Source of the DNA: Bacillota bacterium
Lineage (GTDB): Bacteria; Bacillota; SHA-98; UBA4971
Reading direction: 5' to 3'
DNA length: 64,000 nucleotides
NCBI GenBank assembly: GCA_050261335.1
Contig: JBLNDE010000009.1
Coordinates: forward strand, 30,010-94,009
This document shows, piece by piece, positions 1 through 64,000 of the stretch. Under the pieces are notes generated by a model that was not told the origin of the DNA, did not search any database, and saw nothing but the letters and a program-made list of their open reading frames with translations. The translations under genes were made by a program, and so were the position numbers. How positions within the stretch are numbered: the stretch's first letter is position 1; every line of letters starts with the position of its first letter.

Positions 1-27
1 GCATAGCCCGGAACCCCGGCGCGGGCC

Positions 28-588
28 GTGGTGGTTAGTGGTTCCAGTGGCCGGGAAGGCTATACTTGCGCATATTCATCCAGTTTCAGGGAAGGCAGGC
101 TGCAAGAGTTGGGACTCAAAGAACTCAGGCGCGAGATCGCCGGCCTCGCGAAGATAATGAATGCGCACGACATCGCCGAGATGGAGGTCTCCGTTGACGG
201 CGTTTCTGTCAGGCTGAGACGGGCGGGCGGCCCGGGCAGGTCTCAGGACGTCGCTGAGCCCGCGAGGCCCGGGAATTCGCTCCAGGCCGAGGTTGCGCCC
301 ATCGAGGCGGCGCCGCAGGCGAGGCCCGAGGTGACAGCCCGGGACAACCATATCACGATTCCCGCCCCAATGGTGGGCACATTCTACAGGGCGCCCGCGC
401 CCGACGCCGATCCCTATGTCGAGATCGGGGACGTGGTCTCCCCCGGGCAGGTGGTGTGTATCATCGAGGCCATGAAGATCATGAACGAGATACAGGCCGA
501 GGTGAGGGGCAAGGTCGTTGAGATCTTGGTAGACAACGCCGAGCCCGTGGAGTACGGCCAGCCCCTGTTCGTGCTCGAGGCGCTATAG
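28..588 (+). CDS. accB: Biotin carboxyl carrier protein of acetyl-CoA carboxylase. The start may be the in-frame TTG near 109.
   Basis: C-terminal biotinyl domain with EAMKIMNEI motif; immediately upstream of accC. Confidence 0.9.
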
Positions 589-643
589 GTTTTGGGCCCA
601 GGGTCGTCCCACTTCACGCTGGCTGCATCGCAGGAGGTACGGT

Positions 644-2011
644 GTGCAAGAACTCTCCATCAGGAAGGTCCTCGTGGCGAACAGGGGCGAGATCGCGGTC
701 CGCATCATAAGGGCGGCGAGGGAACTCGGGATCGAGACGGTCGCAGTGTATTCCGAAGCTGATCGGGATTCCCTTGCGGTCAGGATGGCCGACGAGGCTT
801 ATTGCATCGGCCCGGGGCCCAGCACCCAGAGCTATCTGAACGTGCCCAACATCATCAGCGCTGCTATGCTCTCAGGGGCGGATGCGATCCATCCGGGTTA
901 CGGGTTTCTGGCGGAGAACCCCTATTTCGCCGAGATATGTGAGTCTCACGACATCAAGTTCATAGGCCCGAGCGCGCGGGTCATGGGGGTCATGGGGGAC
1001 AAGGCCGAGGCCAAGCGGGCGATGGCGGCGGCCGGGCTTCCTGTCATACCCGGCACCCCCGGCGTGATACAGCACGAGAAAGAGGCGCTGGCGTTCGCCG
1101 AGGCGCACGGGTTTCCGGTGATGGTGAAGGCGGCCGCGGGCGGCGGCGGCAAAGGGATGCGCGCTGCGTCGAGCAGGCAGGAACTGGTGACCGCCATCAG
1201 GTTCGCGCAGGCCGAGGCGGAGGCCGCGTTCGGAGTGGCGGGAGTGTACCTCGAGAAGATCCTCGACCGCCCCAGGCACGTCGAGGTGCAGGTGCTCGCA
1301 GACGAGGACGGGCACGCGATTCATCTCGGCGAGCGCGACTGCTCGGTGCAGCGCAAGCACCAGAAGCTCGTCGAGGAGTCGCCTTCGCCCGCCGTGAACG
1401 AGCGTCTGCGACGATCCATCGGTGAGGCGGCGGTGCGGGGCGCCCTTGCCGTGGGTTACACCAACGCCGGCACGATGGAGTTCCTCGTCGATGCGTCCGG
1501 GGCGTTCTACTTCATGGAGATGAACACCAGGGTGCAGGTGGAACACCCGGTGACCGAGCTCGTCACGGGCATCGACATCGTGAAGGCGCAGTTCATGGTA
1601 GCGGCCGGCGAATCCATCGCCGTCACGCAACGCGACGTGGCGATCTCGGGCCATGCCATAGAGTGCAGGATCAACGCGGAGGATCCGTCCAGGAACTTCA
1701 TGCCTTCACCAGGTCGAGTCTCGTCGCTGGTGCTTCCGGGCGGCCCCGGGGTACGCGTTGATACCGCGCTTTTCCCGGGATGTGACGTGCCGCCGCACTA
1801 TGACTCGCTCATCGCGAAGGTCGTTGTGTGGGGCCGTGATCGCACCGAGGCCATCCGAAGGATGGCAAGGGCGCTTCAGGAGATCGAGATCGAGGGCGTT
1901 TGCAGCAACGTCGATTTCCAGCGTAAGCTCATAGGCAGTTCCCGGTTTCGCGACACGACGATCTATTGCAACGATGACGTTCTGGCTCTTGTCGCCGGGA
2001 GCGAGCCTTGA
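644..2011 (+). CDS. accC: Biotin carboxylase
   Basis: ATP-grasp biotin carboxylase sequence ([20 protein letters not shown]...); GTG start with AGGAGG RBS. Confidence 0.95.
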
Positions 2012-2012
2012 T

Positions 2013-2041
2013 TTGCCAAGGGTTACGCGGACTGGTATAAT
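2013..2041 (+). promoter_or_regulatory. sigma-A-type promoter, TTGCCA-17-TATAAT with TGn extended -10
   Basis: Exact hexamer spacing read directly; lies between accC stop and the asp23 gene. Confidence 0.5.
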
Positions 2042-2067
2042 ACAGCCGGAAGGAGGGCCAGGACGCC

Positions 2068-2484
2068 ATGCAGCCAGGAGATTTGGGCTATGATGACGCT
2101 CCTTCTCACGGGAACCACGAGAACATGGGCAACATCAAGATCGCCAGCGAGGTCGTGGGAGTGATCGCGGGCCTTGCTGCGACTGAAGTAGAGGGGATAG
2201 CCGGCATGAGCGGCGGCATCACCGGGGGCATCGCCGAGCTGCTCGGGCGCCGGAACCTGTCCAAGGGTGTCAAGGTCGAGGTCGGCGAGAAGGAGGCTGC
2301 CGTCGATCTGTTCGTGGTCGTGAACTACGGGGTGCGGATCCCTGACGTTGCCTGGAAGGTGCAGCAGAACGTGAAGAGGGCCATCGAGAGCATGACCGGG
2401 CGCGAGGTTGTGGAGGTCAACGTCCACGTACAGGGTGTGAGCTTCCCACACGAGGAGAAGCAGGAGGCCCCAAGGGTGCGTTGA
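2068..2484 (+). CDS. Asp23/Gls24 family alkaline-shock protein
   Basis: IASEVVGVIAGLAATEVEGIAGM... typical Asp23 fold; conserved position after accC. Confidence 0.85.
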   Translation: MQPGDLGYDDAPSHGNHENMGNIKIASEVVGVIAGLAATEVEGIAGMSGGITGGIAELLGRRNLSKGVKVEVGEKEAAVDLFVVVNYGVRIPDVAWKVQQNVKRAIESMTGREVVEVNVHVQGVSFPHEEKQEAPRVR

Positions 2485-2537
2485 CCGGCGACGTATTCCA
2501 GCCAGGAAGGTGGAAGGTGAAAGGAGCAACCTTCACG

Positions 2538-3083
2538 ATGAGAGTCTACGATCGGGTCGTCACGTTCATTTCCTCCCTTGCTCTGCTCGGGGCGGGCATG
2601 CTGTTCCTCGTGATGGCATTCGGCCCCAACCCCACCAGGCTCTTCACCGATGTCTTCCTGACCGGGCCTTTCGGGAGCCTGCGCCCGGCTACCATCGGCG
2701 GCGCCGCCGCGGCGGTGGCGATGGGGCTCTATCTCATGTGGCTCGCCACCCGCGGGCGCGGGCGGCGAAGGCCGATCGTCCGGGGGACAAGCCTCGGCGA
2801 GGTGAGGATCGCGCAGGCTGCGGTTGAGTCGCTGGTGCGCCGGGCGGCAAGGGAAGTCCCGGGCATCCAGGACGTTGACACAGTGGTGGATACCTCCGGC
2901 GAAGAGCTGGAGATATACGTGTCGGTGACGGTCAGCCCGGACATGTCCATTCCGTCGGTCGCCGAGCAGATCCAGACGAAACTTGCCCGTTATATCGGCG
3001 ACACCGTCGGGGTGGACGTGTCCAGAGTGTCCGTGAACGTCAGGAACATCGGCCACGAGCAGAAAACCCCCAGAGTGGTGTAG
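2538..3083 (+). CDS. Membrane-anchored Asp23-domain protein (AmaP-like). The ORF extends to 2481; the ATG at 2538 has a strong RBS.
   Basis: N-terminal TM helix then Asp23-like domain; AAAGGAG RBS. Confidence 0.6.
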   Translation: MRVYDRVVTFISSLALLGAGMLFLVMAFGPNPTRLFTDVFLTGPFGSLRPATIGGAAAAVAMGLYLMWLATRGRGRRRPIVRGTSLGEVRIAQAAVESLVRRAAREVPGIQDVDTVVDTSGEELEIYVSVTVSPDMSIPSVAEQIQTKLARYIGDTVGVDVSRVSVNVRNIGHEQKTPRVV

Positions 3084-3103
3084 CCGGAAAAGGGGGCAGG
3101 TCC

Positions 3104-3334
3104 ATGAGGCCCGAGGTGCGGGAGATACTTCGCATAGCCCTCGAACACCCGGGGAAGGTGTTCGGGTCGATATTCGGGTTCATCGTCGGATGGGTGATGA
3201 TCCTCTTCAGCCCGATTGCCGGGCTCTACCTTGCTGGTTGCGTTGCCGTGGGCTACCTCATCGGCCGCCACGTCGACAGCCACAGGAGCATCAGGGAGGT
3301 CCTGGAAGACTTCCTTCCTCCTCAAGAACGCTAA
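3104..3334 (+). CDS. Small integral membrane protein (DUF2273-like)
   Basis: 76 aa, two TM helices; usual partner of Asp23/AmaP genes. Confidence 0.5.
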   Translation: MRPEVREILRIALEHPGKVFGSIFGFIVGWVMILFSPIAGLYLAGCVAVGYLIGRHVDSHRSIREVLEDFLPPQER

Positions 3335-3343
3335 GGGCGGCGC

Positions 3344-3790
3344 GTGTCGCGCGAGGTGAGAGGTTTGACGAGAAGAGATGCGCGCGAAGCCGCGTTCGTG
3401 GCGCTCTTCCAGATCGATGTGGGCCGGGCCGCGATGGAGTCAGCGATTCAGACCGCCACCAGGGGCAGGCGGATCGACGAGCGGAGCCTCGAGTACCTCC
3501 GCAAGGCCGTGCTTGGGGTCACAGGACGTCGAGACGAGATCGACGGAACCATATCGAAGCTGGCGATCGGGTGGTCACTCGACCGGATGGGTGCGGTTGA
3601 CCGCAACCTCCTGCGCCTTGCCGTGTACGAGATCCTGCATTCCGGGGACATACCCGCAGGTGTCGCGATCAATGAGGCTGTGGCCCTGGCGAAGAAATTC
3701 GGCGACGAGGAGTCCGGCAAGTTCGTCAACGGCATACTCGGCAAGCTCGCGAGGGACATGGCAGTGGACGCTGACGGTGCCCGTGAGTAG
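3344..3790 (+). CDS. nusB: Transcription antitermination factor NusB
   Basis: NusB family sequence; conserved synteny; GTG start. Confidence 0.9.
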   Translation: MSREVRGLTRRDAREAAFVALFQIDVGRAAMESAIQTATRGRRIDERSLEYLRKAVLGVTGRRDEIDGTISKLAIGWSLDRMGAVDRNLLRLAVYEILHSGDIPAGVAINEAVALAKKFGDEESGKFVNGILGKLARDMAVDADGARE

Positions 3791-3861
3791 CCCGCCCCGG
3801 GTGGTGGCCCGCCTCAGGTATCCGGCCTTTGCCGGCACGACCCCTGTTTGAAGGTGCTGCA

Positions 3862-5100
3862 ATGCTTACCATCTACTCGGTCTCCGACGTCGCAAGGCGC
3901 ATAAAGCAGGTCATCGAGGGCGATGAGTCCCTCTCCGGGCTCTGGGTGCGCGGGGAGATCTCGAACTTCACTCTCCATACTTCAGGACACATGTACTTCA
4001 GTCTCAAGGATGCCTCCGCCAGGCTGAAATGCGTGATGTTTCGCGGGAATAACATGTATCTCAAGTTCAAGCCGGCGGACGGGATGCTCGTGTTCGCGTA
4101 CGGCGCGGTGGGTGTATACGAAAAGGGCGGGGACGTGCAGTTGTACGTGGAGGACTTGATGCCTGCCGGCACCGGATCGCTGTACCTCGCGTTTCTGCAA
4201 CTCCGCGACAGGCTGGCGACGGAGGGCCTGCTCGACGCTGCGAGGAAGAGATCCCTGCCGAGGTTCCCGTCGGTGGTGGGCGTTGTGACCTCGCCCACCG
4301 GGGCCGCAGTGCGCGACATCATCACGGTGATAAGCCGCAGGGCCCCCGGCACGACGATCCTTCTCATACCCGCGCAGGTCCAGGGGGACGATGCGCCCGA
4401 AAGCATCGTGAAGGCGCTTGACCTCGTGAACCGCGCCTCGGCCTTCATCGACGTGGTCATCGTCGGCAGGGGCGGCGGGTCAATAGAGGACCTCTGGGCG
4501 TTCAACGATGAGAGGGTCGCGCGGGCCATCGCCGGGTGCAAGGTCCCGGTGATATCCGCTGTGGGACACGAGACGGACTTCACCATCGCCGACTTCGTTG
4601 CCGACCGCAGGGCTCCGACCCCGTCAGCCGGTGCGGAGATGGCCGTGCCTGACATGGCGGAGACGAGGCGGGCCGTTCTTCAGCTTTCGCTCCGGCTCGA
4701 GGCGGCGGCGAGGACGGAGGTCCGCAGGCACAGGGAGCGCCTGGAGCGCGTCGCCCGGTCCCACGTGTTCAGGTTTCCCCAGGAGATAACGAGGGAGCAC
4801 CGTCAGAGGCTCGCCGACGCGCAGCAGAGGATGTCGGCGGCCATGACGCATAAGCTATCCGGGGAGCGCGGGGCGTTCGGGGCGCTCGCTGCCCGACTCG
4901 ATGTCTTGAGTCCGCTGGGGACCCTCGCGCGCGGCTATGGGATGGTCCGAGGGCTTCCCGGCAGGCGCGTGGTGCGCACCGTGCGGGCTGTTGCGCCTGG
5001 GGATGACATAGAGGTGGTCCTCGTTGACGGGAGGATCGAGTGCGCCGTGACGGCGGTCGAGGAGGGAGGCCCCGATGCAGGGAGAGGACGCGAAGATTGA
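3862..5100 (+). CDS. xseA: Exodeoxyribonuclease VII large subunit
   Basis: [10 protein letters not shown]...GEISNF OB-fold N-terminus; ATG at 3862 with GAAGGTG RBS (ORF extends to 3829). Confidence 0.9.
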
Positions 5101-5323
5101 CTTCGAGAAGGCCATGGAGGAGCTGGAGGAGACGGTCTCGCGGCTCGAGGCCGGCGAGCTTGGACTCGAGGAGTCGCTGGAGGCGTTTGAGAGGGGCATG
5201 GCGCTCGTAAGAGTGTGCCGCAACAAGCTGGACGAGGCGGAAACGAAAATCGCGAAGCTGGTGGAGACGAAAGGCGGAGATCTCGTCACCGAGCCGTTTC
5301 ACCTCGAGGAAGACGCCGGATGA
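5075..5323 (+). CDS. xseB: Exodeoxyribonuclease VII small subunit
   Basis: 82 aa coiled-coil protein overlapping xseA end. Confidence 0.85.
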   Translation: MQGEDAKIDFEKAMEELEETVSRLEAGELGLEESLEAFERGMALVRVCRNKLDEAETKIAKLVETKGGDLVTEPFHLEEDAG

Positions 5324-6339
5324 ACGATGACTGGGCGGGCAGGCTGAGAATCCTCGTGGATGGTGCCCTCGATGCTGCGCTTCCACCGGAGACCGCCACG
5401 CCCGAGGCGCTCCACAGGGCGATGAGGTACGCCGTCTTCCCTGGCGGGAAGCGCGTGCGACCGCTTCTCGCGCTGGCCGGTGCCCTCGCGACCGGGCGCA
5501 GGCGCCGCCGTGTGACCGGGGCCACGGGATGCGATAGCGACGACGAGACGCTCGTGCGGCGCGCGATGCCGTGTGCGGTCGCGGTGGAGCTTGTGCACTC
5601 GTACTCGCTCATCCACGACGACCTTCCCGCCATGGACGACGACGATTTCAGACGGGGCCGGCCCACCGTGCACAGGGCTTTCGGTGAGGCGCTCGCGATC
5701 CTTGCGGGCGACGCGTTGTTGCCGCTTGCCTTCGAGGTGCTTTCCGGCGAAGGAGCGTGCCGCCTCATGGGGTCCGAGGCGGCCTCGGCCGCCATGCGCG
5801 AGCTTGCACACGCTGCCGGAAGCCTCGGGATGGCGGGTGGGCAGGCCATGGACGTGGTAGGCGCTCAAGGCGTGGAAACGACTCATCCCGGGACCGCCGA
5901 TGGCGGCCGTCGTCGCGGCAGCCACCGCCGGGGCGAGGGCAACGGCGAGCGCAGCGGCAGGGCCGGCACCAGTGATGGCGGCGGGGGCGGCGGCGGGTGT
6001 CCTGGCGGGGTTGAACTCCTCGCCGACCTCAAGACCGGAGCGCTCATCCGGGCGTCAGCAAGGTGCGGCGCCATTGCGGCGGGGGCCGGGCCGCAGGAGA
6101 TCGGCGCCCTCACGCGCTACGCGGAACTCTTCGGCCGCGCCTTCCAGGTGTTCGACGATCTCAAGGACATGGCGGATGACGGGTCCCGGACGTTTCCACG
6201 AGCCATGGGAGCCACCGGCGCGCGGCGCTACGGCGAACGCCTCGTGGCCGAGGCTCTGGAGGCACTCTCTGCGTTTGCTCCGGACGAGGCCGCGGAGCTA
6301 TCGGATCTCGCCAGAGCGCTCGGCGCGCCCGTTGCTTGA
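5320..6339 (+). CDS. ispA: Polyprenyl (farnesyl/geranyl) diphosphate synthase carrying an unusual Gly/Arg-rich internal insertion
   Basis: Two DDxxD motifs (LIHDDLPAMDDDD; FQVFDDLKD); ATG overlaps xseB stop (ATGA); the upstream part of the ORF, 5215-5319, is discounted. Confidence 0.85.
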   Translation: MNDDWAGRLRILVDGALDAALPPETATPEALHRAMRYAVFPGGKRVRPLLALAGALATGRRRRRVTGATGCDSDDETLVRRAMPCAVAVELVHSYSLIHDDLPAMDDDDFRRGRPTVHRAFGEALAILAGDALLPLAFEVLSGEGACRLMGSEAASAAMRELAHAAGSLGMAGGQAMDVVGAQGVETTHPGTADGGRRRGSHRRGEGNGERSGRAGTSDGGGGGGGCPGGVELLADLKTGALIRASARCGAIAAGAGPQEIGALTRYAELFGRAFQVFDDLKDMADDGSRTFPRAMGATGARRYGERLVAEALEALSAFAPDEAAELSDLARALGAPVA

Positions 6340-6364
6340 TGGCAAGGGGTGCCTGTGTTATAAT
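6336..6364 (+). promoter_or_regulatory. Promoter TTGATG-17-TGTTATAAT (extended -10) driving the non-coding gene
   Basis: Read directly downstream of the ispA stop. Confidence 0.45.
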
Positions 6365-6370
6365 CATGTG

Positions 6371-6985
6371 TGCCAGGGCAGGTGGTGCAGTATTCTAGTC
6401 AGCACCACCATCTTTGAAGGCGGGCCTAAAAATCCGTCAAGGGCACATCGATGAAGTCCCTGGTGCTGGCCGCCGACGCCCAGTCGGGGGCTGGTGCTGG
6501 GGGTTAAGAGGCGAGGGCGATCTGCAATGGCATGCGGGCGTGGACCCTCTCCTCGCGGAGACCCGACCCCGTGGTGAGACGACACCGATCGGCTGCCACG
6601 GCCGGGGGGTAAACCTGCACCTAGGTGCGGGCAGGTGCGAGACACACCGCGCTTGGTGCAGTGTAGCCTGCCTTGAGTGGCGGGAGCGGGATTGCGGGTA
6701 CCAGGGCGCTCGTCTCCTGGCCGGGAGATGCGCTCGTTGCCGCATGAAACTCCAACTGCAAAAGAGGCTAGAAGATGGTGGGTGCTGCCGAGGAAAACTC
6801 CTAGACTGTCCGAATATGTGGGGCACTCCGGGGATTGCAGTGTGCGCTAAGTGGTAATCCGGCCGTCCGAAGGGGCAACCCCGGGAGGCGGTCGTAAACG
6901 GGAAACCGCCCGAGCGGCAACGCGAGGGAGCACCGCAGGGAAAACCAGCCGGACCTCAAGCCACAATATTTACCCGGGATGCCAC
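6371..6985 (+). ncRNA. ole: Candidate OLE (ornate, large, extremophilic) RNA
   Basis: ~600 nt GC-rich stretch with no coding potential. It has its own promoter and many local hairpins. It lies between ispA and a ~22 kDa membrane protein followed by dxs, which is the canonical ole-oapA locus. Confidence 0.5.
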
Positions 6986-7011
6986 CACCTGCCTGGGACG
7001 TTCTTGAGGTG

Positions 7012-7671
7012 ATGCCTTTCTTGGACCAACGTCTCGCAAGAGCTGTGTCCGTTGGTTTCACAACGTTCTTACTTGCAATACTGGTGAACTTCGTGTCCAA
7101 GATACTCCTGGGTCGCGTCGGGCTGGTTCTTGGACTTTTTGTTCTGTTGGGTATAGTCTTCATCGGGGTTGCGTTCGACGTCATCGGGACCGCTTCGACC
7201 GCCGCGAAAAGACAGCCGTTCCATGCGATGGCCGCGAAGAGGGTTTACGGCGCCCGGCAGGCCCTCCGGATCGTGCGATCCGCCGACCGCGTGGCGAACT
7301 TCTGCAACGACGTGGTGGGCGACATGGCGGGCACCGTGAGTGGAGCGATCGGAGCCAGCATAGTCATACGATTGATGATGGTCATGCCTCCTCGCGTCAG
7401 CGAGACTGTGGTGAGCACCATCGTCGTAGGGATCATCGCGGGCCTCACCGTCGGGGGCAAGGCCTGGAGCAAGAACATGGCCGTGAACGACGCCGAGCGG
7501 ATCGTGCTCGCTGCCGGCAAGATCATAGCCGGGATCGAGTCGGTCACAGGGGTGACGTTCCTTCGTCACAAGAGGTCGAACCACCGCAAGCGTGGCCGAC
7601 CGAGGGAGAGCCCGTGTAGACAAGACCGGAACCGGAAACGGAGCGATAACGAGAGTGGTACGACTCCTTGA
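7012..7671 (+). CDS. oapA: OLE-associated membrane protein OapA-like (ORF extends to 6979)
   Basis: 4-5 TM helices, ~219 aa, GAGGTG RBS; position between the non-coding gene and dxs. Confidence 0.5.
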   Translation: MPFLDQRLARAVSVGFTTFLLAILVNFVSKILLGRVGLVLGLFVLLGIVFIGVAFDVIGTASTAAKRQPFHAMAAKRVYGARQALRIVRSADRVANFCNDVVGDMAGTVSGAIGASIVIRLMMVMPPRVSETVVSTIVVGIIAGLTVGGKAWSKNMAVNDAERIVLAAGKIIAGIESVTGVTFLRHKRSNHRKRGRPRESPCRQDRNRKRSDNESGTTP

Positions 7672-9643
7672 CTCGCTGAACCTTCCCCAGGATTTGAAAC
7701 GGCTCTCGCTGAACGATCTGGCCCAGCTTGCGTCGGAGATTCGTGGTGAGATCATACAGACGGTGTCCAGGACCGGCGGCCACCTCGCACCGAGCCTCGG
7801 GGCGGTGGACCTCGCCATCGCCCTGCATACGGTGCTGGACAGCCCAAGGGACAAGATCATCTGGGATGTCGGGCACCAGGCTTACGCCCACAAGCTCCTT
7901 ACCGGGCGCAGGTCCGCCTTTAACACCCTCAGGCAGTTCGGAGGCATCAGCGGGTTTCCCCGGCGTGACGAAAGCCCCCATGATGCGTTCAACACGGGGC
8001 ACTCGAGCACGTCCATCTCGGCGGCGCTCGGCATGGCCAGGGCCAGGGACCTCAAGGCGGAGGACTTTGCAGTCGTCGCGGTCATCGGCGACGGCTCGCT
8101 CACCGGGGGCATGGCCTTCGAGGCCCTGAACCATGCAGGACACCTGAAGACGGACCTCATCGTGGTGCTCAACGACAATGAGATGTCCATATCCCCGAAC
8201 GTGGGTGCGCTCGCGTCGTACCTTGCCAGGTTACGGACGGAACCACGCCTCCTGAAACTGCGCCAGGACATAGAACGCGTCCTCGAGGGCATTCCGCGCA
8301 TCGGCAAGGACCTCGCGGAGAGTGTGAGGAGGCTCAAGGGAAGCCTCAAGTACCTGGTCGTGCCGGGGATGCTGTTCGAGAGCCTCGGATTCACGTACCT
8401 CGGGCCGCTCGACGGGCACGACATCCCTTCCATCATGCGGACGGTCGAGGACGCGCGGGCCAAGGGCGGGCCCGTGCTCATCCATGTCATCACGAAGAAA
8501 GGCCGCGGCTACGCTCCCGCGGAAGCCGACCCGCGCAAGTTCCATGGAGTGGGCAGGTTCGACGTGGCTTCGGGGGAGCTATCCAGGTCGCAGGGGCCTC
8601 CCACCTGCACGCAGGTGTTCGGGGAGACCATCGCCAGGCTAGCTGCGAGCGATCCGAGGATCGTCGCAATAACCGCGGCGATGCCCGACGGCACCGGCCT
8701 GGATCTCTTCGGACGGCTCTACCCTGAGCGATTCTTCGACGTTGGCATAGCCGAGCAGCATGCGGTGACCCTCGCGGCCGGGCTCGCAAGCCAGGGCCTT
8801 GTGCCGGTCGCGGCGATCTACTCCACTTTTCTCCAGAGAGCGTACGACCAGATCATCCATGACGTGGCCCTGCAGGGGCTTCACGTGGTATTCGCAGTGG
8901 ACAGGGCAGGGCTCGTGGGAGAGGACGGCCCCACCCACCATGGAGCGTTCGACCTCGCCTACCTGCGCAGCGTGCCTGGCATGACCGTGATGGCGCCGGC
9001 CGACGAGGAGGAACTCGTGGCGATGCTCTCTTCTGCCATTGCCATGGACGGGCCTGTCGCGGTGCGATACCCGAGGTCACAGGGATGGGGCCAGGCCGCC
9101 CTGCGACCGTGCAGTCCGATCGAGCGCGGCAGAGGGGTTCTTGTCCGCGACGGAGGCGACGTGGCCATCGTCGCCATCGGAAGCATGGTCCACCCATCCA
9201 TCGAGGCTGCGGGGCATCTCGAGCGGGAGGGGATACACGCCGCCGTGGTCAATGCGAGGTTCGCAAAACCCCTCGATGATGGCCTCATTTCACAGGTGGC
9301 GGAGGAATGCGGCCGGTTGGTGGTGGTGGAGGAGGGGACCTGCGTCGGCGGTCTCGGGAGCGCGGTGACCGAGGTGCTCGCCCGCCGGGGCGGTGCGTCC
9401 ATTCCGATTCGTCACCTTGCGCTGCAGGACAGGTTTGTGGAACACGGGTCCCGCGAGGTGCTTCTGGCCATGTGCGGGCTCACTGCGCACGACATCGCGA
9501 GGGCCGCGACAGATCTCTGCAGAGGCTCCGGGCGCGCGGCGCGGCGGCGCAGGGATTCCTCTCGAACGGGCCAGGATGACATGGCGGCGGCGGGCGCGGA
9601 GGCAACCAAGTATGGCGCCATGAGTCTTCGCCACTTTTCTTGA
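7655..9643 (+). CDS. dxs: 1-deoxy-D-xylulose-5-phosphate synthase. The C-terminal ~15 aa and the stop codon are encoded by a repeat element.
   Basis: Transketolase-like TPP enzyme (GDGSLTGGMAFEALNHAG...); GTG at 7655 in frame; ORF extends to 7592. Confidence 0.9.
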   Translation: MVRLLDSLNLPQDLKRLSLNDLAQLASEIRGEIIQTVSRTGGHLAPSLGAVDLAIALHTVLDSPRDKIIWDVGHQAYAHKLLTGRRSAFNTLRQFGGISGFPRRDESPHDAFNTGHSSTSISAALGMARARDLKAEDFAVVAVIGDGSLTGGMAFEALNHAGHLKTDLIVVLNDNEMSISPNVGALASYLARLRTEPRLLKLRQDIERVLEGIPRIGKDLAESVRRLKGSLKYLVVPGMLFESLGFTYLGPLDGHDIPSIMRTVEDARAKGGPVLIHVITKKGRGYAPAEADPRKFHGVGRFDVASGELSRSQGPPTCTQVFGETIARLAASDPRIVAITAAMPDGTGLDLFGRLYPERFFDVGIAEQHAVTLAAGLASQGLVPVAAIYSTFLQRAYDQIIHDVALQGLHVVFAVDRAGLVGEDGPTHHGAFDLAYLRSVPGMTVMAPADEEELVAMLSSAIAMDGPVAVRYPRSQGWGQAALRPCSPIERGRGVLVRDGGDVAIVAIGSMVHPSIEAAGHLEREGIHAAVVNARFAKPLDDGLISQVAEECGRLVVVEEGTCVGGLGSAVTEVLARRGGASIPIRHLALQDRFVEHGSREVLLAMCGLTAHDIARAATDLCRGSGRAARRRRDSSRTGQDDMAAAGAEATKYGAMSLRHFS

Positions 9644-9816
9644 GGGTGCTGGGGTCGCCGGTGCTTGCCAGGGCGGGGCGCCTGGGATTTGGCTGGCCCG
9701 TGCGCCGAATTCGAACGAGGCGCGCCGCGAGCGCGCCGTCCCCGGAGTGCAACACCGCCAACACTGGACAAGACCCGCCCGCTGAAAAGAGCGCGAACTT
9801 GTGGCGATCTACTTAG
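9606..9816 (+). repeat. MITE-like dispersed repeat, copy A (full length)
   Basis: CCAAGTATGGCGCCA...GTGGCGATCTACTTAG termini and GTTGCCGGTG...GCAACACCGGCAAC internal inverted repeat; >85% identical to the copies at 40954 and 52638. Confidence 0.8.
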
Positions 9817-10746
9817 GTGGCAGGGGTAGACGATGCTGTTGAGAAAGTAGGCGTCCCCGGGGGGTATGAAGCCCTGGACCGCGAGGAAACGGGCAAGGCC
9901 GCGGGGGCCCGTCCGGAGCGGCGCGCCGAGACGCGCGCTCGCCTGGACGTGCTGCTCGTGGAACGCGGCCTCTTCGAGACCAGAGAAAAGGCGCGCCGCG
10001 CCGTCATGGCCGGAGAGGTCCTGGTGGACGGAGTTCGGGAGGACAAGCCCGGCACCAGGGTCTCCCGTTCAGCCGCCATCGAGCTCAGACCGTCGCGGGA
10101 GCCATACGTCAGCAGAGGCGGCGAGAAGCTGGAGAAGGCCCTCGACGAATTCGGCGTGGACGTGTCAGGCAAGGCCGCCATCGACGTGGGTGCGTCAACA
10201 GGCGGGTTCACCGATTGCCTGCTCCGTCACGGGGCGAGGCGGGTCTACGCGGTGGATGTCGGCTACGGGCAGCTTGCGTGGGAACTGCGCAGCAACCCCA
10301 GGGTCGTGGTGCTCGAGCGCACGAACGTAAGGTACCTCGAGCCGGGGGCCGTGCCCGAACAGGCTGACATCTGCACCATAGACGTCTCGTTCATATCCAT
10401 AATGAAGTTTCTCGAGCACCTCCTGACGTTCCTCTCCCCCGGCGCCGCCGTCGTGGCGCTCGTCAAGCCCCAGTTCGAGGCGGGAAGGGAGAAGGTGGGG
10501 AAGGGCGGGGTCGTGCGGGATCCGGAGGTGCATGCTGAGACGCTCCTGCGGGTGATAGAGTTCATGCAAACGTGCGGCCTGGAGATCCGCGGCCTCACTT
10601 ACTCCCCGATAAAGGGCCCGGCAGGAAACATCGAGTTTCTGGTGTATGCAGTAAAGGGACAGCAGGGCGGGGCGGCAGCTGCTATCGAGGCCGTCGAGCG
10701 AAGGGTATGCGAGGTGGTGGGCGCGGCCCACCGCGCCCTCGACTGA
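9817..10746 (+). CDS. tlyA: TlyA family 16S/23S rRNA (cytidine-2'-O)-methyltransferase
   Basis: S4 domain + FtsJ-like MTase (RLDVLLVERGL...DVGASTGGFTD); N-terminal ~45 aa extension uncertain. Confidence 0.85.
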   Translation: MAGVDDAVEKVGVPGGYEALDREETGKAAGARPERRAETRARLDVLLVERGLFETREKARRAVMAGEVLVDGVREDKPGTRVSRSAAIELRPSREPYVSRGGEKLEKALDEFGVDVSGKAAIDVGASTGGFTDCLLRHGARRVYAVDVGYGQLAWELRSNPRVVVLERTNVRYLEPGAVPEQADICTIDVSFISIMKFLEHLLTFLSPGAAVVALVKPQFEAGREKVGKGGVVRDPEVHAETLLRVIEFMQTCGLEIRGLTYSPIKGPAGNIEFLVYAVKGQQGGAAAAIEAVERRVCEVVGAAHRALD

Positions 10747-10843
10747 GCGTGGGATCACAGGGTAGACATGGGCTGATCCAGCGACAGGGCTCGCGCCCGG
10801 CAGGCTGCGCGTGAGTTGTCGTACAGGCAGGGGATTACGGAAG

Positions 10844-11701
10844 ATGAGGATTGGCCTGATAACACATCTCGGGAAACACGCGGCGGTGGACGCGGCGAAG
10901 GAGCTCTTGAGATTCCTCCAGACGCGCGGTGTGGAGGTGCTGCTCGATCCCGAATCGGCCCGTGAGTTCGACCGTCCCGGCATGTCCTTCGGCGAGATCG
11001 CTATCGGGGAGAAGATCGACCTCGCTGTGGTCCTCGGCGGTGACGGCGCCCTTCTCAACGCAGCCCGCCGCCTTGCCGGCAGCGAAGTCCCCATCCTTGG
11101 CGTAAACGTCGGCCACCTCGGCTTTCTCACCGAGGTTGAGCTGCCCGACATCTACGAGGCGATCGACCGGGTTCTCGCGGGCCGATACGCCGTAGAGGGA
11201 AGGATGATGCTCCGCGCACAGGTGACGCGAGCGGCCAGAGGGATCGTGGGAGAGTTCGTCGGTCTCAACGATGTGGTCGTCACGAAGGGCGCATTCGCCA
11301 GGATGATAAGGCTCAAGACGTACATCGGACCGAACTTCATTGGAACGTATCCTGCTGACGGCGCGATAGTGGCGAGTCCCACGGGCTCCACAGGGTACTC
11401 GCTGTCTGCAGGGGGTCCCATCGTGGACCCGGTGATCGATACGCTGATAGTGACGTTCATCTGTCCTCACACCCTGGCGGCGAGATCCTTCGTGGCTTCC
11501 AAGAGTGACACGGTGAGAATAGTCGTATCCGCTCCGAGCGAGGAGGTCATGCTGACAGTCGACGGCCAGGTGGGCTTCCGGCTGGAAAACCGTGACGAAG
11601 TGCTGGTGGAGGCGGCCACGACCAGGACGCGCCTTGTGAAGCTCGGGCGTCGCAGCTTCTACGAGGTCCTCAGGACCCGCCTTGCGGAGGGGAACGTGTA
11701 G
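10844..11701 (+). CDS. nadK: NAD kinase
   Basis: GGDGALLNAARR motif; ORF extends to 10811. Confidence 0.85.
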   Translation: MRIGLITHLGKHAAVDAAKELLRFLQTRGVEVLLDPESAREFDRPGMSFGEIAIGEKIDLAVVLGGDGALLNAARRLAGSEVPILGVNVGHLGFLTEVELPDIYEAIDRVLAGRYAVEGRMMLRAQVTRAARGIVGEFVGLNDVVVTKGAFARMIRLKTYIGPNFIGTYPADGAIVASPTGSTGYSLSAGGPIVDPVIDTLIVTFICPHTLAARSFVASKSDTVRIVVSAPSEEVMLTVDGQVGFRLENRDEVLVEAATTRTRLVKLGRRSFYEVLRTRLAEGNV

Positions 11702-12191
11702 GAAGGTGAAAGCCTTGAAGGCAAAGCGCCATGCCAGGGTGCTCAAGATCATCAGGGACAGGGTGGTCGAGACCCAGGAGGATCTCGCCCGCGAACTTCG
11801 TAAGGAAGGCTTCAAAGTCACTCAGGCGACCGTATCTCGCGATATAAAGGAGCTTCGAATAACGAAGCTGCCGATGAGCGACGGGCGGTACCGCTACGGC
11901 CTTCCCCGCGAGCACTCGCGCGAAGAGGCCCACAGGCGGCTCGCGAGGCTCTTCGCCGATTCGGTCATCGCCGTCGACTGGAGCGAGAACCTCGTTGTCG
12001 TGAAGACCCTGACCGGCAACGCTCATGCGGTGGCCGCAGCCATCGACGAGGCGGATTTCAAGGAGGTCGTGGGCACCATCGCCGGCGACGACACGATTCT
12101 GGCGGTGGTCCGGCCGAAGTCCGCCGTGCCCGAGGTGCTCGCGAGGTTCAACAAGCTGCGAAAGCCTTCGCCGGAGGAACGGGATGTCTGA
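11682..12191 (+). CDS. argR: Arginine repressor ArgR/AhrC (true start probably GTG 11706 or TTG 11715)
   Basis: Winged-helix N-terminus + C-terminal Arg-binding domain (GDDTILAVVRP). Confidence 0.85.
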   Translation: MRRGTCRKVKALKAKRHARVLKIIRDRVVETQEDLARELRKEGFKVTQATVSRDIKELRITKLPMSDGRYRYGLPREHSREEAHRRLARLFADSVIAVDWSENLVVVKTLTGNAHAVAAAIDEADFKEVVGTIAGDDTILAVVRPKSAVPEVLARFNKLRKPSPEERDV

Positions 12192-12235
12192 GTGTGAATT
12201 CAGAAATCCATGTGGGTCTGGGACAAGCTTCCGGG

Positions 12236-12370
12236 TTGCCGGTGCTTGCTAGGGCGGGGCGCTCTCGATTCGGCAGGCCTGAATGCCTGATCTGACGAGG
12301 CGAGCCGCAAGCGCGCCGTCCCCGGAGCGCAACACCGGAAACCTATGGAAAAGTGGCGGTGATTTCTGAA
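12236..12370 (+). repeat. MITE-like repeat, copy B (5'-truncated, diverged)
   Basis: GGGTTGCCGGTGCTTGCTAGGGCGGGGCGC...GCGCCGTCCCCGGAGCGCAACACCGG shared with the other copies. Confidence 0.6.
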
Positions 12371-12398
12371 CCCGCGCTGGGCCGGGTGGTGAGCTGAC

Positions 12399-14162
12399 GT
12401 GCTTCTTGCGCTTCAAATCAGGGACTTCGCCATTGTCGACGAGGTCGAGCTGGAGTTCGAGGACGGGTTCAACGTCCTGTCAGGCGAGACCGGGGCCGGA
12501 AAGTCCATCATCATCGGCGCCGTGACGCTTCTCCTCGGCGGGCGGGCCTCGGTAGACCACATCCGCACAGGTGCGGACGAGGCGGTCATCCACGGGACGT
12601 TCGCAGTCCCGAAAGCGTCGCCAGCGCGCCGGGCCATCGAGGACCTGGGCATCGATGTCGGCGATGACGACCTCGTCGTCATATCACGCACCATCTCGAG
12701 ATCCGGGAGGAATCAGTGCAGGGTCAACGGGCGCCCTGTGACTCAGGCGATGCTTTCGGGCATCGGTGAGCGACTCGTGGACATCCACGGCCAGCACGAA
12801 CATCAATCACTGCTCCGGGTGGCCCGGCACATGGAGTTCCTGGACGAGTTCGGCGGCGCGCAGGCGCTGGGTCTGCGCGAGCAGGTACGGTTGCAGTACG
12901 AGCGCATGATCGAGCTGGAGGCGGCCCTTGCGGCCCTCCGTTCCGGCGAACGGGAGAGGGCTCAGCGAGTCGACCTTCTCGAGTTCCAGGCGCGCGAGAT
13001 CGACGCCGCGCGGCTTTCGCCCGGAGAGGACGTGCAGCTTGCGAAAGACCGGGCGGTGCTGGCGGCCGCGGACCAGCTCTACGCCCACGCCAGCGCGGCG
13101 TACGCGGCGCTGCGCGGAGACGATTCAGGCTCAAGTGGTGCCGCAGACGCTATCGCCGCGGCCGTGTCGGAGATCGAGGCAGTGCTGAAGGTGGACGATT
13201 CGGTTAAGGGCGCAAACGACCTTCTGCAGAGCGCCCTCGCGGCGTGCGAGGAGTCCGCAAGGGCGATCCGTGTGTATAGGGACGGAATCGAGGTGGACCC
13301 CGCGCGGCTCGCGCAGATCGAGGAGCGACTCGCGGCCATAGAGCGTCTGAAGAGGAAGTACGGCGACACGGTGGACGAGATCCTCGAGTATCGCCGCAGG
13401 ATCGGCGATGAGCTCGCGAGGGTCGCGTCCTCGGAGGAGGAGATCGCCGCCGCAGAGAACGAGCTTGCGAGGGTCAAGGCGTCGCTTGGCTCGCTCTCCG
13501 CATCCCTTCACGAGGTGCGCGCTCGGGCTGCCCGGGACCTCGAGGAGCGGGTGAAGGCGGAGCTTGCGGACCTCAACATGGGGTCATCCGTCTTGTGTGT
13601 GAGCTTTTCCGCGAAGGAGGACCCGCGAGGGGTGCCTGTGGGCGATAGACTGCTCGCTGTCGGCCCGGACGGCACGGACACCGTGGAGTTCCTCCTTTCG
13701 GCGAATGCCGGAGAGCCTCCAAAGCCTCTCGCCCGCATAGCGAGCGGTGGCGAGATCTCCAGGGTCATGCTGGCGCTCAAGTCGATCCTCGCTTCTGTGG
13801 ACGAGGTGGACACTCTCATCTTTGACGAGGTCGATGCCGGAATCGGCGGGCGCACCGCGACGGCGGTAGGGGAGAAGCTTGCGGCCACGAGTCGCATGCG
13901 GCAGGTGGTGTGCGTGACCCACCTTGCGCAGATTGCAAGCATGGCGTGCGTCCATTTCGCCATTAGCAAGGTCGAGAAAGAGGGACGCATCCGCACGGTT
14001 GTGGAAAGGCTCGACGGGGAGGCACGGATCGCGGAGATCGCACGGATGCTCGGCGGAGCCGACCTTACGCCTACCACCTTCAAGCACGCCAGGGAGATGC
14101 TACAGGCTGGAGCAGATGCAAGGCGGCGTGACACGCGCCGACGCCAGGCTCTCGCCACCTGA
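12399..14162 (+). CDS. recN: DNA repair protein RecN
   Basis: SMC-like N-terminal Walker A (LSGETGAGKSIIIGA) and C-terminal signature; conserved position after argR. Confidence 0.9.
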   Translation: MLLALQIRDFAIVDEVELEFEDGFNVLSGETGAGKSIIIGAVTLLLGGRASVDHIRTGADEAVIHGTFAVPKASPARRAIEDLGIDVGDDDLVVISRTISRSGRNQCRVNGRPVTQAMLSGIGERLVDIHGQHEHQSLLRVARHMEFLDEFGGAQALGLREQVRLQYERMIELEAALAALRSGERERAQRVDLLEFQAREIDAARLSPGEDVQLAKDRAVLAAADQLYAHASAAYAALRGDDSGSSGAADAIAAAVSEIEAVLKVDDSVKGANDLLQSALAACEESARAIRVYRDGIEVDPARLAQIEERLAAIERLKRKYGDTVDEILEYRRRIGDELARVASSEEEIAAAENELARVKASLGSLSASLHEVRARAARDLEERVKAELADLNMGSSVLCVSFSAKEDPRGVPVGDRLLAVGPDGTDTVEFLLSANAGEPPKPLARIASGGEISRVMLALKSILASVDEVDTLIFDEVDAGIGGRTATAVGEKLAATSRMRQVVCVTHLAQIASMACVHFAISKVEKEGRIRTVVERLDGEARIAEIARMLGGADLTPTTFKHAREMLQAGADARRRDTRRRQALAT

Positions 14163-14403
14163 CCCCGGCCATTTCCGCTGATCCAGCCGTTGCCGCTATT
14201 GCAGCCGCTGCGCCCGCCACGAGTGCTGTGTCCTATGTGACCGCTACGGCCGCCACGGCCGTCGCAACGGCCGAAGCGACTGCAAGAAGCCCTTCCCGGC
14301 CCGCCGAACCTCAGCACGTCAATGGAGGAAATCCAGCACGGACGGCGAATATACCTCATGGTACGTCCCGGCCCATCGAGGCACGAGTCTTTTCCGGGAG
14401 AGG

Positions 14404-14742
14404 ATGGCGGAAGCGGCGATGACTGGCGCCAGGATCACGGTCCACCCGATACTGGAGTTCAAGGAGGGCAGGAAAGTCAGGTTCACGTTCGACGGCCAGG
14501 TCCTCGAGGGATACGAGGGAGAGCCGATAGCGGCGGCACTTCACGCTGCTGGCGTGCGGGTGCTGGGAGAAAGCCCCAAGCTGAAGAGGCCCAGGGGCTT
14601 TTTCTGCGCCATAGGCAACTGCTCGTCGTGCCTCATGACGGTGGACGGCCGCCCAAACGTGAGGGTCTGCACGGAAAAGCTGCGCGAAGGCATGCGCGTG
14701 GAAACTCAAGCGGGGAAGGGTGTGCTCCTTGCGAACGACTGA
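14404..14742 (+). CDS. Small [2Fe-2S] subunit of a multi-subunit flavoprotein dehydrogenase (HcnA / sarcosine-oxidase-alpha N-terminal-like)
   Basis: 112 aa, CAIGNCSSC...C cluster motif. Confidence 0.7.
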   Translation: MAEAAMTGARITVHPILEFKEGRKVRFTFDGQVLEGYEGEPIAAALHAAGVRVLGESPKLKRPRGFFCAIGNCSSCLMTVDGRPNVRVCTEKLREGMRVETQAGKGVLLAND

Positions 14743-15832
14743 GATTTGCGTGATCGGTGCGGGGCCCGCGGGCCTGTGCGCTGCGATCGCCGCCCGCGAC
14801 ATGGGCGCCCGCGTGACGTGCGTGGATTCGGGAGACAGGCCGGGCGGGCAGCTTGTCAAGCAGACCCACAAGTTTTTCGGGTCGAGGGCCGAGTTTGCCG
14901 GGAAGAGAGGGATTGACATAGCCGGCATGCTCGCGGACCGGATCCGCGATGACCCCATGGTGGAGTTCATGCTGGACAGCACCGTCATAGGGTTCTACGA
15001 CGATGGGGCCATGGGCATCGAACACGACGATGCTCTCACTTTCCTCAAGGCCGAGCGCATTGTGTGCGCCACGGGGGCTTCCGAGAAGATGCTCGCGTTT
15101 CCGGGCAACGATCTTCCCGGTGTATACGGGGCAGGGGCGGTCCAGACTCTCATGAACGTGTACGGTGTGAGACCCGGCAGGGCAGTGCTCATGGTCGGCG
15201 CGGGCAACATCGGCCTCATCGTGAGCTACCAGTTGCTCCAGGCGGGGGTGGAGGTGGTGGCAGTCGTAGAGGCCATGCCACAGGTCGGGGGGTACGATGT
15301 CCACGCCCGCAAGATACAGCGTGCGGGCGTGCCGATCCTGACGTCCCACACGGTGAAGGCGGCCCACGGCACGAGGGTGGTCGAGGGGGCCACGGTGGCG
15401 GCGCTCGGGAGCGACTTTCGGCCGATCCCTGGCACAGAGGAGTATTTTCAGGTGGATACCGTGTGCCTCGCAGTGGGGCTGACTCCGCTTGCGGACCTCC
15501 TCTGGCAGGCAGGGTGCAGGATGGCGTACATCCCCGAGCTCGGGGGCCACGTCGCCCTGCGAGACGAGAACTATGAGACGTCGCGCCGGGGCTTTTACGT
15601 AGCGGGCGATCTCGCAGGAATAGAGGAGGCCTCATCCGCGATGATAGAGGGCTCCATCGCCGGCCTATCGGCGGCGCAGTCGCTGGGGCACGAGGCGCCG
15701 GATCTCGAGGAGAGGCTGGCGACGGCGAGAGCCGAACTTGCCGCCCTCCGCAGCGGTCCGAAAGGCCGGAAGGTGCGGATCGGAATCGAGCGACTCATGC
15801 TGCTCGCAAGGGAGGTCGGCGTCGTTGCGTGA
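14720..15832 (+). CDS. FAD/NAD(P)-binding oxidoreductase subunit (PdhA / HcnB / opine-oxidase A-like)
   Basis: Two Rossmann GxGxxG motifs (VIGAGPAG; VGAGNIG). Confidence 0.7.
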   Translation: MCSLRTTEICVIGAGPAGLCAAIAARDMGARVTCVDSGDRPGGQLVKQTHKFFGSRAEFAGKRGIDIAGMLADRIRDDPMVEFMLDSTVIGFYDDGAMGIEHDDALTFLKAERIVCATGASEKMLAFPGNDLPGVYGAGAVQTLMNVYGVRPGRAVLMVGAGNIGLIVSYQLLQAGVEVVAVVEAMPQVGGYDVHARKIQRAGVPILTSHTVKAAHGTRVVEGATVAALGSDFRPIPGTEEYFQVDTVCLAVGLTPLADLLWQAGCRMAYIPELGGHVALRDENYETSRRGFYVAGDLAGIEEASSAMIEGSIAGLSAAQSLGHEAPDLEERLATARAELAALRSGPKGRKVRIGIERLMLLAREVGVVA

Positions 15833-16331
15833 CAAGCCGTGCGTCGGGCCGGGGACGCAGGGGCGCATCCCTGACGCCGCGAGGCGGGCGCGTGGACCCT
15901 GCGCCGTCATCGAGTGTTTCGAGGAGATCCCGTGCGATCCATGCCATGACGCGTGCCACCGGGGGGCCATCCGGCCGTTCGACGACATCAACCACCTTCC
16001 CGAGGTGGACTTCGACAGGTGCAACGGCTGCGGCGCCTGCATCTCAGTGTGCCCCGGCCTGGCGATTTTCGTGGTGGACGAGACCTGGAAGGATGACCTG
16101 GCGGTCGTGAGGCTGCCGTACGAGTTCCTGCCGCTGCCGTCGCCCGGTGACACCGTGGCGGGGCTTGATAGGTCCGGCCGCGAGTGCTGCGCCGCCACGG
16201 TGGTCCGGGTCGAAAGGGCGAAGAGGCAAGACAGGACGGCTGTCGTGTGGATAGAGGTGCCGAAACCCCTCTCGATGGAGATAAGGCACGTCCGTGTGGG
16301 AGGGAGCGCTATTGGCTCGCGCGAAGGCTGA
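15825..16331 (+). CDS. Ferredoxin-like 4Fe-4S subunit
   Basis: CNGCGACISVCP motif; TTG start 10 nt after AGGGAGG RBS; ORF extends to 15738. Confidence 0.55.
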   Translation: MRDKPCVGPGTQGRIPDAARRARGPCAVIECFEEIPCDPCHDACHRGAIRPFDDINHLPEVDFDRCNGCGACISVCPGLAIFVVDETWKDDLAVVRLPYEFLPLPSPGDTVAGLDRSGRECCAATVVRVERAKRQDRTAVVWIEVPKPLSMEIRHVRVGGSAIGSREG

Positions 16332-16665
16332 GTGTGAGCCCGGCGAGGGCGACCGTGGAGACGCCGCCGGCGATCCGGTGGTGATGTGCCGCTGCGAGGA
16401 CGTCACGCTCGACGAGATTCGTGACCTCATCGCAAGGGGTTACACGACGATGGAGGAGATCAAGCGCATCACGAGATGCGGCATGGGACCGTGCCAGGGC
16501 AGGACGTGCAGGCAGCTCGTGCTGGCGGAGATCGCCAGGGCCACCGGGAAAGACATCGCGAGCGTCGCCCCGCCAAGGTTCAGGCCGCCCACGAAGCCCG
16601 TGCGCCTGGGCGCGGGCGTGAGACTCGCCGCCGAGGAAGGTGATGGCCGTGAAGAGGTGCGCTGA
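16294..16665 (+). CDS. BFD-like [2Fe-2S]-binding domain protein (start may be ATG 16384)
   Basis: CRCEDVT...CGMGPCQGRTC BFD motif. Confidence 0.55.
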   Translation: MWEGALLARAKAECEPGEGDRGDAAGDPVVMCRCEDVTLDEIRDLIARGYTTMEEIKRITRCGMGPCQGRTCRQLVLAEIARATGKDIASVAPPRFRPPTKPVRLGAGVRLAAEEGDGREEVR

Positions 16666-17794
16666 CGCCGTTGTCATCGGCGGGGGAGTCGTGGGCACGT
16701 CCATCGCCTATCACCTGGCGAGACGCGGTTTTGGCACAGTGGTCCTCGTAGAGCGGTCGTACCTTGCGAGCGGGTCCACGGGCCGCTGCGGGGCAGGAGT
16801 AAGACAGCAGTGGGGCACGAAGTTGAACTGCCTCCTCTCCCGGGAGAGTGTGCGGATGTTCGAGCGGATGGAGGAGGAACTCGCCTACGATCGGAGCATC
16901 GAGTTCAAGCAGGGCGGATACCTGCTCCTTGCCTACACCGATCGCGAGATGAACCAGTTCATGAAGAACGTCCAGCTCGAACAGAGCCTCGGGATCCCGG
17001 CGAGCCTGCTCACTCCCGCTGAAGCGAAGGCCATCGTGCCGATGCTGAACGCAAGCGACGTTCTCTGTGCGACATACTGCCCGACGGACGGGCACGCGAA
17101 CCCCTTTCACGCGACATATGCTTACGCCGGTGCAGCGCGCAGGCTCGGTGCAGAGATCATGACTTTCACAGAAGTGAAGGACGTCGTCGTGCAGGACGGC
17201 AGGGTCGCGCGGGTCGTCTGCGACGGGGAAACCATCGACACCAGGGTCGTGGTGAACGCCGCGGGGCCGTATTCGGGGCTTGTGGCGCGGATGGCAGGGC
17301 TCGAGATCCCCTTCTGGGCGGAGCGCCACCAGATCCTCGTTACGGAGCCGGTCGAGCCCGTGCTGCGGCCCATGGTCATGTCGTTCTCGCGGCGGATCTA
17401 TTGCCAGCAGACCCCGCACGGCAGTTTCATCATGGGGATGGGCGACCCGAGCGAGCCGCACGGATTCAGCACGGAGAGCAGTTGGAGATTCCTCGTGGAC
17501 ATGGCACGCGAGATAACGAGGGTTCTGCCTCCCGTGGGGAACCTCAAGGTCGTCAGGCAGTGGGCTGGGTTATACGACATGACGCCTGACGCCCATCCGA
17601 TACTTGGGGCGACGCCGGTCGAAGGCTTTTACCTCGCGTGCGGGTTCTCAGGGCACGGCTTCATGCTGGCTCCGGTGACGGGAAAGCTCATCTCCGAGAT
17701 CATCTGTGATGAGCAGCCGTCCATAGATATAACCGGCCTCGACCTCGGCCGGTTCGAGCGAGGGGAGCTCGTGGTCGAGCCATCGGTTGTATAG
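16643..17794 (+). CDS. FAD-dependent amino-acid dehydrogenase/oxidase beta subunit (sarcosine oxidase beta / L-proline dehydrogenase PdhB / HcnC-like)
   Basis: DAO family, N-terminal VIGGGVVGTSIAYHLARRG. Confidence 0.75.
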   Translation: MAVKRCADAVVIGGGVVGTSIAYHLARRGFGTVVLVERSYLASGSTGRCGAGVRQQWGTKLNCLLSRESVRMFERMEEELAYDRSIEFKQGGYLLLAYTDREMNQFMKNVQLEQSLGIPASLLTPAEAKAIVPMLNASDVLCATYCPTDGHANPFHATYAYAGAARRLGAEIMTFTEVKDVVVQDGRVARVVCDGETIDTRVVVNAAGPYSGLVARMAGLEIPFWAERHQILVTEPVEPVLRPMVMSFSRRIYCQQTPHGSFIMGMGDPSEPHGFSTESSWRFLVDMAREITRVLPPVGNLKVVRQWAGLYDMTPDAHPILGATPVEGFYLACGFSGHGFMLAPVTGKLISEIICDEQPSIDITGLDLGRFERGELVVEPSVV

Positions 17795-17833
17795 CGTTGT
17801 GCAGCGCAGCATCTGTCCCTGTGTGGCGGTGGT

Positions 17834-17974
17834 CGCCAAGTATGACGCCACAGGTTAGCACCGCTTTCCTTGACGGTGTTGGGGCTCACGAGCCGTCCCC
17901 GGAGGGCAACACCGGCAACCCTGGCGAGGACCTGCGCGCTGAAAAGCAGCGCGAATCTGCGGCGGTCTACTCAG
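17834..17974 (+). repeat. MITE-like repeat, copy C (internally deleted)
   Basis: Both termini and the GCAACACCGGCAAC arm are present; the central ~70 nt is missing. Confidence 0.65.
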
Positions 17975-18135
17975 GGCAGCGGTGGCCGCAAGGGCGCAGG
18001 GCGACCGCCATAGCAGCATGTCAGATCGCGGGCGCTCTCGAGTCACTTCGTGGATGGAAGCCCGGGGGTAACCGCAGACCGACTTGTGCGAGCTTCCGAA
18101 CTCACGCATGGAGATCACGTGGGAGGGGAGAGAGA

Positions 18136-18534
18136 ATGAAGCTTGACCTCGATCGATGCACGGGCTGCAGGCTCTGCCAGCTCGTATGCTCTGTTGTGAA
18201 CTTCTGCGAGAACAACCCGAAGAAGGCCGGGATCCGCGTGATCTCCAGGCTCTTCACCGATGCCTGGTACGATGTGGTCGTGTGCGACCAGTGCGGCGTA
18301 TGCATCGACGTCTGCCCCGTGGGGGCCATCAGCATGGGGGACGGTGTTGTGCGGATCGATCCCGACACGTGCACCAACTGCGGTGCGTGCGTGGAGACGT
18401 GCCCGAACGGTGCGCTGTTCTCCCACCCTGACGTCGACTACCCCATAAAGTGCATCGCGTGCGGGGAGTGCGCGAGGCTGTGCCCGAGAGGGGTCCTCGA
18501 CGCCCTGGTCGAAGTCGGAAAGGTGGCGAGCTAG
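18136..18534 (+). CDS. Polyferredoxin, four CxxCxxCxxxCP motifs
   Basis: Cys motifs read directly; GGGAGGGGAG RBS; ORF extends to 17797. Confidence 0.75.
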   Translation: MKLDLDRCTGCRLCQLVCSVVNFCENNPKKAGIRVISRLFTDAWYDVVVCDQCGVCIDVCPVGAISMGDGVVRIDPDTCTNCGACVETCPNGALFSHPDVDYPIKCIACGECARLCPRGVLDALVEVGKVAS

Positions 18535-20397
18535 ATGCGGGAGATGCACGGATATGCCGGCACCGTCTTGAGGATCAACCTGTCCACGAGGGCGGTGTCG
18601 CGAGAGCCGCTCACGGAGGATCTCGCGGCCGACTACATAGGCGGGCGGGGCTTCGGAGCCAGCTTCGTCTGCCGCGAACTCCCTGCAGGCACGGACCCGC
18701 TAGGCCCCGGGAACAAACTCGTGGTGGCCGCAGGGCCATTCTCCGGCGTCTTCCTGCCGAGCGGGGCCAAGACCAGTATTTCGGCGAAGAGCCCTGCAAC
18801 GGGCCTGTACGGCGACAGCAACATAGGGGGCCACCTCGCAAGCGAACTCAAGTATGCAGGGTATGATGCCATCGTCATCGAAGGGAAGGCTCCTCAGCTA
18901 TCCTACCTCTTCATCGAAGACGACCGGGTAGAGGTCCGCCCCTGTGAGTACCTCCGGGGGATGGGCGCGATAAAGGCGGAGAAGGTCTTCAAGGACGAGC
19001 TCGGCGACGAATTCCAGATCGCCACGATCGGGCCTGCAGGCGAGAACATGGTGGTATTCGCCTCCGTGAACCACGACATCGGGCGGCAGGCCGGAAGGTG
19101 CGGCATGGGCGCGGTCATGGGATCCAAGAACCTGAAGGCCATCGCAGTGCGGGGCACCGGCGGCGTGCCCGTGGCCGACATGGGGGCCCTCCGCAAGGTG
19201 GCCGACGAGATGTTCTCGGCCCTTGCCGCGAACCCTGCGCTCAAAGTATGGCAGGACCAGGGCCTCGCCCAGGTCACCACGTGGTCCAACTCCATCGGGG
19301 CGCTTCCCACCCGCAACTTCAGGCAGAACTTCTACGAAAACGCCGAAGCCCTGAGCGGCGAGCGCATGCGCAGCGACATCCACGTGCGCGACAAGGCCTG
19401 CTTCGCGTGCCCGATGGCGACGGGCAAGTACTGCCGCGCGCGCCACCGGGGTGAGACGGTGTTCGTCGAGGGCCCCGAGTACGAGACCACAGCCCTCATC
19501 GGAAGCAACTGCGCTCTCCAGTCCATCGAGGAGGTGGCCTTCGCCAACTACATGTGCGACGAGCTGGGCCTCGACACCATCTCCGGCGGCAGCGCGGTGG
19601 CCTTCACCATGGAGTGCTTCGAGCGGGGCGTAATCACGAAGGAGGACACCGGCGGCATCGAAGCACGCTTCGGAAGCCTGGACGCCTTCGTCGAGATCGT
19701 GAAGCTCATAGCAGCCCGCCAGGGGATAGGCGAACCCCTCTCGAGGGGCGTGAGGGCCGCGGCGGAGGCCTGGGGAGGCGGAAGCAAGGATTTCGCGATC
19801 CAGGTCAAGGGCCTCGAGTGGAGCGGGTACGAGTCGCGCGGGGCGCCGTCCATGATGCTCGCTTACATGACGTGCGACATCGGCGCGCACCACAACCGGG
19901 CATGGTCCATCACCCACGACATCGCCGTGGGGCGCAACGTGATCCAGGGCAAGGCTGCGAAGGTCATCGAGCTGCAGCACGTAAGGCCCCTCTTCGACTG
20001 TCTCGGGGTATGCCGGCTGCAGTGGGTCGAGCTGGGACTGCCGCTCGAATACTACGCCAGGCTCTACCCGGCGGTAACGGGGCGCGAGGATTCGTGGGAC
20101 GATCTCCTTCTCAAGTCCGAGCGTATCTGGAACCTCGTACGCGCCTTCGCCGTGCGCGAAAGGCCCGACTTCGGCAGAGCGGACGACCAGCCGCCGAGAA
20201 GGTTCTATACGGAGCCCGTCCCTGATGGACCCCTCGCGGGATCGCGAATCACCCGCGAGGACCTGGACACGCTTCTGGACGAGTATTACGACCTTCGAGG
20301 CTGGGACAGGGGCGGAAGGCCCACGGCGGCCACACTCGAAAGGCTTGGCCTTGGTGACGTCGCGTCCGAGCTTCAGGCGATGGGGCGGATCTCATGA
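18535..20397 (+). CDS. aor: Tungsten-containing aldehyde:ferredoxin oxidoreductase (AOR family)
   Basis: AOR N-terminal domain (GYAGTVLRINLSTRAV...) and C-terminal domains. Confidence 0.85.
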   Translation: MREMHGYAGTVLRINLSTRAVSREPLTEDLAADYIGGRGFGASFVCRELPAGTDPLGPGNKLVVAAGPFSGVFLPSGAKTSISAKSPATGLYGDSNIGGHLASELKYAGYDAIVIEGKAPQLSYLFIEDDRVEVRPCEYLRGMGAIKAEKVFKDELGDEFQIATIGPAGENMVVFASVNHDIGRQAGRCGMGAVMGSKNLKAIAVRGTGGVPVADMGALRKVADEMFSALAANPALKVWQDQGLAQVTTWSNSIGALPTRNFRQNFYENAEALSGERMRSDIHVRDKACFACPMATGKYCRARHRGETVFVEGPEYETTALIGSNCALQSIEEVAFANYMCDELGLDTISGGSAVAFTMECFERGVITKEDTGGIEARFGSLDAFVEIVKLIAARQGIGEPLSRGVRAAAEAWGGGSKDFAIQVKGLEWSGYESRGAPSMMLAYMTCDIGAHHNRAWSITHDIAVGRNVIQGKAAKVIELQHVRPLFDCLGVCRLQWVELGLPLEYYARLYPAVTGREDSWDDLLLKSERIWNLVRAFAVRERPDFGRADDQPPRRFYTEPVPDGPLAGSRITREDLDTLLDEYYDLRGWDRGGRPTAATLERLGLGDVASELQAMGRIS

Positions 20398-20627
20398 AAG
20401 TCGTAGTGGAGATCTCGAAGATCCTCCTGGCCGTGCGGCCTGGGCTTGCCGAGAGAGCGGAGCTCGATCTTCCTGAAGGGTCAACAGTGGCAGATGCTCT
20501 TGCTGCAGCAGGTCTTGCGCAGGGATTATGGGGTATCGTGCTTGTCGGAGACAGGGTGACGAACGTCTCGGCGAAGCTGGCGCCGGGCGACAGGATCACG
20601 GCCCTCCCACCGGTCTCGGGCGGCTGA
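20394..20627 (+). CDS. MoaD/ThiS-family sulfur-carrier protein
   Basis: 77 aa ending in Gly-Gly; overlaps aor stop. Confidence 0.65.
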   Translation: MKVVVEISKILLAVRPGLAERAELDLPEGSTVADALAAAGLAQGLWGIVLVGDRVTNVSAKLAPGDRITALPPVSGG

Positions 20628-20659
20628 GTAAGGATTCGGAGATGCTCCGGACGCTGGCA

Positions 20660-20698
20660 GGGGTTGCCGGTGACTCAAGGAGAGAGCGCAACACCGCG
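20660..20698 (+). repeat. Short fragment of the MITE-like repeat (inverted-repeat core only)
   Basis: GGTTGCCGGTG...GCGCAACACCGC. Confidence 0.35.
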
Positions 20699-21015
20699 AG
20701 CCCTGCAACCGCCGGAGAACGCGGAGGAACTGACGGGCCCTCACTCAGGCTGGTCGGACGGCAACACAAAAGAACACAGGAGACGGTGTGCGAGACAACC
20801 CCGTCCGCGCATAGCATGTAATGTGTCGCCCTCCGGGGAGGGCACGAGACTTGCGCCGGGCGGGGTTGGTGCATTTGGAGAAGCCCAGGATCACGAACGT
20901 GTGGGCCACAGAGCACGCGGACGCTGTGTGCCGTCGGATGCTTTCGCGCCTTGTCATCGAGGCGACGCTTCCGGTCCTCCATCGTATCCGCGCGGCATCC
21001 CCGGGCGAGGTGCGA

Positions 21016-22434
21016 ATGGATCTCCCGGGATCCGACCTCGCGATGGCTCCGGCAACGATAGTGGTGAACGACGGTCTCCTAGTCGACATTGCGGTGACAG
21101 GCGGCTCCCCACAGCCCTCGGTGGTGGCCAGGCTGGAGCACACGCCGTCGTGGGGCGTGACGCAGGCAGCAGGGGTCCCGGCGCGCCTGATCGTGGACTT
21201 CGACCGAAGCCCTGTACGAGCCATCTTCGAGGGCAGAGTGGTGGTAGTGGACCCGGGGCACGGTGGAAGCGACCCCGGAGAGCACGGTCCCGTCAACCTC
21301 CTCGAGAAGAACGTCGTCCTCGACATGGCACGCGTGCTGTCCACCCGCCTCGAGCTTGCCGGGGCGGCCGTGGTGATGACCCGGACCTCCGACGAAGGGG
21401 TCCCGGCGGCAAAGCGGTTCGCCCAGGCGAAGGATGCTGGGGCCGACGCCTTCGTGAGCATCCACACCTCCGGATCTTCCGACCGGACCGTCGCGGGATC
21501 CCGCACGCTTCACCTTCCTGACGCCGAGAGCGAGACGCTCGCCAGGTACATACAGTCGTCCCTCGCCGAGAGACTGCCTGTGATGACGAAGGGCGTGGCA
21601 AGGTATCCGGCCAGACTCCCCGCTAACCCGGGGATGCCCTGCGTGTTTGTGGAGGTGGCCACCATCACCAACTGGGTGGAGGAGGGGTGGTTTCGCAGCA
21701 GCACCTTCAAGGAGCGGGCTGCGTCCGCCATCATGACCGGCCTCAAGCGCTACTTCGCCGGACGGGCCGGGCACCGCCGGGAGGCGGGAGAGGTTCCCGT
21801 CAAGGTCGACGCGATCCCCATCAGGACTCACCTTGTGGGAGAGGACGAGAAGATCGCTGACGTGGTGCGCCGATACGTCCGGGGGATCGCGCACCCCGGG
21901 GACGTGGTCGCGGTGGCCGAGAGCGTCGTCGCGATCACGCAGGGCAGGGCCGTGCTGCCCGGGTCGGTGCGTCCCGGGCCTCTGGCGCGCGTGCTGTGCA
22001 AGCTGCCGGGCAAGGACGGCAGCCTCGCAACACCGCCTGCGATGCAGCTTGCCATAAACGAGGCGGGGGTCGCCAGGGTGCTGCTGGGTACCGCAGCGGC
22101 AGGGATCGGGCGGGTGCTCGGGCGAAGGGGGGATTTCTTCAGGGTGGCCGGGCCTTCGCTCGCCCAGATTGACGACATCGCGGGCACGATGCCTCCCTAT
22201 GACAAGCACGTCATCCTGGGGCCCGCAGACCCCGATGAGGTTGCGCGCGAGATCCGGGAGGCCGTCGGGGTTGACGTCGTGGTCGTCGACGTGAACGACA
22301 TCGGCTGCGTCGATATCCTGGGCTCGACCCTCGCTGGCAAGACCGATTGGGTGTCCCGGGCGCTGGCCCACAATCCCTTCGGCAACGATGACCAGCAAAC
22401 GCCCGTAGTTGTCCTCAAGCCGCACAGGACTTGA
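21016..22434 (+). CDS. Fusion protein: N-terminal AMIN-like segment + N-acetylmuramoyl-L-alanine amidase (Amidase_3, CwlD-like) + C-terminal CofE-like (F420-0:gamma-glutamyl ligase-like) domain
   Basis: VVVVDPGHGGSDPG...ADAFVSIHTSG amidase motifs; C-terminal IPIRTHLVGED...GDVVAVAESVVAITQGRAV and VVVVDVNDIG resemble CofE; no internal stop; ORF extends to 20821. Confidence 0.55.
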   Translation: MDLPGSDLAMAPATIVVNDGLLVDIAVTGGSPQPSVVARLEHTPSWGVTQAAGVPARLIVDFDRSPVRAIFEGRVVVVDPGHGGSDPGEHGPVNLLEKNVVLDMARVLSTRLELAGAAVVMTRTSDEGVPAAKRFAQAKDAGADAFVSIHTSGSSDRTVAGSRTLHLPDAESETLARYIQSSLAERLPVMTKGVARYPARLPANPGMPCVFVEVATITNWVEEGWFRSSTFKERAASAIMTGLKRYFAGRAGHRREAGEVPVKVDAIPIRTHLVGEDEKIADVVRRYVRGIAHPGDVVAVAESVVAITQGRAVLPGSVRPGPLARVLCKLPGKDGSLATPPAMQLAINEAGVARVLLGTAAAGIGRVLGRRGDFFRVAGPSLAQIDDIAGTMPPYDKHVILGPADPDEVAREIREAVGVDVVVVDVNDIGCVDILGSTLAGKTDWVSRALAHNPFGNDDQQTPVVVLKPHRT

Positions 22435-22492
22435 CCTTCCGAACCGAACTCGAGGCATGACGGCGGACCTACAGTCATAGTACGGTACCGCC

Positions 22493-24139
22493 ATGAAATC
22501 TCAGTCGTTCCTCAAAGGAACCGCGATTCTGGTAGCCGCGGGCATCGCCACGAAAGTGCTCGGGGCGCTCTTCACCATTCCCCTGGCCCGCCTCATAGGC
22601 GCGGAAGGCGTCGGCCTCCTCCACCTGGCGTCACCCGTGTTCTCAATGGCTCTCGTCCTCTGCGTCTCGGGGCTGCCGGTGGCCACGTCGAAGCTGGTTG
22701 CGGAACGCCTGGCCCGGGGCGACCCCTCCGGCGCAAGGCAGGTCCTGCTGGTGTGCCTTGGGCTCGTCATCCCCGTGGGGATGGTCCTCTCGGCGGCGCT
22801 GTATGCGGGGGCCGGCTTCATAAGCACGTTCGTCGTCAGAGACCCGAGAGCCTACTTCCCCATGAAGTACCTTTCTCCCGCTCTGGCGCTCGCCGCTGTC
22901 TCGAGCGCGCTTCGCGGTTATTTTCAGGGCCACCGGACCATGATTCCGACTGCCGCCTCACACGTGGTGGAGCAGGTCGTCAGGCTGGTGGTGGGCCTGA
23001 GCCTCGCATACGCCTTTCTTCCGAGGGGCGCGCAGTGGGCCGCGGCCGGTGCCGCCGCCGGAAGCTCCACAGGAGCTGCAGCGGGCCTTGTCATGCTCGG
23101 GGCGTTCTACCTTGCGGCGCCCGTGGATCGTCCGGCCCCATCGACGGCGCGACGACTGCCCTCCAGGAGATGGCCCGATACGCGGCGCCGGCCGCGGCGT
23201 ACTCTGCCGGGGAATGCGGCAGGTGAGACCCTCCGGCAACTTCTGTCCCTTGCCGGCCCCGCAACAGCTGCCGCGCTCACCCTTCCTCTGCTCGACGCCA
23301 TCAACGCCGTCGTAGTGCCGGCCAGGCTGCAGCAGGCGGGCTGGTCCGTGACTGACGCCACGCGCCTGTACGGGCACCTCTCCGTGATGGCTGTCGGCCT
23401 CGTGGCCCTGCCGGGCGTGGTGACCTCTGCGGTCGCCACGAACCTGGTGCCCCAGGTAGCCGCGGCGGACGCGGGGGGCGAGAGACGTCGTGCGAGAATG
23501 CTGGCCCGGCAAGCCATAAGGAGCGCTCTCGTGATAGGCCTTCCGGCCTCCGCCGGGCTCGCGGTGTTACCCACCCAGATATGCGCCTTGCTCTTCAAAG
23601 ATCCGGCAGGCGGAGTGCCTCTTTCATCCATGGCCTTCGCCTCCGTCTTCTTCTGCCTTCAACAGACCACGGCAGGGGTCCTGAACGGGTCGGGGAAAGT
23701 CATTGTGCCCGCAAGAAACGGGATCGTCGGCGCCATCGTCGCGGGCGCCGTAAACTACGTTCTGACCGCCATGCCGGAGGTCGGCGTCCGTGGGGCAGCC
23801 GTTGGCACAGGCCTTGCCTTCCTTGTGACGGCCGCTCTCAACACCGGCGCCGTGGGCAGGCTCACCGGCGAGGGTATCGGCCTCCTGGCCGCCGGGTGGA
23901 GGATCCTCGCAAGCTGCGCCTTGATGGTGCCGGTGGTCGGCATGGTGTCCCGCGTGCTCCTCGCACGTACGTTGAGTAACTCGCTCTCCACGTCCGCGGC
24001 GATCCTTGCGGGCATCCTCGCGTACAGCCTCGGCCTCGTCGTCCTCGGCGAGCTTGCCTACAGGGAAGTAGCCCTCATCCCCTTCATCGGCCCTCGCCTT
24101 GCCTGCGCGCTCCAGCGCGCAGGCGTCCTGCGAAGGTAG
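22493..24139 (+). CDS. spoVB: SpoVB-like MOP-superfamily polysaccharide/lipid-II flippase
   Basis: 548 aa, ~14 TM; N-terminus typical of SpoVB/MurJ-like proteins. Confidence 0.7.
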   Translation: MKSQSFLKGTAILVAAGIATKVLGALFTIPLARLIGAEGVGLLHLASPVFSMALVLCVSGLPVATSKLVAERLARGDPSGARQVLLVCLGLVIPVGMVLSAALYAGAGFISTFVVRDPRAYFPMKYLSPALALAAVSSALRGYFQGHRTMIPTAASHVVEQVVRLVVGLSLAYAFLPRGAQWAAAGAAAGSSTGAAAGLVMLGAFYLAAPVDRPAPSTARRLPSRRWPDTRRRPRRTLPGNAAGETLRQLLSLAGPATAAALTLPLLDAINAVVVPARLQQAGWSVTDATRLYGHLSVMAVGLVALPGVVTSAVATNLVPQVAAADAGGERRRARMLARQAIRSALVIGLPASAGLAVLPTQICALLFKDPAGGVPLSSMAFASVFFCLQQTTAGVLNGSGKVIVPARNGIVGAIVAGAVNYVLTAMPEVGVRGAAVGTGLAFLVTAALNTGAVGRLTGEGIGLLAAGWRILASCALMVPVVGMVSRVLLARTLSNSLSTSAAILAGILAYSLGLVVLGELAYREVALIPFIGPRLACALQRAGVLRR

Positions 24140-24369
24140 CTCATGGCCCGTATCACACCATCGCCGCGGCCGTCCCGGCCCACATCGCAGTTCTCCTCGC
24201 TGCGAATGTATGCTAGAATTGGATTGGCCCTTCTTACGAACTATACAGCCAGGTATGGGCTCGTCGATCCCAGTCGGCTCACGAGCCGGTTCCGGGTCGG
24301 TTACCGGGGCTTGCGCCACCGGGCCTCGGCATTCGGCCGCTTGCCTGCAGGGCTGGAGAGGACGGGGCG

Positions 24370-25692
24370 ATGCGGAAGTACTTCATTCAGACCTTCGGAT
24401 GTCAGATGAACGAGCATGACTCGGAAGTGATCGCGGGAATGCTCGAGGATCGAGGCTACGTCGCGGCCCACGCGATCGATGATGCGGACCTTGTGATCTT
24501 CAACACCTGCTGTGTGCGGGAGAACCCCGAGAGGAAGGTGTACGGGCGGGCTGCGGACCTCAAGCGGCTCAAGCTGGCAAAACCCGACCTCATCATAGGA
24601 ATCTGCGGGTGCATGGTTCAACAGGAAGGCGAGGCGCAGCGCATAGCTCGAAAGCTGCCCCACGTGGATCTCGTGCTCGGCACCATGAACCTTCACCGTC
24701 TCCCGGATCTCCTGGACAGGGTCGAGGCGGGACAGAAGGCTGTCGAGGTCTGGGACGAGGAGGGCGGCATAGTCGAGGGCCTTCCCGCCCGCCGGGCCGA
24801 GGCGGTGTCCGCGTGGGTGACCATCATGTACGGCTGCGACAACTTCTGCTCATACTGCATCGTGCCCTACGTGCGGGGCCGCGAGAGAAGCCGCAGGTTC
24901 GAGGACGTAGTGGAGGAGGTCAGAGACCTCGGGAGAGCAGGCTACCGCGAGGTCGTCCTGCTCGGCCAGAACGTGAACTCGTACGGGCACGACCTCGCGG
25001 ACGGCCGCGACTTCGCCGACCTCCTGCAGGCGCTCGACGGGACTCCGGGCATATACAGGATTCGCTATACCACGAGCCACCCGAGGGACTTCTCCCAGAA
25101 GCTCATCGACACCATCGCCGCATCGAAGACCATCTGCGAGCACTTCCACCTGCCCCTTCAGGCCGGATCCGACAGGGTGCTGGCGCGCATGAACCGCGGC
25201 TACACGCAAGGGCAATACGTCGACCTCGTGCGTCGCATCCGCGAGGCCGTCCCGGGATCGTCCATCACCACCGATCTGATCGTGGGCTTCCCAGGTGAGA
25301 CAGAGGAGGACTTCCTCGAGACCCTCAAGGTGGTCCGCGAGGTGCGGTTCGATTCGGCCTTCACGTTCGTGTTCTCGCCGCGCCGCGGCACAGCTGCCGC
25401 CCGCATGAAGGACCAGGTGCCCGAGGACGTCAAGAGCGAGCGGATACAGCGGCTCATCGAAGTGCAGGAGGACATCACCGTGGAGATCAACAAGGGCCTT
25501 GCGGGCAAGGTGGTCGAGGTCCTCGTGGAGGGAGAGAGCAAGACGAGCCCCGCCATGCTGGCAGGCCGCACGCGCACGAACAAGCTCGTGGTATTCCCCC
25601 GCGACGACCGCGCCCGGAGGGGAACCCTCGTCAAGGTCAGGATCACAAAACCCCAGGCCTGGACGCAGATGGGCGAGGTGGTGGGCGCTTGA
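24370..25692 (+). CDS. miaB: tRNA-i6A37 methylthiotransferase MiaB
   Basis: TRAM + radical-SAM domains (QTFGCQMNEHDSE; CDNFCSYC). Confidence 0.9.
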   Translation: MRKYFIQTFGCQMNEHDSEVIAGMLEDRGYVAAHAIDDADLVIFNTCCVRENPERKVYGRAADLKRLKLAKPDLIIGICGCMVQQEGEAQRIARKLPHVDLVLGTMNLHRLPDLLDRVEAGQKAVEVWDEEGGIVEGLPARRAEAVSAWVTIMYGCDNFCSYCIVPYVRGRERSRRFEDVVEEVRDLGRAGYREVVLLGQNVNSYGHDLADGRDFADLLQALDGTPGIYRIRYTTSHPRDFSQKLIDTIAASKTICEHFHLPLQAGSDRVLARMNRGYTQGQYVDLVRRIREAVPGSSITTDLIVGFPGETEEDFLETLKVVREVRFDSAFTFVFSPRRGTAAARMKDQVPEDVKSERIQRLIEVQEDITVEINKGLAGKVVEVLVEGESKTSPAMLAGRTRTNKLVVFPRDDRARRGTLVKVRITKPQAWTQMGEVVGA

Positions 25693-28448
25693 CGACCCCG
25701 ATGATTCAGCAGTACCAGGCGGTAAAGGCACGATACCCCGATGCCATACTCATGTTCAGGCTGGGCGACTTCTATGAGATGTTCAACGAGGACGCCGAGA
25801 TCGCCTCGCGGGTGCTCGAGATCACCCTGACCTCGCGGGAGACGGGCAAGGGCAACAGGATGCCCATGTGCGGCGTGCCTTACCATGCGGCGCAGGCCTA
25901 CATAGCACGGCTCGTGGATAGCGGCTACAAGGTCGCCGTGTGCGACCAGATGGAGGTGCCGGGGCCCGGAAGGCAGATCGTGAGGCGCGAGGTCACCCGG
26001 GTAGTGACGCCGGGGACCGTGACCGAGCCCGAGTTCCTGGACGCGAAGACCAACAACTACCTCGCAGCCCTCGCCATCCGCGGGCGCGCCATCGGTCTTG
26101 CGGTGGCCGACGTGTCCACGGGGGAGTTCGCCATGACCGAGGCGGCGGGGCAGCGGGCGCAGGATACCATCCTTGCGGAGGTGGCTCGGCTCGGTCCGAG
26201 GGAATGCCTCGTCCCGCCGGACGTGGCGAACGATTTCCGCCTGGCGGGGGCGCTGCGCGGGCTTGAGGGCCTCACGCTCACGCCGTGCAACGACCTGCGA
26301 GCATCCTCGTCCGCCGCGGTGCGCGCGGTCGAAGAGCAGTTCGGCTCTACCGCTCTGGAAGCCTCGGGCGCTCTTGAGTACCCGGCCGGCGTGCAGGCGG
26401 CCGGCATGGTCCTGCTCTACCTGCAAAGGACGCAGATGACCTCGCTGGCCCACATGAGCGTCCTCAGGGCTTACTCGTGTGGGGACGCCATGGGCCTCGA
26501 CCCGGAGACCAGGCGGAACCTGGAGATCTCTGACCCCATCCGCCGACGGTCGCGCGGCCGCACCTTGCTCGACGTGCTGGACCGCACCGTCACGTCAATG
26601 GGAGCGAGGCTGCTCCGTAGATGGCTGGACAGGCCCTCGCAGGACATCGCCGAGATCGGCCGGAGGCTCGACGCGGTCGAGGAGCTCGCGAAGGACGTCA
26701 TGGCCCGCTCCGACCTCAGGAGGGCGCTTGCGGCCGTGCGTGACATGGAGAGGCTGGCGACGCGGGTCTCAACGGGAGTCGCGGGGGCCCGGGACCTCGT
26801 GGCGCTTGCCGGCTCCTTTGCGGCTGCGCCGGAGGCGAGGGCAGTGCTCGGGCAGGCGAAGTGTGATGCCCTGCGCGAGCTTGCAACAAGGCTCGGCGAT
26901 CTTTCCGACGTGCGCGAGATCATCGTGGACGCCATCTCTGACGATCCGCCGCCCATCCTCACTGAAGGCGGCATAATCCGCGATGGCCACAGCGCGGAGC
27001 TTGACGAGCTGCGCCGGACGAGCGCGAAAAGCCGCGAGTTCCTGGCCTCGCTGGAGGCTGCTGAGAGGGAGCGCACGGGCATCAAGTCCCTCAAGGTCGG
27101 GTACAATCAGGTATTCGGGTATTACATCGAGGTCACCCGGGCGAACCTTCACCTCGTGCCGGAGGGCTGGATGAGGAGGCAGACGCTTTCGGGCGCGGAG
27201 CGGTTCATCACGCCCGAGCTCAAGGAGCACGAGGCCATCATCCTGAAGGCGAAGGACCGTGCGGCACGCCTGGAGTACGAGCTCTTCTCGGAGGTGCGGG
27301 CGCGCGTGGCCCGCGAGACCGCGCGAATCCAGGAAGCCGCGAGGGCGCTTGCGGAGGTCGACGTGTTTGCGAGCCTGGCGGACGTCGCGGCGTCCTATGG
27401 GTATGTGAGGCCGGTGATGTGCGAGGGCGGGGAGCTCGAGATCCTGGGCGCCAGGCACCCGGTAGTCGAGGCGTCCCTCCCGGCCGGGACATTCGTGCCC
27501 AATGACGTGCGGCTCGACACCGAAAACTGTCAGGTAATGGTCCTCACCGGGCCGAACATGGCTGGCAAGAGCACCCTAGGCAAGTCCGTGCTCCTCGTCG
27601 TGCTGATGGCTCACGTCGGCAGTTTCGTGCCGGCGACGTCGGCGCGCGTCCCGCTCACCGACAGGATCGCGGTGCGGGCGGGATCAAGCGAGGAGATCGC
27701 GCAGGGCAAGTCCACGTTCATGGTGGAGCTCTTGCAGACCGCGGCCATCCTGGGGCAGGCGACCGAGAGAACTCTCATCTTCATCGACGAGCTTGGCCGC
27801 GGGACGAGCACCTACGACGGAATGGCCATCGCCCAGGCGGTCATCGAGTACCTGCACAACAGGGTTGGCGCCAAGACCATATTCACGACGCACTTCCACG
27901 AACTTGCCGCGCTCGAGGAGCAGCTCCCTCGCGTCAGGAACTTCCGGGTGGAGGCGGAAGAACGGGGCGGGGAGGTCGTGTTCCTGTTCAGGCTGGTCCC
28001 CGGAGGGTGTGACAAGAGTTACGGGATAAATGTGGCACGGATGGCGGGAATGCCCGGCGAGGTCGTGAGGCGAGCCGGCGCCATCCTGCGCGAACTCGAG
28101 AGGCGGAGCCCCTCGCGGCCGCAGCAGACGAGCCTACTGGCGATGCTGATGGACCAGGATGGCGATGGCGGCGGCGCCAAGGTCCTGCCGCACCCACACG
28201 AACAGGGACGAGAACAGGGACAGGGGCAGGGGCAGGGACGAGGAGACGAACAGGAGCGGGGAGAAGCCGGCGTACCCGGCGGGCAGGGCACGGCGGGATG
28301 CTCAGTCTACCCGAACTGCGCCCATTCAGGGCTCGACGGGATGCTCGCCGAACTTCGTGCGCTCGACATAAACAGCATGACGCCTCTCGAGGCGCTCCAG
28401 AAACTCGCCGAGTTCAAGGCGAGGGCCGAGGGGAAGGGGGAAGTATGA
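25689..28448 (+). CDS. mutS: DNA mismatch repair protein MutS with a Gly/Gln-rich low-complexity C-terminal insertion
   Basis: MutS domains I-V, Walker A (GPNMAGKST). Confidence 0.9.
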   Translation: MTTPMIQQYQAVKARYPDAILMFRLGDFYEMFNEDAEIASRVLEITLTSRETGKGNRMPMCGVPYHAAQAYIARLVDSGYKVAVCDQMEVPGPGRQIVRREVTRVVTPGTVTEPEFLDAKTNNYLAALAIRGRAIGLAVADVSTGEFAMTEAAGQRAQDTILAEVARLGPRECLVPPDVANDFRLAGALRGLEGLTLTPCNDLRASSSAAVRAVEEQFGSTALEASGALEYPAGVQAAGMVLLYLQRTQMTSLAHMSVLRAYSCGDAMGLDPETRRNLEISDPIRRRSRGRTLLDVLDRTVTSMGARLLRRWLDRPSQDIAEIGRRLDAVEELAKDVMARSDLRRALAAVRDMERLATRVSTGVAGARDLVALAGSFAAAPEARAVLGQAKCDALRELATRLGDLSDVREIIVDAISDDPPPILTEGGIIRDGHSAELDELRRTSAKSREFLASLEAAERERTGIKSLKVGYNQVFGYYIEVTRANLHLVPEGWMRRQTLSGAERFITPELKEHEAIILKAKDRAARLEYELFSEVRARVARETARIQEAARALAEVDVFASLADVAASYGYVRPVMCEGGELEILGARHPVVEASLPAGTFVPNDVRLDTENCQVMVLTGPNMAGKSTLGKSVLLVVLMAHVGSFVPATSARVPLTDRIAVRAGSSEEIAQGKSTFMVELLQTAAILGQATERTLIFIDELGRGTSTYDGMAIAQAVIEYLHNRVGAKTIFTTHFHELAALEEQLPRVRNFRVEAEERGGEVVFLFRLVPGGCDKSYGINVARMAGMPGEVVRRAGAILRELERRSPSRPQQTSLLAMLMDQDGDGGGAKVLPHPHEQGREQGQGQGQGRGDEQERGEAGVPGGQGTAGCSVYPNCAHSGLDGMLAELRALDINSMTPLEALQKLAEFKARAEGKGEV

Positions 28449-30295
28449 GCGAGCGACACGATGAAAGCATCGTGGTGCTCGACGACGAGACCATCGACAA
28501 GATCGCTGCGGGCGAGGTGATCGAGCGTCCGGCGTCGGTCGTGAAGGAGCTTGTGGAGAACTCCCTCGACGCCGGGGCGTCCGGCATAACCGTGGAGCTT
28601 CACGGCGCGCCGGGCGACTTCATCAGGGTGAGCGACAACGGCTCCGGGATGAGCAGGCGCGACGCGAAGATGGCGTTCCGAAGGCACGCTACGAGCAAGA
28701 TCCGCACGGCCGCCGACCTCCACAGCGTCCTCACCATGGGGTTCAGAGGGGAAGCCCTTGCCAGCATTGCGGCGGTTGCCAAGGTTGAGCTCGTGACACG
28801 TCGCGCCGGGGACGTGGCGGGTACCCGCATCGTGCTGGAAGGGGGCGTAGCGGTGCTGGAAGAGGACGCGCCGTCACCCGTCGGCACCGCCGTGACGTGT
28901 CGAGACCTCTTCTTCAACACCCCTGCGAGGCGCAAGTTCCAGAGGCGCCCGGCAACGGAGTTCGACCACGTCCGCGACGTCGTGGCAAGGCTGGCCATGG
29001 CATGGCCGGATGTGAGGTTCCGGCTCGTCCGGGGCGGGCGGGATGTGCTCCCGGCCCAGGGAACACACGGTGGGGACAGGCGCGCGGCCATCGCCTCCAT
29101 CTACGGCGCGGACCTCGCGAAGACCCTGCTTCCCGTCGTGGCGGGCACGCCGCGAACGAGTATCGAGGGGTTCATATCGCCGCCCGACGTGACGAGGGCC
29201 AGCCGCGACACCCAGTGCGTCTTCGTGAACGGAAGGCCCGTGGCGGCACCCGCGGTCGTGCGGGTCATCGAGAACGCGTACGGCAGGAGGCTTCCGCCTG
29301 GAAGGTATCCCGCTGTGTTCCTGTGGATCTCGACTGACCCGGTGTCGATCGATGTGAACGTCCACCCGGCGAAGAGGGAGGTGAGGTTCTCAGGCGGACA
29401 CGACGTGTTCCAGCTTGCCGCTCAGGCGGCGGCCTCCGCCCTGCGCTCCGTTGGAGCGGCACCGGACCTCGCACGGAAGCTTGCTTATCCCGCGGGGGCG
29501 GGCGCCAGGCGCGCAGGGGCTGCCCGCGACGGCATGGGGGCATACGAGACCGGACCAGCCACGGGACCGCCGTTCACCGGTGCAGGCACGCCAGAGAACC
29601 TCGACAGCGTCGGTTCGCGCTCACCGCACGCGCAGGCACTCCGCCTCTCGTGCGCAGGCGGCCCGGCGCGCGAGCAGACCCGAGTTCACGACCAGGTCCA
29701 CGCTGGTTTCGCCCCTTTGGGCGTGTTCATGGGCACTTACATCCTCGCCGCCGACGGCGATGATCTCGTGATAATCGACCAGCATGCTGCGCATGAACGC
29801 ATCCTGTACGAGGCGGTGCTCGCCGGGCTCTCGACCGGCACCGCGCCCAGGGTGCAGTCACTCATTCCGACGACCATCGAGCTCGCGCCGCGGGCCGCGT
29901 CGCGCGTCCCGGCGGTCCTCGACGAGCTGGCGCGGATCGGGTTTGTGCTGGAGCCGTTCGGGCCGTCGGCGCTGCTGCTCAGAGGGGTCCCGGCCGCCCT
30001 CGGCGTCTTGCGCGGCACCGGCGACCTGGCCGGGGTCGTCCAGGGAGCGCTCGAGGCATGTTGTGATGACGCGGACGGCGGTGGACGTGATCCCGGGGAG
30101 GCGCTCGGGCGCGTCGCGGCCGAGGTCGCGTGCAGGGCGGCGGTGAAGGCCCACCGCGTTCTGGAGCCGCCGGAGATCGAGAGGCTCCTCGCGGACCTTG
30201 CGCGAGCAAGCGACCCATACTCCTGTCCGCATGGTCGGCCCACCGTGCTCAGGATCAGCCGCGCGGAACTCGAACGAGCCTTCCGAAGGACCTGA
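28445..30295 (+). CDS. mutL: DNA mismatch repair protein MutL
   Basis: GHKL ATPase N-terminus (IAAGEVIERPASVVKELVENSLDAGAS); ATG overlaps mutS stop. Confidence 0.9.
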   Translation: MSERHDESIVVLDDETIDKIAAGEVIERPASVVKELVENSLDAGASGITVELHGAPGDFIRVSDNGSGMSRRDAKMAFRRHATSKIRTAADLHSVLTMGFRGEALASIAAVAKVELVTRRAGDVAGTRIVLEGGVAVLEEDAPSPVGTAVTCRDLFFNTPARRKFQRRPATEFDHVRDVVARLAMAWPDVRFRLVRGGRDVLPAQGTHGGDRRAAIASIYGADLAKTLLPVVAGTPRTSIEGFISPPDVTRASRDTQCVFVNGRPVAAPAVVRVIENAYGRRLPPGRYPAVFLWISTDPVSIDVNVHPAKREVRFSGGHDVFQLAAQAAASALRSVGAAPDLARKLAYPAGAGARRAGAARDGMGAYETGPATGPPFTGAGTPENLDSVGSRSPHAQALRLSCAGGPAREQTRVHDQVHAGFAPLGVFMGTYILAADGDDLVIIDQHAAHERILYEAVLAGLSTGTAPRVQSLIPTTIELAPRAASRVPAVLDELARIGFVLEPFGPSALLLRGVPAALGVLRGTGDLAGVVQGALEACCDDADGGGRDPGEALGRVAAEVACRAAVKAHRVLEPPEIERLLADLARASDPYSCPHGRPTVLRISRAELERAFRRT

Positions 30296-30407
30296 CGCCA
30301 GCTCGAGGGTACGTTCGGACAGGCAGGCCCGGAACCCGGGATGCGCTGGTAGACTGGTCGAGACCTGCGGACCTGCGCCTACAGTCTCAAGCGAGAAGGA
30401 GTGGAAC

Positions 30408-31394
30408 ATGACGGGATCCTCGAGAGCACGTTCTGATAGACCTCCGATTCCGGACATCCTCGTGGCCATCGTCGGGCCCACGGCGGTCGGCAAGACCGAC
30501 GTGTCCCTCGAAGTTGCCTGCCGGCTGGGCGCCGAGATCGTCTCGTGCGACTCCATGCAGGTATACCGCTACATGGACATCGGCACGGCGAAGCCCAGTC
30601 CTTCTGAGCGCCTGCGAGTGCCCCACCATCTCATCGATGTGGTCGACCCTGACGAGACGTTCAACGTTGCCCGGTTCCAGGAACTTGCGCAGGCGGCTAT
30701 CGACGACATCAGCGCTCGCGGGCGTGTTCCCCTTCTCGTCGGAGGAACCGGCCTCTACGTGCGGGCCATCATCGACGGCTTCCTGTTCCCCTGGGAGGGC
30801 GCGTCGCCGGAGATCCGCCGGAAGCTAGAGGAGGAGGCCGACGCACATGGCGCCCCCGCGCTCCACGCGAGGCTCGAGGAGGCGGACCCGGCGGCGGCGC
30901 GGAGGATTCATCCCAACGACGCCCGTCGCATCATCCGCGCGCTCGAGGTGCATGAGACGACCGGCCGGCCAATCTCCGAGATGTGGCGCAGGGGCGGGGG
31001 CCGGAAGATGCGTGTGGACAGGCTGGTCATAATCGGGCTGGTGCGTGACAGGGCAGCCATTTATGAACGCATAGACCGGCGATGCGACGCCATGATCGAA
31101 CAGGGCCTCGTCGATGAGACGCGCGGCCTTCTCGAACGCGGATACGAGAGAGCGCTCACGGCAGGGCAGGCCCTGGGGTACAAGGAGATCGTGGAACACC
31201 TCCGGGGCAGGTGTGCGCTTGCAGACGCCGTCGAGGCCATCAAACGGAACACCAGGCGCTACGCCAAGCGGCAGCTCACCTGGTTCCGCGCCGACCCGCG
31301 TATCGAGTGGATCGACCTGGGGACGCCTTCGGCCGTGAGCGAGGCCGCTACCTGTGTGCTGGCGCTCATCAGAGGAAAACTCGCCGCGATGTAG
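30408..31394 (+). CDS. miaA: tRNA dimethylallyltransferase MiaA
   Basis: P-loop IVGPTAVGKT; GAAGGAG RBS. Confidence 0.9.
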   Translation: MTGSSRARSDRPPIPDILVAIVGPTAVGKTDVSLEVACRLGAEIVSCDSMQVYRYMDIGTAKPSPSERLRVPHHLIDVVDPDETFNVARFQELAQAAIDDISARGRVPLLVGGTGLYVRAIIDGFLFPWEGASPEIRRKLEEEADAHGAPALHARLEEADPAAARRIHPNDARRIIRALEVHETTGRPISEMWRRGGGRKMRVDRLVIIGLVRDRAAIYERIDRRCDAMIEQGLVDETRGLLERGYERALTAGQALGYKEIVEHLRGRCALADAVEAIKRNTRRYAKRQLTWFRADPRIEWIDLGTPSAVSEAATCVLALIRGKLAAM

Positions 31395-31457
31395 AACGTT
31401 ACATCGTGCGCGATCGCCGGGGGAATGCATGTCGCAATGGGGAGGACGAACGACGAG

Positions 31458-31709
31458 ATGAGCAAGCCTTCACCGAACCTTCAGGACATGTTCCTCAATG
31501 CCGTCAGGCGACAGGAGATCCCGGTCACCATATACCTCGTCAACGGCTACCAGATGAAGGGCCTCGTGAAAGGCTTCGACAGCTTCACCGTCATCCTCTC
31601 CGATGGCGCGCGGCAAGATCTCATTTACAAGCACGCCATCTCCACCATCACCCCCGCCCGCGCGATCCCACTCCTTTCCCACGCCGACCATGAAGATAGT
31701 CCCGTCTAG
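31458..31709 (+). CDS. hfq: RNA chaperone Hfq
   Basis: Sm motif ([23 protein letters not shown]). Confidence 0.9.
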
Positions 31710-31831
31710 TCCCGCTTGATGGTCCCCGCGCCGCGCTCCTCGGTCTGGCAGCGTGTAGCGTGCTCCGTCGGAATGACAGGTGTTCAACCGGCCGAGACGA
31801 CGATGGGTCCACGCGTTGCCGCGCCGGTGCC

Positions 31832-32209
31832 CTACAGTTCAAAGAGGCGCATGATGCCGGCCCGGATCCGGTTGAGCGTGTCTTGCCGAAGGGTTCCGAG
31901 ATACCCCTCGGTGTGACGGACGTCGATGCTGCGCAGCTGGTCAAGGAGCGCGACCGAACCGCGAGGTAAGCCTCCCTCTCCGGGGCTGAGGCTCGGATAC
32001 AGGGTCGGGTTCTCGCACGCCCATCGGCCAGCTTGCGTGGTAAGAGGGATAACGATGAGGGTTGGGTAGCGCAACGTGTCGGAGGGACACCCCACCACGA
32101 TCACCGGTCTCTTGCCTTCCTGTTCATGTCCCTTCGGAGTATCGAAGGGGAGAGCCATAAGAAGCACGTCGCCTGCGCCGACCGTTCGCTCACCGACCAT
32201 GACCCTCAT
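31832..32209 (-). CDS. Type II toxin, PemK/MazF family endoribonuclease
   Basis: ~125 aa with GDVLLMALPF...RPVIVV core; ORF extends to 32392. Confidence 0.7.
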   Translation of the reverse strand: MRVMVGERTVGAGDVLLMALPFDTPKGHEQEGKRPVIVVGCPSDTLRYPTLIVIPLTTQAGRWACENPTLYPSLSPGEGGLPRGSVALLDQLRSIDVRHTEGYLGTLRQDTLNRIRAGIMRLFEL

Positions 32210-32639
32210 CTCCTTCGATGACAAGGCCCCTACCCGGCACGTAGCGCACGGGTCTCGTCTTCGGAGGACCGCCAGGGCCCCAGTCGTATGGGGGAAGCGG
32301 GGCTTCGATCCTTGCTTCCAGCCACTGTCTGTCTTCTTCGGAAGGCTCCGTGGAACGCGGCTCCTCCGAAGCGTTCTCACGGTTACTGTCATCCAGATAC
32401 TTTCTCAGGGCCGTCTCGCGCACTGCGACAGGGGGCTGCGCGTCCTCCCGAGCGTCAAACCTGACAGCTCCGAACGCGTTTCGGGCGACGAAGTCCGCAA
32501 GGTCACTCTCCCGGATACGCCAGAGTTTGCCGGTCTTGACGCCTTTCAGCCTTCCCTGCCTCAGCCAGTCCCGAACGGTCTTCGGACTCACTACCATCCT
32601 CTGGGCGGCCTCCTCAGGGGTGAGCAGCCTCTCGAACAC
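32190..32639 (-). CDS. HTH (excisionase/MerR-like) DNA-binding protein, putative antitoxin
   Basis: N-terminal LTPEEAAQRMVVSPKTVRDWLRQGRL; GTG start with GGAGGGG RBS; overlaps toxin by ~20 nt. Confidence 0.6.
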   Translation of the reverse strand: MFERLLTPEEAAQRMVVSPKTVRDWLRQGRLKGVKTGKLWRIRESDLADFVARNAFGAVRFDAREDAQPPVAVRETALRKYLDDSNRENASEEPRSTEPSEEDRQWLEARIEAPLPPYDWGPGGPPKTRPVRYVPGRGLVIEGDEGHGR

Positions 32640-32740
32640 GTCGACCCCTCCATAACAGGGCTGTAGCCCCCAGCACCCCTCGCGGCCCCTGCGGGCCTGA
32701 CAGCCCTGTGGGGCGCTCCTGGGTCAGCCGTGCGGACTCA

Positions 32741-32815
32741 ACTATACGCTATCACCTGTTGCCGTCGCTATCAATACCGCATAGTACTGTATCATACTTT
32801 ACGGTATACGCTCTG
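32741..32815 (-). promoter_or_regulatory. AT-rich palindrome-containing putative promoter/operator of the toxin-antitoxin operon
   Basis: Only AT-rich block in the neighbourhood; AGTACT/GTATAC palindromes and GCTATCA direct repeats upstream of the antitoxin start. Confidence 0.35.
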
Positions 32816-33065
32816 ACACCATGCTCGGGGCACTGGTTGGCACGTGTGACGTGCGGGGAAGGGAAGACACTCCCACGACGTACCCACCTTCGCCTCGGCC
32901 CTTCCACCTCCTGGCTGGGAGAGGCCTCGAGCCCGCGCACATGCCCATTCTCTCCTGCATACCATATACGGTCAAGCGCTGTACCTGTGTCCGGTCCGCC
33001 CGGTTCTGCGGAGTCCCTCGTGGCACAGTCCGCGAGATGCGGTCTACGAGAGGTGGTGCAAAGTC

Positions 33066-34049
33066 ATGCTTGCCTTCGAGCCCAGAGACCCGAACCTGGT
33101 CCTTGCCGGCCTGGAGGAAGGGAGGCTGTCGCCTGTCGAGGCCCTCGAGGTTCTGAAGCACTCGGTAGAGCTCGGGCAGGCGGGGACGGCCGGAGGGCAG
33201 CGCTTCGAAGAGCCATCGTCTTCCAGCGCCTGGCGCCTGAAGGAAGCCCTCGCCGATCTCGATAGCCTCATCGGCCTCGACAAGGTGAAGGCCCTGGTGC
33301 GCGAGATCGTGGCTTACGTGAAGATCCAGCAGATCAGGGCGGCACGCCAGCTCACGTGCGAGCCCCTTGCCCTGCACATGATATTCAGCGGCAATCCCGG
33401 GACGGGCAAGACTACCTGTGCGCGCCTCTTCGGCAAGATATTCCGCGAGATGGGCGTGCTGGAGAAGGGGCATCTCGTCGAGCGGGAGCGGGCTGATCTG
33501 GTGGGCGAGTACATCGGCCATACGGCGCAGAAGACCCGCGAACAGATTAAGAAGGCCCTCGGCGGAATACTCTTTATCGACGAGGCATACTCGCTGGCAC
33601 GCGGTGGGGAGAAGGACTTCGGCAAGGAATCAATCGATACGCTCATAAGGGCGCTGGAGGACTATCGCGACAAGTTCATCGTGATACTGGCGGGCTATCG
33701 GGACGAGATGGAGACGTTCATCCACACAAACCCCGGCATCAGGTCACGGTTCCCCATCCACATCGAGTTTCCGGACTATACCACCGACGAGCTCCTGCGC
33801 ATCGCAGACCTCATGTTGAAGCAGCGGGATTACCGCCTCGACCTCGCAGCCCGCGCAAGGCTGGAGTTCATTCTGACGCGGAGGGCCGGTCCGGGCAACG
33901 ACCACTCCGGAAACGCCCGGCTCGTGCGCAACATCATCGAGCGGGCCATCAGGCGCCAGGCGCTGCGCCTGGTGGAGAAGCCGAACCTCTCCCGGGAGGA
34001 ACTCATGCTCATCCGGAGGGAAGACATCACCGACGACTTCTCCGCATAG
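33066..34049 (+). CDS. spoVK: Stage V sporulation protein K (AAA+ ATPase)
   Basis: SpoVK-type AAA+ (GNPGTGKTT; ILFIDEAYSL). Confidence 0.85.
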   Translation: MLAFEPRDPNLVLAGLEEGRLSPVEALEVLKHSVELGQAGTAGGQRFEEPSSSSAWRLKEALADLDSLIGLDKVKALVREIVAYVKIQQIRAARQLTCEPLALHMIFSGNPGTGKTTCARLFGKIFREMGVLEKGHLVERERADLVGEYIGHTAQKTREQIKKALGGILFIDEAYSLARGGEKDFGKESIDTLIRALEDYRDKFIVILAGYRDEMETFIHTNPGIRSRFPIHIEFPDYTTDELLRIADLMLKQRDYRLDLAARARLEFILTRRAGPGNDHSGNARLVRNIIERAIRRQALRLVEKPNLSREELMLIRREDITDDFSA

Positions 34050-34056
34050 GAGGCGC

Positions 34057-34704
34057 ATGGTGAGGGATCGGCAGCCTGGAGGGCGTCTTGCAGGAATGAA
34101 GCGTTGCATGGTCGTGGGCAGGCCCAACGTGGGCAAAACCCTTCTCGTCCTGAGCCTCGCCGAGCACCTCAAGGCCAGGACCGTGGATGTGACGTTCACG
34201 GATCCATCAGGGGCCAGGCAGGTAAGGACTTACACCGTCAACGCGGCGATCAGGGAGCTGGTCGGCCCACGCCCCCACCACACCAGGTGCCTTCAGTCGA
34301 TCGTGGTGGAGGTCCCGGCCGGAAAGGGCCGCAAAGTGGTGGAGATCGTGGACAGCACCGGCCTGGTCGACTACATCCACGAGGACCCCCAGGTCCGCAA
34401 GGCGATGGCCCAGACGCTTCAGGCCATCCGCCACGCCCAGGTCATCCTCCACGTGGTGGACGCGTCTACCGCAGGACTCGATGGCTCCGGCCCTCTCGCC
34501 GGCGCCGTCGATCGCCAGATCGCGGACTTTGCCGGGTCGAGAGGGGGCTACTTCATCGTGGCGAACAAGATGGACCTTCCTGATGCTGCGCGCGGCCTTA
34601 CCAGGCTCCGGAGGATGTTCTCGGGCTGCGCGGTGTTGCCCGTCTCCGCGGCCGAAAGGACCGGTCTTCGGGAGGTGAAGCGGCATGTTCTCCGCAGTCT
34701 CTAG
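34057..34704 (+). CDS. Small GTPase: HflX-like G-domain only, N-terminal HflX domain absent
   Basis: G1 GRPNVGKT, G3 DSTG, G4 NKMD; DSTGLVDYIHEDPQVRKAMAQTLQAIRHAQVILHVVDAS resembles HflX; occupies the hflX (ynbA) position. Confidence 0.6.
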   Translation: MVRDRQPGGRLAGMKRCMVVGRPNVGKTLLVLSLAEHLKARTVDVTFTDPSGARQVRTYTVNAAIRELVGPRPHHTRCLQSIVVEVPAGKGRKVVEIVDSTGLVDYIHEDPQVRKAMAQTLQAIRHAQVILHVVDASTAGLDGSGPLAGAVDRQIADFAGSRGGYFIVANKMDLPDAARGLTRLRRMFSGCAVLPVSAAERTGLREVKRHVLRSL

Positions 34705-35290
34705 GTTCCTTGCCGACCTCCTCGCCGTCGCCCTCGCAGGCGCGGTGGTCAAGCTGATGGATGATTACCTCGACTACGAGGCCGATACCGCCCAGGGCCG
34801 GTCGTCGCTCGTGCACGTCCTGGGCAGAGGCGCTGTGCTCTACGCCCTGGTCCTCGCCCTCATAGCCTCAGGGATCAACGCACGCCTCGCATCTCCGCTC
34901 GTCCTCGCAGCGTACGTGGTGGGGATGCTGAAGGACCCCCGCGAAATGCTGTCTCTCGGGTTTTCGGCGTGGATGGAATCGGCGATGGTGGCCGTCGTGA
35001 CGTGGCTGCTCTTCGGGTGGCGCGCCACGTGCGTCTCGGTGCTGCTGATGGCCGCAGTGCAGCTCGGCGACGATCTGCAGGATCTCGCATTCGACCGCGC
35101 CACCGGCGGCGCCAACCTCGCACGCCGCCTCGGCAAGGGCGAGGCGCTCCTCCTGTGTTTCATAGCGCTCCTCGCAGCGCTCATCGTGGACCGGCGCACG
35201 ACTCTTCTCGTATGCATGTGCGCTCCCGTCATCGAGTTGGCCAGCCGCCTTGCGGGAGACAGTGAGGGAGGGGAGACCCATGTCGGTTGA
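34685..35290 (+). CDS. Small membrane protein with UbiA-type Asp-rich motifs (mini prenyltransferase-like)
   Basis: LMDDYLDYEAD and GDDLQDLAFD motifs in ~5 TM, 201 aa; translationally coupled to the GTPase. Confidence 0.4.
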   Translation: MFSAVSRFLADLLAVALAGAVVKLMDDYLDYEADTAQGRSSLVHVLGRGAVLYALVLALIASGINARLASPLVLAAYVVGMLKDPREMLSLGFSAWMESAMVAVVTWLLFGWRATCVSVLLMAAVQLGDDLQDLAFDRATGGANLARRLGKGEALLLCFIALLAALIVDRRTTLLVCMCAPVIELASRLAGDSEGGETHVG

Positions 35291-35534
35291 CGGCTGGATT
35301 CTGCTCCTAGCAGTGGCCTTCCTCCTCGGATACATCGTCGGTCACAGGCATGGCAAGGTGGAAGGGTTCAGGGACGGCGCCGTGTTCGCTCCCATCGAGA
35401 TGCGCCGCGCATCCCTCGAGCGGGGAAGATGCACCATATGTGGGACGGGAACCAAGAAGACGCGGGACCTCGATGACGAATCGAGGAGTAACGACACTGA
35501 CCCAGGCAGGAGATCTCCTCCGGAACGCGAATAA
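35280..35534 (+). CDS. Small membrane protein, hypothetical
   Basis: GAGGGAGGGGAG RBS; one TM helix; overlaps preceding gene. Confidence 0.35.
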   Translation: MSVDGWILLLAVAFLLGYIVGHRHGKVEGFRDGAVFAPIEMRRASLERGRCTICGTGTKKTRDLDDESRSNDTDPGRRSPPERE

Positions 35535-35646
35535 CACGCGAGTAACATGCGGGCGGGCGGTAAAGCGGGCAGGCAGGCGGTCGGTTGAAAGGCCGGCCGG
35601 GTCCTCCGCGGGCAGCCCGACGACGCACGAAGGGGACGAGCATGTG

Positions 35647-36543
35647 ATGGCAAGAGCCGCCCGAAGAGCGCGGACTACTTTCGTGAAGATGCACGGTCTC
35701 GGAAACGACTTCATTCTCTTTGACTTCGCACGACAAGACCAGGTCCCCGACGACGAGGGGGCACAATGGGGGAGCGCGGCGCGCAGGCTTTGTGACAGGC
35801 ATACGGGCGTCGGGGCCGACGGCGTCGTGCTGATCCTGCCGTCCGCTTCGGCTGACATCCGCATGCGCATCTTCAACAGTGACGGGAGCGAGGCCGGGAT
35901 GTGCGGGAACGCCTCCCGTTGCGTGGCCCTGTACGCACGCGACGCAGGCCTTGTAGCAGCGGACGCCATGTCCATAGAGGCGAAGGGAGCGCGCGTCCGC
36001 GCGGAGATAATCGCCGATGGCGAGTTTGCAGGCGAGGTGCGGGTGGACATGGGCCCGCCCAGCTTTCGTCCGGAGGACATCCCCGTAGGGTCTGGTGACG
36101 GTGCCGCTGTCATCGGCGAAAGGCGCGCCCTGGCGGCCGGCGAGTTCGAGATCACGTGCGTGTCCATGGGGAATCCCCACTGCGTGATATTCGTGCCGGA
36201 CGTTGCAGCGGTGGACCTCGAGCGCATCGGCCCGGCCATCGAGCACGACCCCATCTTCCCCGACAGGACTAACGTGGAGTTCGTCCAGGTGAACGGCACA
36301 GGTGACCTCACGGTGCGGGTGTGGGAGAGGGGGGCAGGGCCCACGCTCGCCTGCGGGACTGGTGCATGCGCGTCGCTCGTGGCTGCCGCCGAGCGCGCCC
36401 TCACCAGCAGGTCCGCGAGGGTGCACCTCCCTGGCGGGACGCTTTTCATAGAGTGGAGCCGGCACGGTCGCGTGTTCATGACCGGCCCCGCAACGCGCGT
36501 ATTCACGGGAATCATCGATGACATCGAGGAGTGGTTGAGGTGA
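35647..36543 (+). CDS. dapF: Diaminopimelate epimerase
   Basis: [12 protein letters not shown]-terminus and catalytic Cys motifs; ORF extends to 35350. Confidence 0.9.
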
Positions 36544-37718
36544 GAGTCCAGCAAGCACGAAGGATCACGAATCTACCACCATACCTTTTCGCCGAGGTCG
36601 ACCGGCAGATCGCCCAGGCCCGCAAGCGGGGCGTGGACGTTATCAGCCTCGGCATCGGCGACCCGGATTTCCCCACACCTGCGCCAGTGGTAGCGCGGCT
36701 CAAGGAGGCTGCCGAAGACCCGGCGAACCATCGTTACCCAAGCTATGAGGGGTTGCGCGAGTACCGCGCCGCTGTGGCCGCCTGGTATGAGCGGCGGTTC
36801 GGTGTGCGACTCGACCCCGAGACCGAAGTGGTGTCGCTCATCGGCTCCAAGGAAGGCCTCGCCCACATCCCGTGGTGCTTCATCGATCCGGGAGACCTCG
36901 CGCTCGTGCCGGACCCCGGGTACCCGGTTTACTCTACGGCCGTGCTGCTTGCAGGAGGCGACCCCTTCCTGATGCGACTTCACCCGGAGACGGGATGGCT
37001 GCCGGACCTCGACGCGATCCCCGGGGACGTCAGGTCCGCGGCGAAACTCATGTTCATCAACTATCCGAACAACCCGACCGCCGCCACCGTGGACGGGCTC
37101 GGGTTCTTCGAGTCGGTAGTGGAGTTTGCGCGGAAGAACTCCATCATCGTATGCCACGACGCCGCGTACAGCGAGATCACATTTGACGGCTACGCTGCGC
37201 CTAGCTTCCTCCAGGTGCCCGGGGCCAAGGAGGTGGGAATCGAATTCCACTCGCTGTCGAAGACCTACAACATGACCGGCTGGCGTATCGGATGGGCCGC
37301 CGGGTGCCACGAGGTCGTGGAGGCGCTCGGGAGGCTCAAGACAAACCTCGACTCAGGCATCTTCCAGGCCGTCCAGTATGCTGCGATAACCGCGCTCGAG
37401 ACCCCGCCCGAGCACTTCGCCCAGGTGTTGCCAGCATACGCGAGACGCCGCAGGAAGGTGGCCGCCGCGCTGAACAGCCTCGGATGGAGCCTCGAACCCC
37501 CGAAGGGGACCTTCTACGTTTGGGCGCCGGTCCCGGAGGGATATTCATCGATAGAGTTCTCGCGATACGTCCTTGATAAGGCTGGTGTGTTCGTCACGCC
37601 GGGGATCGGCTACGGGCCCGGCGGCGAGGGCTATTTCAGGATATCCGTCACCATCGACGACGCCAGACTTGAAGAGGCGCTCTCGCGCCTCGAAGCGGCG
37701 GGAGTAAGGTTCTCATGA
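36531..37718 (+). CDS. dapL: LL-diaminopimelate aminotransferase (likely GTG start at 36540)
   Basis: Class I/II PLP aminotransferase with [11 protein letters not shown]-terminus typical of DapL. Confidence 0.8.
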
Positions 37719-39130
37719 CGGAGCGAGGAGCGACCGACGACATCACGGGAAGCGGCCCCGTCGCCGACATCGACATCGACATCCGCGACACTGACGTCGG
37801 CGTCGGCCGGGACACCGGCCGAGACATCGGCGTCGACATCGATCCGGGCCTGGCAGCGCTCATGCGGGAGGCTGCGAGAGCGTGCACGCCTGATATCGAG
37901 AGGCTCGACGCTCTTGCCGGGCGTAACCTCGCCAGGGTGCTCGAGGCGTTCAGAGACGTGGGCGTGACCGACCAGGATTTCGGCGGCACGACAGGGTACG
38001 GCTACGATGATCGCGGCAGAGAGGTGACGGAGGCGCTCTTCGCCCGGGTGTTCGGGGCCGAGGCGGCCATCGTGCGCCACCAGATCGTGTCCGGTACCCA
38101 TGCTCTCGCCCTGTGCCTCTTCGGCCTCCTTCTCCCCGGAGACGAGGTCCTGTTTGCCAGCGGCGAACCATACGACACCCTGCGCGATGTGGTGGGCATG
38201 GCAGGGCCGGTGCCAGGCTCCCTCGCCGAGCTCGGGGTGACGTGGCGGGTCGTTCCACGCGAAGGCGGAGGCCAGGCGCTCGACGTGGACCGGATACGCC
38301 GTGCCCTCCACGAGCGCACGAAGGTCGTTTTCATCCAGCGGTCCAGGGGATACTCATGGCAGTCTTCGGTGCCGGTACACGAGATCGAACGCGTCGCCCG
38401 GGCGATCAGGGCGGACAAGCCTGACGCCATCGTAGTCGTGGACAACTGTTACGGCGAGTTTACCGAGGACCGGGAACCCACTGCGGCCGCCGCCTCGGTC
38501 GTTTCAGGCTCGCTCATCAAGAATCCCGGCGGCGGGATCGCCCCCGCAGGAGGCTACATCGCGGGTAAGCGTCATCTCATCGAGCGCATCGCCGCACGCC
38601 TTACTGCCCCTGGGGTGGGCGCGGCCGTCGGCCCGAGCCTTGGGCAGTCGCGCCTCATCCTCCAGGGCCTTTTCCTGGCTCCCGTCATGGTGGCGGAGTC
38701 CATGGCAGGCACGCGCGTGGCGGCCCACGTTTTCCGGGCGCTCGGGTACCCTGTGCTGCCTGACGACCGGGAGCAGCCATCCGATACGGTGCTCGCCGTG
38801 AGGATGTTCTCCCGGGACCGCCTGGTTACGTTCTGCCGCGGCTTTCACCTGGCAAGTCCCGTGAACGCGCGTTACGCGCCCGAACCGTGCGCCCTCCCCG
38901 GGTACTCTGACAGCGTCATCATGGCCGGCGGGACGTTCGTGCAGGGGTCGTCGTCGGAACTCACAGTGGATGCGCCCCTGCGCCCGCCGTACACAGCATA
39001 TATCCAGGGCGGGCTTTCAAGGCACCACGTTCAGCTGGCGGTCCTCGCGGGACTCACCGCGCTGGCACGCAGGGGCATGCTGAGGCCTGCGGAGGCGGTG
39101 GAGGCAGGGGCGGCGGCGGATACGCGGTGA
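37715..39130 (+). CDS. ynbB: YnbB-like PLP-dependent protein (aluminium-resistance family). The N-terminal DIDIDI/DIGVDID repeat may be a leader, with the true start at 37862.
   Basis: [16 protein letters not shown] motif characteristic of the YnbB family. Confidence 0.75.
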
Positions 39131-39198
39131 GGACGGCCCGGGCGCGCTGCGAGCATGATCCGGTCCCTGTCGCGGCTGGACAAATTGCGGCGGTTCGC

Positions 39199-39226
39199 TT
39201 GACTTTGGGGGGCGATCTGCTAAAAT
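39199..39226 (+). promoter_or_regulatory. sigma-A promoter TTGACT-16-TAAAAT
   Basis: Read directly ~60 nt upstream of speH with a GAAGGGAGG RBS following. Confidence 0.5.
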
Positions 39227-39288
39227 TGCGTTGATCGGGCAAGTCACCGGTCGGAAGGGAGAGGTCTTGAAGGGAGGCGGGACTTTGG

Positions 39289-39672
39289 ATGACAAACACT
39301 TTGGGGCGTCATATCCTGTGCGAGGCGTACGAGTGTGACCCTGAGGTGCTTGACAAAATCGAAGCCGTTAGGGAGATCATGGTAGACGCTGCTTTGCGGG
39401 CCGGGGCCGAGATCCGCGAGGTGGCGTTTCATAAGTTCAGCCCTCAGGGGGTCAGCGGTGTGGTGGTCATATCCGAATCGCACCTCGCCGTCCACACCTG
39501 GCCGGAGCACAGGTATGCTGCAGTCGACGTGTTTACATGTGGGGACAGGGTGGACCCCCTGGTCGCGTGTGGTTATATCCGCGACCGGTTCAAGGCCCGC
39601 CGAATCGTGGCTTCCGAGGTGAAAAGGGGGATCTTCGACGAGCACGACGTGACGAAGATCTCCCCGGGGTAG
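39289..39672 (+). CDS. speH: S-adenosylmethionine decarboxylase proenzyme, class 1B
   Basis: ESH self-processing site (VVISESHLAVHTWPE). Confidence 0.9.
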   Translation: MTNTLGRHILCEAYECDPEVLDKIEAVREIMVDAALRAGAEIREVAFHKFSPQGVSGVVVISESHLAVHTWPEHRYAAVDVFTCGDRVDPLVACGYIRDRFKARRIVASEVKRGIFDEHDVTKISPG

Positions 39673-39716
39673 CTTCCTCTGGAGGCTTAGCCCCTGTGAA
39701 TGCACCAGATCGGATC

Positions 39717-39751
39717 GGGGAACAACAGGGACGTTCCCCGGTCCTTTTTTT
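39717..39751 (+). terminator. Rho-independent terminator
   Basis: GGGGAAC(N9)GTTCCCC followed by T7. Confidence 0.7.
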
Positions 39752-39877
39752 CATAGCCGGCGACGAAGCAGGATAGGAATGAGAGGTGGCGAAGTAAATG
39801 GATTGCGGCGGGCCGACCCATCACCTCTGGCGCGAGAGGTACCGGCCCGACCAGCTCGAGGAGGGTGATTTACGCCA

Positions 39878-40957
39878 ATGGATGCAACCGCGAAGATGCT
39901 GAAAGATCTCTCGGAAGCACCGGGGGTATCAGGCTATGAGAAGGAAGTCCGCAGGGTTATCCGGCGGTACGTGGAGCCGTATGCCGTGATCGAGCAGGAC
40001 CGGCTCGGGAGCCTCGTGGCGCGCCGCACAGGCGCGAGCGACCGGCCGAGGATAATGCTGGCTGCGCACATGGACGAGATCGGGTTCATGGTGAAGTCGG
40101 TGACCTCCGAGGGATACTTGAGATTCCTGCCACTCGGCGGCTGGTTCGACCAGGTGTTGCTGGCTCAAAGAGTCATCGTCAAGACCGCGTCCGGCGACGT
40201 GCCGGGGATCATTGGCTCGAAGCCGCCCCATCTCCTTACCGAGGAAGAGCGAAAGAAGGTCGTGGAGAAGAAGGATATGTTCATCGACATCGGGGCCACC
40301 AGCTTTGAACAGGCTACGAGCGAGTTCGGCATCCGGCCGGGAGACCCCGTGGTCCCGGCAAGCAGCTTCGAGGTCCTCAAGAACGATAAGGTGTACATGG
40401 GCAAGGCATGGGACGACAGGGTCGGGTGTGCCCTGTTCATCGACGTTCTCAGGAACCTTGCAGGCGGCAGCGGGAGCCATCCCAACACGGTGTACGGGGT
40501 AGCCACGGTTCAGGAGGAAGTGGGGCTTCGCGGCGCGGAGACCAGCGCAGACGTGGTCGATCCCGATGTGGCGTTCGCGCTCGAGGTCGGCATCGCCAAC
40601 GACGTGCCCGGCAGCGACAAGGACAAGGTGCAGGAGCGCATGGGCGAGGGCCCGGTCATCCTCATATACGACCGGTCTCTCATTCCCAACATCAAACTTC
40701 GCGACCTTGTCATCGATACGGCGAAGGCTCACGGCATACCGTACCAGACCGATTTCATGGAGGGCGGCGCGGCCGACACCGGGAGGATCCACCTCCACGG
40801 AAGCGGCGTACCGTCCATCGTGATCGGGGTGCCGTCGCGTTACATCCACAGTCATGCAGCGCTCATACACCGCGACGACTACGATCATGCGGTTGCGCTC
40901 ATAACGGAGGTTGTGAAGCGACTCGACGCGGTAACCGTAGCCGACCTCGTCAGCTAA
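39878..40957 (+). CDS. M42 family glutamyl aminopeptidase (FrvX/YsdC-like)
   Basis: M42 metal-binding motifs (HMDEIG; QEEVGLRGA). Confidence 0.85.
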   Translation: MDATAKMLKDLSEAPGVSGYEKEVRRVIRRYVEPYAVIEQDRLGSLVARRTGASDRPRIMLAAHMDEIGFMVKSVTSEGYLRFLPLGGWFDQVLLAQRVIVKTASGDVPGIIGSKPPHLLTEEERKKVVEKKDMFIDIGATSFEQATSEFGIRPGDPVVPASSFEVLKNDKVYMGKAWDDRVGCALFIDVLRNLAGGSGSHPNTVYGVATVQEEVGLRGAETSADVVDPDVAFALEVGIANDVPGSDKDKVQERMGEGPVILIYDRSLIPNIKLRDLVIDTAKAHGIPYQTDFMEGGAADTGRIHLHGSGVPSIVIGVPSRYIHSHAALIHRDDYDHAVALITEVVKRLDAVTVADLVS

Positions 40958-41166
40958 GTGGATCGCCACAAGTTCGCGCTCCTTTTCGGCGGGTGAGTCC
41001 TGTTCAGGGTTGCCGGTGTTGCCCTCCGGGGACGGCGGGCTTGCGGCGCGCCTCGTTCGAATGTGGCGCGCGGGCTAGCCAAATTCCAGGCGCCCCGCCC
41101 TAGCAAGCACCGGCAACCCCAACACCGTCAGAGAAGATGGCGCAAACTCATGGCGCCATACCTGGA
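40954..41166 (-). repeat. MITE-like repeat, copy D (full length, inverted orientation)
   Basis: Reverse complement aligns end-to-end with copies A and E; overlaps the peptidase stop codon. Confidence 0.8.
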
Positions 41167-41278
41167 CGGCGGTCCGGACACCACCGCCATTCGCTTTCAC
41201 GGGGGTGACCGACGTTGCACTCAAGAGACGGCGCCCCGGACGAGGCGCCTCGACAGATCCCGGAAGGAGGGAACCGAC

Positions 41279-42706
41279 ATGCTTGGTGGAAGGCGTGCCC
41301 TGCCTCTCCTGATGCTCGCGGTCCTGGTGGTCGCCGCGTCAGCCGCTGCGCTCGCGCAGGATGAGAGCATCGAGGTGGGGCCTGAGCAGCAAAGGAACGT
41401 GTCGCTCACTGTGTATAGCGACAACCTTGCGCTGGTCCGTGACGAGCGCCTCGTGTCGCTTGGCGAGGGTCTCAACGTGCTGCGCTTCTCCGATGTGGCG
41501 AGGAACATCGACCCGTCGTCGGTGCGCCTTGTGTCGCTCACGGCGCCGGGGGACGTCATGCTGCTCGAGCAGAACTTCGAATACGACCTTGTGAGCAGGC
41601 AGAAGCTCCTCGAGAAGTACATAGGCAGACAGATCGAGCTCAACCGCGACGGCGTCATCCGTCCGGCAAGGCTTCTCGCGGTGGATTCCCAGGGCAAGCT
41701 CACGGTGGAGATGGACGGGAAGATCCTCCTGGACCCGCCGGGGAACGTTGAGCTTCCCGCGCTCCCGTCCGGGCTCATCCTGCGCCCGACTCTCGTGTGG
41801 TACGTGCAGGCGAAGTCGGCCGCTGAGCACGTGGCCGAGGTGAACTACCTCACCGGGGGCGTGAGCTGGCGCGCCGACTACGTCTGCGTGCTCGACGAGA
41901 AGGATAGAGCGGTGGCGCTCAACGGCTGGGTGACCCTTGACAACAGGAGTGGCGCCACGTACCGCAACGCCTCGCTCAAGCTCGTCGCAGGTGAGGTGCG
42001 GACGATCGACGCGGACATGCAACTCAAGGCCGTGCCGATGGTCTCCGGGGCTGCGCCCTCTGCGGCGTTCGAGGAAAAGCCGCTCTTCGAGTATCATTCG
42101 TACACTCTGAAGCGCCGCACGACGGTGGCCGACAACCAGCTCAAACAAATAGAGCTTCTCTCCGCCCCGAACGTGCCGGTCAAGAAGATGTATGTGTTCG
42201 AGACCCCGGGGCGCCGGTACGGCTACCAGACGTACGCAGGGAAGAAGGAGACCGGCGACGTCAAGGTGGTCATAGAGTTCGAGAACAAGGCCGGTGCGGG
42301 TCTCGGCATCCCGCTTCCCGCAGGGAAGGTGCGGGTGTACAAGGCCTCGCCCGACAAGAGCCTCGACTTCGTGGGAGAGGATGCCATCGCCCACACCCCG
42401 CGCGATGAGACCGTGCGCCTTTACGTCGGAAACGCCTTCGACCTGGTAGGCGAGCGGACCGTCACCGACTACAAGAAGATCGGGGCGAACTCGTATGAGG
42501 AGGCGTGCTGCATCAAGCTGCGGAACCACAAGGACGAGGACGTGGAGATCATGGTCATCGAGAGGTTCTACGGGGAATGGACGATTCTGAGCTGCGTCCC
42601 GCAGTCGTACCAGAAGCTCGATGCGAACACCGCCGCGTTCAAGATAAAGGTGCCCAGGGGCAAGGAAGCTGAGATCCTCTACCGGGTCCGCGTCATCGCC
42701 GACTGA
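41279..42706 (+). CDS. Secreted hypothetical protein, DUF4139-like
   Basis: Signal peptide (ALPLLMLAVLVVAASAAALA); GGAAGGAGG RBS; ORF extends into the repeat to 41063. Confidence 0.45.
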   Translation: MLGGRRALPLLMLAVLVVAASAAALAQDESIEVGPEQQRNVSLTVYSDNLALVRDERLVSLGEGLNVLRFSDVARNIDPSSVRLVSLTAPGDVMLLEQNFEYDLVSRQKLLEKYIGRQIELNRDGVIRPARLLAVDSQGKLTVEMDGKILLDPPGNVELPALPSGLILRPTLVWYVQAKSAAEHVAEVNYLTGGVSWRADYVCVLDEKDRAVALNGWVTLDNRSGATYRNASLKLVAGEVRTIDADMQLKAVPMVSGAAPSAAFEEKPLFEYHSYTLKRRTTVADNQLKQIELLSAPNVPVKKMYVFETPGRRYGYQTYAGKKETGDVKVVIEFENKAGAGLGIPLPAGKVRVYKASPDKSLDFVGEDAIAHTPRDETVRLYVGNAFDLVGERTVTDYKKIGANSYEEACCIKLRNHKDEDVEIMVIERFYGEWTILSCVPQSYQKLDANTAAFKIKVPRGKEAEILYRVRVIAD

Positions 42707-42772
42707 CTCGGCAAATACCATAGTAGCGGACGTAACGGTGCAAGGCGTGAAAGTCAAGGCGCTGGCTTACAG

Positions 42773-43057
42773 ATGCCGGACGCTGGAAGTAAGCTCAATC
42801 AGGGAGGGATGGCTGTGGCCTGCTATCTGATTGACGACATCGAGGGGTTCCGGCAGAGTATCGTGGGCACCGTCATAGTAGACGTGGACATCCGCACCAG
42901 CGAGGCACGACCGCAGGACCCAGGATACTGGGAGGAGGTGCTCATCACCCTCGACTCCGGGTATGTCATCCAGTTCTTCGGCACGTTCTCGGAGGAGTTC
43001 AAGCAAAGGCACCAGATTGGGCAAACACCGCGCGGCGCTGACGGCGATTACCACTGA
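42773..43057 (+). CDS. Hypothetical small protein
   Basis: 94 aa ORF; alternative ATG at 42809. Confidence 0.3.
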   Translation: MPDAGSKLNQGGMAVACYLIDDIEGFRQSIVGTVIVDVDIRTSEARPQDPGYWEEVLITLDSGYVIQFFGTFSEEFKQRHQIGQTPRGADGDYH

Positions 43058-43390
43058 TTCCGCGGATTTCGCCGATTCTGCTGGTTACGCCGGTTACGAC
43101 GGTTACGACGGCCTCCCGGGTTCCACCGGTTCCACCGGCTGCGGGCAGGCTCACGTGTCAGGAAGCGCGTGCAGTGCAGCGCGTAAGCAAGGCTCAGACG
43201 GGGCTGGCCGCCGAGTGGCGGCCAGCCCCGACGCGCTGTCCAGGGGCTCGGCTCACCCACCGGCGCGTGTGCGTGCGCTGCGGGCCTGGACCACCAGTCC
43301 CGCAAGAAGGGTTGCAGCCGCGCATGGCGAATCCAGTCATGAGAGGTCCCGGTAGGGCCGCACGCACTGGAGGGAACGAGAGGGGGTGGC

Positions 43391-44257
43391 GTGATGGAAG
43401 CGAAGCCGAAACCAGCGGGCGATCTTCTCGGAGAAGGCGACTACTGCGTCATCGAACGCACATTCCCGGCCGTCTATGTGTCACCACCTGGCGGGCACGA
43501 GAGTCTCCGTCGTAGCCTGCGGCTTCTGCGCGGCATCGGCCCCAAGACCGAGGAGAAGCTTAAGGCCCAGGGGTACCACGATCTCGCCTGCCTGGTCAGG
43601 CACACCCGCTGGGGCCAGGCGGCGTGCACCGTGCTCGCGGCGATAGAGGGAGGCGACGCAGAACTTCTTGCCAGGTGCGGGGCGTCGGACCTCGACCTCC
43701 TCTGTTTCTATCCTGTGACTCGCATGGCATTCATCGACATAGAGACCACCGGGCTGTACAGCACCCAGCCGCTCTTCCTCGTGGGAATCATGGGATTTCG
43801 CGACGATGGAAACATGGTGCTTCGACAGTTCCTGGCCAGGTCCTACGAGGAGGAGGCCGCGGTGCTCGCCGCGGTGCGTGACGAATTCGACAGGTTCGAG
43901 GTGGTGACGACCTACAACGGCCGCAGGTTCGATCTGCCGTACATACGCGACCGCATGGCGTATTATGGCATCGAGTGCAGTTCGTGCACGTTCCACCTGG
44001 ACCTCCTGAGGACCGCGCGACGGCTCCTCCGGGGTGTCCTGCCTGATTGTCGGCTGGTGACGGTGGCAGAGCATCTCCTTGGCTACGAGCGCCGCGGGGA
44101 CATCCCCAGCGCGATGATTCCCGAGGTATACCACGAGTTCGTGAGAAGCCGCAACCCCGCTCTCATACGCCCGGTCCTCGAGCACAATGCGATGGACCTT
44201 CACGCGCTTGCGCTGATCCTCGAGAACATACTCGGCCGGGCGGCCGAGCAAGGCTGA
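43391..44257 (+). CDS. RNase H-fold 3'-5' exonuclease-like protein (YprB family) with N-terminal HhH
   Basis: [15 protein letters not shown] HhH; FIDIETTGL exonuclease motif I. Confidence 0.55.
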
Positions 44258-44331
44258 CAGGGCATCAGCGTGCTGCCGCATCTGCCAGATTCACAGCATG
44301 GAGGGACGAGCTGTTGGACGAGACAAGAATC

Positions 44332-44877
44332 ATGAACGCCGTCAGAGAGATTATCGAGGCCATCGGAGAGGATCCGGACCGTGAGGGACTTCGCGAGACG
44401 CCGCGCAGGATCGCGAGGATGTACGAGGAGATATTCTGCGGCATCGGCAAGGACCCCCGCGACCTCCTCGCTCCGGTCTTCAATGAGCACCATGAGGAAA
44501 TGGTCATCATCAAGGACATACCATTCTATTCCATGTGCGAGCATCATCTGCTGCCCTTCCACGGCAAGGCCCACGTGGCCTACCTGCCCAAGGGCGGCCG
44601 CGTCGTGGGTCTGAGCAAGCTCGCGCGGGTGGTCGAGACCGTCGCCAGGCGCCCACAGCTCCAAGAGAGGCTCACGAGCGAGGTCGCCGACATGATCGAT
44701 GAGGCGCTCAAGCCGCATGGAGTCGTGGTGGTCATCGAAGCCGAGCACATGTGCATGTCGATGCGCGGGGTGACCAAGCCGGGCAGCATCGCCGTGACCT
44801 CGGCCGTAAGGGGCCTGTTCCGCAAGGACGTTGCCGCCAGGGCCGAGGCGTTCTCCCTCATCAAGGGTCAGCCGTAG
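44332..44877 (+). CDS. folE: GTP cyclohydrolase I
   Basis: FolE core ([22 protein letters not shown]); ORF extends to 44047. Confidence 0.9.
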
Positions 44878-45027
44878 CTCCGGCGCGCGCAGGGTTCGTC
44901 CGGCAGGCCCCGCCCTGGGCGCTGACCTAGCTGCGGGCTTGCCAGGCGCAGGTGGGCGACAGGGTGCGCTGTGGGTACTCCCGACGTCCGCGCGCCAGTG
45001 TGTCCGTCCACGATTTTCGAAGCCTGG

Positions 45028-45058
45028 GTAATAATCGCTCCCTCCGCTCATATACATT
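45028..45058 (+). promoter_or_regulatory. Candidate sigma-E-type forespore-coat promoter for spoIVA
   Basis: ATAAT ... 13 nt ... CATATACA resembles the sigma-E -35 ATATT / -10 CATACA-T consensus. Confidence 0.3.
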
Positions 45059-45103
45059 ATTCTGAAAGCCGGGTGTGACCCGGTGCCGGGGGAGGGAGCC
45101 GGT

Positions 45104-46582
45104 ATGGAGACGTTCGACATCTTCCAGGACATCGCCACGAGGACCAACGGCGATATCTACATCGGAGTGGTCGGACCGGTCAGAACGGGAAAGTCCACGT
45201 TCATCAAGCGGTTCATGGACCTCCTGGTCCTCCCGAACATATCTGACATGTACGACAAGCAGCGCTCAGTGGATGAACTCCCGCAGAGCGGCGGCGGCAG
45301 GACCATCATGACCACCGAACCCAAGTTCGTGCCCAGCGAGGCCGTGCAAGTCGAGATCGAGGACAACGTCAAGGTCCGAGTGAGGCTCGTCGACTGTGTG
45401 GGCTACACGGTCAGGGGAGCGCTGGGCTACGAGGACGACGCGGGCCCGAGGATGGTCGTCACGCCGTGGTTCGATTACGAGATCCCGTTCGAGGACGCAG
45501 CGGAGTTCGGCACGCGGAAGGTGATAACGGACCACTCCACCATCGGCCTGGTGGTTCTGACCGATGGCTCGATTACGGAGATCCCGAGAGAGAACTACGT
45601 GCCGGCGGAAGAGCGGGTCATCGAGGAGCTTCGACAGCTTCACAAGCCGTTCGTGGCGGTCCTCAACTCGGTCGCGCCGTGGTCGAGGGAGGCCCAGGAC
45701 CTCGCGTCCCAGCTGGCCGCGAAGTACCAGGTGCCGGTCATCCCTCTCGATTGCATGCGGATGGGTGTCGAGGACGTCAAGGGCGTCCTGCGCGAGGTGC
45801 TCTACGAGTTCCCGGTCCGCGAAGTGAGCGTGAGGCTGCCGGTCTGGTTGAGCGAACTCGGCGGGGATCACTGGTTACGGCAGAGGTTCCATGAGGCCGT
45901 GGTCGGTACGGTCAAGGAGGTCAAGAGGATACGCGACATCCACGGAGTCGCCGACAGGCTCTCCGGAGAGGAGTTCGTATCCGGAGCCGACCTCACGACA
46001 ATGGAGCTTGGCACCGGGACAGTGGCAATCGATCTCGAGGCGCCGCGCAGCCTCTTCTTCCAGGTGGTCCAGGAGGTGAGCGGGCTCGAGGTGGAGGGCG
46101 ACCATCACCTGCTGCGACTCATGAAGGAGCTTTCCGTAGCGAAGAAAGAATACGACAAGATCGCCGACGGTCTGCAGGATGCACGCGAACTTGGATACGG
46201 GATTGTCATGCCGCTCCTGGATGAACTCACTTTCGAGGAGCCGGAGCTCATACGACAGGGCAGCCGGTTCGGCGTGAGGCTCAAGGCGTCGGCGCCGTCC
46301 ATCCACATGATCCGGGCGAACATCGAGACGGAGGTCACCACGAACGTAGGGACGGAGAGGCAGGGCGAGGAGCTCGTCAGGAGGCTGTCCGAGGAGTTCG
46401 AGAAGGACCCGGACCGCATCTGGAATACCGACTTCCTCGGGAAGTCCCTGCACGAGCTGGTGAAAGAGGGGATCGAGAGCAAGCTGTATCGAATGCCCGA
46501 GAACGCGCAACAGAAGCTTCAGGAGACCCTCCAGAAGATCGTCAACGAGGGAAGCGGCGGTCTCATCTGCATAATCCTGTGA
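45104..46582 (+). CDS. spoIVA: Stage IV sporulation protein A
   Basis: METFDIFQDIATRTNGDIYIGVVGPVRTGKSTFIKRFMDLLVLPNI. Confidence 0.9.
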   Translation: METFDIFQDIATRTNGDIYIGVVGPVRTGKSTFIKRFMDLLVLPNISDMYDKQRSVDELPQSGGGRTIMTTEPKFVPSEAVQVEIEDNVKVRVRLVDCVGYTVRGALGYEDDAGPRMVVTPWFDYEIPFEDAAEFGTRKVITDHSTIGLVVLTDGSITEIPRENYVPAEERVIEELRQLHKPFVAVLNSVAPWSREAQDLASQLAAKYQVPVIPLDCMRMGVEDVKGVLREVLYEFPVREVSVRLPVWLSELGGDHWLRQRFHEAVVGTVKEVKRIRDIHGVADRLSGEEFVSGADLTTMELGTGTVAIDLEAPRSLFFQVVQEVSGLEVEGDHHLLRLMKELSVAKKEYDKIADGLQDARELGYGIVMPLLDELTFEEPELIRQGSRFGVRLKASAPSIHMIRANIETEVTTNVGTERQGEELVRRLSEEFEKDPDRIWNTDFLGKSLHELVKEGIESKLYRMPENAQQKLQETLQKIVNEGSGGLICIIL

Positions 46583-46762
46583 GGACTGCGCGCCTCAATC
46601 CGGCAGCGAAGCGCATCCGCGGCAGGGCCCGGATGGATGAAGGCTCGGAGTCCGGAAGGTCGAAGACCGGAGAGGTCCGGAACCGCAAGCACTGGCAAGC
46701 ACTGGAGAGGAACCCGGAGGGCGGAGCTGGAAAGAGGTGGAGTGAGAGAGCAGAGATCGGGC

Positions 46763-46797
46763 GGCGGGCCGCGCAGTGCGGCCCGCCGTTTATAAAT
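46763..46797 (+). terminator. Rho-independent terminator after spoIVA
   Basis: GGCGGGCCGC-gcagt-GCGGCCCGCC then GTTTATAAAT. Confidence 0.55.
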
Positions 46798-46841
46798 CCT
46801 GCTTCAAGTGGGCAACATACCTGCGAAAGGAGGTTTCCGGA

Positions 46842-47117
46842 ATGACCAAGACGGAGCTGGTTGACAGAGTCGCAGCCAAGACCGCCTTTACCAAGAAGGA
46901 CTCGGCCAAGGTCGTTGACGCGGTGTTCGAAGCGGTCTCGGAAGCCCTTGCCGCAGGTGAAAAGGTGTCGCTCGTCGGTTTCGGCAGCTTCGAAACGCGC
47001 AAGAGGGCGGCCCGGGCAGGCAGGGACCCAAGGACGGGGAAGACCATCCGCATCGCCGCACGGACCGTGCCGGTTTTCAAGGCTGGGAAGACCTTGAAAG
47101 ACGCCGTGGCGAGGTGA
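46842..47117 (+). CDS. hbs: DNA-binding protein HU
   Basis: HU/IHF fold ([15 protein letters not shown]...RTGKTI); AAGGAGG RBS. Confidence 0.9.
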
Positions 47118-47156
47118 TGTTCTGTCCCTCTGGCGTCCTCTTGGCCAAACTCGGGG

Positions 47157-47185
47157 TTGCGACCACGCCGGCGATCTGTTATAAT
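47157..47185 (+). promoter_or_regulatory. Promoter TTGCGA-17-TGTTATAAT upstream of tRNA-Pro
   Basis: Read directly. Confidence 0.45.
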
Positions 47186-47226
47186 GCACATGGGCCGCAG
47201 GAGAAGCGGGCCAGCAAGTCTTGGGT

Positions 47227-47304
47227 CGGGGCGTGGCGCAGTTTGGCTAGCGCGCCTGAATGGGGTTCAGGAGGTCGCGAGTTCAAGTCTCGCCGCTCCG
47301 ACCA
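47227..47304 (+). tRNA. tRNA-Pro (anticodon GGG), CCA encoded
   Basis: Manual cloverleaf: acceptor CGGGGCG/CGCUCCG, anticodon stem CCUGA/UCAGG with loop AUGGGGU, T-arm GCGAG-UUCAAGU-CUCGC. Confidence 0.8.
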
Positions 47305-47681
47305 GTTTTTGTGCCTGATAGGGTCAGCGGTCAGCATATCGGGGATGGGCATGTCAAGAGCCGTCGTGGCAGCGACGCCAGGCGGCTCTGCTATCTCGTC
47401 CAGTTTAGGCGCCCATGGGCAGCCGCGCATCAAGGTCTCGGTCGTCGGCCCCCTAAAGCCAGAGCCGACGGTGACGATCGAGTTGAGGTGGGAGAGACAG
47501 GTTCACAACAAGTGAGAAACGGTGCTCTCCTTCAGAAGATGGCTGGTGCCATAATCCCCTCGCATCAACCGTGGGACCGTCGGCAGTTATAGTGATGTCC
47601 CGGGCAGGCAGGTTTTAACCGCATCTCCGTCGAATTTGCCCCCTAAACATGATGGAAACACTACCATGAAGAGGAAGACTT

Positions 47682-48005
47682 GTGTCTATGGGCGGGACGG
47701 AACGTGATCGACCGGGCGGCGATGCCGGAGACAATGCAAGAGCCGAGATAACGGTGACGGGCAGGGTCCAAGGGGTCGGCTTCCGGGGGTTCGCCCGAAG
47801 ACACGCGGCGGCGCTCGAGCTTCGCGGGTGGGTCAGGAACCGCTACGACGGTGTGGTCGAGCTCGTCGTCGAAGGTGAGCGCTACAGAATAGAGCGTTTC
47901 ATCGCCCTGCTCCGCGAGGGGCCGCCATGGGCATGCGTGGACCGGGTGAGCGTGCGGTGGAGCGCGTATGAGGGAGAGTTCGTGTCGTTCAGCGTCCGTG
48001 GATGA
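47682..48005 (+). CDS. acyP: Acylphosphatase
   Basis: VQGVGFRGFARRHAAALELRGWVRN motif. Confidence 0.8.
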   Translation: MSMGGTERDRPGGDAGDNARAEITVTGRVQGVGFRGFARRHAAALELRGWVRNRYDGVVELVVEGERYRIERFIALLREGPPWACVDRVSVRWSAYEGEFVSFSVRG

Positions 48006-48026
48006 TACTGAGACGCTCCTGAGGCG

Positions 48027-48075
48027 ATCCTGGGATGATCCGGAGATGATCCGGGGATGATCCCGGGATGAGAAG
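48027..48075 (+). repeat. Tandem ~11-bp direct repeat (GATGATCCGGG x4, imperfect)
   Basis: gatcctgg gatgatccgga gatgatccgggg atgatcccggg read directly. Confidence 0.6.
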
Positions 48076-48239
48076 GCGGCAGGCCTCCGAGGCTACGCAC
48101 GTACCGATGCGGCGCGACATAGATATGCATGGGACGCACGCACCAGCGCCGGGCAGGTCCACCACCAAAGCGCGGCTGCGTAAGGCACGCGTCAGGTGCC
48201 TTGCGTGCCGGGCATGCCAGGTCAGGGGGTGATGTCGGG

Positions 48240-49064
48240 ATGGCCGTCGGTGAGGATATCAGGTGCCTGCGTAAACGCGGGGTCGGGCTGGCCCTCGGCT
48301 CCGGTGCAGCGAGAGGGCTTGCACATATCGGCGTGCTAAAGGTCCTCGAACGCGAGGGAATCGAGATAGCCGCGATCTCGGGAGCGAGCATGGGCGCCCT
48401 CATCGGCGGGCTCTACGCGGCGGGAATGCCCCTGGCCGAGATGGAGAAATACGCGCTTGCGGTAACGAAGCGGTCTGTGCTGGCATGGATTGACCCCGCT
48501 CCTCCGAAGCAAGGCTTCATCGTTGGGAAGAAGATCCAGGAGCTCTTGCGATCGTTCATTGGCGACGTCCAGTTCTCGGAACTCAAGATCCCACTGGCCA
48601 TAGCAGCCACGGATGTTCTCACCGGCGAGGAGATCGTCCTCCGGGAAGGCGATGTGGTCGACGCTGTGAGAGCCAGCATATCCATCCCTGTGGTCTTCGT
48701 GCCGGTGCATCTCGGGGGAAGAATGCTCGTGGACGGCGGCGTGGTGAACCCGGTACCCGTTGATTACATTCGCTCGCTTGACAGGCGGGCGGTCCCCATC
48801 GCCGTGAGCGTGCTGCCGAAACTCGAACGCAAGCAGGTGGAGAAACCGGGCACCGTTGACATCATCCTGAACACCCTCGACATCATGCAGATGCGGTTGT
48901 TTGAGTTCAGGCGGGACGAGGCGAAGGTGGTTCTCGAGCCCGACGTATCGTTCGCCACCGGCGCCGAGTTCTGGGAAGCGCGCGAACTCATCGCCCGGGG
49001 CGAGCAGGCCGCGACTGACGCCCTGCCGAGCATCGGCAAGGCCATAAGCAGGCTCCCGTGGTAG
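48240..49064 (+). CDS. Patatin-like phospholipase
   Basis: GSGAARGLAHIGV and GASMGA (GxSxG) motifs; ORF extends to 48129. Confidence 0.8.
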   Translation: MAVGEDIRCLRKRGVGLALGSGAARGLAHIGVLKVLEREGIEIAAISGASMGALIGGLYAAGMPLAEMEKYALAVTKRSVLAWIDPAPPKQGFIVGKKIQELLRSFIGDVQFSELKIPLAIAATDVLTGEEIVLREGDVVDAVRASISIPVVFVPVHLGGRMLVDGGVVNPVPVDYIRSLDRRAVPIAVSVLPKLERKQVEKPGTVDIILNTLDIMQMRLFEFRRDEAKVVLEPDVSFATGAEFWEARELIARGEQAATDALPSIGKAISRLPW

Positions 49065-49279
49065 CCCGGAGGAATGCTCCCTGCCGCCGACAGGCTTTCC
49101 GTCGCGAACAGCGGACTCCGTTGCCTCGTGCTTCGTCAGGCGACGGTATTGACAATAGTGGCCCCTGGGGGCCATTGATCCAGCGCCGCGTATCTGGTAC
49201 AATCAGTTCGTGACCTGCCCGCTGCACGCGACCGAGACGCGTGGAGACGTTCGGTACCGCGTGTGTACAGATTTCAGGT

Positions 49280-49364
49280 GCGAGAGTGGCGGAACGGCAG
49301 ACGCGCCAGACTTAGGATCTGGTGGGTAACCCCCGTGAGGGTTCAAATCCCTCCTCTCGCACCA
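49280..49364 (+). tRNA. tRNA-Leu (anticodon UAG), CCA encoded, long variable arm
   Basis: Manual fold; close match to the bacterial tRNA-Leu scaffold (UGGCGGAA..GGCAGACGCGC D-arm, GAGGGUUCAAAUCCCUC T-arm); preceded by a TTGATC-16-TGGTACAAT promoter at 49176-49203. Confidence 0.8.
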
Positions 49365-49558
49365 ACCATTCATCAGGGGTTTCGTGGCTGGCAGGGGTTT
49401 CGCGGCGCCCCGGTCGGTGGGCCAGAGTGCCTGACCTGAGCGCCTGAAAAAGGGCCGGTGAGAATCCGGCGAAGCCGTAGCGCAGCAACGCAGCCCCGGT
49501 TACCATCCGAACCTCGCATAGAACCATCGTCTGACGACTTCCGCCATTGGCGCCACAC

Positions 49559-50356
49559 TTAGACGAGGTGCGCTATCACCCATGCCGCTGGGATGAGTAC
49601 CAGTTGAGCAAGGAGTGTCCCGGCGAACTTGCTTCCGATGAGATACGCCACGAGCGTGTCGGCCACCCCTACCTCGATCTCTCCCCTCATCGCCTGGTCC
49701 GTGATGACCGCGGCTCTCGGATCGACGAGGACCGTGAAGAGCACGGTCGCCACGCCGTTCACAAGGCCCGAGGAAAGGCTCGCTGCTATGGCTTTGGTGG
49801 GCGGCACGAGCGCCGCGGCGTACGCTGCGGAGAGAACGCCGGTAGTGTAGATGGCGGTGATCACGACGTTGAGAAGGATGAGTTGCATCGGGATGCCATC
49901 GGGCTTGATCCGGGTAATCAACCTCCTGTCGGGCAGTCTGACACTCCTCGGTATGCTCCGCAACTTCGCAGGAGCCATGCACTCGAACAGGAACGCGGGA
50001 ATCGACCCTCGTCTGGCAAGAGCCCGTATAGCTCTAACGAAGAGAGACAGAAAAGTGGGGGCAAGGATGATCCCGATGAGCGTGCCTGCGCTTGCGCTGG
50101 CGATGACGAGCCTGAGCGCGCCCGCAAGAACGCCTGGTCTTCCGAGATGCACGCCAACCAGCTTCCCGACGAGAGGGGCCTGAAGCGTATTGGCAGTCCT
50201 CGAGATCAGCGCTATGCTGTTGAAGAGGGATAGTGCAAGGGCCAGCTGCCTCGTTCTGATCCCGCCCAACCTCACCGAGTAGGACAGCGTGTCTATCATG
50301 TGGATGAGGGCGGTAAGCCCCAGAAGTATTGCGAGACTCAAGACCATCGCCTCCAT
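49559..50356 (-). CDS. Amj-like (DUF2837) alternative lipid II flippase
   Basis: ~265 aa polytopic membrane protein (MEAMVLSLAILLGLTALIHMIDTLSYSVRLGG...); ORF extends to 50494. Confidence 0.4.
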   Translation of the reverse strand: MEAMVLSLAILLGLTALIHMIDTLSYSVRLGGIRTRQLALALSLFNSIALISRTANTLQAPLVGKLVGVHLGRPGVLAGALRLVIASASAGTLIGIILAPTFLSLFVRAIRALARRGSIPAFLFECMAPAKLRSIPRSVRLPDRRLITRIKPDGIPMQLILLNVVITAIYTTGVLSAAYAAALVPPTKAIAASLSSGLVNGVATVLFTVLVDPRAAVITDQAMRGEIEVGVADTLVAYLIGSKFAGTLLAQLVLIPAAWVIAHLV

Positions 50357-50589
50357 CTGCTGTGACCGTCGATCTCGCCGGAAACGCGACCGGCGACCCG
50401 GCCCAGCCCGACCCGACCCGACCCAGGACTCTATGGCAGGAACCCAACTCGCCTCTCCGTTCGACACCCGAGGGACGCCTCCTCCTCCGTCCACGAGAAG
50501 GTCCCGCCACGTTCTGGTCCCATCATCCGGCTCGGACCTGCTTGTCCCCGGTTTCGAGAGCGCGAGCCCGGGTTGATCCCCAGTGTGAG

Positions 50590-51045
50590 GAGGACTTTGC
50601 AGGGTGGTGGCGAATTAACTCGCTTACAGTGTTCGCCGAGGTCGCATACCAGACCGGCGACCAGGACTTCACGGCCCAGCTCACCCAGGTCATATCCGCC
50701 AAGGCGGAGGCTCTATTCGTCCCCGGCTACTTCGGTGACGCAGCCCTCATGGCGAAGCAGCTTCGCCAGCTCGGCAGCAAGATCCCGATACTCGGTGGTG
50801 ACGCCCTCGACGCGCCTGAGCTGATGAGCATCGGCGGTGAGGCAGTCGAAGGTCTGATCATCAGCTCTTTTTACAGCGCTGAGGCTCCTGCCAACGATGT
50901 TGCGAAGAAGTTCGTCGCAGCCTACAAGAGCAAGTACGTCAAGACGCCGAACGCCAACGGGGCCCTCGGGTTCGATACATACAACATGGTCGTGGACGCC
51001 ATCCGCTGGGCCAGGGCAGGTACCCTGGGACGAGGTCTCGTCATG
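50590..51045 (+). pseudogene. Truncated branched-chain amino acid ABC substrate-binding protein (C-terminal ~150 aa of a LivK paralog only)
   Basis: YQTGDQDFTAQLTQV...ILGGDAL...IGGEAVEG aligns with the C-terminal lobe of the intact livK downstream; no N-terminal lobe or signal peptide. Confidence 0.6.
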
Positions 51046-51359
51046 GCGCCCCGCCCGGGGCGCCGTCGCTGGAGACAGGTACCGGCAACCGCGAGAAACC
51101 TAGTTTCTGACAAGGTGGCTGCAACTGGTGTCGTTCTACCTGGTCGCTGAAAAATCGTCCAGCAGAACCCCAGCGAGAAGGAGGACTGGCCCTGGATACA
51201 GCGAATTATCATGCATGATGTTGCCTCAGCGGGGGAGGCGCGCGTATCCGGAGGGGTACCCAGGCAAGAAGCTCGTCGGAGAAGCGGGAACCACTTGGGG
51301 CGGATGATCGCGCGCTGGACGCTTGCGAGAGGAAAGGATCGACAGGAGGTGCTTGAGAA

Positions 51360-52511
51360 GTGAGAGGTTGTCGGTCGAGTTGGTGTCCTGTTGTTCTGGT
51401 GTTGCTTCTAGGGCTGGGGCTGGGGACGGGCGCATTTGCCGCCGTAGAGCCGGTGCGCATAGGTCTTCAGGCCCCTATCACCGGGCAGTGGGCGTACGAA
51501 GGTGAGATGGCGCGAAACTGCGTCCAGATCGTGGCCGACCAGATCAACGCGAAAGGCGGCGTTCTCGGGCGGCCAATCGAGATCGTGCTCGGGGACGACC
51601 AGTGCAGCCCCAAGCAAAGCGCAGTGGTCGCACAGCGCATGTTGAGCGAGAAAGTGGTCGCTGTGATAGGCACCTACGGTTCGTCGGTGACCGAGCCGGC
51701 GGCGACCATCTACGAAAGGGCGAGGCTTCTCAATATCGCATATGGGTCCACTGCGGAGCAACTCACATCCCACGGATGGAAGTTCTTCTTCCGCACGTGC
51801 TTCCGGGATGACCGCCAGGGAGCGTTCTTTGCCGAATTCGTCAATGAGACCCTGAAACTGAAGCGCGTCGCCATCCTGCACGACAACACCACGTTCGGAA
51901 AGGGCCTTGCGGAGGCCGCCAGGCGCTCGCTGCAACAGGTAAAGAAGGCCGAGGTCGTGTTCTACGACGCAGTCACTCCAGGCGAGCGCGACTTCACGCC
52001 GGTAATCACCCGGATGCTGACCACGAAGCCGGAGGTGGTGTACTACACTGCGTACTACCCCGAGGCTGGCCTCATAATCCGGCAGATGAGGGATCTCGGT
52101 AGCAAGGCCTTCTTCGTCGGGGGCAACGCCGCCATCAACGACGAGTTCATCAGCATTGCAGGCCTGGAGATCGCGAAAGGATCCCTGATGACTCAGGAGC
52201 CTTTGCCGACCGACCTCCGATACCCCGAGTCCAAGCCTTTCCTCGATGAGTACATTCGCCGGCATAAGGAGGCGCCGAGCAGCCCCTGGCCGGTTTACGC
52301 TGCTGACGCGCTCAAAGTCATCGCCGCCGCCATCGATGCCACCGGGTCTACCGATTCAAAGGTGCTGGCGGACTACCTCCGTAACAAGATGCAGGACCTT
52401 CCAGGCATCACCGGGCCGATCTCGTTCGACGATGCAGGTGACCGCGAGGGAGCCATATATCTTGCGTACGAGGTGACCGCCGACGGGAAATTCAAGCCAT
52501 ACCAGCCGTAA
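51360..52511 (+). CDS. livK: Branched-chain amino acid ABC transporter substrate-binding protein
   Basis: Signal peptide + LivK/LivJ periplasmic-binding fold; GTG start after AGGAGG RBS. Confidence 0.85.
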   Translation: MRGCRSSWCPVVLVLLLGLGLGTGAFAAVEPVRIGLQAPITGQWAYEGEMARNCVQIVADQINAKGGVLGRPIEIVLGDDQCSPKQSAVVAQRMLSEKVVAVIGTYGSSVTEPAATIYERARLLNIAYGSTAEQLTSHGWKFFFRTCFRDDRQGAFFAEFVNETLKLKRVAILHDNTTFGKGLAEAARRSLQQVKKAEVVFYDAVTPGERDFTPVITRMLTTKPEVVYYTAYYPEAGLIIRQMRDLGSKAFFVGGNAAINDEFISIAGLEIAKGSLMTQEPLPTDLRYPESKPFLDEYIRRHKEAPSSPWPVYAADALKVIAAAIDATGSTDSKVLADYLRNKMQDLPGITGPISFDDAGDREGAIYLAYEVTADGKFKPYQP

Positions 52512-52637
52512 TGCCGTAGCGCCCGCCACGCCCGTCCGCCCGAAAGCCGGACCCGCTGGTGCGGCAGGGGCGCTCGCGGCGGGGAGCGGGGAGTGGGGCG
52601 TGGAGAGCAGAGGGCGGAGAGCGGGCCACCCCCAGCT

Positions 52638-52849
52638 CCAAGTATGGCGCCACGGGTTTGCGACACTTTTTCCGGCGGTGTTAGGGTTGCCGGTGCTTGT
52701 TAGGGCGGGGTGCCTGGAATTTGGCTGGCCTGTACGCCAAATTCGAACGAGGCTCACCGCACGTGCGCCGTCCCCGGAGCGCGACACCGGCAACCACGGA
52801 TGCGCCTTGCGCACTGGAAAGCAGCACAAACTCGTGGCGATCTACTCAG
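52638..52849 (+). repeat. MITE-like repeat, copy E (full length)
   Basis: End-to-end alignment with copies A and D. Confidence 0.8.
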
Positions 52850-52922
52850 AGATTGAGACGTGAATAAATGGAGGTGCCGGCGCGGAGGTCCTGCGCAAAG
52901 GCGGGGCTTCCGCGCCGAAGGT

Positions 52923-53828
52923 ATGGCTTTATTCATAGAGCAACTCGTCAACGGTCTTACCGTGGGCGCGGTGTACGCGCTGGTTGCACTCGGTTATACG
53001 ATGGTCTACGGCGTGATGAGGCTCATCAACTTCGCCCACGGCGATCTCTTCATGCTTGGCTCGTATTTCGGCTTCACTTTGCTGGTTGCAACGTTCGTGG
53101 GCAGCGCCCTGCCTCTGTGGGCGGCGCTGCTGGTGACCGTGCTCGCGTCAGCGGCTGGGGTTGCCATCCTCGGGGTGCTCGTGGAGCGCGCCGCTTATCG
53201 TCCTCTTCGTCGCTCGAACCGCCTGACCGCGGTCGTGTCCGCCATGGGCGTCTCGATATTCCTGCAAAACGCAGCCATGCTTGTCTGGGGCCCGCGTTAC
53301 CGGGCGTATCCTCCGTGGGCCGTCCCTGACGTGAGGTGGGAGATCGGGGCCGTCCACATAGGCTTCATGCAGGTGCTCATCCTGATGGTGTCCATCCTGC
53401 TCATGGCCGGCCTGTACCTGTTCGTCCAGCGCACGACGGTAGGCGCGGCCATCCGCGCCACGGCCATCGACCACGACACCGCGAGGCTCATGGGAATCAA
53501 CGTCGATCAGATCATCCGGCTGATTTTCGTCATCGGCCCTGGCCTCGGTGCTGTGGCGGGCGTGCTGCTGGGGCTGTATTATCGGCAGATCCACTTCACG
53601 GTCGGGTGGTCATATGGCCTGAAGGCCTTCACTGCCGCAATCCTCGGGGGGATCGGGAACATTCCAGGGGCCATGGTTGGGGGCCTGCTGCTCGGCATAC
53701 TGGAGATGCTCGGAGGCGGGTATATCTCTGCGGCGTGGAAAGACGTGTTCGTGTTCCTTATCCTGATTCTGCTGCTGATTTTCCGGCCCACCGGCCTATT
53801 GGGCGAACGCGTCGCCGAAAAGGTTTAG
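52923..53828 (+). CDS. livH: BCAA ABC transporter permease
   Basis: MALFIEQLVNGLTVGAVYALVALGYTMVYG typical LivH N-terminus. Confidence 0.85.
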   Translation: MALFIEQLVNGLTVGAVYALVALGYTMVYGVMRLINFAHGDLFMLGSYFGFTLLVATFVGSALPLWAALLVTVLASAAGVAILGVLVERAAYRPLRRSNRLTAVVSAMGVSIFLQNAAMLVWGPRYRAYPPWAVPDVRWEIGAVHIGFMQVLILMVSILLMAGLYLFVQRTTVGAAIRATAIDHDTARLMGINVDQIIRLIFVIGPGLGAVAGVLLGLYYRQIHFTVGWSYGLKAFTAAILGGIGNIPGAMVGGLLLGILEMLGGGYISAAWKDVFVFLILILLLIFRPTGLLGERVAEKV

Positions 53829-53976
53829 GGCGAGGTCGCGATTGCGAGCGCTGGGTGCGGCCCTGGTAGGTTCATCGGGACGGAGCAGGAAAGGGGCAGG
53901 AAGGGCAGGAGAAGGGTAAGAGGGAGGCAGCGGCCCTGGCGGTTTTCGCAGCTCGAGTAGGAGAGGAGTGTAGCAT

Positions 53977-54981
53977 GTGGCATCGCCGCGTCTCGGACCC
54001 GGGCTTGTACCGGGACGCCGTATATCCGGACTTGTCGACCGCTACTCGGCCTGGGCGGTCGCAGCCATTGGTGTAGCTGCGTTGGTCTTCCCGATGGTCA
54101 CAAGCGACTACTGGATCGACGTCGCCGTTTTCTGGGGCATTTACGTGCTCCTCGGCCTCAGCCTGAACATCATCGTGGGCGAAGTGGGCCTGTTCGACAT
54201 GGGGCACATGGCATTCTTCGCGATTGGGGCATACACGACCGCTATCCTCAGCGGGCAACTTGGGGTCTCGCTATGGCTACTCCTGCCGCTGAGCGGAGTT
54301 GCAGCCGGGCTTGCGGGCTACGCGCTCGCGCGTCCGATCATCCACCTTCGGGGCGACTACCTCCTCATCGTGACGATAGGCCTCAACGAAATGACCCGCA
54401 TCAGCCTCCTCAACAACCCGTGGGGCCTCACGGGCGGTCCGAACGGCGTCATCATGCTGGACCAGTTTCGCATCCTCGGCCTTACGATACAAAGGCCGAT
54501 ACACTTCTACTACCTCGTCTGGGTGTTCGTCGCGGCGAGCATGTTCGCCCTCGTGCGCCTGCAGCGCTCCCGGATCGGCCGTGCGTGGAACTATATCCGC
54601 GAGGACGAGGTGGCGGCCGAGGCCATGGGCATAGACGTACGCGCGGCCAAGCTCCTGGCGTTCACGCTGGGCGCGGGGCTTGCGGGCGCGACCGGAACCA
54701 TATTCGCCGCCAAGCTGGTGGTCATATCGCCCGAGAGCTTCACGTTCATGGAGTCGGTGATCCTGTTCTGCATCGTGGTGCTGGGAGGCATGGGATCGAT
54801 CCCCGGCGTGGTCCTGGGGTCCGCGGCCATGCTGGTGCTGCCCGAGATCCTGCGGAACTTCGCACAGTACCGGATGCTCTTCTTCGGCGCCGCCATGGTG
54901 CTCATGATGATCTTCCGCCCGCAGGGGCTGTGGCCCAGCAGGCGCTGGACGACCAAGCTGCAGGAAGGCGAGGGTGAGTGA
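53977..54981 (+). CDS. livM: BCAA ABC transporter permease
   Basis: LivM family TM protein; GTG start after GAGAGGAG RBS. Confidence 0.8.
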   Translation: MASPRLGPGLVPGRRISGLVDRYSAWAVAAIGVAALVFPMVTSDYWIDVAVFWGIYVLLGLSLNIIVGEVGLFDMGHMAFFAIGAYTTAILSGQLGVSLWLLLPLSGVAAGLAGYALARPIIHLRGDYLLIVTIGLNEMTRISLLNNPWGLTGGPNGVIMLDQFRILGLTIQRPIHFYYLVWVFVAASMFALVRLQRSRIGRAWNYIREDEVAAEAMGIDVRAAKLLAFTLGAGLAGATGTIFAAKLVVISPESFTFMESVILFCIVVLGGMGSIPGVVLGSAAMLVLPEILRNFAQYRMLFFGAAMVLMMIFRPQGLWPSRRWTTKLQEGEGE

Positions 54982-55961
54982 CGATGTGCGCGGGCAACGC
55001 GAGCAACGGGGTCCTCCTCGAGTTGAGGGGGGTAAGCAAGCGATTCGGCGGGCTCCGCGCTGTAGACGCCTTCGACCTCGATGTGTGCGAGGGCAGCATC
55101 ACGAGCCTCATCGGCCCGAACGGCGCCGGCAAGACGACCGTGTTCAACCTCATCACGGGCATCTACCGGCCGGACACAGGCAGCATCAGGTTCGCGGCGC
55201 GGGAGATCGTCGGCAAGCTGCCACACCAGGTCGCGGAGGCGGGCATCGCGCGCACCTTCCAGACGCTGCGACTTTTCGAAAACCTCACGTGCTTCGAGAA
55301 TGTGCTGGCAGGCCAGCACTGCAGGGGCCTGGCCGGGGTGGCGGCGTCCATTTTCAGGACAGCGGGCCAGCGCAGGGAGGAGGAGCGCATGAGAGGCGAG
55401 GCGGAGCGCTGCCTGCGGCAGATGGGCCTGTGGGCGTGCCGCGACGAGCTTGCGCGCAACCTTCCGTACGGCAACCGGAGGCGCCTCGAGATAGCGCGGG
55501 CCCTCGCCACGCGACCGCGTCTTCTGATCCTCGACGAGCCAGCCGGCGGCCTGAACGAGGAGGAAACGGCCGGCCTCATGGATCTCATCCAGGAGATCAG
55601 AGGGTCGGGGATCACTGTCTTCCTCATCGAGCACGATATGCAGGTGGTCATGGGAGTATCCGACCTCGTTGCCGTTATGGACAACGGGCAGAAGATCAGC
55701 GAGGGCACCCCTGATGAGGTCCAGCAGGATCCGCGCGTGATCGAGGCGTACCTGGGCACCGACGACGAATCCGACGAGCTGGGCGAATACGACGTAGCCC
55801 ATGGGATAAGCGATTCCTCTGCGACAGGTGAAGCCGGCGCGGCCGGCGGGTCCGGCGGCACCGGCAAGGCCAACGACACCGGCGAGGCCGACGGCGGCGC
55901 GTGTGCCGGGGGCACCGGCGATCCTGGGCGAGCAAGGATGGATTTGCATGAGCCTGCTTGA
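54978..55961 (+). CDS. livG: BCAA ABC transporter ATP-binding protein with a Gly-rich C-terminal tail
   Basis: Walker A GPNGAGKTT, LivG-specific insert. Confidence 0.85.
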   Translation: MTMCAGNASNGVLLELRGVSKRFGGLRAVDAFDLDVCEGSITSLIGPNGAGKTTVFNLITGIYRPDTGSIRFAAREIVGKLPHQVAEAGIARTFQTLRLFENLTCFENVLAGQHCRGLAGVAASIFRTAGQRREEERMRGEAERCLRQMGLWACRDELARNLPYGNRRRLEIARALATRPRLLILDEPAGGLNEEETAGLMDLIQEIRGSGITVFLIEHDMQVVMGVSDLVAVMDNGQKISEGTPDEVQQDPRVIEAYLGTDDESDELGEYDVAHGISDSSATGEAGAAGGSGGTGKANDTGEADGGACAGGTGDPGRARMDLHEPA

Positions 55962-56730
55962 GCTTGATGACGTTCACATCTCATACGGAAACGTCCGGGC
56001 CGTAGAAGGCGTCAGCGTCGCCGTGGAAGAGGGAGAGATCGTGACGCTCCTCGGCGCCAACGGCGCGGGCAAGACCACGACGCTACGGGCCGTCTCGGGC
56101 CTCCTGCGACCGCGCGCCGGGCGCATCCGCCTGGCGGGCCAGGAGATTCAGGCGGCGGCAGCGCACAGGATAGTGGAACTCGGGGTCGCACACGTGCCAG
56201 AGGGGCGCCGGGTTTTCGCAACACTTACGGTCGAGGAGAATCTCAACCTCGGGGCCTACAAATACCGGCGGGACGCGACGCGGGTGAGGGAGGGGCGCGG
56301 GCGCGCATACCGGCTTTTCCCGAGGCTCGCCGAGCGCCGCGGCCAGCTCGCCGGCACATTGTCCGGCGGCGAACAACAGATGCTCGCCATCGCCCGCGGG
56401 CTTATGGCCGACCCGAGAGTGCTGCTCCTGGATGAGCCCTCGCTCGGCCTTGCGCCCAAGCTGGTGCAGGAGATCTTCCACACGATCCGGGAGATCAACC
56501 GGGAGGGCGTGACCATCCTGCTGGTGGAGCAGAACGCCAGAATAGCCTTGCGCGTGGCGCACAGAGCGTATGTGCTGGAGACAGGGAGGATCGTGCTCGC
56601 CGGCCCTTCGCGCGAGCTGCGACAGGACCCCAGGATCCAGCAGGCGTATCTCGGGATGGGGCGCAAGCCCGGCGCAGGTCGCCGGTCCGCGCAGGCAGGG
56701 CAGGGAAGCGCCGCCGTGGCGTCATCGTAA
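55948..56730 (+). CDS. livF: BCAA ABC transporter ATP-binding protein
   Basis: Walker A GANGAGKTT, signature LSGGEQQML. Confidence 0.85.
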   Translation: MSLLELDDVHISYGNVRAVEGVSVAVEEGEIVTLLGANGAGKTTTLRAVSGLLRPRAGRIRLAGQEIQAAAAHRIVELGVAHVPEGRRVFATLTVEENLNLGAYKYRRDATRVREGRGRAYRLFPRLAERRGQLAGTLSGGEQQMLAIARGLMADPRVLLLDEPSLGLAPKLVQEIFHTIREINREGVTILLVEQNARIALRVAHRAYVLETGRIVLAGPSRELRQDPRIQQAYLGMGRKPGAGRRSAQAGQGSAAVASS

Positions 56731-56739
56731 GGAGCTGGT

Positions 56740-57954
56740 CTACTGTCGCTCGCGAAGCCAGTTCCGCTCAGCAAGTTGCTTGATGGCGATGAGGGCCCGC
56801 AGGCGCGGCAGGACCCTGAAGCCGCCTGACTGAGAGAGGAAATTGCCGACGACCGTGACAGGAGGAAGGTCCCCCAGCTCGACCACGCACATTGCGAGGC
56901 CTGAGAAGCGGCGTGCGGGGGTCTTCCCGCGCACAAGCGCCGCGACGTTGCCTGCGACGACCAGCGACTGTAGATGGGCGACGACGCCCGCCTTCGGGAC
57001 GGACCCGCCCCGCGGCATGGGGATGTCGGTGACGTCCCCGATGGCGAAGACCCGGCCGTCCCCGCCTACTGAAGTGTCGGCGACCGGAGCCGAAAGGTAA
57101 TTCGGGTCAACGGCTATGAACCCTTCGCTTCCCAAGGCAAGGCCCGCTCGCTTCACGAAGTCCGGGACCCGGATCGGCGGGATGAATACGAGGATATCGT
57201 ACGCCACGCGGCCCTCGGTGAATACGGCGACCCGGCGGCCCCGCTCGACGCCCTCGAGATGCCAGCTCCCTTGGTATGACACCCCGCGACGCATCGTCCC
57301 CCGTAGAATCGTCCTGCCCACGGCGGCGCCCGCGGCTTCGAACGGTAGAGCCTCGGGCGAGCACACGCTTATCGAGAAGCTCTTTCTCTTGCGTGCCCTT
57401 CGAAGCACACGATCCAGGATCATGGCAGCCTCTATGGGCACGGGGGGGCACTTGTGCGGGCCGGTAGGCACGACGACCAGGATATCCCCGCGTTCAGCCG
57501 TTTCCAGCGCGCCGCGCAGGCCGAGGACCCCCTCGATAGAGAAGAGGTTGAAGACCGGACCCGAGGTCCGGGCCGACCCAGACGCCATCGGATGCGAGGG
57601 CGCGTCCACGAGGCCCGGGATGCGTTCCGGGGCAAACTCCGCCCCGGGCGCCAGCACCAGGAAGTCATAGGGCACCTGCTCTCGCTCGCATTTCACGACG
57701 CGACGCGCCATGTCGATGTCCTGAACGGTGTCGTGGACAAGCGTGATACCTCGCCGCCTGACGGCGTCCACACTCCTCGTGATGTCCTTCGGTGTCCGCC
57801 GGCCCTCGAGTATCCACAGGAGCGACGGATAGAACCCCTGGACGATCTCGCGTTCCACGACGACCACTCGATGCTCTGGCACAAGCCCTTTGCGCAGGCT
57901 TATCGCGGCCGACAGCCCCCCGATGCCCGCGCCCACGACCACCACGGTTGCCAT
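56740..57954 (-). CDS. FAD-dependent pyridine nucleotide-disulfide oxidoreductase, sulfide:quinone oxidoreductase (SQR)/NDH-2-like
   Basis: N-terminal VVVVGAGIGG Rossmann, second FAD/NAD motif, ~405 aa. Confidence 0.6.
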   Translation of the reverse strand: MATVVVVGAGIGGLSAAISLRKGLVPEHRVVVVEREIVQGFYPSLLWILEGRRTPKDITRSVDAVRRRGITLVHDTVQDIDMARRVVKCEREQVPYDFLVLAPGAEFAPERIPGLVDAPSHPMASGSARTSGPVFNLFSIEGVLGLRGALETAERGDILVVVPTGPHKCPPVPIEAAMILDRVLRRARKRKSFSISVCSPEALPFEAAGAAVGRTILRGTMRRGVSYQGSWHLEGVERGRRVAVFTEGRVAYDILVFIPPIRVPDFVKRAGLALGSEGFIAVDPNYLSAPVADTSVGGDGRVFAIGDVTDIPMPRGGSVPKAGVVAHLQSLVVAGNVAALVRGKTPARRFSGLAMCVVELGDLPPVTVVGNFLSQSGGFRVLPRLRALIAIKQLAERNWLRERQ

Positions 57955-58177
57955 GCGTTCATCAGCTCCATTGCGTCGTCCAACTCGCAAGCGCTCTCAA
58001 TAGGCGCTCTCAAGGGGAGTATTCCCCCTTGGGGCCGCGATCCTGGGGCGAAAATCCTCGACCCGCGAAGAGGAATTTGATAGAAAATGTAGAATCATTT
58101 TGGGACACCGGTGGAGTACACTTACGGTGCCACAATCCGGTCGTTCCTGATTGTCTATGCCGGGAGGGGGGTGGACC

Positions 58178-59959
58178 ATGGGGGAGCGTCCACGGGTCCC
58201 TGGCGGTCAGAAGTCGCGACGCCCTGCGGAGTGGGACAAGCCGTGTCCTGGGGGACGTACACCCGACGCACGTGCTGAGAGGGGCGTTGCCTTCATCACC
58301 GTCCTCATCGCCGTCTCGTTCGTGTCCATCATTGTCATCGCATGCACAACCCTGGTCACCACAGCCGCGCGCACAGGTTCATGGTCCCTCGAGCGCACAA
58401 AGGCCCTCTACGCCGCGGAGGCCGGTATCAATCACTGGCTCTTCGAGGCGTCGATCGAGGAGAGCGGCGCTCCTCATCAGCACGGCCGAGGGCACGGCCA
58501 GGGCCAGCACAACGAAGGTGACGGATATGGCCATAGACATCGGCACGGTCAGGGTCAGGGTCAGGGTCAGGGTGGCGGGCACGGCACGTCTGAGATCGCA
58601 ACCATCGAGGTCAGCGGCGTGGTCAACGGTGTAGCATACATCGCGGGCGTCACTACGGGTGAGGGCGGCTCCAGCGGCACGTATCGCATCGTGTCTACCG
58701 CCGCGGCGCCTTCCCGTAGTACCGTAGTGTCACTGGAGGCAGGAACAGTGCCGGAGGCATGGCGGCATGTGGTGTACGCGTCAAGCACACCCGGGTCGCT
58801 CGACAGCCTCCTGCGCGGTCTTTTGAACTTGTTCGGAATTCCAGTGTATGACCTCTCAGGCACCACGCCGACAGTTGGCCAACTCTTCGGCCCAGTGTTG
58901 TTCCCGTGGGAAGGTAGAGACTCCTACGCCCCGAGTCTCGTCGACTCGGGCTGGGGAAGCTATCGTAGTACTGTCGCCCCTGAGATCGCCTACTGGAACC
59001 CGCCGTGTTTCGCGCAGGAAGTGACGGCAGACGTCCTCAACCCGGCAGGCGCTGGTCCCTTCTACTACAGAAACAGCGTTATAGGGACAATCGAGGGACC
59101 GGTCGACGGAGACCTGTACCTGGAAGACTGCGCGGTGGGGACTATCTCGGGACCGGTAAACGGTGGGATCTTCATCAGGAACACCAGGAAAAGCGCTGGA
59201 GTCGGGCGGATTGCCGGCGAGGTCAAAGGATCCATATGCATCGACTCGTCACAGAGAAGATTCGATAAGGAGGACATGTCATATCGTTCCACCCAGATCG
59301 GGGCTTCCGACTCCCGCTGCGTAGTAGGGGGTTCGGTCTATCTTAAAGGACGAGTCGAGACCCGGGGATTCCTGTGGTGGACATGGAAAACGAAGCCTGA
59401 CGTATTGGCGGTCTGCGGTCCAACAGCAACCGCAGGAGGCCCGACCGAGATCGCCGGGGGGGTGTTCGCAGAAGACGCGTCCATCTACGTCGGGGGAAAC
59501 GCGGAGATATCGCGCAGGCCAGGGACAGCGTTGCCAGCGGTTCTTTCAGACGGGTCGGTGGTATTGAACGGAGGCCCGGGCCCGATCCACCTGTCGGGGC
59601 CGGTATATTCCGCGGCTACGGTGTCCGGTTCCCTGAGCAACCTCGTTGCTTCGGCTCTGGTTGACGCCGGATTCCCCACAGGCTTCGCGGAACAGATAGG
59701 CGGCATAACCGTCGATGTGGCGAAATGGCTCGGATTCGATTTCGGTCTCATCGTGGCGGGCGATCCCGACGGAGGAAACTCCAACAGGGTCACGATTTCG
59801 GGGAACCTGGTGACTCCCGGGATGCCACTGCTGCTAGGCAGGCTTGCAGCCAACTACGATAGATCCCTTCTCGATCCCGCCAACCAGCCGCCCCACTTTA
59901 CGGGAGGCAGGCAGATCCTCGCGCCGATACGCGGCACCTGGGCTGTAGCTCGTAACTGA
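58178..59959 (+). CDS. Large PilX/GspK-like minor pilin with His/Gly/Gln-rich repeat tract and Gly-rich C-terminal region
   Basis: PilX_N-type hydrophobic N-terminus without Glu+5 (RGVAFITVLIAVSFV) followed by ALYAAEAGINHWL; GGGAGGGGGG RBS; ORF extends to 58151. Confidence 0.55.
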   Translation: MGERPRVPGGQKSRRPAEWDKPCPGGRTPDARAERGVAFITVLIAVSFVSIIVIACTTLVTTAARTGSWSLERTKALYAAEAGINHWLFEASIEESGAPHQHGRGHGQGQHNEGDGYGHRHRHGQGQGQGQGGGHGTSEIATIEVSGVVNGVAYIAGVTTGEGGSSGTYRIVSTAAAPSRSTVVSLEAGTVPEAWRHVVYASSTPGSLDSLLRGLLNLFGIPVYDLSGTTPTVGQLFGPVLFPWEGRDSYAPSLVDSGWGSYRSTVAPEIAYWNPPCFAQEVTADVLNPAGAGPFYYRNSVIGTIEGPVDGDLYLEDCAVGTISGPVNGGIFIRNTRKSAGVGRIAGEVKGSICIDSSQRRFDKEDMSYRSTQIGASDSRCVVGGSVYLKGRVETRGFLWWTWKTKPDVLAVCGPTATAGGPTEIAGGVFAEDASIYVGGNAEISRRPGTALPAVLSDGSVVLNGGPGPIHLSGPVYSAATVSGSLSNLVASALVDAGFPTGFAEQIGGITVDVAKWLGFDFGLIVAGDPDGGNSNRVTISGNLVTPGMPLLLGRLAANYDRSLLDPANQPPHFTGGRQILAPIRGTWAVARN

Positions 59960-59987
59960 CTTGCGAGAGGCAACGGGGGAATAGAGC

Positions 59988-60458
59988 TTGCTCAACCGCA
60001 GTTGTCTGGACAAGAGACAGGAGAGACGCGGGCCAGCACGGCACTTCTGTCGGCCAATCGGCAGCAGCAGGGGCTTCTCGCTCGTTGAGGTGCTCGTAGC
60101 GCTTCTTCTCGTAGCGATTCTTCTCGTGCCTGCCATGTCGAGCATTGCGTCTATGGTCACGACCGTAGCAAGAAGGAGCGCGGACGCACAGGCGCTTGAG
60201 CTTGCCCGCAGCACCCTTGAGGCAATCAAGGCCCTTGATGCTGGTTCCTTTTCGACGGATCCCGTCCCGCCGGTCACGGTGACCACGGCAGATGGGCGGA
60301 TGTCTTTCGACGTAGAGCGCGTGATGCGCGTGCGTGACGAGGATCCCAGTAACCCCGCCAGCAAGCTGTGGGAAGTGACCGTCTCTGTGTATGAACACCC
60401 GATGTCAGACGGCGCCACGCCGCTGTGTTCTCTGACGACGTTCGTGTGTCCACAATGA
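59988..60458 (+). CDS. Prepilin-type N-terminal cleavage/methylation domain protein (pseudopilin)
   Basis: G|FSLVEVLVALLLVAILL class-III signal motif; TTG start. Confidence 0.6.
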   Translation: MLNRSCLDKRQERRGPARHFCRPIGSSRGFSLVEVLVALLLVAILLVPAMSSIASMVTTVARRSADAQALELARSTLEAIKALDAGSFSTDPVPPVTVTTADGRMSFDVERVMRVRDEDPSNPASKLWEVTVSVYEHPMSDGATPLCSLTTFVCPQ

Positions 60459-60483
60459 CCTGCTGCGGAGGGACGCAAAGCCC

Positions 60484-61029
60484 GTGGAAACGCGCATGAA
60501 GCCATACCACCGAATGCCCGGCCAGAACGCTGGCTTCACACTGGTTGAAGTCCTCGTCGTCCTCGCGATAGTTCCTCTGGTACTCGCGATTACCTTCAGC
60601 GCCGTCTCCGTCGCTCTCCGAGGGTACAGGCTCGTTGAGGCGCGGTCCGCCCTGGCCTCCGGTGGGATGGTGGTAATAGAGACGCTCGGGCAGGATCTTC
60701 GAGGTGTGAGAGAGATCTACGACGACTCGTCTCAAACGCGCTTTCATGGACGCCAGCAAGATGGCGTCACGGATGTAGTCTACGAATTCGCGCCGCCGGG
60801 CGGGTCGGCGCCGGGCGCCCTCAGCCGGAACGGCGCGCAGCTCTTTGGGTCCGACACACACGTGACCTCATGCGAGTTCACCTATCTTGCGCCTGGCCCC
60901 GACCCGGAAGACCCCCTTCAAGAGGTGAACGATGTCAGAAGCGCGTCATCCATCAAGGTGCGCCTTGCGATAGAGCGCAAGTCCTCCTCCATGACCTTCG
61001 AATCGGTCTTCGATCTCAGAAACCTCTAA
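60484..61029 (+). CDS. Prepilin-type N-terminal cleavage/methylation domain protein (pseudopilin); start may be the ATG at 60514
   Basis: MPGQNAG|FTLVEVLVVLAIV motif. Confidence 0.6.
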   Translation: METRMKPYHRMPGQNAGFTLVEVLVVLAIVPLVLAITFSAVSVALRGYRLVEARSALASGGMVVIETLGQDLRGVREIYDDSSQTRFHGRQQDGVTDVVYEFAPPGGSAPGALSRNGAQLFGSDTHVTSCEFTYLAPGPDPEDPLQEVNDVRSASSIKVRLAIERKSSSMTFESVFDLRNL

Positions 61030-61060
61030 ACGTTAGAGAAATCTAATCGTGGTCTAACCG
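61030..61060 (+). promoter_or_regulatory. Conserved 31-bp motif, copy 1 (TTAGAG-N3-TCTAAT-N5-TCTAACCG)
   Basis: 22/31 identical to a second copy at 63881-63911; contains direct repeat TCTAAT/TCTAAC at 11-bp spacing and an inverted TTAGAG. Confidence 0.5.
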
Positions 61061-61166
61061 ACGCTTCACCTCCCCGGGCTAAACTCAGAATCGGCAGGAG
61101 GGGATGGCACCGCTGACGGGAGCCGTCCCGCCCGCCGGATTTGACCCGGAAGGAGGTGATACTCCA

Positions 61167-61508
61167 ATGTCACGCCATGCAAAGCTCCTCGCCGTGGTCT
61201 TCGCAATAAGCCTCGCGATTGCAACCTCCATCTACGCGTACGCGCAGTCCGCAGGCGGCGCAGACAACACGGTCGCAACTCCCCAAGAGACAACGCAGGT
61301 AACCGCCTGGGATGCGTCCGGCAGCGGCACCCAGGTTGGGGCCGATGACGAGGCTACCGGATCTCAGGAGACAGTCGAGTCCGAATCCGAGGCCGAGGTC
61401 GAGGCTGAAGAGTCGGAAGCTGCTGAGGCAGCAAATGACCCGGTGGAGGCGCCCGGGACTCCCGGCTATGAGGAAGGCAACTTCGACGGACAGCACGAGT
61501 TCAAGTAA
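61167..61508 (+). CDS. Secreted acidic low-complexity protein (Asp/Glu/Thr/Ser-rich)
   Basis: Signal peptide MSRHAKLLAVVFAISLAIATSIYAYA; AGGAGGTGA RBS; ORF extends to 61104. Confidence 0.55.
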   Translation: MSRHAKLLAVVFAISLAIATSIYAYAQSAGGADNTVATPQETTQVTAWDASGSGTQVGADDEATGSQETVESESEAEVEAEESEAAEAANDPVEAPGTPGYEEGNFDGQHEFK

Positions 61509-61692
61509 AGCCGACAGCGCATTGCGCCAAGACAACGAACGGGCAACCTAGCCCGGGTCGCGGCGGGTCTATTCTGGACAGGTTCGGGCGACGCGGTGCG
61601 GTGCTCCGGCGCCCCTTCGGGGCGCCCGGGGCACCTCGTCGTCTGAGTTGAGAGCCTGGAGTGCTGACACCCGGTTGCGACCCTCGCCAGAC

Positions 61693-61721
61693 TTGCATCG
61701 ACCTCCAAGTAGTGGGATAAT
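61693..61721 (+). promoter_or_regulatory. sigma-A promoter TTGCAT-17-TGGGATAAT upstream of the response regulator
   Basis: Read directly. Confidence 0.45.
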
Positions 61722-61761
61722 GGCTGAGGCCAGGGGTCTGGAGGAGGGGAGGGGATGAGGC

Positions 61762-62436
61762 TTGAGGATTCTCGTAGTCGAAGACGAGGACAAGATCGCG
61801 GCTTTCATCAAGAAGGGCCTGGAAGAGGAAGGGTACGCCGTGGACGCGGTGGGGGACGGCGAAACGGCCATCGACTATGCCCTGTCCGCTGACTACGACG
61901 TCATAGTCCTCGACGTCATGCTTCCCGGAAAGGACGGTTTCGCCGTGTGCCGCGAACTACGAATGCGCGGCCTTCGGGCGCCCATCCTCATGCTGACCGC
62001 GCGGGACGCCGTGGACGACCGCGTGAATGGTCTGGATGCAGGCGCCGACGATTACCTGGTCAAACCCTTCGCGTTCAGAGAGCTTGTGGCGCGGGTCCGC
62101 GCCCTCCTGAGACGCCCGCGGGACGTCGTCTCTTCGCGGCTTCAGGCGGGCGACCTCGTGCTGGACACGCGAACCCACGTGGCTGAGCGAGGTGGCCGCA
62201 AGATAGATCTCACCTCCCGCGAATACGCGCTGCTCGAGTTCCTGATGCGCAACAAGAACCAGGTCTTGACCCGCACGCAGATAGCCGAGCACGTCTGGGA
62301 CTACGACTTCCTCAGCGAGTCCAACATAGTGGACGTATACATCAGGTATCTTCGCGTCAAGATCGACGCGGACTTCGAGCCGAAGCTCATACAGACGGTG
62401 CGGGGCGCAGGTTACAGGATCTCGGATCAGGCGTAG
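61762..62436 (+). CDS. OmpR/PhoB-family response regulator
   Basis: REC (D-D-K) + winged-helix trans_reg_C; TTG start after GGAGGGGAGGGG. Confidence 0.85.
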   Translation: MRILVVEDEDKIAAFIKKGLEEEGYAVDAVGDGETAIDYALSADYDVIVLDVMLPGKDGFAVCRELRMRGLRAPILMLTARDAVDDRVNGLDAGADDYLVKPFAFRELVARVRALLRRPRDVVSSRLQAGDLVLDTRTHVAERGGRKIDLTSREYALLEFLMRNKNQVLTRTQIAEHVWDYDFLSESNIVDVYIRYLRVKIDADFEPKLIQTVRGAGYRISDQA

Positions 62437-62481
62437 GCACCCCGAGGCCACCGTGCCGGAAAGGGGTGGGAAGGCGCGAGG

Positions 62482-63876
62482 GTGGACGAGGAGGGACGGG
62501 AAAGGGTGTTCGAGAAGACGGTCCCGATACGAATACGTCTTACCGCGTGGTACATGGTCCTCGTGGCCATCACGCTGGCCGCGTTCGGGGGATTCGTCTA
62601 CCTCAACCTGGCTCGGAGCCTTTATGCCGAGGTGGACGGAGGTCTGCGCAGCCTCGCACAGGAGGCCGCCCGCGGGATCGACAATGAGGACGGCGCCCTG
62701 AGCTTCCAGAACGCCGATACCGCCCCCTCTGTCGCCGGCGGCGTCATCATGCGCCTTCTGGATGAGTCGGGTCACACGACAGACGGGATCGGAGACTACG
62801 CCGGGTTCCCGATGCCGAAACGCCTCCAGGCGGGGTTCTCGACCGCACGCATATCAGGCGAGCCATGGCGCGTATACACAGTGCTCATCAAGCTGCCGTC
62901 GGCGAGCGCAACCTGCGCCCTCCAGGTCGCGCGGCCACTTAGCGCGGTGGACGAAACCCTCGAGCGAGTGGCAGGCGTCCTCGCGCTGGGCATCCCCCTC
63001 GTGCTCCTTGTGGCGACACTGGGTGGCGTCTTCATCTCGGGACGGGCCCTCGGCCCCATCGATCGGGTAACGCGGCTTGCCCGGGACATCGGCGCAGAGG
63101 ACCTCTCCCGCAGGCTGAACCTTTCCCTTCCCGATGACGAGGTCGGACGGCTCGCAAGGACGTTCGACTGCATGCTGGCGCGCCTCCAGGCGGCGTTCGA
63201 GAGGGAGAGGCGGTTCACTCAGGACGCGGCCCATGAGCTTCGTACGCCGCTCACGATAATGAAGGGCACCGTTGACGTTGCGCTTTCACGGCCGAGGGAG
63301 GCTCCGGACTACAGGGCCGCACTCGCCGAAATCGAAACCCAGGCGAATCGCCTGATTCATCTCGCGGAGAGCCTTCTCGTGCTGGCCAGGGCGGAGTCCG
63401 CAAGGCCGGACCTCAACGTGGAATCTCTCGACCTCGCCGTTCTCATAAGCGGCATAGCGGAGCAGCTCCAGCCCCTCGCAGTGGCAAGAGGCGTCACCGT
63501 TCGCTACAGCGGACCCGGGACACTTTGGCTGCGCGGCGACCAGGATCGGCTCCTCCGCCTCTTCCTGAACCTCCTCGACAACGCGATCAAACACACGCCA
63601 GAGGGAGGGAACGTGGCCATAGAGGTGACGCGAGGCACCGGGGTGGTCGAAGTGGCCGTCAAGGACAGCGGCCCTGGCATCCCGCCAGAGCACCTTCCTC
63701 ACATCTTCGAACGCTTCTACCGCGTGGACAAAGCCCGCTCGCGCAGCGAGGGCGGCGTGGGCCTGGGGCTTGCCATCGCAAAGCACATCGCACAGCTTCA
63801 CGGCGGCGACATCCGCGTTGCGTCCACACCTGGTAAGGGCAGCGTCTTCACAGTGAGCCTCCCGACGGCAGCGTAG
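62482..63876 (+). CDS. Sensor histidine kinase
   Basis: Two TM, HAMP, H-box HELRTPLT, N/G1/G2 boxes. Confidence 0.85.
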   Translation: MDEEGRERVFEKTVPIRIRLTAWYMVLVAITLAAFGGFVYLNLARSLYAEVDGGLRSLAQEAARGIDNEDGALSFQNADTAPSVAGGVIMRLLDESGHTTDGIGDYAGFPMPKRLQAGFSTARISGEPWRVYTVLIKLPSASATCALQVARPLSAVDETLERVAGVLALGIPLVLLVATLGGVFISGRALGPIDRVTRLARDIGAEDLSRRLNLSLPDDEVGRLARTFDCMLARLQAAFERERRFTQDAAHELRTPLTIMKGTVDVALSRPREAPDYRAALAEIETQANRLIHLAESLLVLARAESARPDLNVESLDLAVLISGIAEQLQPLAVARGVTVRYSGPGTLWLRGDQDRLLRLFLNLLDNAIKHTPEGGNVAIEVTRGTGVVEVAVKDSGPGIPPEHLPHIFERFYRVDKARSRSEGGVGLGLAIAKHIAQLHGGDIRVASTPGKGSVFTVSLPTAA

Positions 63877-63880
63877 AGGC

Positions 63881-63911
63881 GGATTAGAGCTTTCTAATGC
63901 AGCTCTAACCG
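63881..63911 (+). promoter_or_regulatory. Conserved 31-bp motif, copy 2
   Basis: GGATTAGAGCTTTCTAATGCAGCTCTAACCG directly after the kinase stop. Confidence 0.5.
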
Positions 63912-64000
63912 CCCCTTCATCTGCACCTACGACACTTGACCTGATCCCGGTCACGTCCCGAGATACCAGTGTAGCCAGGCGCGCTGCAGACCACGGATGG

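Follow-up and report, generated by a model that had tools for sequence, protein, structure and literature searches.

A conserved gene trio for a stand-alone GTPase, a short UbiA-like membrane protein and a small CxxC protein downstream of spoVK in Bacillota

Results

We investigated a gene cluster in a Bacillota genome, using the whole 64-kb (64,000-nucleotide) stretch of DNA as the window of analysis; all features described below lie on its forward strand. The first gene of the cluster is spoVK (33066–34049), which encodes an AAA+ ATPase of 327 aa. It is followed by genes for a stand-alone GTPase (34096–34704; 202 aa), a polytopic, internally duplicated and apparently remote UbiA-like membrane protein (34685–35290; 201 aa), and a small CxxC protein (35280–35534; 84 aa from its ATG, or 94 aa from an alternative TTG start at 35250 in the ORF listing). 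Hereafter, these three genes are called the trio. The stop of the GTPase gene and the start of the membrane gene share 20 nt (34685–34704), and the membrane and small genes share 11 nt. Shine-Dalgarno-like GGAGG/GAGGTG sequences are located inside the upstream genes, ahead of the membrane-gene and small-gene starts; the one ahead of the 20-nt overlap, GAGGTGAAG, also encodes the GTPase codons E-V-K. An earlier note on this DNA had described three ORFs with these two overlaps, which are real, and a GTPase of 215 aa, which is correct as the length of the ORF (open from 34057; 34057–34704) but not for the start of the protein. We rejected a start at 34057 because relatives do not conserve the 13-codon extension and have stop codons within it; the most likely start is the ATG at 34096 (MKRC..., 202 aa), judging from its conservation in relatives. 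Among 80 loci, 72 had a GTPase/membrane overlap of exactly 20 nt, and the membrane gene started with TTG in 55 and with ATG in 25; independent gene calls in L084 and L085 gave an identical overlap. Between the membrane and small genes, overlaps of 4 or 11 nt (−4 or −11) were the commonest among related loci.

Relatives were detected in 267 species genomes. The loci that were fetched almost invariably carried spoVK, the GTPase, the membrane gene, and the small gene in this order: the membrane gene followed the GTPase in 77 of 77 loci, the small gene came next in 76 of 77, and a co-oriented spoVK was located within 300 nt upstream of the GTPase in 65 of 73, most commonly with a 4-nt overlap. Since this arrangement recurs in approximately 80 independent loci, it is not a product of chance, and the co-conservation of the three genes is far stronger than the earlier note could tell. 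The trio is conserved across several classes of Bacillota, in hundreds of non-model spore formers, whereas the interval between spoVK and ynbA in B. subtilis presumably contains none of these genes. The co-conservation is further seen in the exact 20-nt overlap and in two natural fusions that join the membrane protein to the small one (P0166 and P0206; hhalign 98.9% and 98.7%). The clade of L085 departs from this pattern: its GTPase and membrane genes adjoin hflX-ynbB, no spoVK occurs within the 6 kb fetched upstream, and signs of apparent decay are a degenerate second Asp motif in the membrane protein and the loss of the small gene.

Database labels of the relatives are inconsistent ('HflX', 'Era', '50S ribosome-binding GTPase', 'DHNA octaprenyltransferase'). 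The system had been called uncharacterized, and indeed our literature search found no paper describing the trio, nor any joining SpoVK to such a GTPase or to UbiA; the text of the SpoVK paper mentions no GTPase or UbiA neighbor (PMC11513918). An anti-phage defense system was considered and rejected, as a PADLOC scan gave only weak generic P-loop matches for SpoVK and the GTPase and none for the membrane and small proteins.

The upstream gene is the positional ortholog of spoVK, in the context miaA-hfq-...-spoVK-...-ynbB. Its product contains the Pfam domains AAA and AAA_lid_6 and scored 400 bits against NCBIfam TIGR02881 (spore_V_K), for which the cut-off is 423, compared with 278 for CbbX and 257 for EccA. 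Roughly 100 nt upstream of spoVK, we found a sigma-K-type (mother-cell) promoter-like site, ACATGCCCATTCTCTCCTGCATACCATA (32939–32966), which is the sole match to AC-N17-CATAnnnTA on both strands of the window (0.14 expected); the N16 variant of the consensus gave no match. The consensus letters are those of the B. subtilis literature, and the promoter assignment is a consensus match only. Exact matches at −350 to +60 of the spoVK start occurred in 16 of 67 related loci, against an expectation of 0.0098 per locus (approximately 0.7 in total). Downstream of the trio, three genes on the same strand overlap one another (35647–39130), namely dapF (35647–36543; TIGR00652 DapF, 303 bits), a gene whose translation we read as that of an LL-DAP aminotransferase (36531–37718), and a gene for a ynbB-like PLP enzyme (37715–39130; Pfam Met_gamma_lyase, 493 bits). 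No terminator-like site was found in 32400–36000, and these genes may be co-transcribed with the spoVK cluster. Among 61 loci, dapF and/or dapL were located downstream of the trio in 21, ynbB in 42, and hflX in 11. The spoVK P2 promoter is known to be sigma-K dependent (PMC517825), SpoVK, which occurs only in sporulating Bacillota, has recently been identified as a chaperone promoting MurG at the forespore surface (PMC11513918), and ShfA, a forespore membrane protein, binds undecaprenyl phosphate (PMC13598258). The role of SpoVK, the sigma-K-like sites, the ShfA precedent, and the DAP-pathway genes in the 21 loci suggest a link between the trio and sporulation.

As judged from its sequence, the GTPase is a TRAFAC-class, MMR_HSR1-type G domain with intact G1–G5 and is predicted to bind and hydrolyze GTP. 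Its only Pfam domain is MMR_HSR1 (PF01926; 47.8 bits, gathering threshold 21.9), and no domain precedes G1, which begins at residue 8 of 202, in keeping with its earlier description as a bare G domain. The motifs G1 (GRPNVGKT; 34117–34140), G2 (T63; 34282–34284), G3 (DSTG; 34351–34362), G4 (NKMD; 34564–34575), and G5 (SA; 34645–34650) are all invariant among 81 homologs. Residues G8, G13, K14, T63, D86, G89, N157, K158, D160, and S184 are 100% conserved in these sequences, and H61, K77, R101, H119, and Y152 are likewise invariant; a Leu (hydrophobic) occupies the position of the Ras catalytic Gln, and the P-loop contains an Asn. The AF2 model (pLDDT 89.9) contains a β-hairpin and a helix (approximately residues 27–56) between helix 1 and switch I, so that the insert previously noticed between G1 and G3 is present. 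The invariant motifs, the confident G-domain model, and EngA, MnmE, and Era as the closest structures argue for GTPase competence. The family, proteins of approximately 195–216 aa, gave 152 matches. No NCBIfam family reached its cut-off on the GTPase; Obg was the nearest family in the profile comparison, and EngA, MnmE, and Era were nearest in the structural one. Thus, of the HflX-like motifs that had been claimed, the motifs stand, but a specifically HflX-like character does not. A metal site composed of switch I (H61, C65) and the CxxC of the small protein was also considered and was dropped, as C65 occurs in only 48 of 81 sequences.

The GTPase had been viewed as an HflX that lacks its N-terminal ribosome-binding domains, occupies the hflX position, and performs an HflX-like ribosome job with the membrane protein. 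Consistent with this, it is encoded between spoVK and ynbB, where we take Bacillus to have hflX, no full-length hflX was found in the 64-kb window, its post-G3 stretch (VRxAMAQTL...ILHVVDA) resembles HflX by eye, and HflX is among its PDB profile matches (36 bits). However, it scored 28.1 bits against NCBIfam HflX TIGR03156 (cut-off 216.75), with the C-terminal half alone aligning, and Pfam detected in it neither of the HflX N-terminal domains, GTP-bdg_N (PF13167) and GTP-bdg_M (PF16360), which neighboring true HflX proteins do carry. Moreover, in L003, L084, and L085 the trio is directly followed by a full-length hflX with these domains, and hflX is downstream in the further 11 of 61 loci, making at least 14 loci in all; wherever hflX is present, the trio sits between spoVK and hflX. 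This co-occurrence indicates that the GTPase is an addition rather than a substitute. With HflX not even the nearest family, we reject a truncated HflX replacing hflX, and an HflX-derived ribosome function is very improbable. The replacement claimed in the earlier note was not borne out, and its "hflX slot" is imprecise, because the trio precedes hflX where both are present. The 'HflX' label of trio GTPases in databases therefore fails on domains, score, nearest family, and locus.

A broader alternative is that the pair of GTPase and membrane protein forms a membrane-tethered translation or ribosome GTPase system tied to hflX-ynbB, with the adjacency to spoVK being inherited synteny without any role in sporulation. 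Association with ribosomes is usual among MMR_HSR1 GTPases. Alicyclobacillus has a small gene that overlaps hflX, which in turn overlaps ynbB, so the string could be a relic of ancestral gene order and not a sign of common function, and the pair in the L085 clade adjoins hflX-ynbB rather than spoVK. Conversely, hflX was not downstream in 50 of 61 loci, whereas spoVK was adjacent in 65 of 73, frequently with the 4-nt overlap; the L085 clade, as described above, appears to be decaying; and the GTPase contains no RNA-binding domain. Considering both sides, we find this alternative quite unlikely.

The membrane protein is best described, from its sequence and a weak fold match, as an internally duplicated, putative remote UbiA relative of approximately seven segments. 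It consists of two homologous halves (repeat match, E = 2e-12), each with a DDxxDxxxD motif: D26, D27, D30, and D34 in motif 1 (34760–34786; D26–D34) and D129, D130, D133, and D137 in motif 2 (35069–35095; D129–D137). These motifs had been recognized earlier, and their core Asp residues are invariant among relatives. A positive-inside count predicted both Asp-motif loops to be cytoplasmic, but a simple 7-TM topology is at odds with the membrane–small fusions and with the helices of the AF2 model. Against Pfam UbiA (PF01040), the protein scored 29.2 bits, below the gathering threshold of 34.2, while UbiA was found at E ≤ 0.01 in 40 of 78 family members (best, 8e-10) and was the sole recurring Pfam family. 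Its best PDB sequence match was DGGGPS, a UbiA-family protein, followed by prenyl-diphosphate synthases aligned on DDxxD. The best sequence and fold matches were DGGGPS and AfUbiA, with the fold match being weak. A Foldseek search of the model against the PDB gave no significant match (best E, 0.1), and the low-level matches were mostly prenyl-diphosphate synthases. A profile search returned 322 matches, and those among the matches listed were all short and near the protein's own size; the best 150 of the 322 were 144–273 aa long, mostly approximately 175–230 aa. 

DDxxDxxxD-type motifs bind Mg2+ and prenyl diphosphate in UbiA enzymes and soluble prenyl-diphosphate synthases. The invariant Asp motifs, the duplicated halves, and the UbiA/DGGGPS matches predict an isoprenoid-diphosphate site in the membrane protein. 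One possibility is that it works as a genuine prenyltransferase or terpene-type enzyme of minimal size and produces a spore-specific isoprenoid lipid, analogous to the sporulenes of B. subtilis, with the GTPase acting as an assembly or activation factor and no direct link to peptidoglycan. The UbiA/isoprenoid-synthase matches support this equally, the completeness and invariance of the two Asp motifs would be expected of a catalytic site more than of one that only binds a ligand, and the context (spoVK adjacency, sigma-K-like sites) points to sporulation. Nevertheless, no acceptor-binding features were identifiable, no isoprenoid-pathway gene is conserved alongside, in contrast to DAP-pathway genes in 21 of 61 loci, and the protein seems to lack equivalents of TM1 and TM9 as well as of R22, which AfUbiA needs for GPP binding (PMC4106721). 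We consider such an enzyme unlikely.

The small protein has a single N-terminal hydrophobic helix, a basic tail, and a CxxC (C51–C54; 35430–35441); G21, G25, C51, and C54 are invariant in 75 sequences. Searches against Pfam and PDB sequences found nothing significant, with weak Rad50 zinc-hook and Yae1_N matches in a few members. The trio might also be read as a split, FeoB-like, GTP-gated transporter or channel for a divalent cation (Mg2+, Mn2+, Ca2+, or Zn2+), in which the invariant Asp/Glu residues of the membrane protein would bind the ion itself instead of Mg2+-diphosphate and the CxxC protein would act as a subunit that handles metal, possibly for spore mineralization. However, the membrane protein has no similarity to FeoB or any transporter family, its recurring matches are only UbiA and prenyl-diphosphate enzymes, and the spacing of its duplicated DDxxDxxxD is that of a prenyl-diphosphate site (PMC4106721), leaving this reading a small chance of being right.

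Discussion

We propose that the trio is a mother-cell sporulation module in which the GTPase controls an isoprenoid-diphosphate-binding membrane protein alongside SpoVK and MurG, a proposal that we regard as quite possible, though short of probable. In such a module, spoVK and the trio would constitute one mother-cell sporulation operon transcribed from the sigma-K-type promoter. The membrane and small proteins would form one membrane complex with the Asp-rich loops facing the cytoplasm, the GTPase would dock at these loops, and GTP binding and hydrolysis would toggle the isoprenoid-diphosphate site. That the GTPase physically touches the membrane protein is something we infer from the gene overlap alone. 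Because SpoVK promotes MurG at the forespore surface, the likeliest substrate would be an undecaprenyl-(di)phosphate-linked spore cortex precursor, which the membrane protein may bind, hand over, or chemically transfer. The possible ancestral synteny suggested by the Alicyclobacillus overlaps, the L085 clade, without spoVK in the fetched 6 kb, and the topology misfits count against the proposal.

A bolder form of the proposal, which we hold as doubtful, is that, in the majority of non-model spore formers, the trio supplies the SpoVK system with its missing membrane arm, a G-protein-gated minimal UbiA-type site (two three-helix repeats and a linker) that would act at the outer forespore membrane to capture or transfer undecaprenyl-diphosphate-linked cortex precursors. 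If this were true, it would be the first GTPase switch controlling an intramembrane prenyl-diphosphate site and a present-day counterpart of the small, duplicated protein from which the UbiA fold has been proposed to descend. The membrane protein is far smaller than any characterized UbiA enzyme and its duplication is visible in the sequence, so it bears on the origin of the UbiA/isoprenoid-synthase fold in any case. The trio provides three new candidates for connecting SpoVK with the membrane and with lipid-linked precursors, together with a concrete hypothesis on spore cortex assembly that can be tested; B. subtilis, where SpoVK has been studied, presumably lacks these genes at this position.

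Compared with known systems, the trio GTPase shares with HflX (YnbA) a TRAFAC-class G domain, a hydrophobic residue at the catalytic position, the post-G3 likeness, and the place between spoVK and ynbB. Unlike the ribosome-splitting HflX, it has no GTP-bdg_N, GTP-bdg_M, or C-terminal domains and carries the β-hairpin and helix insert before switch I. Obg, Era, EngA (Der), and MnmE each have their own extra RNA- or ribosome-binding or dimerization domains, whereas the trio GTPase is a bare G domain on which none of their NCBIfam models reached the cut-off and, unlike theirs, its gene shares 20 nt with the start of a membrane-protein gene. FeoB combines a G domain and an iron permease in a single polypeptide; here, two genes with a 20-nt overlap encode a G domain and a UbiA-like partner, to which the membrane part of FeoB is unrelated. 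The trio adjoins spoVK, whose product promotes MurG, a lipid-II-forming enzyme, but its link to SpoVK-MurG and ShfA is by gene context only. ShfA (YabQ) has no sequence relationship to the trio, although a polyprenyl-phosphate-binding membrane partner would fit the theme. The membrane protein is also to be compared with the UbiA superfamily. On the cytoplasmic side of AfUbiA, the diphosphate and two Mg2+ are bound by Asp-rich motifs (PMC4106721), and, like UbiA, MenA, DGGGPS, and UBIAD1, the trio protein has a two-fold repeat and two such motifs, each following a hydrophobic helix on a loop with a predicted cytoplasmic location. Members of the superfamily have 8–9 TM helices in two four-helix bundles, approximately 280–300 aa, and N/DDxxDxxxD and DxxxD motifs (PMC4106721), whereas the trio protein, with approximately seven hydrophobic segments in 201 aa, is shorter and seemingly without TM1 and TM9 equivalents, and its two halves are still homologous by sequence.

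We examined three overlapping genes that follow spoVK (33066–34049, +) in a window with a GC content of about 65%. The ORFs of the GTPase (34057–34704), the membrane protein (34685–35290) and the small protein (35280–35534), all on the + strand, overlap by 20 and 11 nt, respectively, as the earlier note had given them, and a Shine–Dalgarno-like sequence lies before each of the three starts, within the preceding gene. For the GTPase, said to be 215 aa long, the ORF span held but the start did not: the ATG at 34057 lacks conservation, with GTG, no start codon or stop codons at that place in close relatives, whereas the start at 34096 (ATG-AAG-CG-TGC, MKRC) is kept throughout the relatives. Since homologues are mostly 194–216 aa long, with 202 aa the commonest length, the GTPase most likely comprises 202 aa from 34096, judging by sequence conservation.

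Ahead of spoVK, mutL, miaA and hfq lie on the + strand, and the trio is followed by dapF, an aminotransferase-like gene, a ynbB-like gene for a PLP enzyme, and speD. The dapF ORF as mechanically listed (35350–35646 being the part in question) opens at 35350, within the small gene; its true start is probably near 35647, because the alignment to the DapF model begins only at residue 110 of the listed ORF. Between hfq and spoVK, a PemK/MazF-like toxin gene (31832–32392, 61 bits) and an HTH_17 gene (32190–32639, 55 bits) lie on the − strand; the listed ORFs share about 200 nt, and one of the two therefore probably starts further in. The pair may be an insertion, because hfq and spoVK are only about 0.1–1 kb apart in several related loci. 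Elsewhere, the window holds a full-length OLE (ornate large extremophilic) RNA at 6366–7004 (+; Rfam RF01071, 452.9 bits, model positions 1–616 of 616), tRNA-Pro(GGG) at 47227–47304 (+) and tRNA-Leu(TAG) at 49280–49364 (+).

The gene upstream of the trio is the positional spoVK, its 400 bits on TIGR02881 (cut-off 423) clearly exceeding its scores for CbbX and EccA. When one genome per species was scanned, 267 genomes contained relatives, from which 80 loci were fetched; 5 further loci were added from contig look-ups, and the first 83 loci were searched by tblastn with the window proteins. Among the 73 loci with enough upstream sequence, spoVK lay on the same strand within 300 nt upstream in 65 and 1.4–5.8 kb upstream of the GTPase gene in six, and was absent from the flank in two. 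Other DNA fills the interval in the six loci (L036, L040, L052, L055, L068 and L082). The GTPase gene was followed by the membrane gene in 77 of 77 loci, and the latter by the small gene in 76 of 77, bearing out the expectation that the three genes are conserved together elsewhere. The usual wider order is miaA-hfq-...-spoVK-GTPase-membrane-small-(hflX)-(dapF/dapL)-ynbB, in carriers labelled Limnochordia, Thermosediminibacterales and Tepidanaerobacter, Thermoanaerobacterium, Alicyclobacillus macrosporangiidus, Acetohalobium arabaticum, a Peptococcaceae MAG and a Veillonellaceae MAG. Two loci (L018, L045) and two database proteins (P0001, P0004) carry labels of Betaproteobacteria, Bacteroidota or Sumerlaeota MAGs; their proteins are 45–98% identical to those of the window, and the carriers are probably mis-binned contigs.

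The overlaps are conserved as well. The GTPase and membrane genes overlap by exactly 20 nt in 72 of 80 loci, and an independent gene caller gave the same overlap in L084 (Veillonellaceae) and L085 (a metagenome locus); spoVK and the GTPase gene most often overlap by 4 nt, and the overlap of the membrane and small genes is usually 4 or 11 nt. The invariant C-terminal GTPase residues E193-V194-K195 are encoded by GAGGTGAAG (window 34670–34704; same place in loci L001–L085), which also serves as the Shine–Dalgarno sequence of the membrane gene, 6–7 nt before its start codon (TTG in 55 loci, ATG in 25). This stretch is constrained in two ways, as GTPase C-terminus and as ribosome-binding sequence.

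Taking the sigma-K consensus to be AC, 16–17 nt, CATAnnnTA, we found a single match on either strand of the 64-kb window (0.14 expected per window), at 32939–32966, about 100 nt upstream of spoVK. Of 67 related loci, 16, belonging to several lineages, had an exact match between −350 and +60 of the spoVK start, with about 0.01 expected per locus, and the stretch 32400–36000 showed no terminator-like site. The B. subtilis spoVK gene is served by a sigma-E and a sigma-K promoter (PMC517825). SpoVK, a forespore-localised AAA+ putative chaperone occurring only in sporulating Bacillota, promotes MurG activity during cortex synthesis (PMC11513918). We infer a mother-cell operon that would comprise at minimum spoVK and the trio and might extend into dapF-dapL-ynbB.

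The GTPase had been described as a bare G domain with an insert and G1–G5 motifs, and this description stands. Its sole Pfam match was MMR_HSR1 (47.8 bits), and G8, G13 and K14 (G1), T63 (G2), D86 and G89 (G3), N157, K158 and D160 (G4), and S184 (G5) are 100% conserved in 81 family members, as are H61, K77, R101, H119 and Y152 beyond the motifs. Leu directly follows G3 in 86% of these members and the P-loop carries Asn11 in 96%, features that we take to mark the "hydrophobic-substituted", cation-dependent GTPases (Era, EngA, MnmE, FeoB, Obg, HflX). The 152 homologues that a search returned are about 195–216 aa long and carry generic or contradictory source names ("predicted GTPase", "HflX", "Era", "HSR1"). 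The further label "HflX-like" proved not to be specific, because the scores favour other families: against PDB sequences, the family profile ranked B. subtilis Obg first (60 bits), ahead of Der (49), MnmE (41) and HflX (36), and no NCBIfam GTPase model came near its cut-off with the window protein (YchF-related, 42 bits; EngA, 41; Obg, 32; HflX, 28 with a cut-off of 217; Era, 27).

Nor does the GTPase occupy the place of hflX. The Alicyclobacillus locus L003 reads spoVK, GTPase, membrane, small, hflX, ynbB, glnR, glnA, all neighbours overlapping, with a full-length hflX of 434 aa that includes GTP-bdg_N and GTP-bdg_M; L084 has the same order with an hflX of 603 aa. Of the other loci, 61 extended far enough downstream, and 11 of these also have hflX after the trio; the 64-kb window has no hflX. 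The gene of the small GTPase thus comes in addition to hflX, lying between it and spoVK, and is not a degenerate hflX; the reading of the GTPase as a truncated HflX is very improbable.

A translation-linked role with hflX-ynbB draws on L085 (JGI metagenome 3300025516, 5409–8247) and its clade (P0150–P0154), in which the GTPase and a 181-aa membrane protein adjoin hflX-ynbB with the 20-nt overlap kept, and the 6 kb fetched from the upstream side of L085 contains no spoVK. However, this clade also has a shortened or degenerate second Asp motif (DNWID) and no small gene, and we consider such a role quite unlikely. A tautomerase gene stands in the small gene's place there.

In alignments of the membrane protein family (A2, 78 sequences from the loci; A4, 35 from the protein database), D26, D30, Y53, G80, M81, E98, D129 and D133 are invariant and D27, D34, Y77, D130 and G150 nearly so. 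The protein has two homologous halves (hhalign 97.7%, E 2e-12; residues 13–79 with 116–183), each consisting of a hydrophobic helix, DDxxDxxxD, xG..L and a hydrophobic stretch. Among Pfam families, UbiA alone recurred, with hits in 40 of 78 members (best E 8e-10), and the family profile ranked the UbiA-family DGGGPS first among PDB sequences (E 0.002), followed by soluble prenyl-diphosphate synthases aligned on the DDxxD motif; a Foldseek search with the membrane protein model gave no significant match. These results point weakly and consistently to a UbiA relationship. They fit the published UbiA pattern of eight or nine TM helices in two pseudosymmetric four-helix bundles, with NDxxDxxxD and DxxxD motifs where TM2 and TM6 end on the cytoplasmic side, and a structure resembling soluble trans-prenyl-diphosphate synthases (PMC4106721).

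The membrane protein has about seven hydrophobic segments: one before motif 1, four between the motifs, as in UbiA, and two after motif 2. From this layout, it looks like a UbiA protein without TM1 and TM9. Positive-inside counts across the family place both motif loops in the cytoplasm (mean K+R 8.9 on that side vs 1.7 on the other). Searched exhaustively with a profile, 1.84 billion representative proteins gave only 322 matches at E ≤ 0.001, and the best 150 of these were 144–273 aa long, mostly about 175–230 aa, short like the query and unlike canonical-length UbiA enzymes, which we read as a small, discrete family. Of the UbiA assignment in the earlier note, the two Asp-rich motifs stood, with core Asp residues invariant, whereas the Pfam UbiA hit of the window protein (29.2 bits) fell below the gathering score of 34.2. 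By sequence, the protein appears to be a remote, minimal UbiA relative that retains metal-diphosphate-binding motifs without being a canonical member; its reading as a true minimal prenyltransferase that produces a spore isoprenoid is unlikely. Both it and the GTPase are unnamed families within known superfamilies.

In the small protein, a single hydrophobic helix lies between a short N-terminus and a basic tail, and G21, G25, C51 and C54 (CxxC) do not vary among 75 sequences; searches with this protein gave no significant family or PDB match. The database proteins P0166 (270 aa, hhalign 98.9%) and P0206 (260 aa, 98.7%), in which the membrane and small proteins are naturally fused, argue that these two proteins work as one unit, although the fusions may be assembly frameshifts. 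In these fusions the added helix has basic sequence on either side, in the joining linker and in the tail, which is at odds with a simple membrane-spanning topology, and the AF2 model adds to this conflict by drawing membrane-protein residues 42–81 as one 40-residue helix.

Gene anatomy, conservation, overlaps, intact GTPase motifs, duplicated Asp-rich motifs and natural fusions were observed directly. Far less certain is the overall picture that we tentatively favour, in which the operon encodes a complex of the membrane and small proteins, with the GTPase docking on its cytoplasmic Asp-rich face and acting as a nucleotide switch. FeoB, where a G domain of similar kind controls a membrane partner, offers a precedent; that the trio is itself a split FeoB-like cation transporter seems as improbable as the prenyltransferase reading. 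In the favoured switch model, the Asp-rich site would bind Mg2+ and a polyprenyl diphosphate, by analogy with AfUbiA (PMC4106721). The lipid might be an undecaprenyl-linked cortex precursor, because SpoVK acts on MurG, ShfA, another forespore membrane protein, binds undecaprenyl phosphate (PMC13598258), and a third of loci have DAP-pathway genes downstream of the trio.

The observation that opened this analysis is confirmed and its interpretation partly supported. A literature search, which covered the text of the SpoVK paper, found no description of the spoVK-linked gene set, in agreement with the view that a minimal GTPase paired with a prenyltransferase-like membrane protein is uncharacterised as a system. 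A G-protein gene overlapping a UbiA-like membrane gene within a spoVK string has no characterised counterpart, and the components of the trio belong to known superfamilies.

Follow-up and report, generated by a model that had tools for sequence, protein, structure and literature searches.

MITEs of 100-200 bp that end in TA and form long stem-loops are familiar from bacteria (PMC2229807). One of these is RUP of Streptococcus pneumoniae, which, like the elements described here, is a small non-coding repeat of a Firmicutes host that has terminal inverted repeats (TIRs), inserts at TA, occupies intergenic positions and reaches ~100 copies; IS630-Spn1 is the proposed source of the transposase that moves RUP in trans (PMC2229807). 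However, RUP, whose parent IS is known, is 107 bp long and folds into a simple stem-loop. The present elements measure ~210 bp, carry a branched core that recurs across families with different TIRs and show a strong preference for CTAG, and no parent IS was found in the sequence examined. The Correia elements (NEMIS) of Neisseria also have TA at both termini, long inverted repeats and the potential to form stable stem-loops; they too lie at gene boundaries, occur as full and internally deleted variants and, in the account of PMC2229807, have no known cognate transposase. They differ from the elements here in host phylum and sequence. An IHF site, promoter-like ends and transcripts that are processed by RNase III also belong to the Correia elements, features not observed for the elements here.

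Two further comparisons can be made. BOX and ERIC/IRU share with the elements here a mosaic or modular build, stem-loop potential and variants in which internal modules have been inserted or deleted (PMC2229807; PMC3049150). BOX is without a defined TA target duplication. In the elements here, the modules are a single conserved core and the exchangeable TIR-bearing arms around it. Elements of the IS630 family, like ISY100, insert at TA and duplicate it (PMC2170065), and a preference of IS630 for TA within 5'-CTAG-3' is reported in the title of Tenzen and Ohtsubo 1991, cited by PMC2170065. IS630 and ISY100 are 1.0-1.4 kb long and encode a transposase, and their likeness to the elements here is drawn from the target signature.

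We have analysed a stretch of 64,000 nucleotides from an uncultured Bacillota bacterium (GCA_050261335.1, contig JBLNDE010000009.1, positions 30,010 to 94,009), referred to below as the window, together with related sequences. The repeats in it form a genuine family of mobile, non-coding DNA elements of small size (MITEs). The kind of element is ordinary; the family itself, from an uncultured Bacillota lineage of high GC content, is newly described. Together the copies make up a MITE superfamily, of the TA/CTAG (IS630/Tc1-mariner-like) kind, that had not been described before. Its members measure 190-215 bp and have no coding capacity, the ORFs across them being only recurrent junk frames or read-through from neighbouring genes. 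Six related elements lie in the window (three full copies of family A, one deleted A copy, one full copy of family B and one core-less copy of family C). These, with the parts of the focal copy, are:

9606-9816, + strand: full family-A copy within the 3' end of dxs; the next ORF follows directly, at 9817
12188-12381, + strand: full family-B copy between argR and recN, reading C, TG, element 12191-12378, GG, G, with its core at 12233-12342
17836-17974, + strand: internally deleted family-A copy, the 72-nt deletion bounded by GGCTC repeats
20624-20748, + strand: copy with its core interior deleted, reading C, TG, element 20627-20745, CA, G, and assigned to family C by comparison with family-C arms from other loci
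40954-41166, - strand: full family-A copy at an M42 peptidase gene, whose stop codon TAA (40955-40957) is the target TA plus the first base of the element
52638-52849, + strand: the focal family-A element with its flanking target bases, reading C, CA (degenerate TA), element 52641-52846, CA (degenerate TA), G
52641-52683, + strand: 5' arm of the focal copy, containing the terminal inverted repeat AGTATGGCGCCA and, when folded, base-paired to the 3' arm
52684-52794, + strand: core module of the focal copy, common to families A, B and C; covariance-model match of 110 bits
52686-52695/52785-52794 (P1), 52717-52725/52736-52744 (P3) and 52751-52757/52763-52769 (P4): core stems of the focal copy, forming a three-way junction
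52795-52846, + strand: 3' arm of the focal copy, with the terminal inverted repeat TGGCGATCTACT at its end

The focal copy lies between a Peripla_BP_6-type (livK-like) gene, which ends at 52511, and a livH-like gene, which starts at ~52923. The Peripla_BP_6 Pfam match was obtained on the orthologue of the livK-like gene in MAG Bacillota bacterium Yes71-24, a genome that is collinear with the window at ~96% identity, and an exact-protein look-up gave no identical record for the livH-like protein. Directly upstream of the copy, at 52560-52637, is a G-rich tract (GGGGAGCGGGGAGTGGGGCGTGGAGAGCAGAGGGCGGAGAGCGGG); GGGG-rich flanks of this sort also adjoin copies in another locus (L040).

An earlier note on this DNA, made from the letters alone, had reported a repeat family here, and its positions are supported, far above chance, by a repeat search and a shuffled pattern control. 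The search paired 9606-9789 with 52638-52821 (78% identity), 9581-9789 with 40982-41190 in complementary orientation (82%) and 40954-41166 with 52637-52849 (80%), and gave shorter matches at ~12233-12343 and 17836-17974. A 22-nt core pattern has five exact occurrences in the window, against none in 100 shuffles. The full copies had been called near-identical; their actual identity is ~80%. Two of the smaller copies also had to be redrawn. The segment at 12236-12370, taken to be 5'-truncated, is really part of a complete member of the sister family B (12188-12381), which shares the core and differs in its arms (TIR AGTGTGAATTCAGAAATCC), and the supposed 40-bp core fragment at 20660-20698 is really the middle of the core-less family-C element at 20624-20748. 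More generally, "inner-only" copies, including that at window 12233-12342, were considered as truncated elements and rejected as such, different outer arms being found around the same ~110-nt core. The remaining small copy, at 17836-17974, belongs to family A and has lost 72 nt from its interior; its Yes71-24 orthologue is full length (L382:16163-16373). The rest of the description stands: the terminal inverted repeats, the long internal inverted repeat and the positions at gene ends are all confirmed. The recurring junk peptide WRKLMAPYL is encoded by TGG CGC AAA CTT ATG GCG CCA TAC TTA, a stretch that lies on the complementary strand of the 5' arm in the family-A consensus.

All families share the same terminal plan, C-TA-AGT...ACT-TA-G, with TIRs that start AGT and finish ACT. 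Full family-A copies read C-TA-AGTATGGCGCCAT ... TGGCGATCTACT-TA-G, the TIR being AGTATGGCGCCA.. against ..TGGCGATCTACT. In family B the TIR is AGTGTGAGTTCAGAAATC, which matches its partner at 21/24 positions, and the arms run from AGTGTGAGTTCAGAAATCC.. to ..GATTTCTGAACCCACACT; in family C it is AGTGAGGGT, with arms from AGTGAGGGTGCAGAAATGC.. to ..ACGCACCCTCACT. The outermost element sequences next to the TA are AGTATGGCGCC.., AGTGTGAGTTCAG.. and AGTGAGGGTGCAG... A further arm variant is present in the MAG UBA6811. Comparison of the families gives an identity of 72-88% for the core and 43-60% for the arms. Chimeric copies combine an A 5' arm with a B 3' arm, and in some copies the orientation of the core is inverted relative to the arms.

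The target site can be read from the sequences around the copies. Among 49 full A copies, position -1 is C in 44 and position +1 is G in 45, with -2 and +2 random. TA is retained at 31/49 on each side; most of the others have CA or TG, each a single transition away from TA. Two abutting A copies in L052 have one TA between them (..CCACT-TA-AGTATGG..), and at L053:6701-6911 an A copy sits in a B core, giving GCT-CTA[..]TAG-ATTTGG against the intact GCT-CTCG-ATTTGG, a net gain of exactly 2 nt. One particular CTAG of the core has been hit by five independent nested insertions (L016, L022, L046, L056 and L302), which read GCTTGC-TA-AGT... At the M42 peptidase stop, relatives have AGC-TAG-C where the window has AGC-TAA-GTGGATCGCC..; the left junction is clean and the right flank is too diverged for alignment. 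The flanking C here is host sequence, since it is part of an AGC codon conserved in the empty sites. The empty sites in relatives with ~90% amino acid identity, both at argR/recN and at the right flank of the peptidase copy, are too diverged to show both junctions. The only direct repeat at the element ends is the 2-bp TA; the 3-bp (TAA vs TTA) and 4-bp (CTAA vs TTAG) candidates are inverted. A target-site duplication, which the earlier note had named as something to look for, is therefore indicated by the nested copies, the abutting copies and the one clean left junction at an empty orthologous site: the C and G appear to belong to the target, and the TA within CTAG appears to be duplicated.

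CTAG is a rare word in this DNA. The window holds 24 occurrences against 208 expected from base composition, a depletion of ~9-fold, and several of the 24 are in an OLE RNA, a tRNA or the elements themselves. CTAG includes TAG whichever strand is read, and elsewhere this high-GC genome strongly avoids it, so that many insertions fall on stop codons. In 12/49 full A copies a long, high-GC3 ORF in the flank has the terminal TA(A/G) as its stop codon, and a stop codon lies at the insertion junction in three of the six window copies, namely those at the M42 peptidase, the arginine repressor and the ThiS-like gene. The arginine-repressor gene is supported by Arg_repressor Pfam matches, and its stop, TGA at 12189-12191, is the junction of the B copy. 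In Yes71-24 this stop is TAG (L382:10475-10477), and TGA and TAG are each one transition away from the TAA of C-TA-AGT. The stop at this site has been kept while the sequence drifts toward G. At the family-C copy, the TGA at 20625-20627 is the stop of a 77-aa ThiS/MoaD-like ORF ending GG, annotated ThiS in L382. The dxs ORF, which ends at 9643, reads its last 12 codons from the element at 9606-9816. Across the copies for which gene context was called, by a GC3-based heuristic, 34 were tandem, 12 convergent and five divergent. The pattern of positions at gene ends follows from CTAG insertions that land on stop codons and keep a stop.

Very probably, the elements are MITEs of 190-215 bp that are moved in trans by a transposase of the IS630/Tc1-mariner type and insert at the TA of CTAG. 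A cut-and-paste DDE transposase of this type, supplied in trans, would mobilise them; insertion would take place at the TA of the rare tetranucleotide CTAG, with that TA duplicated; and the junction C-TA-AGT rebuilds a TAA stop, which leaves the gene intact. We infer the transposase family solely from the TA and CTAG signature. A cognate transposase, the other thing that the earlier note had proposed to seek, was not found: no autonomous element or transposase with matching ends is present in the ~1.5 Mb made up of the window, 68 genome loci, 27 metagenome loci and extra loci. TIR pairs at 500-3500 bp spacing each consisted of two separate MITEs, which excludes intact IS copies in the sequence examined. 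When ORFs of at least 150 aa from the loci examined were clustered all against all, no multi-copy transposase emerged, and no TIR-like end in the sequence examined lies further than 330 nt from a core. In L062 a 3' arm that stands alone was considered as an IS end and rejected; a short non-transposase sequence precedes it, and it could not be extended. A literature text search with the element's sequence strings returned nothing relevant.

The lack of a cognate transposase in the sequence examined, together with an assignment drawn only from the target-site signature, leaves some room for a MITE superfamily mobilised by a different transposase family, either another CTAG-using DDE group or an undescribed enzyme. 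We regard this as decidedly unlikely. A direct repeat of 2 bp, with the longer candidates inverted, and the net gain of exactly 2 nt at the nested copy in L053 both go against it, and TA duplication in CTAG is the published behaviour of IS630 (PMC2170065).

One point against the IS630-type model is the core, which is better conserved than the arms and has stems that covary; simple neutral decay does not predict that. Folding of the whole element gives a long rod (z = -2.9 for the + strand, -4.3 for the - strand). Within it, the ~110-nt core forms a three-way junction made of P1 and P1b, a GGGG/CCCC stem, and the hairpins P3 and P4. DNA minimum-energy folds of A, B and C and of one metagenome variant give the same junction, with z of -4.5 to -8.7 in 4/5 representatives; the most diverged core tested (L002) gives a different fold (z = -1.9). 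When 122 cores were aligned with a covariance model, in an alignment that is fitted to the model and whose copies share descent, 93.7% of cells were paired in the proposed structure against 26-47% in slid controls, and 133 cells carried compensatory changes against 9-43. The core pair counts exceed the shuffled as well as the slid controls. Compensatory changes occur at 14 pairs, and 8/9 of the P3 pairs covary. From these pair counts and compensatory changes we take the core structure to be conserved, within the terms of a model-fitted alignment of copies that share descent. Covariation, for which the earlier note had proposed a test, is thus seen in the 122 aligned cores; a host RNA function is unsupported by the tests described next.

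In a structural RNA reading, the core would be a functional structured RNA (an mRNA stabiliser, a terminator or an insulator) kept by the host at gene ends, with mobility secondary. The recurrence of the same three-way junction in diverged families, with z of -4.5 to -8.7 in 4/5 representatives, would suit such a role, as would the pairing of 93.7% of cells against 26-47% when slid, the 14 compensatory pairs, the covariation of 8/9 P3 pairs and the better conservation of the core than of the arms. However, Rfam gave no match, either at the gathering threshold over the whole window or at an E-value of 10 for the focal copy. The focal copy contains no promoter, and only two weak, overlapping terminator-like matches lie inside its 5' part; these have weak internal stems and poor tails, and the element is not followed by a T-run. 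With 22 copies co-oriented and 12 anti-oriented to flanking genes, there is no significant bias in orientation (p = 0.12), and the inversion of the core relative to the arms in some copies likewise counts against an RNA. Outside P4, G-U (82) and A-C (68) are about equal, which favours neither strand. The identity of orthologous copies is 93.4% and 89.3%, that of flanking genes 95-97.5%, and so the copies evolve at least as fast as their flanks; the former value is that of the copy at 9606-9816, which is also present in Yes71-24. Furthermore, the core has been deleted in one genome at two orthologous sites, with 122 nt lost at argR/recN in Yes71-24, where the orthologue of the B copy at 12188-12381 is without this core region, and 72 nt lost at 17836 in the window. 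A host RNA is accordingly very improbable. The earlier note had left open a mobile element or a structured RNA acting as terminator or insulator; dispersed copies, TIRs, TA duplication and presence/absence differences favour the former, and the tests of the latter were negative.

The 122-nt junction shows a short (TGGGA/TGGA-like) microhomology, as read by eye, and the 72-nt deletion is bounded by GGCTC direct repeats; both fit slippage across a hairpin. The symmetric conservation of the hairpin would fit a DNA-level property, or templated correction in quasi-palindromes, better than an RNA. Most likely, the conserved branched hairpin core is a property of the element itself (foldback DNA, homogenised by recombination between families). 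Individual copies decay in a neutral-like manner.

It is also conceivable, but rather unlikely, that the core is a selected functional module. It may serve as a single-stranded DNA or RNA structure for mobilisation or copying, or as a platform for a host factor, and may be kept by or exchanged among MITE families that have different TIRs and presumably different transposases. If true, this would be a modular system of "structured cargo plus swappable ends", and we know of no description of such a system for bacterial MITEs.

The least tenable alternative, that these are REP/REPIN-like palindromes spread by a RAYT (IS200/IS605-type Y1) transposase which recognises the hairpin, is extremely improbable despite the long hairpin, the high copy number and the intergenic location, as the ends are marked by duplication of a TA within CTAG, an outcome that Y1 transposases are not known to produce, ~210 bp exceeds the typical REPIN size, and the loci examined held no repeated ORFs and no TIR-flanked segments in a search that is blind to a single-copy RAYT gene.

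The earlier note had named two findings that would count against its family: copies belonging to a single duplicated segment, and a lack of further copies in the genome. Neither holds. The flanks of the copies are unrelated, so the copies are not parts of one larger duplicated segment, and further copies are plentiful outside the window. With one genome taken per species, the 22-nt core pattern was found at at least 68 loci, mostly in Yes71-24; among the matches listed, the remaining loci belong to UBA6811, MAG-64 and AS02xzSISU_21 (uncultured Bacillota MAGs), with a few chance matches. A profile of the three window copies (nhmmer) gave at least 120 non-overlapping matches, at least 50 of them full length and at least 98 of them in 51 loci of Yes71-24. 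A metagenome scan with both strands of the outer core stem added 27 genuine loci, from bioreactor and biogas metagenomes. Several contigs terminate inside the repeat. Two scans of viral contigs, one with the TIR pattern and one with the core pattern, gave chance matches only, and nhmmer found no real copy in 171 loci. The loci L014, L019, L054, L055 and L064 were rejected as elements: the pattern occurs there by chance in the gene of a conserved ~410-aa protein (Streptomyces, gut Clostridia), and nhmmer gave no match.

A partial element lies at the end of contig JBLNCC010000048.1 (L025), which is binned as a Betaproteobacteria MAG, and near-identical contigs from the same Bacillota organism (P0121/P0254, P0256 and P0259) carry the names of Bacteroidota, Betaproteobacteria and Clostridia MAGs. 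These names are likely to reflect mis-binning.

In terms of age, the 44 family-A copies in Yes71-24 have a median pairwise identity of 83%, and identities to the nearest neighbour range from 73% to 99%. Every window copy examined is also present in Yes71-24 (96% identical), and comparison of the window with this genome revealed no insertion polymorphism, only internal deletions. As all the examined window copies are common to Yes71-24, the family has not been very recently active in these strains. Over greater distances its presence differs between genera. The UBA6811 element (L002) is missing at the orthologous Yes71-24 site (L011), the M42 peptidase site is empty in 12/12 related loci examined (L069-L080), and the argR/recN spacer measures 55 nt in more distant relatives against 207 nt in the window. 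In two genera, one orthologous tRNA gene has an element immediately before its promoter, an A element in one case (L011:2285-2496) and a B-like element in the other (L002:1-80), which suggests independent insertions into the same intergenic region.

Some further features of the window were observed. A full-length OLE (ornate large extremophilic) RNA is encoded at 6366-7004 on the + strand (452.9 bits), flanked by a polyprenyl-synthase-like gene and a 230-aa ORF, followed by dxs; its presence places the organism among the OLE-bearing anaerobic or extremophilic Bacillota. Two tRNA genes lie on the + strand at 47227-47301 and 49280-49361 (Rfam, 58.1 and 59.9 bits). The 96% collinearity with Yes71-24 starts at window 31812, and ~29900-31811 is not alignable to L081:1-1926. 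A gene for a GntP permease lies in the latter segment, the aligned block opens with a PemK toxin / HTH_17 pair just inside it, and the failure of L081:1-1926 to align to the window points to a local indel or rearrangement.

For annotators of this uncultured, OLE-RNA-bearing, high-GC Bacillota lineage of biogas reactors, the family accounts for ~100 repeats per genome that can be masked. The repeats are responsible for contig breaks in MAGs and for spurious ORFs such as ..WRKLMAPYL, and the insertions have altered the 3' ends of genes, including the dxs C-terminus and the stops of the arginine repressor, the ThiS-like protein and the M42 peptidase. The family also offers a clear example of how a preference for TA in CTAG, combined with a ~9-fold depletion of CTAG, directs a transposon to stop codons, at which an insertion does almost no harm. 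Of wider interest is the covarying branched core, which is better conserved across families than the ends to which a transposase would putatively bind.

Follow-up and report, generated by a model that had tools for sequence, protein, structure and literature searches.

Three consecutive genes for pilin-like proteins (A, B and C), followed by a gene for a small secreted protein (D), raise the question of what such proteins could build, and with which machinery, in a region where no pilus assembly genes are found beside them. The stretch of DNA analysed (the window) is 64 kb long and comes from a spore-forming Bacillota bacterium, whose SpoIVA shares about 63-67% identity with those of Limnochordia, Thermincola and Phosphitispora. 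A preliminary description had listed the open reading frames of the pilin locus, and all are present as described. The features of the locus are collected in Table 1.

Table 1 Features of the pilin locus, in window coordinates.
Feature	Position	Strand	Remarks
Sigma-H-type promoter, AGAGGAATT - 11 nt - GTAGAAT	58069..58095	+	~83 nt 5' of the gene A start codon
Gene A, PilX/GspK/ComZ-class minor pilin with beta-helix	58178..59959	+	593 aa; proposed tip subunit
Gene A leader peptide, aa 1-36	58178..58285	+	ends at invariant Gly36, the predicted prepilin-peptidase site; Thr at +5
His/Gly/Gln/Arg-rich tract of gene A, aa 101-137	58478..58588	+	loop from N-terminal helix to first beta-strand; predicted disordered
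Perfect GGTCAG x4.5 tandem repeat	58547..58573	+	encodes (GQ)n in the tract; Tandem Repeats Finder, 100% matches, score 54
Gene A beta-helix (beta-solenoid) domain, aa ~283-480	59024..59617	+	most confidently predicted part of the model
Gene B, 156-aa prepilin, SSRG|FSLVE	59988..60458	+	probably GspI/PilV/ComGE class
Gene C, 181-aa prepilin, QNAG|FTLVE	60484..61029	+	GspJ/PilW/TTHA1219 class
Gene D, 113-aa secreted acidic protein	61167..61508	+	ATG 61167

An orphan cassette of pilin-class genes

The intergenic gaps are only 28 nt between A and B and 25 nt between B and C, and the A-B-C order is kept in 12 of 13 species-level genomes of 48-63% GC, the exception being a contig that breaks off directly after A. 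The same order is found in metagenome contigs, and gene B is present in all cassette loci whose sequence reaches beyond gene A. Codon GC bias gave 58 ORF calls in the 64 kb, and a Pfam search with 54 of them found no T2SSE, T2SSF, Peptidase_A24 or PilM/N/O; the other four ORFs lie at 52857-56730, positions that match the Liv ABC transporter genes of syntenic relatives. In addition, no T2SSE Walker motifs occur in any of the six frames of the window, and neither pilus assembly machinery nor a major pilin was seen in the window or within 10 kb on either side of any related cassette locus. Both scans of the window agree with the earlier statement that it holds no pilus ATPase, platform protein or prepilin peptidase. 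The cassette also contains no fourth minor pilin of the GspH/FimU class. The A-B-C set is an orphan and presumably serves machinery encoded elsewhere, and we retain the earlier view of its products as accessory or tip pilins, a location at the tip being the best reading.

We regarded as type IV prepilins those proteins with Gly at -1, Phe at +1 and Glu at +5, then a hydrophobic helix, and a score above the curated cut-off. B and C, the only proteins with class-III signal motifs in the 64-kb window, score 29.8 and 25.4 bits against N_methyl (PF07963; cut-off 21.2), and 25.2 and 28.1 bits against TIGR02532 (cut-off 16.3), which bears out their description as prepilins. For gene B, TTG 59988 is the sole in-frame start ahead of the prepilin motif. 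Among 11 gene B orthologs, 10 match PilV, 8 ComGE and 8 GspI, all below cut-off and mostly over the N-terminus; judged by this N-terminal similarity, B probably belongs to the GspI/PilV/ComGE class. Gene C reaches only 11.5 bits against the gspJ model TIGR01711 (cut-off 64.85), and its structure prediction, built on an alignment of database homologs, has a GspJ fold with GspJ, XcpW and EpsJ as the closest structural classes. Sequence searches of B and C against the PDB matched the N-terminal helix and nothing further. A Verru_Chthon cassette (TIGR02600, TIGR02599 and TIGR02596 for proteins A, C and D) was considered and rejected, the scores being 10.4, 19.4 and 20.6 bits against cut-offs of 332, 256 and 70.

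The pilin-like N-terminus and beta-helix of gene A

The longest ORF of gene A spans 58151-59959 (602 aa from TTG), and we adopted the ATG at 58178, which is kept in homologs and called in a public contig. The N-terminus reads ...AERG|VAFITVLIAV. Across the aligned homologs, Gly at -1 (G36) is invariant, position +5 is Thr or Ser in all and never Glu, and I40, L43 and V46 as well as the AAEAGINHW box are invariant. A prepilin-like N-terminus without Glu+5, here ERG|VAFIT, is a feature of GspK. The assignment of A to the PilX/GspK class of minor pilins stands, with both the N-terminus lacking Glu+5 and the AEAG box confirmed. The proposed check against PilX_N (PF14341) gave a mixed outcome: 11 of 13 gene A family members match at E < 0.01 (best E 2.1e-7), but the window protein, although matched over the full model (positions 1-51), scores 21.1 bits, below the Pfam gathering cut-off of 25.5. 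Against the GspK model NF037980, gene A scores 15.5 bits (cut-off 130) over the N-terminal 51 residues only. This score, the beta-helix nature of the insertion and the lack of gsp genes in the window do not fit GspK proper. The close family is tiny: a cut at E 1e-30 leaves 7 clusters out of 1.84 billion representatives.

The predicted model of gene A comprises a helix (33-96), strands (143-192), the beta-helix (283-480) and terminal strands (579-592), an order that fits a ComZ-like solenoid inserted between the penultimate and the last pilin strand. According to this prediction, what had been described as a long Gly-rich region is the beta-helix domain and not low-complexity sequence. When the gene A family profile was searched against PDB sequences, the top match was ComZ (6qvi_A; E 0.0015, 20.1 bits), with profile positions 68-184 aligned to ComZ 12-128. 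Foldseek also ranked ComZ first for the model, at a weak E of 0.02 and a TM of 0.15-0.17, and returned no PDB match at E 0.001 or better. The beta-helix resembles generic right-handed helices more than ComZ or ice-binding-type solenoids, and its nearest folds come from adhesins and from proteins that bind carbohydrates or resemble lyases. No catalytic residues were identified in gene A.

The tract between the N-terminal helix and the first strand, HQHGRGHGQGQHNEGDGYGHRHRHGQGQGQGQGGGHG, overlaps the GGTCAG repeat, and pLDDT falls below 50 at aa 101-117 and 121-137. The His-rich tract noted earlier is real, and the GGTCAG repeats encode part of it. It occurs in variable form in 10 of 13 gene A homologs and is missing in the 3 most distant. 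Slippage variation in the repeat was considered and rejected, as the tract length is unchanged in a 99%-identical public variant. His-rich sequences frequently bind Ni, Zn or Cu, and the loop may, speculatively, add pH- or metal-dependent binding to gene A. In the alignment, a Gly-rich stretch of ComZ faces the tract, and the disordered loop of gene A is placed where the long helix-to-strand loop of ComZ lies, which touches DNA in a docking model (PMC6561018).

A likely tip complex and the competing readings

The region upstream of gene A carries a conserved promoter-like element. AGGA and GTAGAA are invariant in an alignment of 8 loci, and low-GC cassette loci have the equivalent GCAGGAAAG - 11 nt - GTAGAAA. 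The window contains two occurrences of the pattern AGGAWWW-N11-12-RNNGAAT, with 0.05 expected. Of the 16 positions of the Listeria sigma-H consensus RMAGGRWWW-N11-12-RRMGAAW, the gene A element agrees with 14, and it has the same -10 as the promoter of L. innocua comGA (PMC4754846). It is kept in 16 related loci; in one unaligned locus (L015), the regular expression found no match upstream of A. Promoters of this type drive the comG and comE competence operons in Listeria (PMC4754846), and we infer sigma-H as the factor for gene A. A sigma-70 promoter scan found none, and terminator matches were at chance level. A riboswitch upstream of A (for c-di-GMP, for example, as at Clostridioides pilA1) was rejected, since Rfam gave no hit even with E values up to 1 allowed.

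We consider it likely that A, B and C form one operon encoding a complex that tips or primes a type IV filament, with a ComZ-like beta-solenoid as its cap. Either a type IV pilus or a competence pilus could be meant, and genes elsewhere in the genome would supply its ATPase, platform protein, prepilin peptidase and major pilin. Against this reading, no assembly machinery was seen in the window or within 10 kb of the related loci, the cassette lacks a GspH/FimU-class minor pilin, and all family matches of gene A are weak (PilX_N, ComZ and Foldseek alike). Transcription would start from the conserved promoter, presumably through sigma-H, and the kinship with the Listeria comG and comE promoters points to expression as cells enter stationary phase, become competent or begin to sporulate. 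The three proteins would then enter the membrane via the hydrophobic helices seen at their N-termini, B and C with the full G|F-x-x-x-E motif for putative cleavage and methylation, A with only the Gly at -1. The lack of Glu+5 would mark A as the first, topmost subunit of the GspK/PilX class, since there is no subunit above it to pair with. In a manner comparable to the GspK-GspI-GspJ trimer, A (K-like), B (I-like) and C (J-like) may bundle through these helices, nucleate the filament and remain at its tip, as their fold classes and conserved gene order suggest. The roughly 200-residue beta-helix of A would be too bulky for the shaft and would cap the tip, in line with the argument made for Thermus ComZ and for PilX of cyanobacteria, acting as plug and ligand-binding surface.

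As to the ligand, the nearest beta-helix folds make an adhesin for a surface or polysaccharide a reasonable candidate, at somewhat less than an even chance; DNA, suggested by the ComZ analogy and the competence-type promoter, is a slightly less probable one, and other ligands take the remaining probability. We think it unlikely that the cassette goes further and provides a sigma-H-timed alternative priming complex that re-tips a shared type IV machine, with the loop serving as a ligand clamp switched by pH or metal, the ligand being DNA or a mineral or metal surface. Such re-tipping would coincide with entry into stationary phase or sporulation in this lineage of spore-forming Bacillota, which branches deeply, and, if true, the arrangement would be a new means of tuning what pilus tips bind.

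The preliminary description had counted gene D as part of the locus, and one competing reading is a four-gene module A-B-C-D in which a DNA motif common to both would put the cassette under the adjacent two-component system and the His tract would make it a metal-interaction device; we hold it to be improbable. D is indeed secreted and strongly acidic, having a Sec-type signal peptide (...AYA|QS) and a mature part with 22 acidic residues and 1 basic residue (pI 4.05). D, the response regulator and the kinase directly follow the cassette in the window and in the closest relatives, and the module could further draw on the tract outline kept in most homologs and on the general tendency of His-rich sequences to bind metal. 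Yet D is lacking in the more distant cassettes, as is the adjacent two-component system, and an opposite-strand Uma2 gene separates C from D in one locus (L021). D is also far more conserved than A-C, with an identity of 73-89% in genomes whose gene A reaches only ~40-68%, and has a conserved upstream region of its own (~140 nt, 80% mean identity). A repeat search of the regions upstream of A and of the regulator found in common only a Shine-Dalgarno-like GGAGG and short chance pairs, and the proposed control by a shared motif is not supported; the His tract, moreover, is missing in 3 of 13 homologs that retain the cassette. D is always accompanied by the downstream regulator and kinase, and the genes 3' of the kinase (PAP2 phosphatase, DedA/VTT) suggest an envelope regulon. 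Judged by these patterns, D probably stands outside the pilin cassette, as does the two-component system, and travels with the regulator and kinase. In the alignable loci, the element kept upstream of A is the sigma-H-type promoter rather than the two-component motif proposed earlier.

Two further readings concern the filament itself. The cassette might cap a pseudopilus like those of type II secretion or Com systems, a short structure in the periplasm or across the wall instead of an extended surface pilus, which would act as a piston or conduit for secretion or DNA passage and not for adhesion. The proximity of gene C to GspJ, XcpW and EpsJ, the weak GspK and GspI matches of A and B, the presence of ComGE among the best matches of B, and a distant relative (P0020) in an operon with a T2SSG-type major pseudopilin all speak for it. 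However, proteins of the same K/I/J fold classes are found at the tips of true type IV pili as well (PilX, PilV, PilW; ComZ), and a bulky, adhesin-like beta-helix suits an exposed tip better, so that a pseudopilus appears unlikely to us. Less probable still is a filament-independent A, a membrane-anchored beta-helix enzyme or adhesin (lyase-like, for example, on an uncleaved signal anchor), with B and C as leftovers or accessories. G|F-x-x-x-E is intact in B and C of genomes whose A proteins have fallen to about 30% identity, a pattern that makes sense only if processing by prepilin peptidase and assembly into filaments are selected for; C has the GspJ fold, A retains Gly-1 and the AEAG box, and no catalytic residues were identified.

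Comparison with known pilin sets

The tip complex that we favour has relatives at several distances. In the GspK-GspI-GspJ tip complex (PDB 3ci0), the GspK insertion is alpha-helical, whereas that of gene A is a beta-helix; moreover, the gene order here is K-I-J, in contrast to H-I-J-K in type II secretion, and there is no secretion operon. A wider superfamily combining PilX_N and a beta-helix (with P0020, P0025, P0043 and P0056 among its members) shares with gene A the N-terminus, the AEAG box, PEAF/PEAW, the beta-helix repeats and a C-terminal NYD...PPP-F-GG...W motif, but at very low identity, and the long leader of 36 aa is confined to the gene A clade, as is the His-rich loop. Some of these members match Pfam Ice_binding or DUF7305. 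P0020 occupies the GspK position after two small prepilins in a full filament operon (secretin, T2SSE, T2SSF, T2SSG, then PilM/N/O), and P0023 heads a further orphan three-gene cassette in an unrelated genome. Together with this cassette, A-B-C would suggest, if our reading holds, that orphan K-I-J sets are a recurring way to fit one machine with a specialised tip. The practical value lies mainly in annotation, as gene A-type proteins and their partners are now labelled 'hypothetical' or generically 'prepilin-type'. The conserved sigma-H-type promoter would provide a concrete, testable link between the tip complex and a competence or sporulation-entry programme.

The main elements of the cassette are precedented, and it opens no long-standing question; the 'novel tip-adhesin module' of the preliminary description is accordingly not novel in design. 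A pilin joined to a beta-solenoid has been described for ComZ of the Thermus thermophilus competence pilus (PDB 6qvi), whose system includes PilA2 and the TTHA1219 pilin (PMC6561018), and in cyanobacterial PilX a bulky beta-solenoid separates the penultimate strand from the last (bioRxiv 10.64898/2026.02.12.705559). If our reading is right, this design reaches uncultured spore-forming Bacillota. Similarity between ComZ and gene A is only marginal, the hosts are Thermus and a spore-forming Bacillota bacterium, respectively, and, compared with the ComZ system, the A-B-C cassette does not lie beside a major pilin, its His-rich loop is clade-specific and DNA binding is putative. The PilX-PilV-PilW-FimT sets of cyanobacteria often form one locus apart from the machinery, and alternative minor pilin sets there prime different filaments on a single machine (bioRxiv 10.64898/2026.02.12.705559). 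Likened by their published description, and allowing for the other phylum and for only three genes here with no FimT/GspH-class member, these sets appear to be the best model for the orphan A-B-C cassette.

Layout of the locus and gene content of the window

The ORF list of the window shows four plus-strand ORFs in succession, the first three corresponding to the A-B-C cassette and the last to gene D (see table). The start of gene A is conserved and is also the one called in a public contig, and the gene encodes a His/Gly-rich tract containing a perfect hexanucleotide repeat. Genes B and C score above the curated cut-offs of prepilin N-terminal models and are the only ones in the window with class-III signal motifs. 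Codon-position GC bias yielded 58 ORFs in the window, 54 of which were compared with Pfam. Neither a pilus ATPase, a platform protein, a prepilin peptidase nor PilM/N/O was found among these 54, and no T2SSE Walker motifs were detected by a six-frame scan of the window, whose gene content is housekeeping (accB/accC, asp23, nusB, xseA, polyprenyl synthetase, dxs, recN, mutS/mutL, miaA, hfq, spoIVA, HU and a Liv-type ABC transporter). The ORF list, the Pfam comparison with the prepilin model scores, and the negative machinery scans therefore confirm the preliminary description of the locus: its ORFs, tract, prepilins and secreted acidic protein, and the machinery missing from the window.

Coordinates of features in the window and in related loci
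Feature	Location	Strand	Remarks
Sigma-H-type element	58069-58095	+	AGAGGAATT - 11 nt - GTAGAAT; intergenic, upstream of gene A
Gene A	ORF 58151-59959	+	start ATG 58178; 593 aa
Repeat in gene A	58547-58573		GGTCAG x4.5
Gene B	ORF 59988-60458	+
Repeat in gene B	60093-60127	+	15-nt tandem, CTCGTAGCG[C/A]TTCTT, 2.3 copies
Gene C	ORF 60484-61029	+
Gene D	ORF 61104-61508	+	most likely start ATG 61167, behind ribosome-binding site GGAGGTGA
Hairpin	61608-61627	+	GGCGCCCC-TTCG-GGGGCGCC
Second sigma-H-type match	14326-14350	+	AGGAAAT-N11-GGCGAAT
OLE RNA	6366-7004	+	Rfam RF01071, 452.9 bits, model positions 1-616
ORF after OLE	~6979-7671		without Pfam match
Adjacent ORFs	40997-42706, 42707-43057	+	569 and 116 codons, stop to stop
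ORFs without Pfam match	15665-16402, 24301-24849, 44200-45156	-
P0023 cassette	L026 10001-12751; L027 3815-6565		562, 161 and ~190-198 aa
Gas-vesicle cluster	L020 192-4377		GvpA, F/L, G, K, O
Double-GAF-domain gene	L023 3324-4373		ends exactly at gene A start

Elsewhere in the window, a full-length OLE (Ornate Large Extremophilic) RNA lies between the polyprenyl synthetase gene and an ORF followed by dxs, the usual genomic setting of this RNA; the ORF possibly encodes an OLE-associated protein. Two adjacent ORFs of strong coding-type GC3 bias also lack a Pfam match, as do three on the minus strand.

Putative promoter of gene A and probable affiliation of gene D

Of the 16 positions of the Listeria sigma-H consensus, 14 are matched by the element upstream of gene A. 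In an alignment of this region from eight loci whose flanks are otherwise divergent, AGGA and GTAGAA show no variation; at the equivalent position, the low-GC loci with the cassette have GCAGGAAAG - 11 nt - GTAGAAA. The window contains two matches to the pattern AGGAWWW-N11-12-RNNGAAT, where shuffling predicts 0.05; the second match is located 3' of recN, immediately ahead of Fer2_4 and Pyr_redox_2 genes. In Listeria, comG, comE and coiA are under the control of sigma-H promoters, and the -10 element of L. innocua comGA is identical to that of gene A (PMC4754846). No sigma-70-like promoter was found, nor was a riboswitch upstream of gene A. From the sequence pattern we infer that sigma-H would be the factor recognizing this promoter.

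Gene D encodes a Sec-type signal peptide, a mature part with 22 acidic residues versus 1 basic residue, and a nearly invariant C-terminus (...NDPVEAPGTPGYEEGNFDGQHEFK). Identity of D across genomes is 73-89%, compared with only about 40-68% for A in the same genomes, and D is missing from the distant cassettes. In one related locus (L021), an opposite-strand Uma2 gene separates C from D, and D still lies ahead of the response regulator; in relatives, a PAP2 phosphatase and a DedA/VTT protein are encoded downstream of the kinase. These observations place gene D with the two-component system rather than with the pilins, probably in an envelope-related regulon. D is invariably found ahead of the OmpR-type regulator and kinase and so may be a target of this system or a partner to it. 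Gene D and its upstream region occupy 61025-61508; the ~140 nt ahead of the gene show 80% conservation and hold TTA/TAA elements ~11 nt apart, a spacing that would suit an OmpR-family regulator. A perfect GC-rich hairpin without a T-run lies 100 nt past the stop codon of D; it could terminate transcription between D and the response regulator gene or serve there as a processing site.

The earlier interpretation is supported in part: a putative minor-pilin tip set serving machinery elsewhere remains the best reading. Membership of D in the pilin locus was not supported, as D is absent from distant cassettes, can be split from C and keeps its place before the regulator; a DNA motif shared by the cassette and the two-component system was not found.

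Distribution of the cassette

The family of gene A is small: only 14 relatives were present among 5.8 billion clustered proteins, and when 1.84 billion representatives were searched exhaustively with a profile, 7 clusters fell below E 1e-30. A scan with one genome per species placed the family in 13 genomes, all uncultured Bacillota bins with a GC content of 48%-63%. Bins with the cassette include GCA_012842395.1, JASEJE01 and JAAYXB01. A B-like and then a C-like prepilin follow A in every locus whose sequence reaches past gene A, and no assembly genes occur within 10 kb in any related cassette locus. SpoIVA of the window groups with spore-forming Bacillota, with Limnochordia, Thermincola and Phosphitispora only about 63-67% identical. 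One gene A match is labelled 'Betaproteobacteria bacterium', and the 99% twin of the window's own gene A 'Bacteroidota bacterium' (L006 = JBLNCC010000059.1 and protein P0001); judging from gene content (SpoIVA, Bacillota synteny), both labels are probably wrong. In another locus, whose gene A is 43% identical, a gas-vesicle cluster lies just upstream of the Liv transporter. In the most distant cassette found via protein P0014, the double-GAF gene abutting gene A hints that the cassette of this lineage is tied to other regulation.

Distant relatives of gene A share its N-terminus, a PEAF/PEAW motif, beta-helix repeats and a C-terminal NYD...PPP-F-GG...W motif, and some match Pfam Ice_binding or DUF7305. 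One of them, P0020, is encoded in a complete operon after a T2SSG-type pilin and two small prepilins, with a secretin, MshEN/T2SSE ATPase and T2SSF platform upstream and PilM/N/O downstream, the place that a K-class subunit would take. Another PilX-like protein, P0023, is encoded by the first gene of an orphan three-gene cassette arranged like A-B-C in what appears to be a different, unrelated lineage; orphan K-I-J-like cassettes may therefore recur widely. The P0023 genome also encodes an N_methyl + SBP_bac_10 protein.

A putative filament-tip complex

The N-terminus of gene A is of the PilX/GspK type, with Gly36 invariant ahead of the hydrophobic helix, Thr or Ser rather than Glu at +5, and an AEAG box invariant in the family alignment; PilX_N was matched in 11 of 13 family members, the window protein falling under the Pfam threshold. 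Its AlphaFold2 model (mean pLDDT 77, pTM 0.75) comprises a long N-terminal helix (33-96), a disordered loop (101-137), four strands (143-192), a beta-helix (~283-480, block-mean pLDDT mostly >90), two helices and terminal strands (579-592). The putative insertion topology is read only from this order of secondary structure. The His/Gly loop, disordered in the model, is clade-specific and variable in the alignment, and may bind metal. The best solved relative of the family profile is Thermus thermophilus ComZ (6qvi; E 0.0015, region after the helix), whose Gly-rich stretch aligns with the His/Gly tract; this presumed link is weak in both sequence and fold. Gene B orthologs consistently match PilV, ComGE and GspI, all below threshold, and its assignment to this class is provisional. 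The tandem repeat in gene B, which encodes part of the hydrophobic N-terminal helix, is probably incidental.

On the most economical reading, A-B-C would resemble GspK/GspI/GspJ and form the tip of a type IV filament, or the complex that primes it, with gene A as the topmost subunit and its beta-helix capping the tip; the motor of this filament would be encoded elsewhere. DNA is suggested as a ligand by the analogy with ComZ and the competence-type promoter, and a polysaccharide or surface by the nearest folds of the modelled beta-helix. In cyanobacteria, a single machine makes different filaments, each primed by a core minor pilin set of its own (bioRxiv 10.64898/2026.02.12.705559). The tip design proposed here for gene A has been described for ComZ, whose solenoid was argued not to fit into the shaft for steric reasons (PMC6561018), and for cyanobacterial PilX, whose solenoid was proposed as a tip plug (bioRxiv 10.64898/2026.02.12.705559). 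Like these two proteins, gene A would carry a beta-helix or solenoid at the filament tip, a place that we propose for it from sequence and model.

Follow-up and report, generated by a model that had tools for sequence, protein, structure and literature searches.

The operators of regulators of the OmpR/PhoB family are a well-known kind of element. At promoters controlled by PhoB-type activators, the pho box is found 10 bp upstream of the -10 box. A consensus for the pho box has been described (PMC3465305). The streptococcal regulator CovR (CsrR) recognizes the hexamer ATTARA, and the motif derived from ChIP-seq consists of two such hexamers in tandem separated by a 5-bp spacer (PMC8893699). 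The copper box bound by CusR, PcoR, CopR and CzcR is a hexamer-N4-hexamer palindrome with half-sites TGTCAT or TGTAAT, i.e., ATGACA-N4-TGTCAT in E. coli and ATTACA-N4-TGTAAT in Pseudomonas (PMC11195947). ArlR of Staphylococcus aureus, another member of the OmpR family, has been reported to bind a head-to-head inverted repeat (PMC6868441).

We have analyzed a stretch of 64,000 nucleotides from a Bacillota bacterium (referred to below as the window; G+C ca. 64%), in which a short motif is found on both sides of a two-component system. We consider it likely that both copies are the operator of the CusR/CovR-like regulator encoded between them, which would activate transcription in place of a -35 box. 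A preliminary description had already proposed that the motif is the site of the adjacent OmpR/PhoB-family regulator and defines a small regulon, and every comparative test that we ran supports this reading: the site is conserved at orthologous positions, is found across phyla together with homologous regulators and kinases, keeps a fixed spacing of 10 nt to the -10 box and shows covariation between a residue of the recognition helix and a base of the site.

The two copies and their predicted promoters

The 31-bp motif is present at 61030–61060 (copy 1) and 63881–63911 (copy 2), exactly where it had been placed, and a recount gave 21 identical positions out of 31 instead of the 22 claimed. The core TTAGAG-N3-TCTAAT-N5-TCTAACCG is found in both copies (61033–61060 and 63884–63911). 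As stated before, it does not occur elsewhere in the 64 kb: a search of the window with the 28-nt core TTAGAGNNNTCTAATNNNNNTCTAACCG returned only these two matches even with three mismatches, dinucleotide-preserving shuffles gave none (0 of 100, with a chance expectation of 0), and a looser template of four hexamers recovered the same two sites and no others. The likeness extends downstream, with 36 of 55 positions identical between the copies.

The half-sites had been described as one inverted plus two direct. These three are indeed there, but the description was too short and missed a third direct hexamer and a -10 box. The complete layout of each copy is ATTAGA-N4-TCTAAT-N5-TCTAAC-N5-CTTCAY-N10 followed by the -10 hexamer (individual hexamers in Table 1), with the three direct hexamers repeated every 11 bp and the last of them ending 10 bp before the -10 box. 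The three direct hexamers at 11 bp and the inverted one at N4 are shared by both copies and their orthologues, and the 11-bp spacing would set the hexamers on one face of the helix.

Table 1. Features at and between the two sites (window coordinates; promoter elements and operators are predicted).
Feature	Position	Strand	Remarks
Operator A (proposed, copy 1)	61032..61069	+	inverted GTTAGA 61032–61037; direct TCTAAT 61042–61047, TCTAAC 61053–61058, CTTCAC 61064–61069
-10 hexamer TAAACT (putative), small-protein promoter	61080..61085	+	10 nt past last hexamer
Secreted acidic protein, 113 aa (putative target gene 1)	61167..61508	+	signal peptide, Asp/Glu-rich linker
G+C-rich hairpin 3' of small-protein gene (read from the sequence)	61600..61635	+	kept in L002, L004, L006, L010
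Candidate promoter of regulator-kinase operon, TTGCAT-N17-GATAAT	61693..61721	+	kept in L002, L006, L010
Response regulator, OmpR/PhoB family	61762..62436	+	Response_reg + Trans_reg_C; recognition helix SNIVDVYIRYLR
Sensor histidine kinase	62482..63876	+	HAMP, HisKA, HATPase_c (Pfam)
Operator B (proposed, copy 2)	63883..63920	+	inverted ATTAGA 63883–63888; direct TCTAAT 63893–63898, TCTAAC 63904–63909, CTTCAT 63915–63920
-10 hexamer GACACT (putative, weak), PAP2 phosphatase-DedA promoter	63931..63936	+	same 10-nt offset as operator A

Two further half-site-like sequences were seen at the edges of the elements. Operator B has an extra weak, degenerate half-site, CGTAGA (63872–63877), 11 bp upstream of the inverted hexamer, which overlaps the kinase stop codon and renders the site partly symmetric. 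At copy 1 the stop codon of the preceding pilin-like gene and the inverted hexamer together form a perfect inverted repeat, CTCTAA-ACG-TTAGAG (61023–61038); its counterpart in the sister locus L080 is CTCTAA-AGG-TTAGAG, and L002 and L006 have CTTTGA or CTCTGA at this place. This repeat may be an extra half-site or the outcome of coding constraint.

At the -10 position of operator A the pattern T-A-n-A-n-T is invariant in seven orthologous loci, and the small-protein transcript is predicted to start near 61092–61094. The corresponding position of operator B reads GACACT, GATACT, TATACT or TATGCT among the orthologues. A consensus promoter scan detected neither a -35 consensus nor a sigma-70 -35/-10 pair near the sites, which is what would be expected of an activator-dependent promoter, and the consensus promoter and terminator scan called neither kind of signal at either copy. 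The element stands where a -35 box would be and keeps a constant spacing to the -10, in a class II (pho-box-like) arrangement. If the -10 hexamer is set at -12 to -7, the inverted hexamer comes to lie at about -61 to -55 and the direct ones at about -50 to -45, -39 to -34 and -28 to -23.

Genes around the sites

The genes and sites follow in the order pilin-like gene (60484–61029), copy 1, acidic-protein gene, regulator, kinase and copy 2; the pilin-like genes (58151–61029) are thus directly upstream of copy 1 and not downstream. Both placements given in the preliminary description hold, copy 1 being located upstream of the acidic-protein gene (106 nt from its end to the ATG at 61167) and copy 2 directly past the kinase gene, where it begins 5 nt after the stop codon (63874–63876). 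What follows copy 2 beyond the window can be read from a Logan contig that carries an identical kinase: a PAP2 phosphatase gene and a DedA/VTT gene, forming an operon that begins ca. 160 nt past the window end (L001 1703–3001). In NCBIfam their products weakly resemble undecaprenyl-diphosphatase and UptA, the transporter of undecaprenyl-phosphate.

The acidic protein has no match in Pfam or NCBIfam. It ends in a peptide of 22 residues, DPVEAPGTPGYEEGNFDGQHEF, that is invariant, in contrast to the variable acidic linker, and that stays the same even across loci with kinases only 58% identical. This peptide might be released by processing or might interact with the sensor domain of the kinase. 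The gene is found upstream of the regulator also in L002 (385–729), L004 (3173–3520), L006 (4539–4883), L008 (4433–4771), L009 (4827–5159) and L010. The hairpin at its 3' side may terminate transcription or insulate the regulator genes that follow. A separate promoter for regulator and kinase is conceivable at TTGCAT-N17-GATAAT, which scores below the threshold of the consensus scan. After this sequence L002, L006 and L010 have an extra insertion of ca. 200 nt that the window lacks (the intervals from small-protein gene to regulator are 730–1145 in L002 and 4884–5286 in L006).

The regulator encoded next to the sites is of the winged-helix type. Its best NCBIfam match is the heavy-metal response regulator TIGR01387 (275.8 bits, cutoff 279.2), followed by CusR, HprR and RppA, and that of the kinase is the heavy-metal sensor kinase TIGR01386 (276.9 bits, cutoff 292.55). 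Both proteins stay just under the cutoffs. The closest named homologues of the kinase come from metagenome-assembled genomes (MAGs) of Bacillota.

Conservation in related loci

We compared nine loci, selected by protein, with homologues of the kinase (49–96% identical), among them L080, which was drawn from the pattern scan described below. All nine contain the complete layout, i.e., inverted hexamer, N4, three direct hexamers, N10 and -10 box, located ahead of the small-protein gene, past the kinase gene or in both places. The recurring gene order is small protein, regulator, kinase, PAP2 and DedA, and in the more distant relatives regulator, kinase and PepSY, so that the copy after the kinase gene precedes either a PAP2 phosphatase-DedA operon or a PepSY gene. 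Operator A is kept in L080, L002, L004, L006, L010, L008 and L009, and operator B, after the kinase gene, in L080, L002, L006, L010, L007 and L011. In the alignments the invariant columns are those of the hexamers and the -10 box, and the flanks diverge. The leader around the site has diverged as well in the relatives at 58–60% identity, where the hexamer is often TCTCAT and its inverted partner can then be ATGAGA. The element is thus kept at orthologous promoters and travels with the regulator, as an operator would.

Distribution across phyla

The pattern TTAGAR-N3-TCTMAY-N5-TCTMAY-N5-YYTMAY was searched in 185,579 genomes, one per species (GTDB), and 88 sites in 85 loci were obtained, in Armatimonadota, Rubrobacteraceae, Omnitrophota, Acidobacteriota, Nitrospirota, Myxococcota, Planctomycetota, Bacteroidota, Bacillota and other groups. 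More than half of the sites (58 of 88) belong to loci with a G+C of at least 0.55, where chance alone would give less than one match in the entire collection. In about 45 of the 85 loci a regulator 40–91% identical to that of the window is encoded within a few kb, usually together with a kinase. Most often the genes are arranged as regulator, kinase, site and target gene, with the site 0–350 nt past the kinase as in copy 2, and some sites are upstream of, or divergent from, the regulator gene.

Several positions that the pattern left free are also constrained. The base at position -1 is A in 83% of the sites, completing ATTAGA, and a C tends to come after each TCTAAT. Exactly 10 nt past the third hexamer, positions 48–53 read T (53%), A (67%), n, A (54%), a, T (73%) in 78 non-redundant sites. 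Linkage to the regulator, completion of the hexamer and a phased -10 box, all of them unselected, argue that the sites found are functional relatives of those in the window. The scan hits say nothing about how universal the four-hexamer layout is, because the pattern fixed the architecture; on this point the nine loci selected by protein are the informative ones.

The genes downstream of the sites include response regulators (autoregulation), HtrA/DegP proteases, PepSY proteins, subtilases, pilin-like DUF1559 proteins and many small secreted proteins without Pfam domains. One Armatimonadota MAG, AS09scLD_256, contains 11 full sites on nine contigs (L018, L019, L030, L035, L041, L049, L074 and L088; L086 comes from a different MAG, AS09scLD_344). 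At least six of them are upstream of genes with a prepilin-type N-terminal region and DUF1559, which suggests a large regulon in this organism.

Some individual loci deserve mention. In L024, L025, L053 and L056 (Myxococcota, related ‘delta’ MAGs and Candidatus Binatus) the site precedes a protease of the HtrA/DegP type (trypsin-like plus PDZ), and in L024, L025 and L056 it comes after a detected regulator-kinase pair, an arrangement that hints at a role of the family in envelope or secretion stress. The Armatimonadetes locus L082 (ca. 2050–2142, minus strand) has a run of at least five TCTAAT-type hexamers repeated every 11 bp, which shows that there need not be exactly three direct repeats. 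A small secreted protein is the target in L067 (3614–3946), L083 (896–1228) and L034 (2316–2639); these three have a faint, sub-threshold resemblance to the copper-binding CusF (E 0.004), the sole hint of metals among the targets examined.

Recognition helix and covariation with the site

The regulators linked to the sites all carry the helix N-[VI]-[VI]-D-V-Y-[VI]-x-Y-L-R, even though their overall identity is merely 40–60%. The residue at x varies together with the fourth base of the hexamer: Asn goes with A (60 of 66) and Gly, Ser or Ala with C (24 of 26), a group that spans several phyla, and Arg, the residue of the window regulator, is mixed (37 A, 17 C). Counted by locus, and with phylogeny ignored, the covariation is significant (Fisher's exact test, p = 7e-6). 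The helix of the window regulator has two differences from that of CovR (3rjp), TNVVDVYIRYLR, both conservative, and in comparisons with solved structures its C-terminal domain aligns with CovR and with ArlR. As a whole protein the best structural match was Thermotoga DrrD (1kgs); a regulator of this type was rejected, since the DrrD helix, SDVLRSHIKNLR, is unlike NVVDVYIxYLR.

Comparison with the described systems

The clearest likeness at the level of the hexamer is with CovR. ATTAGA, read as TCTAAT on the other strand, is an ATTARA, 5-bp spacers are found here too, and the recognition helix of the window regulator is of the CovR type. However, CovR sites are degenerate, are found in A+T-rich DNA and mostly mediate repression, whereas here the hexamers are sharp, four in number with one inverted, located in DNA of 64% G+C and at a fixed distance from the -10 box. 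The two systems do not appear to be orthologous either: the proteins of the window are matched best by the models for heavy-metal regulators and kinases, for RppAB and for PhoBR, and no CovR or CovS model was among the 25 best NCBIfam matches of regulator and kinase.

The copper box has the same geometry as ATTAGA-N4-TCTAAT and the same alternative of A or C at the fourth hexamer position, and the family models that fit both proteins best are precisely the heavy-metal ones. In contrast, position 2 is C and not G in every defined hexamer of our sites, unlike the half-sites TGTAAT and TGTCAT; the helix has DVY where PcoR, a copper-box binder with the helix TNVIDVAVRRLR, has DVA; two more direct hexamers are present; and instead of genes for copper efflux or oxidases, the targets comprise a gene for a small acidic protein and a PAP2-DedA operon. 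With the pho box the sites share direct repeats of 11-bp period in place of the -35 box, but the hexamer sequence differs, an extra inverted hexamer is found upstream, and the PhoB model scores below the heavy-metal models. The DNA-binding domain of ArlR is closely similar to that of the window regulator, and its reported binding to an inverted repeat makes the inverted hexamer plausible as a protein site here, although the ArlR site, ATNGYANNTTAANNTRCNAT, differs in sequence and has no tandem direct repeats.

Proposed mechanism and alternative explanations

In the mechanism that we propose, the operator would extend from about -61 to -23 and be made up of four hexamers of the ATTARA type, the first inverted and the other three direct. 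The kinase would phosphorylate the regulator, which would then occupy the hexamers, probably as two dimers, and the promoter-proximal pair, at the pho-box position 10 bp from the -10 box, would recruit RNA polymerase. The expected output is expression of the small acidic secreted-protein gene from site A and of the PAP2 phosphatase-DedA operon from site B. The comparisons establish the layout of the sites, its conservation, the link to the regulator family, the constant phase with a -10 signal and the covariation of protein and DNA; what we infer is the binding, the occupancy by two dimers, activation as opposed to repression, the start sites and the signal sensed.

Copy 2 might have a second job in this lineage, in which the hairpin GGCGGAUUAGAGCU...AGCUCUAACCGCC would terminate or stabilize the mRNA of regulator and kinase and shield the promoter that follows. 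Its fold is strong and specific (13 bp, -26.8 kcal/mol, z -4.2) and located at the 3' end of the kinase gene, 1 nt after the stop codon (63875–63914 in the window; about 5045–5085, minus strand, in L080). The only change in the L080 hairpin, A to G, retains a G-U pair, and at least 20 other loci have a site no more than 100 nt from the end of the kinase match. On the other hand, the stem lacks the U-run of an intrinsic terminator (G+C-rich stem plus T-run) and the terminator scan was silent, the extension of the stem is not kept in more distant relatives, and a palindromic operator yields some hairpin for free. We regard this additional role as doubtful. The same L080 change, TTGGAG for TTAGAG, leaves a weaker half-site in the DNA while the G-U pair is kept in RNA.

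A different possibility is that operator and regulator are those proposed here but that the bound regulator represses by shutting out RNA polymerase, in the way CovR acts on the majority of its targets. In favour of this, the recognition helix belongs to the CovR type, CovR is mainly a repressor (PMC8893699), and the hexamers reach about -23, within the polymerase footprint. However, there is no -35 hexamer to occlude, the proximal pair at 10 bp from the -10 box has the pho-box geometry of PhoB-type activators, the strictly fixed phase with the -10 is typical of activation, and the poor -10 box of site B would need help. Repression therefore seems unlikely to us, somewhat more so than a second job for copy 2, and activation is the reading that we retain.

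The preliminary description had also offered an attenuator, in which TTAGA would pair with either of the TCTAA copies to form mutually exclusive hairpins in the leader of the downstream gene. TTAGA is complementary to TCTAA, and the fold of copy 2 with its G-U-preserving change in L080 would fit. Against this, the element is upstream of the predicted start, and with a conserved -10 box downstream of it the regulated transcript should not include the element, if the promoter is the one predicted. The fold of copy 1 is not significant (z -0.64), and outside the hexamers no pairing above the shuffled expectation was found in 77 non-redundant sites. The partner hexamer is TCTCA in 18–22% of the sites, i.e., a mismatch in the middle of a stem of 5–6 bp, and the stem extension of copy 2 is limited to the window and its sister L080, being missing in L002, L006, L010, L007 and L011. 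There is no U-tract, and an Rfam scan of 60800–64000 with E up to 10 gave only matches at chance level. We found no support for alternative hairpins, and consider an attenuator very improbable.

One more pairing was noticed at copy 1. The segment CTTCACCTCCCCGGG (61064–61078) comprises the third hexamer and the spacer to the -10 box. A complementary stretch, CCCGGAAGGAGGTGA, is located at the ribosome-binding site of the small-protein gene. The 141-nt leader (pairing region 61064–61165) folds with -66.8 kcal/mol (z -5.4). As an anti-Shine-Dalgarno device the pairing of CTTCACCTCCCCGGG was rejected: it shows almost no covariation, L008 and L009 do not have it, and the segment is upstream of the predicted start. 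It would form solely in read-through transcripts from the upstream pilin-like genes.

Finally, since the tie between regulator and site is drawn from sequence, the motif could in principle be read by another DNA-binding protein or be the remnant of a small mobile repeat, with the two-component system adjacent by coincidence, but this can hardly be credited when homologous regulators are linked to the site in ca. 45 of 85 loci of many phyla, a helix residue and a base covary, and the ca. 55 nt shared have neither terminal repeats nor target duplications and occupy orthologous positions in relatives.

Significance

A limited literature search retrieved no prior description of this operator, of the four-hexamer layout or of this branch of regulators outside the work on streptococcal CovR, and within its incomplete coverage ATTARA was associated only with streptococcal and lactococcal CovR. 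As a possibility that we put forward tentatively, the sites would be the clean, G+C-rich operator of an undescribed pan-bacterial branch of CusR/CovR-like regulators, the layout (one head-to-head and one head-to-tail pair, with 10 bp to the -10 box) and the rule for base 4 would amount to a recognition code, and copy 2 would perhaps double as a hairpin that ends the kinase transcript. If this were true, Asn versus Gly, Ser or Ala in the helix, specifying A versus C at the fourth position of the hexamer, would be a readable code transferable to CovR, for which a binding motif has been difficult to establish.

The two sites provide a concrete candidate operator and a minimal regulon for an uncharacterized two-component system found again in many little-studied phyla. 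In this Bacillota bacterium the proposed regulon comprises the small acidic secreted protein and the PAP2 phosphatase-DedA operon, which weakly resembles genes for undecaprenyl-phosphate recycling; in other phyla the same site is found ahead of HtrA-type proteases, PepSY proteins and pilin-like genes. Since the hexamers are conspicuous in G+C-rich DNA, they give a plain view of how helices that read ATTARA may be arranged on DNA, and the covariation of one helix residue with one base points to a simple specificity-swap test. The site is widespread, sharply defined and testable at once.
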